64,000 nt of DNA from the NCBI GenBank assembly GCA_964016885.1, contig OZ024740.1, positions 257,424,001-257,488,000 on the forward strand, in the 5' to 3' direction. The translations under genes and the position numbers were made by a program. Below the pieces are notes generated by a model, which was not told the origin of the DNA, searched no databases, and worked only from the letters and a program-made list of their open reading frames with translations. The first letter of the stretch is position 1, and every line of letters begins with the position of its first letter. Source of the stretch: Eledone cirrhosa (Eukaryota). Shown piece by piece: positions 1 through 64,000 of this stretch.

Positions 1-75
1 AGCAACGTGAAATAAAGTGTCTTGCTCAAGGACATAACGCATCGCCTGGTTCAGGAATCGAACTCACAACCTCAC
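1..75 (-). mobile_element. tRNA-derived SINE head fragment (CORE-SINE-like), ending in a fold-back
   Basis: Minus strand reads GAGTTCGATTCC (Pol III B-box), then CCTTGAGCAAGACACTTTATTTCACGTTGCT; a similar, more decayed copy lies at 54470-54605. Confidence 0.65.
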
Positions 76-570
76 GAGTTCGATTCCTGAACCAGGCGAT
101 GTTACAGTTACATATACAGACACATATATACGTACATTCAAGAATATTATATTCTTTAATACAAATATGTATATTCCTTCATCCGTCCTCACCTACACAT
201 GTATAGACACATACATCCACACTTGCTCTTACAATCATGTATGCAGACAATCATACACATATAATTACACACAGGTCCACTTTGCGGCTACTTTCAAACA
301 GACATTCTCACAGATAAATATATTTTTGTTACATACATATACACATATACAGGCACTAATAGAAGTACACACAGAGAGACGCACACATTTACTGATAATG
401 ATATATACAGACACTTGCATCCACGCACTACATCCATAAACAGTCACAAAAACATGACCTTGAAAACGTCATACACATTAAAACACTCCATTGTGACACA
501 TGTAAGTTTGTATGTTTTCATATACATACACGTTCAAAGACATTCAGATTTCTTTTCTAATGACACATAA

Positions 571-580
571 CTCTCTCTGT

Positions 581-616
<36 letters not shown>

Positions 617-639
617 ACTCTTTCTCTCTCTCTCACTCA

Positions 640-675
<36 letters not shown>
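571..675. repeat. (CT)n microsatellite
   Basis: Direct reading. Confidence 0.95.
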
Positions 676-678
<3 letters not shown>

Positions 679-2522
679 TATCTCTTACGTATATACATAT
701 ATGTATACACACGCACATATATACAAACATCCATAAAGAAACATAGAGAGACAGATTTAAAAACACGTGTGCTCTGACTTGTACTTACACACACGCACAA
801 ATAAATACACAAGCATAGACACATTCATACTCAAGTACCTATAAAACAGTATGGAACTACACAAATTAATATTCACTTAAACACACACTCACACACACAC
901 ATATATAAACATACATACATACACGCACACTTATATATACATATATATATAAACTTACATACATATAAAAGCGCATGTAAATATAGACATATTCACGCAC
1001 ACAAACTATCCACATACACATTGACAAAATTACATAAGCAGCTACCAAATTATAGAAATAATCATATTCGCTCGCTAACACATACACGAACATGCACCAG
1101 CCAGGCATACGCACGGATTCATTACACACACATTAACAAACTGTGTTGAAATATCCACAACCACACATATATACCGTTATAGACACACCCATAAATCCAC
1201 TTATACGAATATGTCTCATATGGAATTAGGGTATAGAATCCCTCAATTGTTCCTTATTTATAAGAATTTAACATGATGTTCCTGTGGGAACGTTGTTTTA
1301 CTCTGGCACACACGATTAAACATATGTGGAAACCTTGTTATATAATATATTGGCCCACACGTTCAGACATAATCCACTTCATGTTTTCCTAGCTGGGAAT
1401 AAAGTAATGAAATGAAATAATATCATAATATATTTGCCGACCATTTGAAAATTCCACGGATTAAAAACAACCAGTAAATATTTAAAGATCAATATGACAT
1501 TGCAACTGTTTTATTTGTGAGTTATATATACGCGCAAATAATATATACAGTATTTAATTACATATATACAAAACAACAACAATAATCGAATTAATTCAAT
1601 ACGTGTCTGAAACAACTAAAATAAAATATGTTATATTCATTTTCACCACAGCCGCTTTTTCTAACGTTCCCTCTCCTCTTAGGCTCAATACGATGCGTGA
1701 AAGAGAAACACATGACACAATATGACGAGAATCGAACACATAACTCTTTAATTACAAGAAGCACTAATATAGACCTCCTTACGAGCTTCACACATGTCCT
1801 CCCCTTTACGACCGGTGATGTATACACACATTTAGCTCCCGTGTTACGCTTCTGGATCAGGTGGACATCGCTTCCGAGTCATGCTTCTGTCTATGCTCGC
1901 AAGGACAAGATCCGGGTGAAGCTTAGACAAGTCATGGCAATGCTGTGTAGTAAGAAAGCTACAGCGTTTTAGGTCCTTTGCTGTAACTTCAAAGCTGGAC
2001 ATTGGGTAGTTAGACATTTATATATATTGAGAGGCAGTAAAGAAAAGGAATTTTAATATTTCAACTATTTAGTATCCACATCAACACAATATCTTTCAAT
2101 TCACATCATACCCTCTTAACAAAAGGAAGGAAGTATTGGGTTATATAGTCCTAGATAAACAAAAAGACCAAATACGACTGGAGTGCCTTGTCATCATAGG
2201 TCAGTTGGATCAAAATAGACATTGCAGGAAACTATTGAAAAATACATTCTTCGAAAATACAAAACGGCCTTATCATCATATCACATTAAAAATTAATTTC
2301 TTTACTCAAGTGATGCAAATCTTCATGACAATCGATCTTGCTTTCTCTAGCACCGTTACCCCTAAGGGATTTGTAGGGATGCCATATTGACTTACGACCT
2401 TTCTATGGCATGTTAAACCTGACGGAACCCATCTCCTCTTCAGGTCTGAATACAGCAGATTTCTTCCAAAGAAGGATAGAGTTTGATAGAATGGTAGTGA
2501 GAAAGAGATATAGAGTAAGAAT

Positions 2523-2663
2523 TGGTACATTTTTTTACCCACCTCAAATGGATGAAAGGCAAAGTTAACCTAGGCGCGATTTGAACTCAGAGAGCAGATA
2601 GCCGAAACGAATACCGCAAAGCATTCTATCTGTTGGTCTAACCTCTCTGCCATTTCGCTGCCT
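2523..2663 (-). mobile_element. Degenerate copy of the dominant tRNA-SINE family
   Basis: GGATGAAAGGCAAAGTTAACCT...GATTTGAACTCAG is the reverse complement of the family core and B-box. Confidence 0.7.
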
Positions 2664-2983
2664 TTTACAACAACCCTCCCCTTTGTACAGATAATATAAA
2701 TATTTGATTTAACAAGCCCGGGTTTAGATAAGTCTCTGTTAAATCATAACAAGATTTTAGAGTTCAACAGTAACAACTACAAAGTGAGAGTATGATACAA
2801 AATTTAGTGTAGATATTTCTGTAATTCAGTGGCAAAAATACATTTAAGATTAATCGTATTGACACAAAGTAGTAGTGAAGAACTGTTTCACTAAAATCCC
2901 AAATCACTTTCTAAACATGTGAAGGTGATTCTGTAAAATATTCTAGCCACACAGAAGCATCCAAATTCTTAACTATATATTTA

Positions 2984-3405
2984 CTAGTAGTAGCCCAGAT
3001 TTTACTTACGACATGCAGAAAAAAAAACACACACACCGTTTTTCCCCACACCTGTTTACAGACTTACACTTAAATTTCCCGCATTTTCAGGTGAGAACAG
3101 TCTCTACCTATCTATATATTTTTCACATACCCACTCTCTCTTTTACAGTATTTCTCTCTCAATAATAACAACAAGAACATGATATAGTAAAAGTGTTTAT
3201 TGTTTTGCGTTGTCAAAATGTTGAAGGACAAATAGAATCACCCCCACAAAAAAAAACAACAACCAAAGAAGCTCTGTATTTTCATTTGTTCTTACGTCAC
3301 AATATAGCTAGTTAGAAAGCGGGGGGAGTGGAGTATTATTTCCCTTCCTCTATATAGAGAGCGTGAAGGAAGGCCTGACCGACACGGCTCTTATCAAAAT
3401 ATAGA
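2984..3405 (-). mobile_element. Possible non-autonomous Helitron-like element
   Basis: Minus strand begins A|TCTATATTTTGATAAGAG and ends CTAG|T; an AGGGAAATAA motif is shared with the element at 43526-44747; 3' hairpin is degenerate. Confidence 0.4.
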
Positions 3406-4516
3406 TTCATTTATAGTTTTGGTGTCAAAAATTGAGATTCGACGATTGACACAATTTCACTAAAATAAACGATAAATATAAATTGTAATTAACTGTGTGA
3501 GCTTTTGAATTGCTAAAATATCTCAACACGGGTCTCAGATCAAATCACTTATCAAGCAAATACAACTCCAAAATTCAAACCATATAGTCTATATATCGCT
3601 GTTCTTTGCTTTCGGTTAATAACATTCGTATATTTTCATTGCTCTCACACATTCCCCCACCTCAGTGTCTTAAAATATATTAAAAGAATTAGGAAAACGA
3701 GTGAATGTCGTAGAAAAATAAAGTGGAAATACAATTGATTCTAGGAGAAGGTAAATTGTTATGATATATAGAATAAAAATGAAAACATTTAAATGTGTGC
3801 GGTTGGAATTTGACCTTAGTATCCAATGACGGGTGCACAACTTGATCGAACAACCAAAAATCTATTCATGAAATAAACGTGGTTCACCTCACTTCTGCCA
3901 GCTAAGCAGACTGTAGTAATTGAAATAAATTACCTTGAATCTACCTCAAGACTTTGCAACCACGACTCGAATACCCGAAGAAGTAATACACGCGCTTTCA
4001 CGTTAATCAAACTTTTATACACGTGTTCACGGCACCCACACATTCACCAACCACGTTATGTGTGAATGACAGAATTAGACAGCGAAGGAATATAGCCGAA
4101 AGATAAATAAATAAATAATGGATTGTAAGAAATAGAAAACAAAAATAACACGACAGGGAATAAAAGGGAAAAATATAAGCCTGTTCTTTAATTATTTGGA
4201 GAAATTTAGGCGACATTGTTAGATTTGGAACTGGTAAGAACAGTTGTTTCTTTTATAGGATTCCCTCATGTAACTAAATCCGTCAGCTAAACATCGTTGC
4301 AAGAGTTTTTATGCTAACTTTGCCCAAAAGCCGTATAATACACAGAGAATGGTTTCCCTACGAAACAATGTACGTATTATTCGACAGCTTATTTTGTTTC
4401 TGCGTTTGTATTCATTTTTGTGTAAGTGGATATACATGTGGGTGTTTGTTTCTGTTTTTGATTGTGTGTATGTGTGAGTGTGTGTGCTGCTAATACTTCT
4501 GTTGTTGATGGCGTTG

Positions 4517-4519
<3 letters not shown>

Positions 4520-4597
<78 letters not shown>

Positions 4598-4878
4598 CAT
4601 TCATTTATATATATATATATATATATGTGTGTGTATGTATTTATGTATGTTTGTATGTATATGTATGTATGTATGTATGTTTGTATGTTTGTATGTATAT
4701 GTATGTATGTATATGTATGTATATATATATATGTATATATATGTATATATATATATGTATGTATGTATATATATATGTATATATATGTATATATATATAT
4801 GTATGTATTTATGTATGTATGTATATATGTATATATGTATGTATGTATGTATGTATATATATGTATATATATGTATGT
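4520..4878. repeat. (CA)n, (TA)n and (TATG)n compound microsatellite
   Basis: Direct reading. Confidence 0.95.
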
Positions 4879-5485
4879 CAGGTAACAGATGATGCTACTG
4901 GTTACATGTATCCCAGTACAACCTGTCTCATGGTCGGGCCGTTGCCGACTAAACTGGAAACCCCACCAAGGTTTCTTGGTGAGGAGGGTGACTTTGAACA
5001 TCCTGCAGGACTAAAAACAAAACCTTTCAAATGGAACAGGAGCTCTTAAGAGTCAATGGCCATCCAAAATCACCGGGAGAGATGACCCCTTAGCCTTTGT
5101 GAAGGCAGAAATGTAGGAGAAGGAAAACTCTGATATAACACCTGCAACCCTGATGGTATCCAATGATGTTGACTTGTTATTCTTTTTGGTAAATATCATC
5201 TTGGTTAAGAGAGTGGGACTGGCTTTGTGCAGTGCCTTTGCTCACTATAAAAGCTTCACAGCACAGACATTGCTTTATATCTGGAGATCTCTCTGCACTT
5301 CTCGTCACATGGTACCATGGGCCCAGCACTATGTGTCAATTATTGTTACAAGTGTCGTGTTTGTACCAGAATTTTCAAGTCGCTGGCTGGACTAAAAAGT
5401 CACACCCGTTGAGTGCATCGGTAGGGGTTCTCCTACATGGATATAAGGTAGTGGCCGTACTCGAAAACGAGTTGGCAGCCACCAT
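4879..5485 (+). mobile_element. Non-coding ~600 bp interspersed repeat with RTE-LINE 5'UTR-like motif (copy 1)
   Basis: Homologous to 6445-6972 and 38710-39083; contains TAGGAGAAGGAAAACTCTGATATAACACC, resembling RTE 5'UTRs. Confidence 0.65.
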
Positions 5486-5711
5486 ATATGTATATATATA
5501 TATGTATATATATATATATGTATGAATATATATGTATGTATATGTATATATGTATGTATGTATGTATATGTATGTATGTATGTGTATACCATATATATAT
5601 ATATGGTATACACATACATACATACATATACATACATACATACATATATACATACATATATATTCATACATATATATATATATACATATATATACATATG
5701 TATATGTACAT

Positions 5712-5742
<31 letters not shown>

Positions 5743-5802
5743 ATGTATGTATGTATATGCCCCTATATATATATATATATATATGTATATGTATGTATAT
5801 AC

Positions 5803-5861
<59 letters not shown>

Positions 5862-6111
5862 ATACCATATATATATATATGTATGTATGTATATACCATA
5901 TATATATATATATATGTATGTATGTATGTATATGCCATATATATATATATATGTATGTATGTATGTATATACCATATATATATGTATGTATATACCATAT
6001 ATATACATATGTATATATATATATGTATGTATGTATATACCATATATATATATATGTATATATATATATGTATGTATGTATATACCATATATATATATAT
6101 ATATGTATATA

Positions 6112-6157
<46 letters not shown>

Positions 6158-6238
6158 GTATGTATATACCATATATATATGTATGTATGTATGTAGGTAT
6201 ATACCATATATATATATGTATGAATGTATGTATATACC

Positions 6239-6270
<32 letters not shown>

Positions 6271-6386
6271 GTATATACCATATATATATATATATATATG
6301 TCTGTATGTATGTATATACCACATATATATATATATATATATGTGTATGTATGTATAATATATATATATATATATGTATGTATATA

Positions 6387-6421
<35 letters not shown>

Positions 6422-6443
6422 GGTATGTATGAATGTATATACC
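5486..6443. repeat. Compound (TA)n/(TATG)n array with recurring TATACCATATA units
   Basis: Direct reading. Confidence 0.95.
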
Positions 6444-6444
6444 A

Positions 6445-6972
6445 TCTTGAGTACTACTGGTAACATGTAACCCAGTACAACCTGTCGCATGGTCGGGTCG
6501 TCGGCGACTAAACCGGCAACCCCACCAAGTTTACTTGGAGAGGAGGGTGATTTTGGACACCGTGCAGGACAAAAAACAAAACCTGACAAAGGGCGGAAGA
6601 ACTCATAAGAGTCAACGGCCATCCAAAAGTGTGTAAATATGTATATAGACATGTACTGCGCAGTTAAACCACTGGGAGTGAAGGACCCCTAGCCTTTGTC
6701 GGGGCATTCTTCTAGGGGAAGGCAACGCAGGAAACTGGGATAACTCCGATATAAAACCTGCGGCTCAGTAGTTACCGATGATGTTGATCTTTTCTTCTCT
6801 TCGGGTTATAGCTACTGTCGCTCAGAGAGTGGGATTGGCTCAGTGCACATTCTTTCCTCACTTTAAAAAATATCTTCACGCCCAGGCATTGCACGATAGA
6901 ATTAATTAATAATTATTAATAATGGTATATAGTGCAATGGCCATACTCGATAACGAGGGGGGGGGCATCATA
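6445..6972 (+). mobile_element. RTE-5'UTR-like non-coding repeat (copy 2)
   Basis: Colinear with 4895-5485; its 3' ~375 bp are near-identical to the reverse complement of 38710-39083. Confidence 0.7.
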
Positions 6973-7685
<713 letters not shown>

Positions 7686-7903
7686 TATTGTAATAATTTT
7701 GCTAGAATTAATAACAGAACACACTCAGTGTTTAGTTGGTTTTCGCTTCTGTATCTTTTATATCAGTTAATTTATTCAATGTTTACCTCCTCAAGTATAA
7801 CAATATTTGTTTCGACACACGATTTCATATAAAAAACCTAGCAAAAACAAAATATATATATATATGCATAAGGAAAGTGTTCAATCATCTGGCAGGAAGG
7901 TAT

Positions 7904-7945
7904 ACGGTGTGACGATAGGTAATAAGCTTGAAACTAGTACGTTGT
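7904..7945 (+). ncRNA. Type I hammerhead ribozyme, degenerate (C of CUGA missing)
   Basis: ACGGTG-TGACGA-TAGGTAATAAGCTT-GAAACTAGTA-CGTTGT. Confidence 0.55.
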
Positions 7946-8329
7946 TCCTTTGTCAGTGTTGAACAAAAGGGCAACGATGGTTGCTAAACACTGTACGGCT
8001 TAATTTGGGATGTTTGTTTACAAACATCCGAGCATTATAATAAATTTTCGGCAAAACCATACGTACATATATATATGTGTGCATGTATGTATATATATAT
8101 ATACTTCTGTAAGTCTGTATACATATATGTATGTACTTATACATACTTATATTTAAGTAACAGCCATACTAAGATTGAGAAATGAAATTTTGTTTCATTT
8201 TTTCCATTTATCGTTCTCGGTGCGCCCGGCCGATTAACTCACTCGATATGCAAATTAGGCTGCTCAGCCGTTAATATGGATGAGGAAAATATATACTTTC
8301 AGGTGTTCAATCATCTGGCAAGAAGGTAT

Positions 8330-8372
8330 ACGGTGCTGACGATAGCTAATAAGCTTGAAACTAGTTCGTCGT
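8330..8372 (+). ncRNA. Type I hammerhead ribozyme with minimal palindromic stem III
   Basis: Stem I ACGGTG/CGTCGT; CTGACGA; stem II AGCT-aata-AGCT; GAAA; ACTAGT palindrome; predicted GUU cut after 8366. Confidence 0.8.
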
Positions 8373-8754
8373 TACTTTGTCAGCTTTGAACAAAAGGGCA
8401 ACGATGGTTGCTAAACACTGTACGGCTTAATTTGGGATGTTTGTTTACAAACATCCGAGCATTATAATAAATTTTCGGCAAAACCATACGTACATATATA
8501 TATGTGTGCATGTATGTATATATATATACTTCTGTAAGTCTGTATACATATATGTATGTACTTATACATACTTATATTTAAGTAGCAGCCGTACTAAGAT
8601 TGAGAAATGAAATTTTGTTTCATTTTTTCCATTTATCGTTCTCGGTGCGCCCGGCCGATTAACTCACTCGATATGCAAATTAGGCTGCTCAGCCGTTAAT
8701 ATGGATGAGGAAAATATATACTTTCAGGTGTTCAATCATCTGGAAAGAAGGTAT

Positions 8755-8797
8755 ACGGTGCTGACGATAGCTAATAAGCTTGAAACTAGTTCGTCGT
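8755..8797 (+). ncRNA. Type I hammerhead ribozyme (third unit)
   Basis: Identical to 8330-8372; predicted cut after 8791. Confidence 0.8.
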
Positions 8798-9114
8798 TAC
8801 TTTGTCAGCTTTGAACAAAAGGGCAACGATGGTTGCTAAACACTGTACGGCTTAATTTGGGATGTTTGTTTACAAACAAACCGAGCATTATAATAAATGT
8901 TCGGTAAATCCATACGTACATATATATATATATATGTGTGCATGTATGTATATATATATATATATATTCTACTGTACGTCTGTATACATATATGTATGTA
9001 CGTATTCATACTTATATCTAAGTAACAGCCGTACATAAGAGTGAGAAATGAAATTTCGTTTCATTTTTTCCATTTATATATATATGTATAAACATCTATA
9101 TATATAAATATATA

Positions 9115-9382
9115 ATGAAGGAGTTGTGGTAAGGAACCAGATGGACCATAACGCACCAGAGTACTCAATACTTAGGGTAGTAGAGTTGGTAATAGGAGAA
9201 ATAATTACCCCGACGGCAGAGCTCGAGCCGTTTCAACGGCTATTTCTGAGTATTCTTAGTGTAAAGTGATAATTTTTTTAGTCTAAAAAAATTTTTTAGA
9301 CTAAAAAAGCTCTTACTTTAGTCCAGAAATAGCCGTCGAAACGGCTTGAGCCCTGTCGTCGGGGTCATACTTCATCCTATAT
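9115..9382. mobile_element. Fold-back element in (TA)n carrying inverted 3' halves of a hammerhead
   Basis: Inverted arms 9207-9248/9324-9365; the AGAGTACTCAATAC end motif has close matches near 18220, 42031 and 49753. Confidence 0.6.
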
Positions 9383-9439
9383 AAATATATATATATATAC
9401 ATATTATATTATTATTATATACATATTATATTATTATTT

Positions 9440-9630
9440 GTCTGACCCGAATTTTCCTGGTCGTTTTTTTCGGCTGCACGAGTGATTTTAAGCATTGTCT
9501 CCGTGTGTTGGTATTTAAACGATAGTTATAGCTCTGGTTTCTCCAAACTATTGAGCCCTTTGCCACACATTTCGAAGATTGTGTTTCGTTATTTCGTGGG
9601 CCGAAATTCCGATTCTCGATAATTTATTTG
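9440..9630 (+). repeat. Unclassified interspersed repeat, homologous (inverted) to 33990-34180
   Basis: Shared GGTATTT(T/A)AACGATAGTTATAGCTCTG core and colinear flanks. Confidence 0.7.
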
Positions 9631-10187
9631 TATTTTTATACATATATATATATATATATATATATAGTCAACTTGTTTTCGTTAATGAACAAACTTGAAG
9701 TAAATCATAGAAATACAAAATACTTTCTTCACAATGGTACAAACTGATTTCAATTATTAGTCACATAAATCTTCAATTCACCACAAACAATGTATATCAG
9801 CGAACCTTAATTTGTGAAATATGTCTCACGCCATGTATTTGTTATTGTGATTTAACGGTCTAAGTCGTGAACGGGAGATTAATTAACTGAAGTTTTATTT
9901 CTATCCCGTGTTAAATTGTAACCAGCAGACAAATTTACGTCTGAAATATGTAATCAATTAACATGTAATCAAGTTTAAATGTAACTAGTTAAGTTTAAGA
10001 GATAATTAACTAAGAGAATTCACAATGTACATATAACAATGTACATATAACTAAAAATCAGGCCAGTTAAGCTATGAAAAGCGTATAAAAATCATATATG
10101 TATATATGTATCGATATAAAAAATTGGGATGCTGTCCGGTTAAATTAAAGGTCCTCATGAATATGAGAAAGGTAATATATATATATG

Positions 10188-10243
10188 CGGTGCCCCAGCA
10201 TGGCCTCAGCTGGATGGCTGGAACAGGTAAAAGAGTAAAAGTG
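10188..10243 (+). mobile_element. SINE/LINE 3' tail fragment
   Basis: GCGGTGCCCCAGCATGGCC...GGAACAGGTAAAAGAGTAAAAG; inverted copy at 16560-16620. Confidence 0.55.
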
Positions 10244-11092
10244 TATATTTATCAATATCTTCCCAGTAAAAGAGTATATATATCAATATATTTCCAGAGC
10301 TCCTATTACCAATATTTAGTTAAACATTTATATGGTCATAATTGTAATTAAATTTAAATTAGGTTATCACAGCTTCCTCATAATCAATATGTCATTGCCT
10401 CTTGTATTTAGATTGTTATGCAGTAAAATTACTTAATTAAATATAGAAATATATTGAGTATTATATTAATTAGTCAATATCAAGTATAGTCATAATTTCT
10501 AAAACTACAGAATAGAGTTGCGAATGTGCTGTGTCATACGGTATATAGAGCAAGTAACTAAATATATTTAACTTCTGAATAATATCTGTACTATTGATTC
10601 TGGATTCATAGGACATAACTTACTGTTATATAAAAGCGTAAGGCTAGAAGAAACATATATAACACTAGACCCATGATTATTGCTGCGAACATTAACAATC
10701 ATTTAGTTCATCAAAAGTAATAGAATGGATACTTTCATTTATACGCAATATACTACAAAACTCGATATGAATGCGGGATTTATGTGGAAATAATTCTCCT
10801 AGTACAGTAGAGCCCCGCAGTACGAGTGCCTTATTGTAGGAGTAATTTACCGTACCAGCCAATCACGTGCGAATTTTTGACTTGTAGTACGAGTGGAAAT
10901 CAGCATTACAAGCGAGTTTCATACAAGTGACCGCTAGTCGACACTGAGCTCGCACGCGATCTGCCAACAAGCGCACCCTCCGCTTGCTCAATTCGCGTGT
11001 TTATCTCGTTGTGACAGCATCCCTATTGTCGTTTTTCCTGTACTTTTTATTAGTTTTGTGCATGTTTTGCTATTATTTTATAATAATTAGCT

Positions 11093-12440
11093 GTGATAGC
11101 CACGGGTCCTAAGAAGGTTAGTGCAAAGGACAGTGCTGAGAAGAAGAAAAATCTGTTTACGATAGAATTGAAGAAGGATATCATTGATAAACATGAGAGA
11201 GGAATGCGTATAGTGGACATAGCACGTCAAGAAGGCTGGTGTTCATGGCATCGCCAGGCAGAGAGAAGCATTCAGTTCTGATATGAAGGGAGCTGAGTAT
11301 TTCGAGCGTGAATTCCGTCAGCTCATCGAATCCGAGAGGTATATCTCACAACAAGCATTCAGCTGTGTTGAAACTGGCCTATATTGGAAAAAATGCTCAG
11401 AGGAACCCACATACTGCAGAGGAGAAGAAAATGCCAGGCCACAAGCCTATGAAATATAGGCTAACTGACGCAATTTGTGCCAATGTGAGTGGAGACTTAA
11501 AGATTAAGCTTCTCCTTATCTACCATTCCAAAAAGCCACGAGCGTTCAAGTCGCACAAAATCTTGAAGGAGAAGCTGCAAGTAATGTGGAGGCCAAACAT
11601 TAAGGCCTCGATCACCAGGCAATTCATCAACAAGTGGGGTCACCCTTGTCTTCGGACTAGCAGTGAAAAAGTACCTTCTGGCGAACGATCTTTCTCTCAA
11701 GGCCCTCCTTATCCTCGATGATATCCTGGACGAATATAAATTCATTAAAGTTCTGTACCTTTCATCCAACACCACCCCTATCTCGCTCGCAGCCCATGGA
11801 CCAACAGGTAATTTCTAATTTTAAGAAATTGTTCACCGAACACCTCTTTCGTCGGTGATTTGAAGTCACCGAAAATACAAATCTAACCATTCGTGAGTTT
11901 TGCCAGGAGCTCTACGACATTGTTACCTGCCTGAAAATCATCGATATGGCCTGGCAGGGTTTACCGAGGAGAACGCTAAATTCGGCATGGTGGGAGCTGT
12001 GGCCTGACTGCGTGTCCGAAAGAGACGTCGAGGGGTTTAAGTCTGAGTCACCTGTAGGCTAGGTGATAGTGTATCTTGGCATGTCCATGGGCCTCGAGGT
12101 TAGCGGTGGAGACATTAACGATCTCGTCGTGGAACACTCAGAGGAGCTAATGACAGATGAGCTCCTGCAGCTTCAGGAGCAGCAGCATTTGGATGAAGTG
12201 GAAGAGATTGTTTCTCCGGAGGAGGAAATTAGCTGGGAAGACTATCTCTACGAGTGACATAAAGGCAGTAGTGGCCAAGTGACAGGGTGTTTCTGAATTT
12301 GTAGAAAGAAATCATCCTGAAAAAGTATCTACAGGTCGTCTAGCTGCTTTATTTAATGATACAGCTCTGGCGCATTTCCGTAACATTTTGAAAGGCAGAA
12401 CAAAGCAGACTTCGCTTGATATGTTTCTAATGAAATGACC
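11093..12440 (+). pseudogene. Tigger-like DDE transposase, frameshifted and internally deleted
   Basis: GPKKVSAKDSAEKKK..IELKKDIIDKHERG (HTH region); KMPGHKPMK.RLT..CANVSGDLKIKLLLIYHS (DDE_1 region); LGMSMGLEV..DINDLV. Confidence 0.9.
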
Positions 12441-12539
12441 TGCAAGTGAGGAAAGTGACGAATGTATGTTCAAAAAGCCTAAATTAACCGAACTGAGAGA
12501 AAGGGGGCTGGAACGGATTCATTATTTTTTAATTAATTA

Positions 12540-12730
12540 GAGCGATGGATTGGCAGTATCGGTAGAGGGTCGGACGCCATGCTTTCCAGCATAGTTACGT
12601 CCCTTTACGATCTGAGTTCAAATCCCGCCGAGGTTGACTTTGCCTTTCATCCTTACGGGGTCGATAAAATAAAGTACCAGTAATGCACTGGGTAATTGCT
12701 GGCCTTGTGCCTAAAGTAGAAACAATTATT
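12540..12730 (+). mobile_element. Dominant tRNA-SINE family, near full length, inserted in the Tigger
   Basis: A-box-like TGGCAGTATCGG, B-box GAGTTCAAATCC, core GCCTTTCATCCTTACGGGGTCGATAAAATAAAGTACCAG, tail GTGCC.AAAGTAGAAACAATT. Confidence 0.85.
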
Positions 12731-13332
12731 TTTTAATTAATTCGTAATACGAGTAACTAGTAAAACAAACTCGGTCTCGGAACGAATTAAACTCGTACTG
12801 AGAGGTATCACTGTATATATATGCATTTAGTAAGGTTTTCGTTAATCCATATATCTGACATATACATGTCTGCATATAACCGCATATAGACACAACGTGT
12901 CATACACACGGAATCATACAAAGGTACACCCATCACACATGCATTTATGTACGCGTGTACAAGTACGCAGTTGAATACTCGTACTACTCATTATGACCGT
13001 GTTAAGTGTCAGATCCCAGTAACACTGACAGATATAGTGACACGAGAAATTAAGGTTAAGAAATAGTGTGGGTACTCAGTTGGGATGCCCAGTGTGTATG
13101 CTGGTATTAGAAATGATAATAAATTAATATATTATCGGTTTTAACTCTCTTGGCAAGCTCATAATTAAGGCAAATATTCTATGTTAAGAAAATAGCAGAT
13201 TGAGTAGTGAAAGAGTAGGAAACATAAAATGTGATAAGTGGAAATCTTAATAAGATCGTAAACCCTGTTGAAGGAAGAATATGAAAGGCAATGGGGACAA
13301 TTAATAATTAACTCATTCCGATTATTATAAAC

Positions 13333-13490
13333 ACCATGCTTTGCAGTATATAGTTATGGCTCTTTACGTTCCGAGTTCAAATCCCACCGCGGTTAACTTT
13401 TCCGGTTATCCTTACAGGGTCGATAAAACAAAGCACCAGTAATGCACTTGGGTAATTGCTCGCCTTGTGCCAAAAGTAGAAACAATTATT
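13333..13490 (+). mobile_element. Dominant tRNA-SINE copy
   Basis: Same B-box, core and tail. Confidence 0.8.
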
Positions 13491-13499
13491 AGAAGATCT

Positions 13500-14200
13500 A
13501 TGCTTATAACGTTTTGGGTTGGAATTTGTAGAAAAAGATAACTTACAAATATTTTTATTTATTAGCCTACAATTTTTATGTTCAGGTGGGAAATTACTTT
13601 CTATGATAGATTTTAGGAATATTAGAGGCTAAGTTGAGTGTGTACGGAGGATTAAACAAGGAAATGTTTCTTTTGCCTGTGGTAGTTTTCTTCTTTTTTT
13701 TTTATTATTATTTAACATATTTTGGGGAATTTGCATAATGTGGTTGCTATTCATGGTATAAGTGCCATGATTATAAACTTTGCATTTCAGATATTTTTTA
13801 GATATTTAGTATTGTTATTTGGATTAATTCTAAACATATTGATATGTGCGGAAAGTAAATCATCGTGCTTCTTTCTATTACACATAGGGTACCGTATTGG
13901 GTTTACTATAATAGTAAACCCAATACGGTTCCCTATAGGGTGGTCCTGGTTTACTCTTTTGTCGATTTATACCTGTGTTTTTTAGTTCTATCTAAATTCG
14001 TTTTAGCTAAAGGTTTATTAGACAGTGTAATAATACTCTTATTTTTCACAGTAGGTGCAGGCTTCCTATCCGGGATATATGTGCTGTTATTTTTAGATCC
14101 TGATATAGAAAGTGCTTAGTTATAGACTAGGTTATGTCGTTGAATATTTCCTCATTTGCTGAAAGTTTATACTTCTTATGTGAAACGTATTTGACAATGT
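13500..14200 (-). pseudogene. Penelope-like element remnant (post-RT linker region)
   Basis: Minus strand 13560-13665 gives FNPPYTLNLASNIPK..IESNFPPEH across an indel, matching the PLE WFNPPY..FP..H motif. Confidence 0.55.
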
Positions 14201-14925
14201 AACAATAGACGGAGGATGGTTTGAGAGTCTGTTAATTTAAAACCGTTATATGCTGAACGTTAATACTGGCCGTTAAATCACAATAACAAAACTATGGCGA
14301 AAGACATATTTCACAAATTCATAAAAACCCGGAAAAATACTTTCTATAAATTCACTATGAAGTAGGTTCGTTGATATCCATTGCTTGATGGGAATTAATG
14401 ATTTATGCGACTGATTATTTAAATCAGTTTGTACCACTCTGAAGAATGTATTTTGTGTTTCTATGGCGCACTTTAAGTTTGTTCATTAACGAAAACAAGT
14501 TGATTGTATTGTATACAATCAACTTAAGCGAGCTCATTTCACAGTCTAACTGAAGAAATTGTAAGTGATTCAAAACGGTTTTAAGGAAAGTAGATTGATT
14601 TTCTTTAAATACATTTGATTGAACATGCTCTGCTTATTTCCTCAATGCGTCACTAACTTCTTCCACGCTTTAACCCAACTCTTCTCTTAATCCTATTGTG
14701 CATGATATACATATTGAGCAACCGATTAATTCGGAGGCTGGCAAATACACCCGATCAGTCTGTCACTACTCTCCTTTGATAATTGATTGTGTAGTTCTAC
14801 AATACACACACCTACACACACAAACACACACACACACACATACACACACACCACATACACACACCACACAACCACACACACAAGCACACACACACATATG
14901 TATATATATATGTATATATATATTT

Positions 14926-15530
14926 AAAGGATCTCTATATCATGTATAATAATTAATGTTTAGGAAAGCTCGCTTTCTCCGTGTTGGATTATCAAATCAT
15001 ATGTTATTAGATTAAATTGTTTTGCTCGTTAAAATTCCTGCATGATGATTCTCGGTCACGTTGATTTAGATCGCTTGTGTCCTTGCTAATGTAAAGGATA
15101 CAACTGATTTTTTCGTTGTCGCTTGTGACAAGGGGCGTAAATCTACTTTCATTTAGTGTTGCAAAATTATGTTGCAAGGGATTTCAATTGGTTTGAATTA
15201 TTTGATAAATAATTTCTCTTTATTAAATCGACCTTGTTCTGTGATTTCACATTTACATTGTTAAAATATCAGAGTTTAGCATCGTTTTGCCTCCGCATTT
15301 TCTATATGTTTGCTTAGAGGGATCTTTCTAGTATTCGGGGTTCTGATTTGCTGCACATGGACTATCATTCTTTGTGGATCCAAACTAATGTGGTCGAGAA
15401 TCAGCATGTCGGAATTTTAACGAGGAAAAAAGAATTTAACCTAATGTTAAATGTTTTGATAATCCAACACGGAAAAAGAGAGCTTTGCTAAACATTAATT
15501 TTTGTATATATTATAAAGATCCTTTATATA
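14926..15530 (-). mobile_element. Penelope-like 3' fragment (GIY-YIG C-terminus) bounded by inverted repeats
   Basis: Minus strand QRMIVHVQQIRTPNTRKIPLSKHIEN...RFNKEKLFIK*FKP; inverted arms ~14926-15000/15451-15530. Confidence 0.6.
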
Positions 15531-15631
15531 CTTGGTGTGCTTGAAACCTTTGTTATCTCTCTCTCTCTCCCTCTCTCCCTCTTTCTCTCTCCATCTCTCT
15601 TGCCCCCCCCTCTCTCTCTCTCTCTCCTGCG

Positions 15632-15697
<66 letters not shown>

Positions 15698-15791
15698 TAG
15701 GCAGTACGGTGAAATACTGGTGTCGATACGCAATACATATTTTTCATAGGTAAACGAAACCTCCTCGTTTTTTTTCTATTATATATATATA

Positions 15792-16337
<546 letters not shown>

Positions 16338-17330
16338 ATTTATCAAAACTTATTACACTTCGCCTCAGGTTTGTTGTGTTGAAATAGTAAATATTCGTGA
16401 AATGTCGATGGGTCATGCAAATACTGAAGGTCACTTCTGCTTGATATATCCCCGCTGGAGTGTTGCACACTTGATCCAATGAGCATGCCTCAGGTTTTCT
16501 GCATGAGTATCCGTAAGGTTGAAGGCTTTTGCGCTCGCTGGTGGTGTGGAATTTTATGTTACTCTTTTAGTCTTTTACCTGTTCCAGTCATCTGGCTGAG
16601 GCCATGCTGGGGCACCGCCGGTAAAAAAATAGCCTGTTTTCACTGTATAGCGATTGAATATGTGTTAACATCTCTGGCCTACAGGGGAGAGAAGATCTAG
16701 GAATTTTCCACCTAAATTGGTCTTCACATTGAGTGCGAATGGTCGCGAGAATCACACGACGGTTTTATGTCTAGATGTTTTTCTTCCTAGAATTAGGGCT
16801 AGAATTAGTAAGTGATTCTTTCGGAGTAGCCGATGTTGCTTACGGTTGAATTGTAGTAGAGTGGTGCCCGGTAAAAGGCGGCTTTGCTGGAAGAGAGGAT
16901 CGATACCCTTTACAGATGTTATTAATGAGAGTTTTAAAAACTAGATTGGCGTGACTACAATCCTTATGGATGTACCTAAAATGTTACTGGGTTTGTGGAA
17001 GGGTCTGTTTGTGCGTGTCTGTAGGTCGATACTAACGTCTAGAAAGTTAAAACTGGTGAAGTTAGTAGATATTGTAATTTTTAAGCCTAAGCTGTTGAAG
17101 ATAGAAATCAGGTTTTTACTAAAAGTGAAGGTCATGGCCAATTTTTGGCTCGATAGTGACAGAACGTCATCACGATATAGGCCCGTATGGAAGTCAGGGA
17201 TTTTCTTACGTAGTGTGTCTAAGATAAAAAAAGCCCATCAAATCGCATATATCAGCACTGTCAAATGATTTCATCGGCACATCGAATAGGTCGTTGTTAG
17301 TGGCTTTCTTTATCCAACCTTCTAATATCA
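16338..17330 (-). pseudogene. Penelope-like reverse transcriptase remnant
   Basis: FDVPMKSFDSADICDLMG, TGLYRDD, LKITISTNFTSFNFLDVSIDL..RPFHKP, FALNVKTNLGGKFLDLL. Confidence 0.85.
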
Positions 17331-17661
17331 AATTTATGTAATAAGGGTTAATACCAAATTCCTTGAGTAAATTCTCATATAGTATATATATACACACATT
17401 TATATCCAAATAATGGAATCTGAGACAAGGGTCCTTACCATTTTATAAATCTCCCTTATATATTATCCTGTCATCCTTCTAGAAACGTGTAAGAAGAATA
17501 ACATGTCTTAACTTTCGTCCTAGCTATTAGTACATTTTGCTGTGTGCTAAACTCTCACTCTGATCTATCTTTCCATTCGTTCTTCCTTTCGCCTCCCGAT
17601 AAAGTACAAATGTCCGAAGTGTTAAAACACTTCTCCTAACATACCTAGCGTCAAACTAACG

Positions 17662-17826
17662 TTCGGACACCATGCTTTGACGTATAGAGTTACGGCCCTT
17701 GCCATTCTGAGTTCAAATCCCGCCGAGGTTAACTTTGCCTTTCATCCTTACGGGGTCGATAAAATAAAGTACCAGTAATACACTGGGATAATTGGTGGCC
17801 TTGTGCCAAAAACTAGAAACAATTAT
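17662..17826 (+). mobile_element. Dominant tRNA-SINE copy
   Basis: B-box, core and tail. Confidence 0.85.
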
Positions 17827-17903
17827 AATATTGTACTGTTCTACTATGTTGTTTTTCTTTGATGAATGTTCATATATATATATATATGTATATGTACACA
17901 CAG

Positions 17904-17998
<95 letters not shown>

Positions 17999-18030
17999 GG
18001 TGTGTGTGTATATATATATAATAAAATGTG

Positions 18031-18133
18031 GGGTCGCAGCTGAGCTCTTGCCGTTTCAACAGCTAGTTCCAGATTCTGAATCTGGAACTAGCTGTTGAAA
18101 CGGCAAGAGCTCAGCTGCGGGACCCGACTTTTT

Positions 18134-18167
<34 letters not shown>

Positions 18168-18280
18168 TACACATATACAGACACACATACACACACACAC
18201 CATATTCTTTTATCCCCAAGTATCGAGTACTCTTGTAACTAATAGTGTAACCAGTTTCAAACTGATTACATCCTGAATTA
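18031..18280. mobile_element. Fold-back element, same family as 9115-9382
   Basis: Perfect 42 bp arms 18035-18076/18078-18119; GTATCGAGTACTCT end motif before (TA)n. Confidence 0.65.
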
Positions 18281-18537
18281 TATATATATATATATATATA
18301 CATAAATATATATATAATATATATATATATATGGGGGGGGGGGGGGTACACGAGCGTGTGTGTTTATGTAATGTATGTTGTGTGCGCGTGTATGTTTAGC
18401 AAATATATAACGTTTCGGGACCAATAGAGTGACATGCGTGAATACGGAGTATGCATACATACATAATATGTATGCGAATATTTCTGTGTGTAGAATTATC
18501 TGTATGTCTTTATGTGGATGTCGTCTATATATAGCTA

Positions 18538-18612
<75 letters not shown>

Positions 18613-19077
18613 GTGTGTGTGAGTGTATCTACGTCTGCATTTATTTATATGTATATACTTGTACAAATACAGAGACGTGTATTCGCAAACAATCATATGG
18701 ACGAACTAGCCTGACATACATACACATAATACATACACATAATACACACACTCACACATATATGCATATATATATATGTATGTATGTATGTATGTATGCA
18801 CGTATGTGTGTATGTATGCATGTGCGTATGTTTTCATTTGTCTGTTTATGTACGTGTGTGTATGTATATATGTATGTATATATGTATGCTTGTATGTATG
18901 TATGTATGTATGTATATATGTATGTATGTATATATGTATGTATGTACGTATGTATGTATGTATGTATACGGAAAGAAGCATAGTCGCAAAGTAGCCTCCG
19001 GCAAAACTATGTTGCCGCCAACACCTGCTTATCACTTATTGCTCAAGTCCAAAACAAAAGGCAAAAATAACAAAATA

Positions 19078-19120
19078 AAGAAGAAGAAGAAGAAGAAGAA
19101 GAAGAAGAAGAAGAAGAAAA
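19078..19120. repeat. (AAG)n microsatellite
   Basis: Direct reading. Confidence 0.95.
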
Positions 19121-20689
19121 GAGAGGGTTGAGGAAGGAGTGAAAGAAGAATTAAGCAGTAATATGCAGGCAACATCAACATTGCTAACACAAGCCATATG
19201 CCTGTTTGACGGATGATAAGAAGAATTAGCTTATCTCTTACTGAAACTTGGTTCAATCCTAAATAACCACCGAAACTATACTCTGGGGTATTTTATTTTT
19301 ATTATTATTATGCGTTTTTATTTTATTGTTTTCACATTATTGTTATTTTTGTTGTTGCTTTATTATTAATATTGTTTTGTTGTTGTTTTTGTTTGGTAAT
19401 TCCTACTCCCTGGACTGACTGATTCCTATTAGTCTATCTTTGGTATATTTTCAGTCTTATGATTCTAGCAGACGGCTTTTTCACTGCCAAATGTTATCAA
19501 ATTAATGCTTTGGTTTTCGAACTTTACGCAGTGCCATGAGAATACAATAGGGAGTGCGATGTCCAACTCGCGTTAAAACCCGATACATTAGTTCGGACAA
19601 GTGGACGTTCTGGTCAGTACATCGTTGGTCATTGCTAATCAGTTCATAATCGATGGGGTTTCGTTTACGTCCTAGCATCAGATAGGAAGCATATTGCCCC
19701 GATGTTTGATAGACGTGTGCAGGCTAAGCTAATACACACGTTATTCGCGTATTTGTTCATCATCCGCTACTGTTACTATAGACTCTATCAGATTCACAGA
19801 TATCACTCTATAGTATAGAGTGATATCTGTGAATCTGAAATGCTCCTTCCCCACATTCCATTCACACATACATATATATACATATATATATATATATCGA
19901 TACAGGAATAGAGATACGCAAAACTATGAATATATGTATATGTATGTGTAATTGTGTGTATGTGTTTGCGACTGTATATACATATACTGTCGCAAACATA
20001 TATATGCACACACTGTCTTTCCCCCCTCTCTCTCCAGTACACACACACATATATATACACATGCACGCACCTAATGTAGCATGCCACAAACTATATGTAA
20101 AGATGTTGAAGATAATAAAGATGGCGATGGTAAATAAGTAAAGTCAAATGAGCCTAACTATAACTACGATTACACAGTTACAAATGTTGGTGACTTCTTT
20201 GGCACTGTTGACCTTTTCTTTAATAGTAATGTATTTATGACTTAGTGGTTAGTGTGTCCTGTAATAATCGTAATGTCGCTTTCCCAATGTTAAACACTCT
20301 TAATATACAACTAATCCAAGTTTAAAATATAAGATCAAACCAACTGGCGGAGATCTGTTCACTCATCATTTGATCATAATCCATAAACTAGATATAATTT
20401 TACATATTCACGCACAAATACGAGTATGTGTGTTTGTGCGTGTTATGTATGTGCAGGTGTGTATGAATTCTCCAAAATTGTGCGCGTGTTTTCCCCGTTT
20501 CTTCCTCTTCTCACTCTTTATCTTTCTAGTTTATCTAACTCTATCTGCCGATGAAGTAATAGTGTTCGAAACATTACAACTCTTTTTCTGGCATTTCAAG
20601 CGTTATACTAATATATTTTTTCAGTGTACTATCTCGTTTGGTTTGTTTTTTTTATGTTTATTTTTTACATTGTTGATTGTTACTTCTTG

Positions 20690-21665
20690 TCAAAAAAGTC
20701 CCATCCCTTCATTGAACATTGTATGATCATGTGCACGCAGGTGAATTTTCAGACCCGCTCTTGTTTTGCAGGTACTTTCACAGATGTGACACTTCAACTG
20801 TCTGTCTCCTTGTAAAACCGGCTGAGGTGTGTTTTCATGCATTTTACCATGTCTGGTCAGACCACCCGCTGACATACCTATTAAGCCCCATTCACTGCAA
20901 ATGTGAAGTGTGTGGCGGTAGGACCATGACACAGTTGGCTCGAATTTTGCCCAGCACGTGATTTCAGATGGTTAACAAAATCAGCTCCTCTTAAAAGAAA
21001 TAGGTCACATACATAGCACCTCAATTCTTGCTGAACCTTTGCAGGCATTGCACTTGAGATCCGCTTACGAAGTAAATGCTTCAAAACAACATGCTCCACT
21101 CGCTTTTTCTCAAATACATAATATCCATATTTGATGATCTTTCTCCATGATGTATGGTCTTCAGCCAGTCTCTCCCAGTTCTCCTTATCAATCTTCAGAT
21201 CTTTAAGATTGTCTTTTATGACATCCTTAAACCACTTCTTTGGTTTCTGCTGTGACCATTTTCGTCTGGTCAGCTCGCCATAACATAACTGTTTAGGCAG
21301 CCTTCCATCTTCCATACTTACCACATGACCAGCCCAACGCATCTGGTTCATGATAATCCTCATCTCAATAACGTTACTACCCGCTTTCTCAAGTACCACA
21401 GCATCAGGTGTATAAGAGGACCACTTGATGTTCAGGATGCATCGTAAACACGTTGATGAAATCTTTCCAACTCCCTGATATGATGTCTGTAAGTTGTTCA
21501 TTTCCCATCCATATAGCAGGGCTGAAAGAACACAGGCCTCATACACAGAGAGCTTTGTGTTTCTAGTGATACTGCGATTTGACCAGACTTGCTTCTCAAG
21601 CTTCCCGAAGCCAAGACTTCCTTTCTCAATTCTGTGATCTATTCCAGCATCGAGGGTACCATCTC
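20690..21665 (-). mobile_element. RTE-clade LINE 3' fragment (post-RT region with C2H2-like fingers)
   Basis: YEACVLSALLYG..CLRCILNIKW..QMRWAGHVVSMEDGRLPKQLCYGEL; CHICESTCKTRAGLKIHLRAH. Confidence 0.9.
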
Positions 21666-21689
21666 AACTAAGTGTACTTCCAAGATACA

Positions 21690-21849
21690 CAATTGCCCAG
21701 TGCATTACTGGTACTTTATTTTATCGACCCGTAAGGATGAAAGGCAAAGTAAACCTCGACAGGATTTGAACTAGAACGTAAATGGTCATAACTCCACGCG
21801 GCAGAGTAGAGTGTTTCAAGCTTCACCCATACTGCCAATCAACCGCCTT
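21690..21849 (-). mobile_element. Dominant tRNA-SINE copy
   Basis: Reverse complement of the family consensus. Confidence 0.8.
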
Positions 21850-22201
21850 ATAATAATAATAATAATAATTGTTTCTACTTTAGGCACAAGGCCAGCAATT
21901 GTGCCTAAAGTAGAAACAAGTATTAATAATAATAATAATGGTTTCTTTATTGGCCACAAGAGCTAACATGAAGAAAAACATTACAGGCGGCACGGAACGG
22001 TACAGGACGATACAAAGTGGGTTTTGGCCGTGTAAAAAAGGTTATAACAAGAATATAGAAATATCAAAAAAATTCAAACAACAAAACTTCCCCAATAGGG
22101 AGGAAACTTCCGAGGGTCGCTCGTGGCGAAAACCACACAAAAGACCACGGCCACCCTGACCACCAGGGCCAGCGCCCTCTCTCAGTTTTCCACTCCTCCG
22201 T

Positions 22202-25200
22202 CTACAGGCGCATACGTAGAGCGGGCCCGTTCACTCGGACCCGACTCGCCACTTTCACCCACCTTTCAACAAACTTACTAGAAGACAACTCTTGTCTCTC
22301 CACCCTGATTTTCTTCTTCAAGTGAAATTGGAAAAATTTAATCAGGGATTCGCCGGAGAGGAAAGTGTCCGTCTTCAATCCTTTCAAACTTCCCCACCAT
22401 ACAATCTCTTTTGCCATGGCCACCACGCAGATGAAAACTGGCTGCCCTTCCTCCTCTTTAAAGGAGGACGTCGGGCATATCTGCACAATGCACTCAGTCG
22501 ATAATCGGATTCGTCCTACACGTGACAGCAAATGTTCGACATAGCTCCACAAGTCTGCAATGCTCGGACACTGAACGAGTGCGTGCACAACGGTTCATCG
22601 CTGGGTGTTCACCTCGGACAGGTTCGGCTGACGGCATTTCCGTGCCTGCAAGCTTATCTCGTACCGGCAACGCTCCCCGGTAGCACTACCAGGCCAGGGA
22701 TTTCTGGAAGTTGTCATATAGGCCCCGGGCTGAAAGTTCTCTTGAAGAGAGCGAACAGCTGATCATGTTCGACGCCCAGTGTCTTCCCGTCACTCTTCCC
22801 CTCCACTAATCCTCTATAGAACGCTGAGGTGGATGTTCCACCGATACTAGTGCGCCAGCTGGTAGAAGGTTGTGAGCGCTTGGAGACATTCCAGCTTCCA
22901 AGCGCTATCGCTCGGTCTTTTCTAGATCCAGGACTGCAGCTCCGTTAGTGTGACGAGCTGGGGAAAAACACGACTGGCAAAAGGTGACCACACCTTTTCA
23001 CCATCAAGGAAGCACCAGAGATGTCGCAGCCTCAGCGCGTGTTTGCGCATCATCAGCCACGGCATGCCCAGACCTCCACGCAACGGGTGTTGACAGCAGA
23101 TGGATCGTCTGATCATGGGATCACGTCCCTTCCATAAAAAGCGGAAGAGAAGAAGCACAACGGTTAGGCGGTAGCAGATGACGGATGCGATGAACGCATT
23201 CACGAGGTCTGCCCAACCTTTCAGGGACAGCTTCCTCTCTGCCTATTTCTGGGTGTGAGAGGCCATCTTGTTCGTCACCTCACTCCAGTTTTTGTCCATC
23301 TGGAAGTCCGGACCGAACCAGACCCCGAGCAAATTAACCGGTCCTTCCGTCCAGCGTCCGCCGACGCTGTCGGCCGACAGAGACCTGCCTCGCTAGGTTC
23401 CGATCTGCAGGCCCACCGACTTTTCCTGGTTTAACTTTGCTCCTGTCACTGCTTCATATTTTTTGATAGCGGTGCCGAGCATCTGGACATGTCTGGCGCC
23501 TGACACCACCATGGTGACGTCGTCGGCTTAAACCGATACGGATCTCCCACATCTCAGTTCGCGTGGGACGTCTCTCATCGCCTCCAGTTTGTACAGTAAC
23601 GGCTCTAGTGCCAATACGTACAAGAGTGACGAGAGGGGACAACCCTGACGAACCGTGCGCATGATGCTGAACGGCTGTGACAGATGACCGTTCACATTCA
23701 CAACTGAGCAGATGTCGCTGTGCATCACAGCGATCCAACCCCTGAAAATGGGCGCGAAGCCAACCGCCTCGATGACCGCCGCCAGGTGCCGATGGTCGAC
23801 CCTATCAAATGTCTTAGTTGATCAAGGCCCCACCCGTGCCAGGTTCCTTAACCACCCTCTCTATGATGTATCGCACGAGGTGGAGGATTTTGTGGATGGA
23901 TCTGTCTGGAATGGCGCATGTCTGCGCCTCGCCTACCAGATTACCGACGAGAAGTGCCAATCTCGTTGCTAACACATTGGCCAAAACCTTGAAGCCTGTG
24001 TTTAACAGAGTTATGGGCGTGAAGTTGTTTATGACGTCCCCTTTGTTCGGGTCTTTTCTCAACAGCGCCACCGCTCCTCGGCACACAAAACTGGGAATGC
24101 TCCCGTTCTGTTGCCAGTTGCAGTAGACATCTGCCAAGAAGTCGCCGAACAAATCTGGCATGTACGCATAAAGCTCGTATGGCAGACCATCCAAACCTGG
24201 CGATTTACCCCTCGGGCAGTCAGACATCACTTCCCCTATTTCGGCTGCTGTTATCGGCCTTTCGCAATACTGCTCTGCGGTCGTCGAGCGCTCTCGGAAG
24301 TTCCTCGAGGTATGAACTGAAGTTCGTACTCTAATCTGGCCTGCTGCCACTCGCAAACAGTGGAGCAAAGTGCTGCTGAAAAGCCTTACACATCTGCTCG
24401 GGTTCGAGCAACATGTGCCCGTTTTGGTCAGGCAAGGATTGAATTGTGGATTTATTGCCACGTCGCGCCTCCACCACCCGGGCCCATTGGACATCTTTTG
24501 TCCCCTCTTGTCTCAGAGCATGCGCTCTATCTCTGACGACGCAGCCTTCGTGCTTTGTATTGAAGAATTGATCGAGTGCCAATCTTGCCGCAAGCACGTC
24601 GGTTGCGATGCCTGTTCTAAACACTTCTAGCTTTCTAACTAGCTCTCCTTCTACTCTATTTTCCTCAATCACTACTCCTTTGCTAAACCTTATTTAGTCT
24701 ACTCTAATTGCCCTTTTCAGGGTAAACCACCACCTGTTGTTGACGATCGCATCCGTCAACGAACGCTTACCTAATTCGATTATCCGGTCTCTGTAAGCTA
24801 TGCGTGCCGGGAAAGTCACGTTCAGCTTGCAGTAGCCAGGTCCTTGCCTATGAAGTCTATCTAAGTCAACTTCACAGATCACAAACTTGTGGTGCGAGTG
24901 GCCGACTACTTTAAGTTGTGGACAACCTACGCTAGCCTTATCTGTTTCCCTACACAAAACCCTATCTAGATGCAATCTGGATGACCCGATGCGGTTTTCC
25001 CATCTCCACATTGGCACATTCGGATAATCCAGTCGATACCTGTCAGACTGTTGAAAACGGCTGAACAGGTTGGTGAGGCTTTTACATCCTCCTCCCTTAT
25101 TGACTAGCCCCACATAATCCCAGCGTGCATCTAAGATACCGTTCCAGTAACCCACTAAGACTAAAGAGCGGGACGTTCCAAGAAATCTAGCCGTCCTTCC

Positions 25201-25543
25201 CCTGTAGACGGCTACTAGCCTGAAAGTATTGCGTTCGCTGCCTGTCAAGTAAATTACCACCGACTTACCTTCTGGGTTCAGAAAGATGGCCCGTATGACG
25301 AGATCCAAGCCTCTCCGAAAAAGCACAGCAACTCAGATCCCACTCCGCTCCCGTACGGCTGGGAGATGCGTATACATCGTAGCCACCGAGGATCGGTGCG
25401 AAGTCTCGTGCTTCGGAAATTCTGGTCTCGCTAATGGCCACCACTTCTATGTTTAGTGACCTGAGATCGGTAAGCAGGTGATATAGCTTCCAAGATGACC
25501 CCAGGCCACGTGCATTTATACTGCCTATTCTAAGTAAGGCCAT
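22202..25543 (-). pseudogene. ORF2: APE endonuclease, reverse transcriptase and C-terminal region, with many frameshifts
   Basis: IGSINARGL..ISETR; LDRVL; KSPGLDGLPYELY; PITLLNTGFKVLA..LATRL; VRQGCPLSSLLYVLALEPLL; *ADDVT; HPLRGGLGMP. Confidence 0.92.
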
Positions 25544-27358
25544 GTGGGTGAGAAATGGAGTAAGTGAGAAAGGATCACCTACCTCATCGTGTGGGAAAGG
25601 GACGGTTGAACCGTCCCTTTGGCTGGGCAGGGGTGTCTCCAAGATGATGTCGGTGTATATCCTCTTGGTAACTGACCCTCTAATGTCTCCAACTGCGTTG
25701 GGGACTTTTTCTTTTAAATGTTTATAATGTTCTATTTTAATTTCAATAATGTTTATATTTTTCGGGAGAGTTTTTGGTGTTGGTGGGGTGTAGTAATTTT
25801 TGTCCGTAATGTCTGTGTGCTGCTTTATATGTTCTAAGATTCTTTATTTGCCATGTTTATGGCTGTGTAATGTTTTGGGTGGGGTTTTGTTTTGTTGCTG
25901 TTTTCTTGTTGCTGCTGTTGGGTATGTTTGCCTTTTTGTGTTTGTGATGTTGATGTTTGTGGTGATGCTGGTAGTGGTGGTGTGGTGGTTGTTGGTGGTG
26001 ATTGTGGTGGCGTTGCTGCGAGTCTCATTACAGCCTTTACCCCTCTTTGTTTGCCTTTGTTTTTGGAGGGTGAAGCTAAGGGTTTTTTTCTTTTTTGTTT
26101 TTTTGTGGCCGACCGTTTGCCATTTCAATCCCACCTCAGACTACAGGTCAGATTCCATGGCATCTTGGAGATGTATGTGCTCCACGGCTGTTGGTGGTGG
26201 TAGTGGAGCCTTCTCCTGCGATTTTCTTGCTGGTGCACTACTGCAAATGATGCTACTGGTGTTGCCGCCACTGTTGCTGCTATTTTTGTTGTCTGTGGCC
26301 TTGGAAAACAACGGGTGCTACGTACGTTGCCCTCCTACTCACCGAGGAAGGATCTTCTGCGTTTGTTGCTTGTCCTGCTCTTGGTAGCAGCGTACCAGGC
26401 ATTGGAAGGAGGGGGCCTTCTTCTTTGCTGTCTTCTGCGGGAAAAGCCCCTGAGGTGACCCTTTGATCCACAGAGGTAACATTTTGGCCGTCTTCCTTCT
26501 ACACTTATAGGCAGTTGGAGTCCTTCCTCGATGTCTATGATATCGGGGATAGCGTCGATACATTCCTGGTCAGTTTGTATAAGCATTTGCATGCCTATAC
26601 CTGACCAGTTCTCCCTCACTATTTTCTCTACTTGCAGCATGGTCGTCCTGTTCTCGATTCCAGCAAGGACAGATGCGGCCACCCAAGCTATGGGCACGTC
26701 GGGTGGGACCTGGGTCACTTTGACCCTCACAATTTTCTGCCCGCAGTAGGAGGGCACCAATACTATCTCCTCAGTCTTTAGGGTTTCCAAAGAGTGAGAT
26801 TTCGCCTCTTGGGTGGTAGCGAAAAGTATGTCCTCTGTGACATACTTTCTGCCTCGGGTACTGTGGGTTTCGCGCGCCCAGACGCACCCCAAGGCCTTTT
26901 TGATTTGAGCATCCGTGGCTCTCTCCACCCGATGTGAGATTTTGCTTACGGTGCGGTAAGTCACCGTTCGTAGCTGCTGGTCCTTGAAAAAAATCGGGTG
27001 GAGGTTTTAGGGAAACTCTATTGGCATTTCTTGTCACCATGGCCCTTGAGACTGCCATCTCCTCCTCTGTGACTAACACTGTTTCGATATTTCTGACCAC
27101 ACCTGTAAAAGAAGTGGCCACTTTTTCAGCGGCACCACTATTGCTGCCGCTACTGGTCTTGCTGGTGATCGCTGTTACAGGTATCGATGTCATTGTTGAT
27201 GTTTTCGTTGGTACAGTTTTTGGTGTTATTGTTGTCATTGTTGTTGCTTTCGTTGATACTGTTGCTGCTGTTACTGCTATTGTGGCTGTTGTTATTATTG
27301 TTGTTTTTGTTGATACTGCTCCCACTGTTATTGTCGTTGTGGCTGTTGTTATTGTCAT
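25544..27358 (-). pseudogene. ORF1 gag-like protein with zinc knuckle and low-complexity linkers
   Basis: ISVEGRRPKCYLCGSKGHLR; homologous to 28789-30570. Confidence 0.75.
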
Positions 27359-27646
27359 TGGTATTGTCGTTCTCGACTTTACCGCTGTTATTTTTGTTGT
27401 TGCTGTTGTTATTGATGGTGTTGTTGTTTGTGTTGTTGTTGGTGTTATTGTTGGTGTTGTTTGTGTTAGTAATATTTGGTAATTTTAAATCTGTAACAAC
27501 ATCATTAAAAATGATATTGTTCCTCTTTTCCTTCGTAATATTTTCTTTTATATTTACCTCCGCTGGAACGCTGTCTTGTTGACATGTTGACAAAGTCTCC
27601 CTCTCTCTGTATTGTCTGACAGCGCTCTCTCTCTTTCTTTTGTTAG

Positions 27647-29376
27647 GCGCGCTTCCACAACCCGGGTCCATTGAACGGCTTTCGTCCCCTCGTGTCTCAG
27701 AGCACGCGATCTATCTCTGTCAACGCATCCTTCATGCTTTGCGTTGAAGAATTGGTCGAGAGTCAATTTCGCCGCAAGCACGTCGGTTGCGATGCCTGTC
27801 TCAAACGCATATTCTAGCTTTCTAAATAGCTCTACCTCTACTTTATTTTCCTCAATCACTACTCCTTTGCTAAACCTTATCGATACTACTCTAATAGCCT
27901 TTTTAAGGGTAAACCACCACCTGTTGTTGACGATCGTACCCGTCAACGAACGCTCAACTAATTCGCTAATCCGGTCTCTGTAAGATTTGGGCATCGCGAA
28001 CGACGCATTCAGCTTGCAGTAACCGGACCCTTGCCCATGGAGTCTATCTAAGTCAACTTCACAGATCACAAATTTGTAGTCTGTGTAGTTGACTACTTTC
28101 AATTGTGGACAACCTACACTAGCCTTGTCCGTTTCCTTACAGAATACCCTATCTAAATACGATCTGGATGACCCGACGGGTTTGCTCATGTCCACATTGG
28201 CACATTCGGATAATCCAGTCTATACCTGTCAGACAGTTGAAAACGTCTGAGCAGGTTGCTGAGGCTTATACATCCTCCTTCTTTGTCTACTAACCCCAAA
28301 TAATCCCAGTGTGCATCTAAGATACCGTTCCAGTCGCCCACTAACACTAAATTGCGGGACGTTTAAAGAAAGGTCCCTAGACGTCTGAATAAATCTGGCC
28401 GTCCTGCCCCCTGTTGGGGCGTAGACGGCTACTAGCCTGAAAGCATAGCTTTCGCTGCTGGTCACGTCCAGCACCACCGAATTACCTTCTGTGTCCAGGA
28501 AGATGGCCCGTATGGCGAGATCCAAGCTTCTCTGAAAAAGCACAGCAACTCCGCCTCCCATCCCAGACGACCGGGAGATGCGGATACATCGTAGCCGCCG
28601 AAGATCGGTGCGATGGCTCGTGCTTCGGAGATTCTGGTATCGCTGATGGCCACCATATCTATGTTTAGTGACCTGAGGTCGTTCAGCAGGTGACCCTGCT
28701 TCCCAGATAACCCCAGGTCACGTACATTTGTACTGCCTATTCTAAGTACGGCCATGCTGGATGAGGAAACGGCGCAAGTGAGAACGGATCAGTTACAATG
28801 ATCGTGTGAGGAGGGGACAGTAAAACCGTCCCTTCGGCTGGTCATGGGTGTCTCCAAGATGATATCGGTATATATTCTTTTGGAGAGTAAGCCCCTGAAA
28901 TTTCCAACTGCGTTGGGGAATTTTTGCTTTAATTGTTTATACATATCCAGTTTAATTTCGACAATTGTAATGCTTTGGGGTAATGTTCTTGGTGTTGGTG
29001 TGGTGTGGTAATTTGAGTCTGTAATGTCTGTGTGTTGTTTTATATGTTCCATTAATCCTTTGTGTTAGATATTTATGGCTGTGTACTGCGGAGGGGGGGG
29101 GGGGGATTTTGTTGCTGTTCGGTGTGTGGGCTCTGTTTGTTTGCGATGTTGGTGTTTTTGGTGATGCTGGTGGTGGTGTGGTTGTTGTTGGTGATGATCC
29201 TTGTGGTGGTGGTGTTGCTGCAAGTCTCCTTGCAGTCTTTACACCTCTTTCTTTGCCTTCATATTTGTGTTTCTTCTGTTTGTTGACATCCGTTTTCCAC
29301 TTCTCAGCCGCCTCATACTCCATGTCCGACAGTGAGAGGTCGGTGAGGGGTATGAGTTCTGCCCTCTCATTTGTCT

Positions 29377-29408
<32 letters not shown>

Positions 29409-30957
29409 GGTGGTGGTGGTGGTGGTGGTGGAGTCTGGTCTGCCGTTCTTGGCACAGGTGCAGCTATTGCATCTGTTTCTGTTGCTGCAGTTGCCGACGC
29501 TGTTTTTGTTGTCAGTGGCTTTGGTATGGGTGCCACGGACGTTGTCCTCCTACTCTCTGCAGAAGCTCTCGACTTTTTCGTGGACTACTCTGCTCCTGAT
29601 GGCAGCGCTTTCGTCTCTGGAAGGAGGGGCACCTTCGCCTTTGTTATTTTCTGTGGGCAGAAAGCTCTGAGGTGAGACTTCGATCCACAATTGAAGCACT
29701 TTGGGCGCCTTCTTTCAACAGATATGGGATGTTAGGAGCCATTACCGTGGTCTATTACGTCGGGAATAGCGCTGATGCAGTCCTGGTCCGTTTGGATGAG
29801 TATTTCCATTCCAATAGCGGACTAGGCCTCTCTCCCCAAACTTGGAAACTGCAGAATGGTTGTTCTATCCTCGATGCCCGCAGGAACAGACACGACCAGC
29901 CAAGGCACAGGTACGTAGGGCGGAACCTGGGTTACCCTGACCTTTGCAATTTTTTTCCCGCAGTAAAACGTGACTGTTATGTCATCACTCCGTAGGGTCC
30001 TCAGTGAGTGCAATTTTGCTTCCTGGGTGGTAGCAAAAAGGACGTCCACAGTAGCATATTTCTTACCACGGGTGATGTGGGTTTTTCGTGCTCACATAGT
30101 TCCCAAGGCCTTCTGGATTTGGGCATCCAAGGCTCTCTCCACACGACACGATTTCGTGGCAATCGTGTGGTATGACACTGTGCGTCGCTCTTGTTCCGCC
30201 AGGAAGTCGGTTGGTGGTTTCAAGGACACTGAAAATTCAGTTCTGGTTACCATGTGTTCTGCGACCGCCATCTCCTCCTCTGTGATCAGGACTGTTTCTA
30301 CGTTGCGAGCCACCTTTGCAAGAGAGATGGTCCCGTTTTCAGTGGCACCATTGTTGCCGTCGCAACTGCTGCTATTGGTCTTGTTGTTGTTGGTGCTGTT
30401 GTTGCTACTGCTACAAACGGTGTTGTTAGTGCTGCTGCTGCTGCTGCTGCTACTACTGCTACCACAGGTGTTTTTGTTAATACTGCCGCTGCCGCTGCTA
30501 CCTCCTTTGTTGTCAAATGCATCAGCAGCAGCTGATTCTCGGCCGCCGCTTGATGAAGAAGAGAAAGAAATGGCCTTTGCCTCACTTTCACTATGTGACT
30601 ATGAAGAAGACGAAAAGGAAGGCGAGACTCCACGCTGACAGCTGAGTGAAGAAAGAGAAGGTTGAGAATGATACCTTGCTGAAGGAGTAATTTTTGTGTG
30701 GAGACATGGTAGAGAAATAGATTTATTGAATGACGCAATCTTTCTTTTTTTTTGTGGGCGTATTTGCTAAATGCAAAGTTCAAATCGGAATTTAGCCCCG
30801 AAGGGCAAAATACCGATTAATTACGACCACTTTCCAGAGAAGCGGGGTGTGTTTAAACGCAAAACAGTATAAATTTTTACAATAAGTTCGCAATAAAAAC
30901 TGTTAAAAAATCACAAACTTACGGGAACAAAATTTCCTGCGACGTGTATACTTCCAC
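27647..30957 (-). mobile_element. Tx1/L1-like element copy 2 (5'UTR, ORF1 and APE; 3'-truncated)
   Basis: MAVLRIGSTNVRDLG, GGGVAVLF, LVAVYAP, SYLDRVF; homology to copy 1 ORF2 stops at ~27647. Confidence 0.88.
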
Positions 30958-30992
<35 letters not shown>

Positions 30993-30993
30993 T

Positions 30994-31137
30994 AATTGTT
31001 TCTACGTTTGCCACAAAGCCAGAATTTACCCAGTACATTACTGGTACTTTGCCAGAAATTATCCAGTACATTACTGGTACTTTATTTTATCGACCCTGTA
31101 AGGACGAAAGGCAAAGTTTACCTCGGCGGGATTTGAA
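30994..31137 (-). mobile_element. Dominant tRNA-SINE copy with an internal ~30 bp duplication
   Basis: GCCAGAA(T/A)TTA(C/T)CCAGTACATTACTGGTACTTT occurs twice. Confidence 0.75.
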
Positions 31138-31149
31138 CAATAATAACAA

Positions 31150-31625
31150 TAAAGTCCTAGGGGAAATAACAACAAAGAGAAAGAGCAACCTTCATGAAAA
31201 ATCCCTTCATAGCACCTTCTTTAAGAAAACGGAATTCAGAGATCCACAGACATGGATCTTTTCAATAGAGGAGCACTTAAAAAAGCTACAGAAGGAATAC
31301 TAATGGCTGCACAGGACCAAGCCCTCAGAACGAACTGGGTTAAACACCATATTAACAAGGAGGAGGCTAGCTCACTGTGTAGGATCTGTAGAGAGAGAGA
31401 GGAGACTGCGGCTCACATGGTATCCGAGTGGAACCAACTAGGCTCCCCTTTTTGGAACACTTCACAAGGCGTGCTTGCTGGGAACAGCAAGAACCCTCCG
31501 ATACGTCCTGAATATCTGAGGCTGCAGGTAGCGGCTTCATTTTCATTTCAACAAACTTTCCAGTTAAATAACATCAATGACTGAGACTCAAACAATAGTA
31601 ATAACGATAATAATAATATACTATT
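31150..31625 (+). mobile_element. R4/Dong-like (RLE-type) LINE 3' fragment, internally deleted, with (TAA)n-like tail
   Basis: LKKATEGILMAAQDQALRTNW..CRICREREETAAHMVSE. Confidence 0.75.
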
Positions 31626-31967
31626 ATTAATATTCGGTTCGTTTGCAAGCAAGCAGCCTCATAACAACATGCATGTTTTCTAGACGACGAACGCCATCTT
31701 TTTGTTCCAGCGGTAGCAGAGAGAAAAACAATATTCAATGTTTTCGGTGTTATTATCCCTTATCAAGACTGTGAATTTATCTAGTCTCTGCAATCCCCTG
31801 TAGCTGATGAGGATACATAGTATTATCTAATGTATATAACGGCTGATTAACCTAATTTGCATATAGAGCGATATACACCCACGTTTGCCGAAAATTAAAA
31901 ACAAAATTTGTTTTGCTCGAACATGTTGGATACATAAATGTATTGTGGGTGAATAATAATAATATAA

Positions 31968-32158
31968 TAATTGTTTCTACTTTTGGCACAAGGCCAGCAA
32001 TTACCCAGTGCATTACTGGTACTTTATTTTATCGACCCCATAAGGATGAAAGGCAAAGTTAACCTCGGCAGGATTTGAACTCAGATCAGAAAGGGGCGTA
32101 ACTCTGTGCTACAAAGCATGTTGTCCGACCCTCTACCGATACTGCCAAACCACCACCC
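31968..32158 (-). mobile_element. Dominant tRNA-SINE copy, near full length, between (AAT)n tracts
   Basis: Reverse complement of the consensus. Confidence 0.85.
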
Positions 32159-32884
32159 ATAATAATAATATAATAATGTTATTAATAATCGATTCGTTTG
32201 CAAGCAAAGAGCCTCATATAACCATGTGTGTTTTCTAGACGACTGACGTCATCCGTTTGTTCCATCGGTGCATTTCCGTAAGCATTTGTCCAAAACACAT
32301 TTTCGAACCGGTACCTGACTTGCACACATCAGATTAAAGAGTCGAGTAATGTTCGGTTGGTGGTTGATGAAGTGCATTAATAGAAATGTCACGGGTTTGT
32401 CTTATATGAGAATGTAGGCTGATATAAGCAAATGACTTTCAAATGAAAGCAACATTTCTTTCAAGACGGGAAAACCATACGAACTTGCAACGATATATTA
32501 CATTTTTCAGTTCATTTACATTAATGTTTAAGCAAAATGCAATATTTATATTTCCATAGGCAAGAAATCTATGCAGACAGAGATATTCGCATAATATATA
32601 TTTATATTTGATGGCGTGTGACTTATTCTTTATATATATATATATATATATATAACCAATTCTAGTTCTAGTTCTAAATACGAAACCTCAGTCTTGGGAA
32701 ATGAACATGTAAGTTACTGAGTATTTTATAAATATGTGTACCCTGAGATTCAGTCTGACCCTTTCAATTATAGGTCCAACTCAGTACCATCCATATACAT
32801 TAGATAGTAACATATTTCCGATAGATAGACAGAAAGGCTTTGCCTCTACCATATTAAGAAATCAGGAATGATCAGTGAAATGTG

Positions 32885-33443
32885 TCCATTTCTATTCCTA
32901 GACACACTTTGAGTGTATAGATAGATGGAAATAAATAAAGAGAACGAGAGAGATAGATTGACAGACGGAGAAGGTAAGGAAGAAAGGGAAAAACAAGAAG
33001 AAATAGATGAGCATAAATATATGTGTGTGTGGGTGAGAGAGAGGGTGATACAGAAAACTATAAAGACAACGGGGAAGATGAAAGGGGAAGAGCGTGAGAG
33101 GGATAGAGTGTGAAAGAAAATATCTGAAGTAAAGAAAAGAGTTAATGAGAGGTTGATAAAGAGTGAGAGAGAAACAGAGTGATAGAGAAATAGACAAAGA
33201 GCGAAAGGGAGTAAAACAGTGGGAGAAATTAGGAGATAGAGAGTGGGGAAAGTGGAAGAAAAAAGAGAAAGATACAGAGTTTCAGAGGACAGGGAAAGAA
33301 GGGATAAAATGAGAGAGAGGAAATAGGGAGAGGCAGATAGAGTGGAATACAGAAGGAAATAGAACGAGGGGTTAAAATGAGTAGGAAATAGAGAAGAATA
33401 CATTATGACGGAGTAAGTGAGAGAGAGAGTGTGTGTGTGTGAG

Positions 33444-33474
<31 letters not shown>

Positions 33475-33480
33475 GAGGAC
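32885..33480. repeat. Purine-rich low-complexity tract
   Basis: Direct reading. Confidence 0.85.
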
Positions 33481-33796
33481 AGGCAGAATATATATTTTCC
33501 TAATCCCTGTCAAAAAAAAAGATTGAGAAATAAGCATGTTTTAGGATGTGTGAGAGGCTTATCAACATACGTCAGTGAAACTCAACCCGTAATCCACCTT
33601 GAAACTAAATGAATTACAGGCATTACATCTGTTTAGCATCGATTTGCCGTTAACAGCCTTTAATCCAGTTTCCTTCTCTCTCCCCCTCCCTACTCTCATA
33701 ATCTGTCTTTGAGACTGCCTGTCTCTCTGACCCACTTTATATCATTACGAAGAACTTTTTCATAACACACACAACTATCCGTCATTAAATGTATAT

Positions 33797-33927
33797 ACGG
33801 CCCTTGCCATTCTGAGTTCAAATCCTGCCGAGGTTAACTTTGCCTTTCATCCTTACGGGGTCGATAAAATACAGTACCAGTAATGTACTGGATAATTGCG
33901 GGCCTTGTGCCAAAAGTAGAAACAATT
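33797..33927 (+). mobile_element. Dominant tRNA-SINE copy
   Basis: B-box, core and tail. Confidence 0.85.
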
Positions 33928-33929
33928 AA

Positions 33930-33989
<60 letters not shown>

Positions 33990-34320
33990 GAATAATCGAG
34001 TATCGAAAAATCGGCGCACGAGTTCACGATAAACAAAATTCGAGATGAGCGGCAGAGGGCTCCATAATTCAAATAAATCAGAGCTATAACTATCGTTAAA
34101 ATACCGTCACACGTAGAATATGTCTACAATCAACCAAACGACCGAAAAATTGCGATATGGAAGATTCGGGACACTCAGATAAATTATCAATAAATCAATA
34201 AATCAAATGAATGTAAAAAGCATACCCGGACCCACTAGAGAGATGGTATATCTAGCTTCTTGGGTTTCTGTAAATCCTTAAACCGTCCTCTATCAGCTCA
34301 CATATATATATATATATATC

Positions 34321-34353
<33 letters not shown>

Positions 34354-34362
34354 GTATATATA

Positions 34363-34977
34363 ATAAACAAGAGAGATGGTTTTATTCGTACATCCCTATT
34401 ATATTCGTTGTACGTATTTCGAAGATATAAGGTAGTTATATAATAACTGCCTTACGTGTTTTTCTTCACACAAATATACAAACGAGATATAAATATCCAT
34501 TTATGTTACCGGCTGCACAGGCTATTCACTTCGTCGACCAATAAGCATATGTCCAAATTTCTCTAGAAGCAGTCCTTTTTTGTGCAAGAGTTAGTTGTCG
34601 CTGTTGGCGTTGTTGCTTGTAAACTAGCTAGGGTATCAAGTTACCAGATGGGTTGCTTGATTCTTAGTGAGGCATGTTAGTCTATGTTTTATTTATATTT
34701 TTATACTAGATTCTTTCACTTAGATATTAATTTTAATTTTAGATATGTGTACTTTGATGCTGATGTTATAATGTATCTATGTATTTATGAATGGTTAATT
34801 AATTTTAATTATTTCGTGGCCTATTTAATATTATTTACGGAGGTTTTAACTATATGCTCTACGGAATGTCTTATTTATTTTGTGTAAACAAATTTTGAAT
34901 GTGTCAGAGCATTTATTAATAATTTTGTGCCTACTATTATGATGTGTAAAATCTTGTACAACGGACTCACCCCGGAG

Positions 34978-34982
<5 letters not shown>
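34363..34982 (+). repeat. Unclassified interspersed repeat; a second copy at 43027-43525 + 44749-44860 is split by a Helitron-like insert
   Basis: Colinear, e.g. GTTGTTGCTTGTAAACTAGCTAGGGTATC. Confidence 0.8.
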
Positions 34983-35031
<49 letters not shown>

Positions 35032-35198
35032 ATCTGAATTTTTCGAACATTAATAATAACATTCGATTCGTTTGCAATTATACAAACAAGCCTCAATTTT
35101 ATAGCCATGCCAACATAAGAGCAAGAATGAAGTGTTCATTCTACTGACATAGCTATACAATTGAGGCTTGTTTGCATAATTGCAAACGAATCAAATGT

Positions 35199-35706
35199 TC
35201 CCTTTATGATCTGAGTTCAAATCCCGCCGAGGTTCACTTTGCCTTTCATCCATACGGGGTCGATAAAATAAAGTACCAGTAATGTACTGGGTAATTGCTG
35301 GCCTTGTGCCAAAAGTAGAAACAATTATTAATATTGGCAGTATCGGGAGAGGGTCTGACGCCATGCTTTGTCTGACGCCTCTATGGTCTGACTTCAAATC
35401 CCACTGAGGTAATTTTGCCTTTTATCCTTACGGGGGTTGATAAAATAAAGTACCAGTAATGCACTGGGTAATTGCTGGCCTTGTGCCAAACGTAGAAACA
35501 ATTATTAATATTCGATGGTTTGGTAGTATCGGTAGAGGGTCGGACGCCATTCTTTGACGCATAGAGTTACGGCCCTTGCCATTCTGAGTTCAAATCCCGC
35601 CGAGTTTTTACTTTGCCTTTCATCCTTACGGGGGTCGATAAAATAAAGTACCAGTAATGCACAGGGATAATTGCTGGCCTTGTGCCAAAAGTAGAAATAA
35701 TTATTA
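35199..35706 (+). mobile_element. Head-to-tail cluster of three dominant-family SINEs
   Basis: Three B-box/core/tail sets ending near 35328, 35505 and 35705. Confidence 0.88.
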
Positions 35707-35902
35707 ATATTCGAAAAACTCAGATTACATTTATTGTATTTAGCCATGTAGAGCGAAATGTTCTTTCTTTATATATATATATATATTCATTAGTTAAGCA
35801 AAGCAAGACCACACATTTCACAAGGAAGATATTATTAAAAGATTGTCAACATATTTTAGTTTGATGTAAGGAATGAGAGAATAATAATAATGATATTAAT
35901 AA

Positions 35903-36082
35903 TAATTGTTTCTACAAGGCCAGCAATTATCCAGTGCATTACTGGTACTTTATTTTATCGACCCCGTAAGGATGAAAGGCAAAGTCAACCTCGGCGGAAT
36001 TTGAACTCAGAGCGTAAAGGGAAGTAACTATGCTGGAAAGCATAGCGTCCGACCCTCTACCGATACTGCCAATCCACCGCCC
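35903..36082 (-). mobile_element. Dominant tRNA-SINE copy
   Basis: Very similar to the reverse complement of 12540-12730. Confidence 0.85.
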
Positions 36083-36485
36083 TGGATTAATAATAATAAT
36101 GTCCGTTTACAATTGTTTCGCTACTCCATATAATATTTCTGGATCAGATGACTATATATCATAATTGATCTGGTTCAGTTGAAAATAATTAACATATTTA
36201 AAAGACAGAGCGGCTCATCGGAACTTCAAAGGAATATAAATAAAAATAATGAGAGAATGTTTCATAATATAATGTTCCATATATCGGTTTTTACTATGGT
36301 GTCTTGGTTGCATTATAATTATAAAAGAATATAAAGAAAGAGAGACAGGTAAACAAACACGAATGATAAAGCAACGTAAAGAGTGGAAAAATGAGAAAAA
36401 TCAAGTCAATGATTCAATTGAACATAAGAATTTGCGAATATTGACGAGAAGACGAAAGACACATCTTATCCGTGCGAAAGTAAGC

Positions 36486-36528
<43 letters not shown>

Positions 36529-36641
36529 ATTTCGCCTCAAGCATAGCGTTATACAAATATGTATAGAAATTTCGTATTTCAAAAGAAACACGGCTTTAGG
36601 AAGTCGCAGTTATGCAAACACACTTGCAAGCGATGGGAGGG

Positions 36642-36685
36642 ACCGTCCCGAAGAAGGCCACTCAAGCCTGAAATGTATAGACGGT
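36642..36685 (+). ncRNA. Type I hammerhead, degenerate sibling of 42700-42743
   Basis: ACCGTC-CCGAAGA-AGGCCACTCAAGCCT-GAAATGTATA-GACGGT; core U4 is C. Confidence 0.65.
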
Positions 36686-36902
36686 TGTCCCCTTGCTTCT
36701 GCTGGACACCACCAGAGGGCGTTAGGCCCGGTGTTTGCATAGCTACGGCTAAAACCGTGTTTCGTTAGAAATACGAAATATATATATATATATACATATT
36801 AATAAAAGGAATTCCAACTTTGTCTTTGCTATCAGTCAAATTTGCAATTTTCAACAATTTTCAACAGTTGAAAATTGCAAACTTGACTGTCACCACAGAA
36901 TA

Positions 36903-36941
36903 TGAACCTGAAGATTGCGAAAGCATGAATGTACTTGTTCA
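36903..36941 (+). ncRNA. Minimal type I hammerhead with one core mismatch
   Basis: TGAAC-CTGAAGA-T-TGC-gaaa-GCA-T-GAAT-GTAC-TT-GTTCA. Confidence 0.6.
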
Positions 36942-37146
36942 ACTAACACTTAACATTTAATATTCTACCATACTATTTCATTCTAATACCATTATAATTT
37001 TAAAGGATTGTAAATAAAACGAGTAAATCAGACAAAGTTGGAATTCCTTTTATTAATATAATCTTCTATCCACAATCATACAGACCCGTGTATATATATA
37101 TATATAAAAATTACATGAATCAAAGTTCTGTTCAAACCATTTATTA

Positions 37147-37191
37147 GCTTACAATTGTTTCTTCCAAACCGAGGTTTGAGGTCTTCGGAGC
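37147..37191 (-). ncRNA. Hammerhead-like motif in the left arm
   Basis: GCT-CCGAAGA-..CAAACC-tc-GGTTTG..-GAAACAATTGTA-AGC. Confidence 0.55.
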
Positions 37192-37868
37192 AATTTTTCA
37201 ATGATTGTTTACATACATGACCTCCTTTCCAACACAAGAGACATACAGAAACATATGTATATATCGATGCACAGTGGGCTGACATCCATTATAATATTTT
37301 AGCATGGCAATTTACATTCAAAAATTAAAAGAAAATTAAGACAAAATTAAAGTTAAAATACAACATCGGCAGTTTACGAAGATAATGCAAGAGGATAGTT
37401 TGAAGTGGTTAGTGTATGCAATGGTTACACGTGGTGCATGCGCGTGTGTCTTATTTATATAAGATTATATATGCAATACAAGCACTTTAAGCGGGCAATC
37501 AAGAGTATTATGGGGGTTGTATTGGTAAAGTATTTTTTTATGTTTGATATAGAAGCTTGTGTGCAAAGAAATATTAAAAATGAGAAGCAATATAATCTTA
37601 TATAAATAAGACACACGCGCATGCACCACGTGTAACCATTGCATACACTAACTACTTCAAACTATCCTCTTGCATTATCTTCGTAAACTGCCGATGTTGT
37701 ATTTTAACTTTAATTTTGTTTTAATTTTCTTTTAATTTTTGAATGTAAATTGCCAAGCTAAAATATTATAATGGATGTCACCCCACTGTGCATCAATATA
37801 TACATATGTTTCTGTATGTCTCTTGTGTTGGAAAGGAAGTCATGTATATAAACAATCATTGCAAAATT

Positions 37869-37913
37869 GCTCCGAAGACTCCTAACCTCGGTTTGGAAGA
37901 AACAATTGTAAGC
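37869..37913 (+). ncRNA. Hammerhead-like motif in the right arm
   Basis: GCT-CCGAAGA-stem II-GAAA, palindromic ACAATTGT, GUA, AGC. Confidence 0.55.
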
Positions 37914-38114
37914 TAATAAATGGTTTGAACAGAACTTTGATTCATGTAATTTCTATATAACTGCTCTGTAGAACATATGATGTTATTACATTGAGCTATT
38001 TATCTTGCTGGTAATAAGGTAGTAATAAATTACTGTCTTTCACTGTTTAGGGTTTAAAATATATATAACTATAAAAGGTTTTAGTATATACATAACCATA
38101 AATAGTATCCTTAA

Positions 38115-38176
<62 letters not shown>

Positions 38177-38266
38177 CATACACGGAACAAAGGCGTTACT
38201 GAAGGTTTCAGAGCCCAACATTTGACTAGACCTATGGATATCACTACAAACATAAACACACACACA

Positions 38267-38376
<110 letters not shown>

Positions 38377-38666
38377 CGTAAAGTGAGTCCCAGGTTCAAT
38401 AGGAGGTAACCACATGTAGGTAGTGACGGTTTCTTCAAGAAAATCAATGATTTAACTCTGCACATTGTTCTTGGTTGAAATTTGAGGTTTTTCCTGTGAT
38501 ATTCATGTTCTTTCAACACTTTAGACGACAGGAATCTTTAAATACCGTGTTTTCTCCATTCATCTCTCTCCATATATCTTCATACATACATAGGTAAATA
38601 CATACGCACATAGAAACAAACACACATACATATATACATACATACATACATACCTACATACATACA

Positions 38667-38700
<34 letters not shown>

Positions 38701-38709
38701 CATACAAAC

Positions 38710-39083
38710 ATGATGGCCCCCCTCGTTATCGAGTATGGCCATTGCATGATATACCATTATTAATAATTATTAATTAATTCTATCGTTCAATGCCTGGGCG
38801 TGAAGATATTTTTTAAAGTGAGGAAAGACTGTGCACTGAACCAATCCCACTCTCTGAGCGACAGTAGCTATAACCCGAAAAGAAGAAAAGATCACCATCA
38901 TCGGTAACTACTGAGCCGCAGGTTTTATATCGGAGTTATCCCAGTTTCCTGAGTTGCCTTCTCCTAGAAGAATGCCCTGACAAAGGCTAGGGGTCCTTCA
39001 CTCCCAGTGGTTTAACCGCGCGGTACATGTCTATATACATATTTACACACTTTTGGATGGCCGTTGACTCTATGAGTTCTTCC
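38710..39083 (-). mobile_element. RTE-5'UTR-like non-coding repeat (copy 3, 5'-truncated)
   Basis: Near-identical reverse complement of ~6595-6970. Confidence 0.8.
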
Positions 39084-39669
39084 ACCCACACACACATACA
39101 TATATACATATATACATACACAGATACATACATACATGAATGCATGCATATATACAAACATACATATATACATATACATACACACAAACATTTCATGTAT
39201 ATATACATATATGTAGGCATACTTATATAGATACGTATATACATATGTATATAAGTATGCCGACGTATGTATATATACATGTACTGTTTGTATGCATGTA
39301 TGGGTGTATGTATATACGTATATATGTATGTTAGTATATGTGTATGTATTTACCTCTGTATGTATGCAGTTATCTGGAGAGAGATGAATGGAGAAATATA
39401 TATATATGTTTTGGTCCTCTGAAATAGCGATGTATATATGAATGTACGTATTGTATATTTACTGATATACTGTATGTTTCGCTATGAATTTAAGGTAGTG
39501 ACTAACGTCACGTGGCTAGCTTCAGCAAATACAAGGAGAAAAAACTGAAGATCGTTTCTCACCTTTTAGTGGTTATCAATGTTATATATCCCTTATTTTT
39601 GCTGTGAGCTATAGAAGCTGGATTCTTATAGAATTCCAATTATGTTTAAAATCATTATCATAGAGAGTT

Positions 39670-39791
39670 GATCTGAGTTCAAATCCCGCCGAGGTTAACT
39701 TTGCCTTTCATCCTTACGGGGTCGATAAAATAAAGTACCAGTAATACACTGGTAAATTGCTGGCCTTGTGCCAAAAAGTAGAAACAATTAT
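39670..39791 (+). mobile_element. Dominant tRNA-SINE copy (5'-truncated)
   Basis: B-box, core and tail. Confidence 0.85.
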
Positions 39792-40340
39792 CATACAGAG
39801 TGGTTGCCTCCCCAGCAACAATTAGAAATTTGTTTTGGTGCTCCGAAATGTGTATATGAATGTACGTATTGTATATAATATACTGTATATATATTTTAGA
39901 ATATTTTGAAGGCCGACGTTAGTCACTACCTTAAATTCATAACGAAAGGTATTCTCCCCTCACCCTCTCTCTGTTTTCTTACTACATTTCCACTCATCTA
40001 CTCACTTCCGTTTTCCCTTCGAGTCTTTCTGTGTACAATTGTTGTCGTTCTGACCAGTCATTTGTTTTCTCTCTCTCACGCTTGTTGTTAATATGCTTTC
40101 AGAACTTACGTTCGGCCACTTAGTATTAACTATTTCCCTTTCTTTCGTTTTTTTTTTTTTTTTTTTTCGGTTTATTCGTCCATCATCCGCAGTGTTTCTT
40201 CCCGGATAGTTTTCCTTTTTAGCTGTTAACCCACTGTGGTGAAAGGTCTTCTCTCACTGTACTGTAATTTTTTAATTTATAAATTGAATATGGCAAAGCC
40301 GGCGATTTATCGCTCGTATACAGAAAATTGACTGGCCAGT

Positions 40341-40439
40341 CTGGTGATATGCAAATCTGGCTGATCAGTGAATCTGCTAATATGCAGATCTGGCTGATCA
40401 GCCAGTCTGGTAATATGCAAATCAGGCCGATCAGTCACT
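40341..40439 (+). promoter_or_regulatory. 3 x 33 bp tandem repeat carrying octamer ATGCAAAT motifs upstream of a hammerhead
   Basis: ATGCAAAT at 40349, ATGCAGAT at 40382, ATGCAAAT at 40415; regulatory role is inferred. Confidence 0.45.
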
Positions 40440-40489
40440 GTATATTTTAGAAAATAGCATGTTCTGACAGCTGGCAGGTGAACAGTGAG

Positions 40490-40533
40490 CTGTACTGATG
40501 AAAGGTGATACACAGAAACATTAGTGTCTGCAG
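40490..40533 (+). ncRNA. Type I hammerhead (family Z), stem II weakened
   Basis: CTGTA-CTGATGA-AAGGTGATACACA-GAAACATTAGTGTC-TGCAG; predicted GUC cut after 40528. Confidence 0.75.
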
Positions 40534-40679
40534 TTCTGTTTAGATGCCAACACAAGGATTCATTCTATTGACATGGCTTTAAAAATAAAGGAGATTCCTA
40601 AAACCTCATACGAATAAATAGTCCTGCAGACGACATTTATAAATATAAATATAAATATATATATATATATCTGTGTGTG

Positions 40680-40791
<112 letters not shown>

Positions 40792-40794
40792 TAC

Positions 40795-40865
<71 letters not shown>

Positions 40866-41324
40866 TGTATGGTGGGGTGGTGCTGTCTTGTTCGAACTTC
40901 AAATGTTTCTTTTGCTCACGATACTCTCAGGAGAATACACGCATACATTGCGAACATAAAAACACACACACTTACTCACTCTAACAATACACACACACAC
41001 ACATACACACACACATATATATATATATATATACATATATAATATATGTATATATATATGTGGATACGTCTGTCAGATATGTCTGTTCAACCGTAATAAC
41101 ACCAATGCAATTCTGCTACCGCGATATTCAAGATTATTATTTCCATTGAAGTCGATAATATCCCATAGGGTTGTGAATAATATCCAGCAGACCATTGAGA
41201 GATATCACAATTGCTATTTCTGTTCTTCTGCCTGATGTCTGCAAGCAATAGCTCTCTGGTAAAAGAATCAATCTACGTGGAATCAATCAACCAATCAATC
41301 AATCTGGTTCTGCTATTACTACTG

Positions 41325-42008
<684 letters not shown>

Positions 42009-42433
42009 TCTCCGCATGCAGTTGACAGCCGAGAGGAAAGAGTATTCAATACCGTAAAAGAGTTTACTTATTCATGTTATTTAAGTTAAATACTGAGTCT
42101 GGTTCCACGGGAGGTTCGCTTACTAGCAGCTGAAACTCCAGAGTAACAAGTATCACTATTTAGCCTTAATAAAACTAATATAGAAAATAAAATAAATGGA
42201 AATGAGAGTGGGGTTCAGCTGTGGGGTAGGGAGAGTAATTCGGCGTACTTGTGTTGGGGTTGTGGTCGCAGATATGCACCGTGTGGGTGTGAGTAGGTGG
42301 AGTGCATATCATGATGCGCTTGCGCGTGCGCGGGTGTTAAGTGTCTTGTTAGTGGTGTGTGTGTGAATGTGTGTACAATTTATAGGAAAAGAAGCTTCGC
42401 TAACATCAATTTGTTGTACATGCTATAAAGATC

Positions 42434-42480
<47 letters not shown>

Positions 42481-42481
<1 letters not shown>

Positions 42482-42900
42482 CTACGGCTTCCTAAAACCG
42501 TATTTCTTTGGAGATACGAAATATTTATACATATTCTATGAAGCTATGCTTGAAGCGAAATCCTATTTCTTATTTATTATAAGTTGAGCCAACTTATGCA
42601 GCTTCATATGAAAATGAGATTAATCACCTCATTTACACAGACGAGAAAACTATATATTCTCGCCTGTCTTCTAGTCCAGAAGTCGCAAGCGGTGGGGGGA
42701 CCGTCCTGACGAAGGCCAGTTAAGGCTGAAATGCATAGACGGTTGTCCCCCTTGCTTCTGCTGGACATCACCAGAGGGCGTTAGCCCCCCCCCCCGGTGT
42801 TTGCATAGCGACGGCTTCCTAAAACCGTATTTCTTTGGAGATACGAAATATTTATACATATTGTATAAAGCTATGCTTGAAGCGAAACCTATTTCTTTTT
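42481..42900 (+). mobile_element. Hammerhead-bearing 327 bp monomer with ~90 bp terminal redundancy, in (TA)n
   Basis: 42481-42572 is repeated at 42808-42898; one hammerhead lies between. Confidence 0.85.
42700..42743 (+). ncRNA. Type I hammerhead ribozyme with intact core
   Basis: Stem I ACCGTC/GACGGT; CTGACGA; stem II GGCC-agttaa-GGCT; GAAA; palindrome ATGCAT; predicted AUA cut after 42737. Confidence 0.88.
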
Positions 42901-43525
42901 TATGTATATATATATATAAACCAGATGCGGTTTTTGAGCCCTTTATTTATTATCATTTGCCTTATATAACGTGATCTGTATAGAATGTTTTCTAACGTTC
43001 AACATTTTTTCAGTATATATATATATATAAACAAGAAAGACGGTTTCATTTGCCCTTTCGTATTTATTTCGTTATACGTATTTCAACGACGTATGGCAGT
43101 TGTATACAGCTGCCCTGTGTGTCCTCTTCAGACAAAAATCCAAACGAGATGTAAATATCCATTGGTATGTTACCGGTCATACGAGTTATTCCCTTTGCCG
43201 ACCAGTAAACATGTGTCTGAAAATGTTCAGTTATTAGTTCTTATATGTGTTGGCGATATATATTCCAATTGACGTTGTTGCTTGTAAACTAGCTAGGGTA
43301 TCGAGTTGCCAGATTAGCAGCTTGATTGCTAGTGAGACATGTATCAACTGTTAGTCTTTTTTTTATTTATATTTTTATACTAGATTCTATCACATAGCTA
43401 CTAATTCTAATTTTCTATATTTGTACTTTGATTCTGATGTCATAATGTATCTATATATTAATGAATGTTTAATTAATTATTTGGTGGTCTATTTTACATT
43501 ATTTAAGTTTTAACTATATACTCTA

Positions 43526-44747
43526 CTAGCAGAGGTACCCGGCGTTGCTCGGGTATTAAATAGCAGTTATGTATACCATTTATGTCAATACTTCAGTGCT
43601 GCTTCGAAAACTATACTTTTATAAACTCATCGACTTTTTCCAAAAGGGGGTTCCTGCCCTCAGGGGTCGCCTACTCAATATGTGCCAATTCTGAGAGTTC
43701 ACATTCATCTATAGAACAAACGTATTCCATGTGTCAAGTTTTGTGAAAATCGGTTGCGAACTCCAGAAGTTATGACGTTTTTTTTGCATTGCACTGCAGT
43801 GCTTCAGTCGACTCCAAGGAAGTGGTTAAAGGGCGTTATCCGCCGGGAGGTCCTATAATCAATATCTGGAAAAATGAAAGTGTCCATGACCATCCGGAGT
43901 ACATGAGTAACCTATGTCTTAAGTTTGGTGAAAATACTGTAGAAATGCATAAGGTTTACACACACGCGCGCACGCGCACGTGTGTGTGTGTGTATGTATT
44001 TGTGTGTGCGTATGTATAAGTATGTGTATGTTCGTCGGTGCATACGTATGTACTGGCCTAAATCTTCACTATTTATTTTTATTATGTTAAGGCAAAGTTA
44101 AAATCCCGTCGAGGTTAACTTTGCCTTTCATCTATATATATAAAACTGAGGTTGTCTGTCTGTCTACTAAAACCTTCGGCACACATCTCCTCTTAAACCG
44201 TACGTTCAAATTTCGGTGAAATTGCTACACTTATAGATGAAAAGTACCAGTAATGTACTGTTTAATTGCTGGCCTTGTGCCAAAAGTAGAAACAACTATT
44301 TTAATAACCTGTCATTTTCGTTTACAATTTTATTTACATCATTCTTAAACTCCGGGGCTGGAAATCATTCGGTTATTTTAAATAGAATATTAGGCTAACG
44401 ACTCCATTTACACCATAAACTTGGTCTTCTCTTTGCATGAAATTGTTCTTCTCGGTCCACCGCGTCGTTTATACGTAACATAAATAGATAAGCAAATGAC
44501 GCCATAAAAGGGAAATAACTCGTCTCTCATCTCTATTTATACATTTGAACTGAAAAATCAATACATTACAAATTCGATTTTTACACTTGGCGTGGGTCGA
44601 TTTGAAAATTTATTTGACCGATGGTTCCGCCGGACCTTCATCTATAAGTGTAGCAATTTCACCGACATTTGAACGTACGGTTTAAGAGGAGATGTGTGCC
44701 GAAGGTTTTAGTAGACAGACAGACAACCTCAGTTTTATATATATAGA
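43526..44747 (-). mobile_element. Non-autonomous Helitron-like insert (possibly composite)
   Basis: Minus strand 5' A|TCTATATATATAAAA; 3' hairpin CCCGAGCAACGCCGGG then CTAG|T; interrupts the repeat homologous to 34363-34982. Confidence 0.75.
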
Positions 44748-44899
44748 TTAATTTTGTGTAAATAATAATTAAAAGTTTCAGAGCGTTTATTAATAATGTT
44801 ATTGTCTACTATTTATGATTTGAAGAGTCTCTATAGTACAGAGGTCACACCCCCTAGATATAGATCCATTTATATATAGAAAAGCATGTGACAGTTTTG

Positions 44900-46100
44900 A
44901 CCAAGAAGGGAGTATTCCATTTATTTATTAATTAGCGACCAAATCAGTTCCAATAGGACCGTGCTAGATCTTTTATGATCTCTTGCAAATGAGTGGCGAT
45001 GGTCGTACCACCTTTCCTTAAATCTAGTAGAAGTTGCACCAATATATCGATAAGTCTTACTACTCGTTTTTGCTTCACATGCCTAAACAATATTTTTCCC
45101 TAAACAGTTATTTTTCATTGGGCAACTATTACGACTACAGCAATTGCAATTATTTACGTTACTATTCATTGTTCCCTCCCAGTGTCTGTGTGTCCGTAGG
45201 TTTATCTAATATATGTTTATGGTTATCGAGTTGCTGTTTACTCTGTCAGTGTTTCTATGGTTGCTATTGTGAGTTATCTCCTTATGTTTAATTCCTAGAT
45301 TTCTATTGATAATTTTCGCTATATTCTGGGCTATACCTTTGGTTGTCGAGTAAGAAAATTTAATTTGTGTGTCGATTAAAGATTTATGTATGTATGTGAT
45401 CTAGGAAAACATTTATCTAATGCTTTAAAAAAAAGCCTAGCTAAGTGTTTTTGTATTCCTAAGGAGTGGGTGAATTGTACCACAGAACGGTGCGGGATCT
45501 AACCCTCTTATTTAACTTTATGGTGGTATTTGAGATATCTATTTGGAAGCAGGGTTTGTCCCGTCTCTATTGTTTTGGGTTCGAGTACCCCTATTATTTC
45601 CATTACCGTTCATTGTGTGTATTTAATATTTATGTCTATGGTTTGTTTGTGTGTATGAGTAGGTGTTTAATTATTTCTATCTATATGGATGTACTCAATT
45701 TTGTCCTGGTAACCTGCTCTAGCTAATGTATTATTATAGTATCTAGCCTTGCCATCGAAGATTTCCCTCTTATTTGAGAGTCTAGAGAATTTCTGCTCTA
45801 CACTTCTGACTATTGCTTTTTAACGTTTCTAGGGTGGTTTGAGAAGTAGCTAACATAATTGAGGTTTTCATTTAATTTATGGTATGGGTATTATAGGCCA
45901 GAATTCAGGTATAGTGTTATGTCGACGAAGTTGGCTATTCTATTGTTATCTCCTTTTTCTAGCTTAAGACAATTAATTATTAAAAAAAGTTAATTATTAT
46001 TTTTTTTCCTATTTAGGGCATTATTGTTATGGTTAATTAATGTGAAAAGAGTGTCCTCGTGGTCCAAGCTTCCACCAAGTTCCGGCATCCTTCATTTTTA
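44900..46100 (-). pseudogene. Penelope-like element remnant: RT thumb to GIY-YIG
   Basis: NFVDITLYLNSGL*YPYHK..YVSYFSNHP; LWYNSP..ALDKCFPRSH; YRYIGATSTRFKERWYDHRHSF. Confidence 0.8.
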
Positions 46101-46112
46101 ATTAGGTGTAAA

Positions 46113-46255
46113 ATGTAAATTATATATTTTTAATCTGTAAGATTCTTGATGTGTAATCGTTTGTTGAAACCGATAATTTTATATTTGGGGACAATTATAA
46201 GTTGCCTGTGTTTCTTTATATTGACAATATAGGCAACATGAGCAGCCCCAAATAT

Positions 46256-46290
<35 letters not shown>

Positions 46291-47258
46291 GTATAGGATT
46301 ATCCAAGATGTAGTAATGGTTAATTACTACACTGGATATGGTTGACGTACGGTAAGAGGTTACTCTACGAGTTATGGAAGAATTGTTGAAGAAACTTAGT
46401 TCCTGATACTTCAGTATTCCGGAGTGTATATAAAGAATGAATAATAACAGGTAGACATCATAAAAAGGTAATTTATTCCGTGTGCTTACCTTGAGCTCTT
46501 TTACATATTAAAATCCAAAAACAAACTACTTAACGATAGAATTGAACGATCATTTTACTGCAACCACAAACTAAAAGCTAAATTCTCTCACTATAAAATA
46601 ACTTAACATTCGAACCCGTAACTATAACACCGCTTTCTAGCTAACAACCTTCTCTTCCCCCCACACTACAAGACAATACACTGCTTATCATTATACATGG
46701 TAACTCAGTACAATTCCTAGATTACAACTACAAACCCAAAGTTCACTCACCACACAAACTTTGTCTGTCCCCTCTCTATCTATCTCTCTCTACATCCATT
46801 ACACTCTCTCTCTCTCACCTTTGGCCTACCTCCCTCTCAACATCTATGAACCTGCCTTCTGGGGCAATAAATAATTCCGACCTTAACTATCAACGCATCT
46901 CTCCCAAAGTAACCAGTATAATAAAACCCCTACCATAACATTTTGATTAAGATATCTACAAGCCACTCTCTCCTACTTCTCCAACCCCTGCATATCTTTC
47001 TTTCTCTCTCCCTCTTCCCTACTTTTCTCTCTTCCTTTTCTACTCTATCTTCCCCAACAACCCCACTTAAGGGTATTTACATTGTACATCTTACCATTCT
47101 GCTCTGAGGAAACAGTGGTCACAGCATAGGATATTTGAGTTCTGCAAGTACTTGTGAATTTGCACGTAGCATAACTAGGCTGCAGTACCACCGTGGAAAC
47201 ACTTGTAAGCACACGGAATAAATTACCTTTTTATGATGTCTACCTGTTATTATTCATT

Positions 47259-47300
<42 letters not shown>

Positions 47301-47443
47301 ATATTTGGGGCTGCTCATGTTGCCTATATTGTCAATATAAAGAAACACAGGCAACTTATAATTGTCCCCAAATATAAAAATATCGGTTTCAACAAACGAT
47401 TACACGTCAAGAATCTTACAGATTAAAAATATATAATTTACAT
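46113..47443. repeat. Nested inverted repeats (46113-46262/47294-47443 and 46427-46489/47206-47267)
   Basis: Both arm pairs are near-perfect reverse complements. Confidence 0.9.
47100..47211 (+). ncRNA. Type I hammerhead-like motif with long stem II
   Basis: TGCT-CTGAGGA-aACAGTGGT...ACCACCGTg-GAAACACTTGTA-AGCA. Confidence 0.6.
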
Positions 47444-47462
47444 ATATATATATATAGATATA

Positions 47463-47550
<88 letters not shown>

Positions 47551-47924
47551 TACATATATATATTTCGGTTTGTTGGTTCACCACTGAATAGAAACGGATC
47601 ATTCCGTATAGTCAACCTTGATGTAATATTAGGGAGAGCACTCGATGTAATACAACTCACCCGTCTTCGTTTGTGTTATTGGTGGTGCGAGTACGGAGTT
47701 AATTATTATAAAATAACAAGAGGCTGGACTGGTGTAATTCCTTAAAGATTTATTATACTATGAACATTCCAATAACCGGGTTCATTATGAATCCAGAGAC
47801 ATCATTAGGTATTCGAAATTTAACAAAGGAATATAATAAACACAATCCATGGGGCTGAAATGGCCGAGAGACGAGAGGGCGGCCAAACATTTAGCAGTTT
47901 CCAGTCCGGTTGGCCGCCCTTATA

Positions 47925-47980
<56 letters not shown>

Positions 47981-47982
47981 AA

Positions 47983-48480
47983 ACTTCGCTCTGCATGGCT
48001 GAACACAATAAATGTAATCTGAGGTTTTCGAATATTAATAATAACATTCGATTCGTTTGCAATTATGCAAACAAGCCTCAATTTTATAGCCATGTCAGTA
48101 GAATGAACACTTCATTCTTGCTCTTGTGTTGGCATGCGAACAGAACTGCAGACACTAATGTTTCTGGGTATCACCCTTCATCAGTACAGCTCACTTCCCC
48201 TGCCAAACTGTCAGAGCTAGTGAAAATATAAGCTATATATCTTTTTTATATGAACTTGGAAAAGCCGGCCATTTATCCCTCGTATACAGGAAACTGACTG
48301 GCCAGTCTGCTGTTATTCAAATCTGGTTGATCAGTAGATCTGATAATATGCAGATCTGACTGATCAGCCAGTCTGCTGACACGCAAATCAGGCCGATCAG
48401 TCACTGTAATTTTGAAAATAGCATATATTTTCAAATGAATCGAATGTTATTATTAATATTCGAAAAACTCAGATTACATA
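47983..48480 (-). mobile_element. Family Z hammerhead element with internal inversion and terminal fold-back, in (TA)n
   Basis: Homologous to 40285-40580, 62880-63430 and 35027-35199; 48435-48479 is an inverted copy of 48011-48057. Confidence 0.8.
48146..48189 (-). ncRNA. Type I hammerhead ribozyme with intact core (family Z)
   Basis: Minus: CTGTA-CTGATGA-a-GGGT-gat-ACCC-a-GAAACATTAGTGTC-TGCAG. Confidence 0.85.
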
Positions 48481-48482
48481 TG

Positions 48483-48546
<64 letters not shown>

Positions 48547-48550
<4 letters not shown>

Positions 48551-49703
48551 AAAAAATGGGGAGAAGAATACTGCAGGTTGCACATGGATAACATTTTATA
48601 AAATGAGTCCCTCATCAGTGATTTGCCGACGATCATAGATATTTCATTGCGTTAAAAATCATATACCTCACGTCGGTGCAATAATAACTAAATTAAGTTA
48701 TTAGGACAATTAAAACGCGTAAAGCGAGTGAGACAAGTAAACAACAAAGAGGAAAGCTAACCGTAGAGAGGAAGGCAACAAGCTACATAGTTATTCTGTT
48801 AGCATAAGCTAGGTGAATATATGAGCGCTTAGAAAAAAGACCTTTCGAGATGAATCCAAATATAAGAAAGAAGGAAAATGTATTCGTCGCGAACGGGGTG
48901 AAGTGAGAAGGGGAGAAACAGTGAGTGAGTGAGTGGAAGTGTGAGGAAGAGTTAACTGACATGACAGAGGGGGCGAAAGAAAGTAGGAGAAACAGAGAGA
49001 ACGAGGGAGCAGTAAGAGAGAGAGAGAGAGAGAAAAACAGAATCGCAGTTTAGGTAAATATATGTGAAAAAATGGGGAGAAGAATACTGCAGGTTGCACA
49101 TGGATAACATGTTATAAAATGAGTCCCTCATCAGTAATTTGCCGACGATCATAGATATTTCATTGCATTAAAAATCATATACCTCACGTCGGTGCAATAA
49201 TAACTAAATTGAGTTATTAGGACAATTAAAACGCGTAAAGCGAGTGAGACAAGTAAACAACAAAGAGGAAAGCTAACTGTAGAGAGGAAGGGAACAAGCT
49301 ACATAGTTATACTGTTAGCATAAGCTAGGTGAATATATGAGCGCTTAGAAAAAAGACCTTTCGAGATGAATCCAAATGTAAGAAAGAAGGAAAATGTATT
49401 CGTCGCGAACGGGGTGAAGTGAGAAGGGGAGAACCAGTGAGTGAGTGAGTGGAAGTGCGAGGAAGAGTTAACTGACATGACAGAGGGGGCGAAAGAAAGT
49501 AAGAGAAACAGAGAGAACGAAGGAGCAGTAAGAGAGAGAGAGAAAAATAGAATCGCAGTTTAGGTAAATATATGTGAAAAAATGGGGAGAAGAATACTGC
49601 AGGTTGCACATGGATAACATGTTATAAAATGAGTCCCTCATCAGTGATTTGCCGACGATCATAGATATTTCATTGCATTAAAAATCATATACCTCACGTC
49701 GGT
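48547..49703 (-). repeat. Tandem array of a ~510-516 bp monomer (~2.3 copies) in (TA)n
   Basis: Units start at 48547, 49063 and 49573; the minus strand of each has CTGATGAGGGA. Confidence 0.92.
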
Positions 49704-49795
49704 ATATATATATATATATATATATATCAATCGGGGGAACCACAGTGAGTAAAGTACTCAATACAAAGCAGAGTATAAATATTTAATATAGAAAA

Positions 49796-49843
49796 GGCTT
49801 CTGCAGGACTAGAATTGTTTCATTCGGGAGTTATCATCAGAGC
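49796..49843 (-). ncRNA. Hammerhead motif, degenerate, left arm of fold-back
   Basis: Minus: GCT-CTGATGA-TAACTCCCGAAT-GAAACAATTCTAGTCCTGCA-GAAGC. Confidence 0.5.
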
Positions 49844-49889
49844 TTCCTGATGATTTCTCCCGAATGAAACAGTTCTAGCCCTGTAGAGC
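49842..49889 (+). ncRNA. Type I hammerhead with conventional stem III, right arm of fold-back
   Basis: GCTTC-CTGATGA-tTTC-tccc-GAAt-GAA-ACAG-ttctagcc-CTGT-A-GAGC. Confidence 0.7.
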
Positions 49890-49915
49890 CTTTTCTATAT
49901 TAAATATATATATTA

Positions 49916-49983
<68 letters not shown>

Positions 49984-50085
49984 AGTTTATTATTAATAAT
50001 TTGTGACGAACGTGCTCTGTATTCTCTCTGAAACAATTTCAATGGTTTATATATATCTTACTTCCTTCTGGTCATTATTTCCTTG

Positions 50086-50161
50086 CGGGGTCGATAAAAT
50101 AAAGTACCAGTAATGCACTGGAATAATTGCTGGCCTTGTGCCTAAAGTAGAAACAATTATT
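50086..50161 (+). mobile_element. Dominant tRNA-SINE 3' fragment
   Basis: Core and tail. Confidence 0.75.
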
Positions 50162-50753
50162 TCCTTCCTCTTCTTCTTTTCCTTATGCTTCATTCACACG
50201 AGATTTTCGTAGTTATAAAAGGCACAATAACTTCGCCTAATCGTCACATTTATAGCATGAGTGACATAAATGATTGTTTTCACTTGTCTCTTACTCTACA
50301 GACAGCGCTTTGACTTGTGTCAGAAGCTGTGACACCGAGTGGACCAGCAGTACAGTACAGTTGGTTGTTGTCGAAATTGCCAGAAATCCATCTCGAGGGT
50401 TGGAGTTCTTTGCCTTTCCTTTGTATTGTTATTCATAAAAACTAGATTTTCTTAAGGATTCCTTTTCAAAAAAATGATTTTTTGCCCTGATTTCGTTCGT
50501 TGTCTTTCTTTTTTATAATTTTACCAAGTTCCTTAAATATACTAGCAGAAAAAACCCTTCGGGTGGTTTTCTGCTAGTATATGTAGTGTGCATATTGATA
50601 TTATACACAAATAATCAAGAGTTACGAAATTTAGTACATAAATTATGTAATATTCATTCATTATTTACTGAAAGTAATCCAACTTATTTTACAAACGGGA
50701 TAAAAAATATATATTCTGGACACAGTCTCGCACTCCTCCCTTTATTATAGTTA

Positions 50754-50784
<31 letters not shown>

Positions 50785-53700
50785 CAGAGCTGTTCTTCTA
50801 GATAACGAGTCGCAAGTGGCGGATAGCGATACGGCCACCAGATATGATGGTTTGTTGCGACATAACTGGGTAACTGCCGGACCAATAAGCTATCCCTGAC
50901 CAACCGCGTTAAACTACTAGGGGAGATTGAGCAATGGGTGGCACCTGCAACTCACAAGAAACTTTTCACAATCCAATGACGTTGCTACGACGAGGCGAGT
51001 AAAGGCCGCCTCTAAATAAGCCTAGTCTTCGCAGGTTTGACAATGTACCAGATTGGGGACTGGTGTGAATAACACCGCTGAGAATGAAACTGCAATATGA
51101 TGAGGAAAAAAAAATACGATACCACGCTGTCCTCCGTGTGAGTTAACAAGGGACATGCCCAGGCCTTAGGTAGAAGGGCCTGTTCGAAAAATATATAGCA
51201 GTCCTCATTTCATGCCGCAAAAACTGGTAATGGGACTGCAATATGTCCTGGGAGGCGTGGGATGGACGTACAAAGCTTGCGTATCCCGAGACCCCAAAAT
51301 GGTCTGGAAGGTAGCAAACCGCAACAGTTAACACCTGGAGCAGGAACTAGTGGAGGAGTCTAGATACTACCAGCTAGATATAGTCGGCGTTTCCTCAACA
51401 AAGTTCCGTGGCTCTGATACTGTAGATTTGTATGGAGAACGGAAACTCCACTATTCAGGTGTGGCGCCAGAAATAGCTGAATATATTCTGAAAGCCTCTG
51501 GCTTTCTGAATGTGTTATGGACTGGATCCCGTTAAGAGGAAGGATTTACCTCTTCAAGCTTAGGCTGAAAGATAGATCTCTGTGGGTGGTGCAAGTTTAT
51601 GCAACAAACAAGGAGTCCGAATACAGGTCCTACCTCGACGAAGTCACTGCAGCATTAGATGTAGTTAAGACTGAGTCATATGTCCTTATGGGAGACTTCA
51701 ATGCACTTGTTGGCACTGACGACCTGACATGGAAATGAGTGATTGGAAATAATGGCGACCCCAATCTAGATACAAATGGAGAGGCCTTGCTGGACTTCTT
51801 TTCTGGTAAAGGACTCTCTACTATGAACACCGTCTTCCATCATAGATACATTTATAAATATACATGGTGTATATAATTGATTTTTTAATGGTCTCTGATC
51901 TCTTTGATTCTGTGCTGGATGTACATGTTAAGAGAGGGGCTGAGCTGTCAACTTTTCACCAGCTAGTTATCTGCAGCTTGATACTGCCTAAAGCCAAAGA
52001 AGCCTACAAAACTGACTGGTCGAGAGTGACCTACAGGATAAAGTGGGAAGCATTAGGGGATACGGAAATCAGGACCTGGTATGCAGATACTATTGCATCC
52101 ACATTCAGGGAACTTCTTAAGCAAAGTGAGAATGTTGAGAATGAGTGGGAAATGTTCAGCACGGCAGTTTCTACATCAGCTGTTAAATTCTGTGGGCAAA
52201 AGAGGCTTGGTGTGGCACCAAATGGCAGGAAGACACTTTGGTTCAATCAAGAGGTAAAAAATGTCACCCGAACAAAGGTTGCTTACAAAACTTGGCTTGG
52301 AAATAAGTCCTCCCTGTTGCAATTGTAGTACAAGCAGGCACTAAAATTCGCAGCAGAGACAGTAAAAACATCCAAAGTAGAGACAAGCAAAAACTTTGGG
52401 GTTAAGCTGGAATCCTAACCTAGATCGCAACAACATCTTCGGATGTATACGAGGTGCATCTGCGAGTGGTGACTAATCTCTCAGAGGCTGAGTTCGCAAG
52501 AGCATTCAAAGTACTCAAATGTGGCAAAGCAGCTGGGGAAGATGATATCCGGCCCGAGATGTTAAAAGCCGTAAATAGAGAACCTAATCAATGGCAATCG
52601 GGTGTGATATCCCAATTTTCAAAAAGGAAGACAAAGGCGATTGTACCAATTACAGTGATATCTCCTTATTAAGTCTCACTGGTAAATCCTGTGCTAAGTG
52701 TCTAGCAAAGAGAGGCATGGAGATTGTCGAGTTCAAGTTTGCTAACAGTCTTGTTTTTGCCCCGGACGCACCATAAACGACCCAATATTCACACTGCGGT
52801 AGGTATTCGAAAAATCAGGGGAGTATTGCGAAGAAGTATATTTGTTTTTTTTGTCGACCTTCTGAAGGCATATGACCGGGTTTCTCGGGGCTTGCTGTGG
52901 AAGGCTGTGCAGGAGTATGGGATTGATGGTCAGCTTGTTGCTGCGCTGATGTCTCTATATGAATGCGCGAGTATTTGTGTTCGGATAAATGGTGCTAAAT
53001 TGAAACCATTCAATGCTGGAGTGATTATTTACATGAACAGGATTGAAAAGCGCAGCCGGGTTGGAAGTACTATCATGACTGAAGGGTGTAAAATGAGTTG
53101 GCTGGAATTTGCAGATGACATGGTGTTACTTAACTTGACAGAAGATGATATTCGATTTGCATTTGTTAGGTTTGAGGTTGAGTGCTGCATGGCTGGAATG
53201 AAAATCAGTGCTGCGAAAACTGAATTACTCGTCCTCTCAAGAAAGCCTGCGATGTGCACGCTACATGTGTATAGAGTTCCACAGAAGCAGGTGGAGAAGG
53301 CCAAGTAACTCAGGGCAGTGCTCATGTGTGATGGAAGGCAGGAGACTGAATTAAGTGCAAGAATTGCAAAAACTGGGGCAGTAATGCCAGTTACACTATT
53401 CAGTAACCAGAAGAAGGGAGGTAGGCGTAAAAGCCAAACTCGTTGTCTTCAATTCGGTTTTCGATAAAGTGCGTAGCTCGGAGATTAAAAATTCACTCCA
53501 GGTAGAGCTGCTATGTCTCCTAATAGAGAGATCACAGCTCCGTTATTATGGGCATGTGGTTAGAATGCCCAAGGAAAGAATCGGTGGTGAGATTTTACGG
53601 GTAAAATCAAGAGGTGGGAGACCCAGGGCTAGACTGCGAAGAGTTTGTGGGGATAACATCCATGAGCTTGGCTGGTCACGCTTGGGGATCCAGATAGATC

Positions 53701-53792
53701 AGTTGGAGACTTGCGTCTGAGAGGACCCGCTGGAGGGTGTGTCTGAGGACTCTGTCCCCACGACCCTCCCAGGAATAAGTGGGCGAAGAAGA
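50785..53792 (+). mobile_element. RTE-clade (Rex3/Expander-like) LINE, near full length, decayed
   Basis: APE: LDIVGVSSTK, VVQVYA, VLMGDFNALVG, IIDF; RT: GKAAGEDDIRPEMLK, FVDLLKAYDRV, FADDMVL, QLRYYGHVVRM; 3' end CCCCACGACCC..GGAATAAGTGGGCGAAGAAGAT. Confidence 0.92.
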
Positions 53793-53850
53793 TATTTATA
53801 TATTTATATATACATATTTATATATACACAACGTACATATCTATATATAC

Positions 53851-53852
<2 letters not shown>

Positions 53853-53921
<69 letters not shown>
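53853..53921. repeat. (AG)n microsatellite
   Basis: Direct reading. Confidence 0.95.
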
Positions 53922-53924
<3 letters not shown>

Positions 53925-54469
53925 GGGAGAGATATATGATTTGCAACATTTGCACAACCTGATGCAGAAGAGAGGCATATGCGATATTCTATGTGAATAA
54001 AATCATAGATAAGTTTTACTGTGGGTATAATCAGCGCTGGTCATATCACAGCCTTCTCGGTAACCGTGTATTTAACCCAAAAGTTCTTTCACAATTTCAG
54101 TGTATTTTTCTATCTTCAATGAATTTTACCCGATAATGAGGCAATATAATCTATATTCTTATATACAGATTTTTTTTATATAATACCTGTATGTGGTAGC
54201 TCATTTGAATATGTGCGTACGGTGGTATTAATTAGTAAAAACATAAAAAAGGTCTGTTTTAAATTAGATCCGCGTACAAAAGCATATACAATATGTTTAT
54301 GCAAAATAAATATTCACGCTCCGTATAATTTAAACTGAATCCATTTCACAGCTATAGCAAAAGTATAGGAACCCCTATCTTATTGAAACTGTCCAATGCA
54401 TGCACGTCTCCACTAATGCTGTCCACAAAAAATAAAACAACGGCTGATAGAGCTTGGCACCAGTATTAT

Positions 54470-54605
54470 CATCATTTATTTTCCCAGCTGAGTAGATTGG
54501 AGCAACATGGATTAAGATGTCTTGATTGGGGGACAATACGCACCACCCTATCCGAGAATCGAACTCACGACTTTGTGTTTGCTAATCCAACATACTAACT
54601 ACAAG
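54470..54605 (-). mobile_element. Degenerate CORE-like tRNA-SINE
   Basis: CAGCTGAGTAGATTGGAGCAAC..GAATCGAACTCACGAC resembles 1-75. Confidence 0.55.
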
Positions 54606-57405
54606 GGCGCGCTTATTTCCTTGATATGCATTAAGCACTATTATACACCAAGCTGTATAAAACACACACATTCATTCTTTTCAAGAAATACGTCCTCTTG
54701 TATAGTTGTTTCCCTTCCTCTCGCAACTTACGATTTGCTATAGTTCAGACGTTAAGTTAATTGCATTGATCTTATCATGTTATCTCTACATCTTTACTTA
54801 GAGGAGGAAGCTTATTGCGTGGAATGTCTTCTTTGTTAGACAAACTTAGAAAAAAACATGAAAGTATGTATTAAAATGCAACTAGCCAGATGCACGTAGT
54901 GTGCAGTGGCGTATGAAATAACTGTTAAGTATGCACTTAAACTGGGCCAGCTGGTGACCAGCTTGTGGGCATCTGACCTACAGCTGTCACTAGGTGCCAG
55001 ATTGATCATGTTTTCAAATGTATTGGTCCTGTTTCCAACTTAACGTCACATATTTTGGTAATAATGTGTAGGCTTTCAATTATTAATGATCTGCTTAGAT
55101 GGTAGGAGGTATGAGTATGAGAGAATCTACCTTTTGTAGATCTCCAGTCAACTATCACCATTGTCGCTATGAACTTCCTGACTACACGTGACAGGACGCC
55201 ACCCACTGGACATTACAGCAGCAGACCAGCTATTTCAAACTGAGGGTAGCCTACATGTTTTAAACTTTCAGTGAAATTCTTTGAGTTCTTGTCGTTTTAT
55301 ATATCTCAAGCCTGAATATCCGATAGACTACCGATCCATCAGCCGGTCAAGATTCAATGGGCAGAAAGTTGTTATCCGGCAACATCACGGGGGGAGACGT
55401 AATTTAGAGCACACTGAGACGCGCAACTTAGAGTATTTTGTGAGACGTACTTCAGAGCGCGATGAAATAGCTACGCAGAGCATGGCGAAAAAAGTAGTTT
55501 AGAATACGTTGAGAGGTGCAGGCAATTTACTACATCCTCTCTAATGCACTTAACCTGTGGCATTTGACCTTTTTGTAGTTCATCATAACTGGCCTTAAGT
55601 AGAGCAGCGTTGTAGTAGTCCACATATGCATTGAAAGGGAATTCATAGTCAGACAGTCTGGAGATCCTAAGGGATAAATGTTCAACATTTAATCGCAAGC
55701 ATAATGTTCTAAAAACCTTCGCTAAATGCAAACTAGATTAGAACAAGATTCGATCTCTAGTACCTATAATTTATTACATCCTATCCTGTGGCATTTGAAC
55801 GTTTCACGCCACACCGAAAGATTTCAGTAGTCATGAAAACATTCTTAATTCCTTCACTTCCTTCTCCACTCTATCCTATTTTGAACGATTACCCTTTCCT
55901 TATCTGTCCTTCTCTCTATGTATGGTGAACACTGAAACCTTCATCCATATCAATGGTCAAAGGAAAAATTGTTCCACATCACAGCATATAGAATGATAGT
56001 GCATAAATCTTTACCCCCATCCCCTCTCTTCCTAACTTCCTTTATTTATCACTCTAGCTTACTGTATTTTATTTTATTTTATTTTATTTTATTTTGATTT
56101 ATTTTCTCAGAGGTAAATACCATTTTTAAATTGAACATCTCATTCTTCAATTCTATGGCATGCTGGAACACTTTTAAACTTTCTGAAGACGTGTGATAAA
56201 TAATTAAGTATTGCATATCATTAAACAATATATATTGGAGTTAGCATATGTAAAGCCAATAAATTCTTACTCTCCTTTCTCACCGAAGTCTATATTTTTC
56301 ATGGTGCAGTACTTGCTTATATTATATATTCCGCGACTTTTTCAGGACATATATACCACATTCCCCGATTTGGATAATTATGGTATACGATTCCAAGGAT
56401 ACCGTCGAGTCAAATTCTCTGGTAAGCAGTTACATTGTTTAAGCATTCATTCTTGATATACATCAACAAAACCTTATCTACCCTCATATATATATATATA
56501 TGTAAATCGTTATTTTGGGGGAGGGACATATTGTTACAATATTGCCAAAAACAATAATAAAACACACTCACTGTTTGGTTTGGATTGGTTTTCGCTTCTG
56601 CATATGTTATATCTCTATAGTTTATCATTGATTGACCAATGGTTATAAATATAGATATAAATATATTATATATATAGTCTATCAAAATTATTTTATCACA
56701 TACCTGTAACATCGTCATTGGTACTATTGTTTTCTCCCGTTGTATTGTAATGTCTATTCCATTTTTATTTTTATTTATTTATTTATTTATCTATTCTTGT
56801 CTCTGTTTGTGCATGCGTTTGTGTGTGTCTTTTCTGTTTGGTGTGTCTGAGTCTGTGTGTATTTGTATTCTATTTTTGGTTCACTAGTATGTGTTTATAT
56901 GAGGTTGTTGTTATTGTACCTGTGTATGCTTATTTATATTTATCTTAGGTCAATATTGTGTGTTTGTGTATGGTTGTTGTGTTGTTGTTGTTATTCCATT
57001 TATTGTTTCTGTTCAACTTTGGTTTTATTAGTTCTATTCCGGTTGCTTCTTTGATTTGTCTACTTCTTCGGTCATTTCTATGTTTAGATATTATTTTAAT
57101 TTCTATGTTGTCTATATTACCATCATGTATTTGTCTAGTGTGTTCTTATAGTACCGAACCATATTTTTGTCCTTTTAGTTCACCCCAGTGTGGATCTATT
57201 TTCTCCCCTATGCCTCGAGCTTTCTCACCTATGTATGTCGTAGTCATGTTTCTGCAAGTACCCTTTCAACAGCTCATGCTATAGACTACAGTTCTAGTTT
57301 TACAATTTATTTGTGGATTTATTCTACGTATAACACATTTCTTATTAGTACATATATATATATATATGTGTGTGTAATTGTGTGTGTGTGGGGGGGGGGG
57401 GTGTA

Positions 57406-59431
57406 CCAACAGATTTACCCGGCGTTGCCCGGGGTTTGAAATTATGCTAAGAATATACAGCTAGGAAGTAAAAGAAGAAAATGATTTGTCCCCAACCTGT
57501 CAAAATAAGCAGAAGTCTTCAATAATTAATGCAAACGAATATTTAGTGCAATCTTTGTACACATAAAACTATGCTGCTAATGAAGGAAACACTGAACAGG
57601 ATGTAGTTATACAAATGATTAAAGTCAATACACGTTGCAAATCTGTAAAAAAACAGGCAGTTTTGCGAAAGTACAAAAAGTTGTAATGAAAGCAGAGTTG
57701 TATACAAACAAAAAAAAAAACAATGAGAGTAGAATAAGAGAAAATGTATTATTTGAGAGCATCCTTTGCTGTGTATGGTTAAATTTTGAACTTATAATCC
57801 AAAATATCCTGCATGACATATTCATTGGTCTGTTTTGTAATGAGTAAAGTGAAGTCAAGGCAGAGCTGTAATAAGTGTTTTTGTTAACACTAAAGCACTT
57901 CAGGATAGACGATATTCTTTGTTTTTCTTTTCGGAACAAACGCAAAGAGATTATCTCTACTGCCAACTCGTGAGCAGGCAACGTAGAATTGTCCATGCGA
58001 AAGCAAGGTTCATCCAAGTGAATTGCAGCGACGGTCAGAGTATGGCCTTGCGGCGTGTTTATGAACATCGCAAAGGCAACACGAAGGGGAAATTGGATTC
58101 GCCGAAAGGAGAAAGGAGTATCCACGCCTGATGTAGTCAAGCTAATTTTTGTTATTATCACATCCTCGCCTTTTCCACATCCGGATAGAATGGTAGCGTC
58201 AATACTAAGTGGAGACAGTTTTTTAACCACAAGGCGTGTACCATTGCATAGTTTTGGAGGAGTGATATTTCTCAGCAAAATAACTGGCGTTCCCTCTTTC
58301 AGAACCAATGTATTAGGGGGTAAACCGGGAGGATTTAAAGAATTTAGAAATTCAACTGGATAATTGACCGCATCGTGTGGATCACATACAGTATCAATAG
58401 ATTTATATATCCGTGGACATCCAGGAAGAAGCTGAAGAAGCTGATCGTTAATACAGCTAACCGTGATATTTTTGGGTGCAAGAATAGCTCTTTCGCATAG
58501 CCAATCAAGATTCGTATAGTTATCACGCAAGTTCGGAAATACACTCGCCTTGAGATCATCGACAGTTTCAACTACATTGCAGATGTGATCAATTGCTATG
58601 TGTCCATCTGTATCCGGAGGTAGGTTACCATCTCATATTGTAAGAATGTCTCCAGAACATGTTGATGACAGAGGTTGCCTATGCAATCTTGCACGCATGT
58701 TGGTAGTTCTTCTTAATGATGTCACTTGTCGCCACAATGGTGAAGACTTAAGACATGCATTTACCGCATCTGCTCTTGTTCCTTTCGGTATTATAGGAAG
58801 AGTCTGTCTGAAGTATCCTGATAGCAGAAGAGTGACCCCTCCCCCCCATAACATCACTACAATCCCGTATGTCTTGCAAAGACCTGTCTAGTGCCCCAAG
58901 AGCTTTGTGCGCCATTGTGCACTCATCCCAAACAATAAGGTGACACCTTCGCAGCAGATGAGCCCTTTCGGAGTCTGTGGTAATATGACTAGTAGGAGTT
59001 TCCAATTTTGCCAAATCAAGGGGCAATTTAAAAACTGAATGTGCCTTCCTTCCACCAGGGAGCAAAGTTGCTGCGATTCCAGAGGACGCAACTGATAATA
59101 GGCATAGGCAATGCCTGCCTCACATTTGGTAAAAAAAGCACGAAAAATGTAAAAGTAATTGCAACTTTTAATTTGCATGGAAAATCCCATAAGGATTTTG
59201 TCTTCATTGTTTTCTCCCTTACATCATGCACTTTAGAAAAAATAAATTTGCTATCGATTTTTTATTTCTCAACGTGGATCGATTTGAAAAATCCTTGTGA
59301 TGTGACGATCTTAGCGACAGGTGCAACAAGCACAGAAAATTTGGTCAAATTCGGTTGGGAATTGTAAAAGTCTTAGCTGTCCAAAGTTGTCCACAGACAC
59401 ACAAACACACATCCTCGCTTTTATATTTATA

Positions 59432-59434
<3 letters not shown>
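57406..59434 (-). mobile_element. Internally deleted Helitron
   Basis: 3' hairpin CCCGGGCAACGCCGGG near 57418-57433, PIF1-like helicase remnant, 5' end TATAAAAGCGAGGATGTGTG. Confidence 0.85.
57880..59095 (-). pseudogene. Helitron PIF1-like (SF1B) helicase, C-terminal part, frameshifted
   Basis: LPGGRKAHSVFKLPL, IVWDECTMAHK, FRQTLPIIPKG, WLCERAILAPKN, LLRNITPPKLCNGTRL, RRIQFPLRVAFAM. Confidence 0.93.
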
Positions 59435-59515
<81 letters not shown>

Positions 59516-59570
59516 TATATACACACAGATATATATATATATATAATATACATATATATGTATACATACA

Positions 59571-59618
<48 letters not shown>

Positions 59619-59740
59619 TACACACACATATATATATTTCCAAGAGATGGCAACATGAATGGACCTGTTATTTTTCTCTAAAAACATTTTTTCCAATTCC
59701 ACCCCACCCGTCCCTTCAATCTTTCTAATTTCTCAATCTT

Positions 59741-59776
59741 TCTTCTGAATAAGGACTAGTGTCCGAAACGTTAGGA
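59741..59776 (+). ncRNA. Degenerate minimal hammerhead
   Basis: TCTT-CTGAATA-a-GGAC-tagt-GTCC-GAAACGTT-AGGA; core G8 is T. Confidence 0.5.
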
Positions 59777-60268
59777 CCCTCTTCCTGCTATTTCAAGCGT
59801 TAACCTAATATATTTCTTCCATATACTGTATAGGTTGTTTCTCTTTACCTATTACATACACATATATATATATATACACATATACAAACACCCGTATATA
59901 TATATATATATATATATGAATAGAGGAGCGTTGTGTGAGCATGTGTATTGTTCATTTTCTTGGGCTATACTATCTTCTGAATCTAAAATCGTCGCTTTTC
60001 ATCCCTACTTCACACATCATCATTACAAGTGGCTCCTATCTCGTTAAGAGATCAGGAGGAGTACTTAATTTCACACTTGGGCGTTTTACAATGACCACAG
60101 GTTAGCCACTGTCAGTGTATCTATCTATTTTCAGTGTGCAGTTGCGTTATTGTTGTGTTTAAGTTTGGTTAAGTGTTGTGTTGTATTTTTGTAATTACTG
60201 CATTCTGTTTTTACATGAGATTGTAATCGTAGATTAACCAATGTTTAAAAACGTTTTATGTGTGCGCG

Positions 60269-60344
<76 letters not shown>

Positions 60345-61181
60345 TTGAACTCTTTCTGGTTTTGGGTCCGGATCTCTGTGCGCTGGTCTGAAATCCTGCC
60401 AACGTCAACTGTAACCTTTCATTCTTTCACGGTTGATAAATTAGGTACCACTAACGTACTGGGATCGATTCTTCCTCTATATCTCTAACTCATTTCATGC
60501 TCTCTGTTCAGACCGGGAGAGATGGGTTCCACCGCATGTGGCTGAGGCGCTCTCATGATTTCAACAGGAGTTACGGGTAAAGAAACATTCATACCTGAAA
60601 AAACGTTGCGTATATAAAATGCTAAATAAGAACATTTTGAATGTCATAATAATTTAACAGTAAAAATTGTTACAGAATTAAAATCCATGATTGTGTGTGT
60701 ATTTAAGATTGTAATCTCGTGTTGAAAAAGGAATACAGTAATTGCAAATCTGACAACAAAACGCAACACAATTCCATCACCACTGACCGTGGGTAACCTG
60801 TGGCTATTATGAAAAACCCAGAAGTGAAAACAAGTGTGCTTCTTGATCAGTTAGTGAGATAGTGAAAAGCTGTATTGGCAGAGCGGGAAGAAGGGCCGCG
60901 GGAAAAATAAACCATAAAAGATTAATAGCAACAACAATTAAACATGCACACTTGTTTCTCGTAGAATCAGTGATTACAAATACAAACCTCCATATCACCG
61001 AGATAGACAAAAATAATATATACAGCAATCGTATTGGACACAGAGAACAGGTATAACTCGGTCAAATCTACGAATAGAAACAGAAAGAAAATATATCGGA
61101 AGACATGAAGGAAAAATTGGGAAAAGCAGATCGTCAGAACGGACAAAGGAAACAAGATTTCCATTATTTTTACATTGCTGA

Positions 61182-61378
61182 AGGCGGTGGATTGATAGCA
61201 TTTGTAGAACGTCGGGTAATATGCTTTGCGGCATGGAGTTACAACTCTGTAGTTTCTGAGATCAAATCCTGCCGAGGTTAACTTTGCCTTTCATCCTTAC
61301 CGGGTCGATAAAATAAAGTACCAGTAACGCACCGATGTCGATTAAATCGACTTTTCTGTTACCCAAAATTGTTGGACT
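61182..61378 (+). mobile_element. tRNA-SINE copy related to the dominant family, longer 3' part
   Basis: Head, B-box-like GAGATCAAATCC and core. Confidence 0.75.
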
Positions 61379-62671
61379 TTTATTTTAAATAAATATTTTC
61401 CTTTTTTCTTTTCTATTCTCTGCGGTATTTATTTACAGTCCTTTTCTTTCTGCGTTTAAATCCCACAAAGTTTGACTTTCATTTCAACGTTCGGAGGACG
61501 CTAAAAAAAAATACAAGTGAAGTACTGAAGTCGATATAATCAACTTCTCGCTTCATCTACAAATGATTGGCCTTGTGACAAAATTAGAAACCATCTGTTA
61601 ATGTTCTCTTTTTATGCCTGTATGGTTTGGGCTAGGTCATTTGGTTTGTAGGGACCCAAACGTACTTCGAATTCAAACTTATTATTCCTTAGTAAATTAT
61701 GTCTCTATACTGATACAAAAGCAGCGCGGGGACACCCAAATCTGAGTTCCAATCTCGTCACGGTCAACGTTGTTTTTTATCCTTTCCAAGTCGATATAAT
61801 AGCAGTGTGGTCGATAATTGATCCATATATATCACTGCTTTCTCTCACCCTCTCTATGTCTTTCTCTCTCTTGAACTATCTATCTACCTGTCTCACTGCT
61901 TTCTCTCTTTCTACAACAAACAAGCAAGAAGAAGAAGAAATCGGTTATGTTCTAACCAAGAGAGGAAAGGGGCTCCACCAGGTTTAAGTGCACAATATTG
62001 TTATGCGTATGTCACTAGTTCAGGTAAAATTCGCATTTCAAACATCGTACGGCCTTGGTTTACAGAGTTCAGCTTTTCAGATAAAACTGATTTTTTTTAC
62101 TCTTTTCACACAAAACTAATTTCTACAGTCGTGACAGGTATTTCCCATGTAGGTATTTTTCTTGCCAACGACTAACAATGACATTTTGTAATAGCATTCT
62201 CTTTCGTTAATTCTTCATTCTCTTCACAGCTGTCTCTTATCTCAGCTTGCTTTCTAAATTTGATGGCTTCCTTCAAGACAGAAAACCGCCATTTTGTATG
62301 TTTTATTCATATTTAATGTCCTTATACAGTTTTTTTCTATACACATTTCAAAACATTCTAGAGTGGGTATTTTATAATAATTTTCTAGTTACAGATTTCA
62401 ACCTGACTATCAGAAATGAATATACACTCTGTGTTGGGGTTCAAGGGTTATAGTCTAAGTTCAATAAATAGTTTGACTAATTATTGTGCGTCCAGTTAGA
62501 TATATTTGAACTATGACATGTTAACTGATTAATGACAATTTTCTTATGTTTACCTTTAATTCTATTTTAAATATACATTTAAAGAGTCTAAAATATTTCT
62601 TAAACTTTTCTACCGTTTGTCTACGTTGTGCTCTCGAAGTAATTAAATTGTTAATTCTTTGTAAGTCTTCC

Positions 62672-62745
<74 letters not shown>

Positions 62746-62883
62746 ATATATATATGTGCGCGCACGCGGGCGCACGCGTGTAGTTGTGTGTGTAAAAGGT
62801 AGACGGAAGAAATGTAGTTCTAATATCAATAATAATATTTGATTAGAATATGTGAGTAGAATAATCCCGCCATTCTTACAGAA

Positions 62884-62928
62884 CGGCAGACACTAATGTT
62901 TCTGGTTGATCACCCTTCATCAGTACCG
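62884..62928 (-). ncRNA. Type I hammerhead (family Z) with compensatory stem I change
   Basis: Minus: CGGTA-CTGATGA-AGGGTGATCAACCA-GAAACATTAGTGTC-TGCCG. Confidence 0.82.
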
Positions 62929-63428
62929 TATAATGGTTACCTGCCAACTGTCAGAGTTAATGAAGATATATGATATTTTCTCGGAATATAGAGTGACTGA
63001 TCGGCTTGATTTGCATATTAGCAGACTGCTTGATCAGTCAGATCTGCATGTTAGCAGACCCACTATTTAGACAATTTTCACATCAGCAGATAGGCCAGTC
63101 AGTTTCATGTATATGAGCGATTAGTAGTCGGGTTTGCCATAATCCAATAACTAACAAATAGTTTTATCGCTCTATGTCGCTGAATACAAGAAATGTAAAT
63201 CTGAGATTTTCGAATATTAATATTAATATTCGATTCGTTTGCAATTATGCAAAGAAGCTCTTTAGGCCATGTGAGTGTTTGCCATTCTGTTTATATGGCA
63301 ACACAAGAACAAGAATGATAGGATCATTCTACTCACATGGCTTAAAGAGGCATACTTGTAAATGAAACGAATATTATTTTTAACTTACGTTTCTTGTATT
63401 CAGCCATGCAGAGCGATAAAACTATTTG

Positions 63429-63486
<58 letters not shown>

Positions 63487-63833
63487 TTGTATGTATGTGC
63501 GTGTGTATTGTTATATTTGTGGAGGGTCATATTGTTATAATATTGACAGGAATATATAATAAAGCACACTTACTCTTTGGTATGGATTGGTTTTCGCTTC
63601 CGTATATTTTATATCCCCATAGTTAATTTAGCTGGCAATCAATGTTTACCATTGATTGACCACCAGTTAAAATATAGATATAAATATATATATATATATA
63701 TATATAGACTCTCACAGTACTTTATTTACACACATGTGACATCATCAGTGATACACTTATGCTTCCACCCGTTGTATTGTAATGTCTACTTAGAATAAGT
63801 AAACATTACAATACAAGAACAGGTAGCATAGTA

Positions 63834-63878
63834 GTTCGACTGATGATGTCACTGGTGTGTGATGAAAGAACATTGAGC
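63834..63878 (+). ncRNA. Hammerhead motif with degenerate stem III (family W)
   Basis: GTTCGA-CTGATGA-t-GTCAC-loop-GTGAT-GAAAGAACA-TTGAGC. Confidence 0.55.
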
Positions 63879-64000
63879 GACTATATATATATATATTTAA
63901 CTGTTAGTCAATCATTAATAAACATTGATTGCCAGCTAAATTAACTATAGGGATATAAAATATGAGGAAGCGAACACCAACCCAAACCAAAGAGTGGGTG

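What the first reader, a model, noticed from the sequence alone, without database searches (positions are those of the whole stretch)
42481..42900. Best-preserved hammerhead in a 327 bp terminally redundant monomer
Intact core, 6 bp stem I extended past a bulge (GGGGG/CCCCC, then GCAAG/CTTGC), 6 nt loop II and ATGCAT stem III. A bulged stem I with loop II is the arrangement that gives tertiary contacts in fast type I hammerheads. About 1.3 units between (TA)n tracts is what reverse transcription past one turn of a circular RNA would give.
Basis: partly seen in the sequence, partly recalled or inferred. Interest (0 to 1): 0.85.

Follow-up and report, generated by a model that had tools for sequence, protein, structure and literature searches.

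The report
Decayed hammerhead-carrying Penelope-type repeat copy
This is one decayed copy of an abundant small jumping element of a known kind (a non-coding, ribozyme-bearing passenger of Penelope-like retrotransposons), probably from an octopus; nothing shows that it came from a circular RNA, but it shares a promoter-like signature with other ribozyme elements nearby.

Summary
Real: a 327-bp unit with a 94-bp direct repeat (1.28 units) between (TA)n tracts, holding a type I hammerhead whose one-pair, palindromic stem III implies dimer cleavage. Public DNA shows a high-copy family (4,835 contigs laid in one run). This copy is not pristine. Its relatives read C at 42725, which gives a clean 4-bp stem II and a 7-nt loop; here stem II survives only slipped (G·U closing pair, extra A). 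Six more family-majority bases differ. A paralog 6 kb away shows the Penelope hallmarks: head-to-head inversion, 31-41-nt tail, TA target. Best reading: a non-autonomous Penelope-like element (animal non-LTR retrozyme), inserted by a helper's reverse transcriptase and now a dead end. With one hammerhead, this locus cannot cut out a unit-length RNA. A 1.28-mer fits a linear tandem transcript as well as a circle; no RNA run was available. Unexpected extra: an octamer + TCA + TATA-like module lies 80-98 nt upstream of the core in three hammerhead families in the window (5 of 10 cores against 4% background). It is a candidate promoter, and this copy's octamer is mutated. New member of a known kind.

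The parts
42437..42480 (.). (TA)22 microsatellite, left side of the target; the last ATA also matches the element (microhomology)
42481..42574 (+). 5'-truncated partial unit (first direct repeat); 3 substitutions against the family majority (42536, 42540, 42572)
42575..42901 (+). one full 327-bp unit, non-coding, a string of hairpins (62% paired in the circular MFE, z -5.3)
42606..42615 (+). octamer site, ATATGAAAAT here; 42611 is C in 99.5% of X1 depth, 374 of 435 X9 reads and 90% of X6 depth, which makes the octamer ATGCAAAT in the family
42623..42657 (+). TCA motif 15 nt after the octamer start and TATA-like box (42651-42657): candidate internal promoter; predicted start near 42681 (inferred from the usual TATA spacing)
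42674..42705 (+). 5' strand of stem I (42700-42705) and its extensions; 42680 (C in 99% of X1 depth, 128 of 128 X9 reads) is a mismatch in this copy's distal helix
42706..42737 (+). type I hammerhead core: CUGACGA, extra A42713, slipped stem II GGCC/GGCU with loop AGUUAA, GAAA, palindromic AUGCAU stem III, predicted cut after A42737
42738..42766 (+). 3' strand of stem I and its extensions
42808..42901 (+). second direct repeat, the element's 3' end (inferred start of reverse transcription); family depth falls sharply at about 42895 and loose ends at the equivalent 42571/42577 run into TA repeats
42902..42917 (.). short (TA)n, right side of the target; no target-site duplication discernible
36524..36621 (-). 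paralog: inverted arm, equivalent to 42797-42892
36626..36791 (+). paralog: direct arm, equivalent to 42685 up to 42851-42861 (84% identical); family-type stem II but U4 changed to C; ends 31-41 nt short of the inverted arm ('tail')

Best explanation
A decayed, dead-end copy of a high-copy non-autonomous Penelope-like element (animal 'non-LTR retrozyme') in a probably octopod genome. Mechanism: (1) Loci with two or more tandem units are transcribed from an internal octamer/TATA-like promoter just upstream of the hammerhead [module seen; promoter function inferred]. (2) The type I hammerhead cleaves well only when two copies pair through AUGCAU, trimming multimers to 327-nt monomers, some of which may be circularised by a host ligase [structure computed; cleavage and circles inferred from mussel and axolotl retrozymes]. 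(3) An autonomous Penelope-like RT/GIY-YIG protein nicks (TA)n and starts reverse transcription inside the RNA, about 115-165 nt downstream of the cut site [fixed 3' ends, TA targets, inversion and tail seen; helper not found]. (4) Here it copied one whole unit plus 94 nt, passing an intact cleavage site, so the template was an uncleaved tandem transcript or a re-ligated circle [not separable]. (5) The copy then decayed by about 2-3% per repeat, which hit the octamer, stem II and the distal helix [shown against public DNA].
For: High-copy family with a defined 3' end: X1 laid 4,835 contigs, summed depth 17,000-201,000 inside against 134-2,612 from 42895 on; X9 laid 1,913 reads; loose ends behind 42571 (14 contigs, 202 reads) begin with TA repeats. 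No coding frame: 0 Pfam hits in the 2 frames of 75 aa or more over the element, and no GIY-YIG hit among 118 frames scanned of 122 listed. The paralog at 36524-36791 is a head-to-head inversion whose ends differ by 31-41 nt. This matches the published Penelope structure of partial tandem, inverted 5'-truncated copy and 30-40-bp tail (PMC3846280), which arises from two internal RT start sites downstream of the hammerhead (PMC11167929). Two more head-to-head hammerhead loci lie in the window (about 48040-48430 and 49774-49912). A one-pair stem III with a palindromic tetraloop is the dimer type (PMC4209133; PMC7229834). Size 327 nt and GC 44% fit the retrozyme definition of 170-400 nt and under 45-50% GC. 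A sister variant seen in loose-end consensus has stem II GAAC/GTTC around the same loop, i.e. three pairs changed on both sides (agreement only 0.65). The best hit of a Helitron fragment in the window is Octopus bimaculoides (61%), and O. vulgaris has 6.83% Penelope-like DNA and 31 recently active families.
Against: No autonomous helper and no shared terminus with one was found (no genome held). No RNA evidence of any kind. No array with two or more hammerheads of this family was shown: the head-to-tail joints in X1 are single short contigs and are ambiguous. Rfam does not recognise the hammerhead. The family's 10.1-11.1 pair is A-U, not the usual G-C. X9 reads vary a lot around stem II (42715 A in 307 of 543; 42725 not C in 161 of 554), so many copies are degenerate. 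The inversion and tail rest on one paralog. The host taxon rests on transposon proteins at about 60% identity, with non-cephalopod hits close behind. The seven private bases could in part be assembly errors or species differences between the window and run X1.
Confidence: 0.8

Rival explanations
1. One reading: this insertion is the cDNA of a 327-nt circular RNA copied past one turn.
For: Reverse transcription crossed an intact cleavage site. The unit folds compactly as a circle and keeps stems I and II. Circles are shown for coral, mussel and axolotl retrozymes, the last with the same weak stem III, and are proposed as templates. A second family in the window forms a 2.8-mer of 425 bp.
Against: 1.28 units need no circle: the 5' end lies 70 nt inside the upstream unit's cut site. 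The paralog's direct arm starts at the 42685 equivalent, about 4 nt from the predicted start and 53 nt upstream of the cut site, as expected from an uncleaved linear transcript (one case). For the one Penelope-like element studied in vitro, unprocessed RNA was the dominant substrate, hammerhead mutants did not affect insertion, and no RNA-seq reads ended at the cut site. Only 1 of 9 Xenopus retrozyme dimers cleaved in vitro.
Confidence: 0.35
2. The unit is the solo pseudo-LTR (pLTR) remnant of an autonomous, ORF-bearing Penelope-like element rather than an independent non-autonomous family.
For: pLTRs carry a promoter and a hammerhead, most insertions are 5'-truncated, and Xenopus retrozymes are sisters of pLTRs.
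Against: Here the unit's 3' part joins its own promoter part head to tail with no ORF remnant, and no frame follows the hammerhead. The listed loose ends at the unit ends are TA repeats or sister variants, not one shared unique flank (19 shown, 528 not shown).
Confidence: 0.2
3. A newt-satellite-2-like repeat spread mainly by DNA-level amplification, with the hammerhead incidental.
For: Unit size and dimer-type hammerhead resemble the amphibian repeats of 330-350 nt, for which an snRNA-type Pol II promoter is reported (secondary citation).
Against: Copies are dispersed and truncated, end at fixed points in (TA)n and include inversions; unequal crossing-over does not produce these. Satellite 2 is now itself classed as a retrozyme.
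Confidence: 0.07
4. Chance motif or assembly artefact.
For: No Rfam match; the region is rich in microsatellites.
Against: The two repeats differ at 5 sites, each stem is supported by folding, and the family is present in independent runs.
Confidence: 0.02

Closest known systems
Animal non-LTR retrozymes (Cervera & de la Pena 2020, PMC7229834; Li, Clavereau & Pollet 2026, bioRxiv 10.64898/2026.07.22.740005)
   Same: Non-coding repeat of 170-400 nt, low GC, highly self-paired, with one type I hammerhead per unit and many copies; dispersed 'monomers' are described as likely non-transposing offspring. Stem III is like axolotl HHR_Amex1.
   Different: This locus has one hammerhead, so it fails the 2026 paper's 'active retrozyme' criterion of two units with complete hammerheads. 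Expression, cleavage and circles are untested. The parts read of these two papers name no cephalopod and describe no promoter motif.
Pseudo-LTRs of endonuclease-bearing Penelope-like elements (PMC4209133, PMC3846280, PMC8557442, PMC11167929)
   Same: Partial tandem, head-to-head inverted 5' copy, 30-40-nt tail, AT-rich/(TA)n target without a visible duplication, hammerhead upstream of the RT start sites, TATA-like box.
   Different: No ORF. The hammerhead has a canonical 6-bp stem I and 4-bp stem II with an extended, bulged stem I rather than the minimal form. The helper clade is unknown.
Newt satellite 2 (Epstein & Gall 1987; Coats, Zhang & Epstein 1994; both seen only as citations)
   Same: Repeat of a few hundred bp with a dimer-dependent type I hammerhead; an internal Pol II promoter of snRNA type is reported there, and an octamer-containing module is seen here.
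   Different: Mollusc host (inferred), dispersed partial tandems rather than long arrays, and a TATA-like box. That the newt promoter uses an octamer is my recall; the paper could not be opened.
Schistosoma Sm-alpha hammerhead SINE (via PMC6765202 and PMC6155905)
   Same: Promoter followed by a type I hammerhead in a short repeat; single copies lose the ability to propagate.
   Different: Sm-alpha uses a Pol III promoter and is a fast monomer with loop-loop contacts; this one has a 1-bp stem III and an octamer/TATA-like module.

Membership tests
Type I hammerhead ribozyme | Conserved core C3 U4 G5 A6 N7 G8 A9 ... G12 A13 A14 A15.1 ... U16.1 H17 | tested here: met
   42706-42712, 42728-42731, 42736-42737; none of these positions except N7 is among the 40 variant rows shown (103 rows not shown)
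Type I hammerhead ribozyme | Stem I (about 6 bp) open-ended, stems II and III closed | tested here: met
   stem I pair probability 0.90-1.0
Type I hammerhead ribozyme | 4-bp stem II directly after A9, usually closed by G10.1-C11.1 | tested here: inconclusive
   This copy: extra A plus G·U closing pair, -4.9 kcal/mol in the slipped register and 0.0 in the family register; paralog in the family register -4.4. An extra base at this place is a known variant, so loss of activity is not certain.
Type I hammerhead ribozyme | Stable monomeric stem III (needed for a fast monomer) | tested here: not met
   pair probability 0.0; hairpin +5.0 kcal/mol; palindrome duplex -4.7 to -6.7
Type I hammerhead ribozyme | Loop 1-loop 2 tertiary contacts; self-cleavage | not testable with these tools
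   needs probing and a cleavage assay; loop II differs from the family form
Rfam hammerhead families | Score at or above the gathering threshold | tested here: not met
   0 matches in the window; no hammerhead family among 16 matches at E<=10 in 42400-43000
Animal non-LTR retrozyme | Non-coding unit of 170-400 nt, GC under 45-50%, highly self-paired, with a type I hammerhead | tested here: met
   327 nt, GC 0.44, z -5.3 to -6.2, no Pfam frame
Animal non-LTR retrozyme | Multi-copy family in the genome | tested here: met
   4,835 contigs laid in X1 and 1,913 reads in X9; a second locus in the window
Animal non-LTR retrozyme | Tandem units, each with a hammerhead (two or more) | tested here: inconclusive
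   Not met at this locus (one core). For the family, the go-back joints in X1 are single short contigs and ambiguous; no genome held.
Animal non-LTR retrozyme | Expressed as linear and circular monomers | not testable with these tools
   no RNA holder listed
Penelope-like element (non-autonomous) | Partial tandem with 5' truncation and a fixed 3' end | tested here: met
Penelope-like element (non-autonomous) | Head-to-head inverted 5' copy and 30-40-bp tail in some copies | tested here: met
   paralog 36524-36791, tail 31-41 nt; one locus only
Penelope-like element (non-autonomous) | Sequence similarity to the terminus of an autonomous RT/GIY-YIG element | not testable with these tools
   no genome; no GIY-YIG hit in 118 window frames
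Penelope-like element (autonomous) | ORF with RT and GIY-YIG domains | tested here: not met

The most novel reading that the evidence does not exclude
Several sequence-divergent hammerhead retroelement families in a cephalopod share one internal promoter cassette (octamer, TCA motif 15 nt later, TATA-like box about 43 nt later) placed 80-98 nt before the ribozyme core. It would be a molluscan counterpart of the snRNA-type promoter of newt satellite 2, and it would drive tandem masters of this family to yield 327-nt circular RNAs through dimeric cleavage. That would give a concrete answer to how animal retrozymes come to be transcribed in most tissues.
Probability: 0.3. Interest if true: 0.55.

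Novelty: new member of a known kind. Interest (0 to 1): 0.3.

Why it matters
As a single locus it matters little: it is one of very many decaying copies of a class described in 2020 and tied to Penelope-like elements in 2026. Two things remain useful. First, my searches found no description of hammerhead retroelements in cephalopods, although I did not see the O. vulgaris repeat library, which may already hold the family under another label. Second, the promoter-like module shared by three hammerhead families gives a specific, testable hypothesis for how retrozymes are transcribed; no paper held retrozyme + promoter + octamer together. The practical lesson is that this copy is the wrong one to assay alone: family-type copies should be tested beside it.

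Tried and rejected
Rfam at gathering and E-value thresholds: no hammerhead match. Whole genome not held, so no census, helper search or array search. Sequencing runs: 11 listed, no RNA holder listed; this says nothing about expression. An exact 24-mer of the hammerhead in metagenome contigs gave 0 matches. Earlier notes by sequence and by place: none. The LINE ORF1-like frame gave no homologues; the RT frame gave 17 hits, of which only one carried an organism name (a cuttlefish, rank 13). A strict automated test (exact octamer, core with up to 2 mismatches, stem II of 3 bp or more) found only 2 of 13 octamers with a hammerhead downstream against 2% background, because family C's stem II is irregular. 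The looser core-only test gave 4 of 13 against 0.4%; I chose it after seeing the first result, and copies of one family are not independent. My structural scan missed family C, since it allowed only short stem III inserts. No target-site duplication found. Go-back joints in DNA contigs were rejected as evidence for circles or long arrays. Summed contig depth was not converted to a copy number. Co-folding two copies gave a stem-I-swapped dimer without stem III pairing; the active dimer is pseudoknotted and the program cannot score it. Two primary papers (Coats 1994; Lunse 2016) are not held.

Full report
WHAT IS THERE. The stretch 42481-42900 is 1.28 copies of a 327-bp unit: offset 327 gives 77 of 80 matches, the 14 other offsets tried give 19-25. 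The repeats 42481-42574 and 42808-42900 differ at 5 of 94 positions. A (TA)22 tract lies on the left and about 7 TA units on the right; no target duplication is visible. The unit is a string of hairpins (z -6.2 linear; z -5.3 circular) with no Pfam-matching frame. It holds one type I hammerhead: stem I 42700-05/42738-43, CUGACGA, stem II, GAAA, AUGCAU, cut predicted after A42737. Rfam does not score it.

THE RIBOZYME IS REAL BUT NOT PRISTINE. I laid 4 of 11 listed public runs on 42481-43000 at 80% likeness. X1 laid 4,835 contigs and X9 (raw RAD reads, same species label) 1,913 reads; two other organisms gave 23 and 223 contigs. Summed X1 depth is 17,000-201,000 inside the element and 134-2,612 from 42895 on. 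Seven positions of this copy differ from at least 96% of X1 depth: 42536, 42540, 42572, 42611, 42680, 42725 and 42810 (40 rows shown, 103 not shown). Position 42725 is C in 98% of X1 depth and in 393 of 554 X9 reads. With C, stem II is AGGC/GCCT with a 7-nt loop and no extra base, as in the window paralog. In this copy that register scores 0.0 kcal/mol, and stem II forms slipped (GGCC/GGCU, -4.9, probability 0.98-1.0) with an extra A and a G·U closing pair. An extra base at that place is known in working and PLE hammerheads, so inactivity is not certain. Position 42680 breaks the distal helix. Stem III is one pair plus a palindromic tetraloop: it does not form in the monomer (probability 0.0, +5.0 kcal/mol) but forms a duplex between two copies. 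This is the slow, dimer-dependent type of amphibian repeats and PLEs. Loose ends show a sister variant with stem II GAAC/GTTC around the same loop, which suggests selection on the helix, but that consensus has only 0.65 agreement. Against a tidy picture, X9 reads vary strongly around stem II (42715 A in 307 of 543).

HOW IT GOT THERE. Loose ends at the 3'-end equivalents 42571/42577 run into TA repeats. The paralog at 36524-36791 is an inverted arm (equivalent to 42797-42892) head-to-head with a direct arm (42685 to 42851-42861), both running out into (TA)n, with ends 31-41 nt apart. Partial tandems, an inverted 5'-truncated copy, a 30-40-bp tail and microsatellite targets are the published marks of endonuclease-bearing Penelope-like elements; the tail comes from two internal RT start sites downstream of the hammerhead. 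Two other hammerhead loci in the window are also head-to-head. No helper was found: there is no GIY-YIG hit among 118 frames scanned of 122 listed, and no genome is held. The host is probably an octopod. The best hit of a Helitron fragment is O. bimaculoides at 61%, though other taxa follow closely, and O. vulgaris has 6.83% Penelope-like DNA with 31 recently active families. If the two repeats were identical at insertion, 5 of 94 differences give 2.7% per copy (95% range 0.9-6.2%). On that paper's scale (0.09 = 25 My) this is roughly 7 My, range 2-17; this is an inference.

CIRCLE OR NOT. Copying passed through an intact cut site, so the template was uncleaved or re-ligated. A circle is not required: the 5' end lies 70 nt inside the position of the upstream unit's cut site, so a linear transcript of a two-unit locus suffices. 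The paralog's direct arm begins about 4 nt from the predicted start and 53 nt upstream of the cut site, as an uncleaved linear template would give (one case). In the only PLE studied in vitro, unprocessed RNA was the main substrate, and only 1 of 9 Xenopus retrozyme dimers cleaved. On the other side, coral, mussel and axolotl retrozymes do make circles. I put the chance that the family makes circles at about one half, and that this insertion came from one at about 0.35. This locus has one hammerhead and cannot release a monomer; a transcript from its own promoter would lack the promoter. It is a dead end.

AN UNEXPECTED SHARED MODULE. Position 42611 is C in 99.5% of X1 depth, 374 of 435 X9 reads and 90% of X6 depth, which makes ATGCAAAT (the octamer; name recalled) 98 nt before C3. 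The same octamer lies 88 nt before both intact cores of a 425-bp array (8336, 8761) and 80 and 93 nt before cores of a third family (40495, 62923). A TCA motif follows exactly 15 nt after the octamer start in all six sites aligned, and a TATA-like stretch follows about 42-44 nt after it in families A and B, less clearly in the others. Of 10 exact core strings in the window, 5 have an octamer (at most 1 mismatch) 70-110 nt upstream against 4% background; 4 of 13 exact octamers have an exact core downstream against 0.4%. A stricter test that required stem II gave 2 of 13 against 2%. These are three families, not five independent events, and the tests were set after the pattern was seen. Three of the five cores without an octamer have their upstream part replaced by an inversion. 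An octamer at 31862(-) led to a further degenerate core about 95 nt downstream. In organism C (X6) depth peaks over this module. Promoter function is inferred. PLE pLTRs hold promoters, and newt satellite 2 is reported to use an snRNA-type promoter. No paper held retrozyme + promoter + octamer, and searches listed nothing on this point.

WHAT I READ. bioRxiv 10.64898/2026.07.22.740005: parts 1-3 of 5, supplements not seen. PMC7229834: passages and sections 14 and 17. PMC4209133 and PMC11167929: parts 1-2 of 4 each (23, 26). Passages only: Craig 2021 preprint and PMC8557442, PMC3846280, PMC2220036, PMC6155905, PMC6765202, PMC8967140, PMC13282606 with a term search of its one supplement. Coats 1994, Epstein & Gall 1987 and Lunse 2016: citations only.

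VERDICT. Observation partly confirmed; interpretation partly supported. A decayed member of a non-autonomous Penelope-type hammerhead family (non-LTR retrozyme), confidence 0.8; new member of a known kind; interest 0.3, most of it owed to the shared promoter-like module.

Noticed in passing
window 7877-9077 (+): 425-bp array of 2.8 units (96-98% alike) ending in TA, with two intact type I hammerhead cores (8336, 8761; palindromic ACTAGT stem III) and a degenerate third; circular fold z -5.8. It meets the two-hammerhead retrozyme criterion and is a better circle candidate than the finding.
   Followed up: partly
window 40495 (+), 48184 (-), 62923 (-): Third hammerhead family: a possible 3-bp stem III with tetraloop and GUC cut site by eye, irregular stem II, and a 33-bp tandem of octamer-like units upstream (40340-40437). 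The 48040-48430 locus is a head-to-head inversion.
   Followed up: partly
window 8246, 8671, 31864(-), 40347, 40413, 42606, 63018(-): Octamer + TCA + TATA-like module upstream of hammerhead cores; 6 of the 7 exact ATATGCAAAT sites in the window lie in these elements and the seventh lies in a TA tract.
   Followed up: yes
window about 31610-31870 (-): Degenerate hammerhead element found from its octamer; its 3' part has a second copy at 32159-32269.
   Followed up: partly
window 49774-49912: Palindromic head-to-head pair of hammerhead-like cores (49840 minus, 49847 plus) running into (TA)n, with the junction just upstream of the cores.
   Followed up: no
window 63840 (+), within the inverted repeat 63572-63995: Another CUGAUGA...GAAA core string with a possible 5-bp stem II; no octamer upstream.
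   Followed up: no
window 12512-12739, 17663-17833, 31952-32179, 35199-35714, 35886-36107 and others: Abundant short interspersed repeat with well over ten fragments, one as a 177-bp tandem; it looks like a tRNA-derived SINE (not tested).
   Followed up: no
window 22200-30800 (-), 20884-21663 (-), 51858-53305 (+), 57628-59119 (-), 11287-11718 (+): Only transposon coding remnants were recognised: LINE-like RT pieces (one partly duplicated, 24464-26065 against 27648-29267), Pif1 helicase pieces of Helitron type and a DDE_1 transposase; no host gene.
   Followed up: partly
window 43014-43526 and 34349-34862: A 500-bp repeat (76% alike) starts about 110 bp right of the element; it and the element's right flank both begin with similar TATATATAAAC-AGA-CGGTTT ends.
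   Followed up: no
runs X1 and X6, loose ends before 42728: Sister variant with a different stem II around a similar loop; in organism C only the promoter-like part and the 3' half of the hammerhead align.
   Followed up: partly
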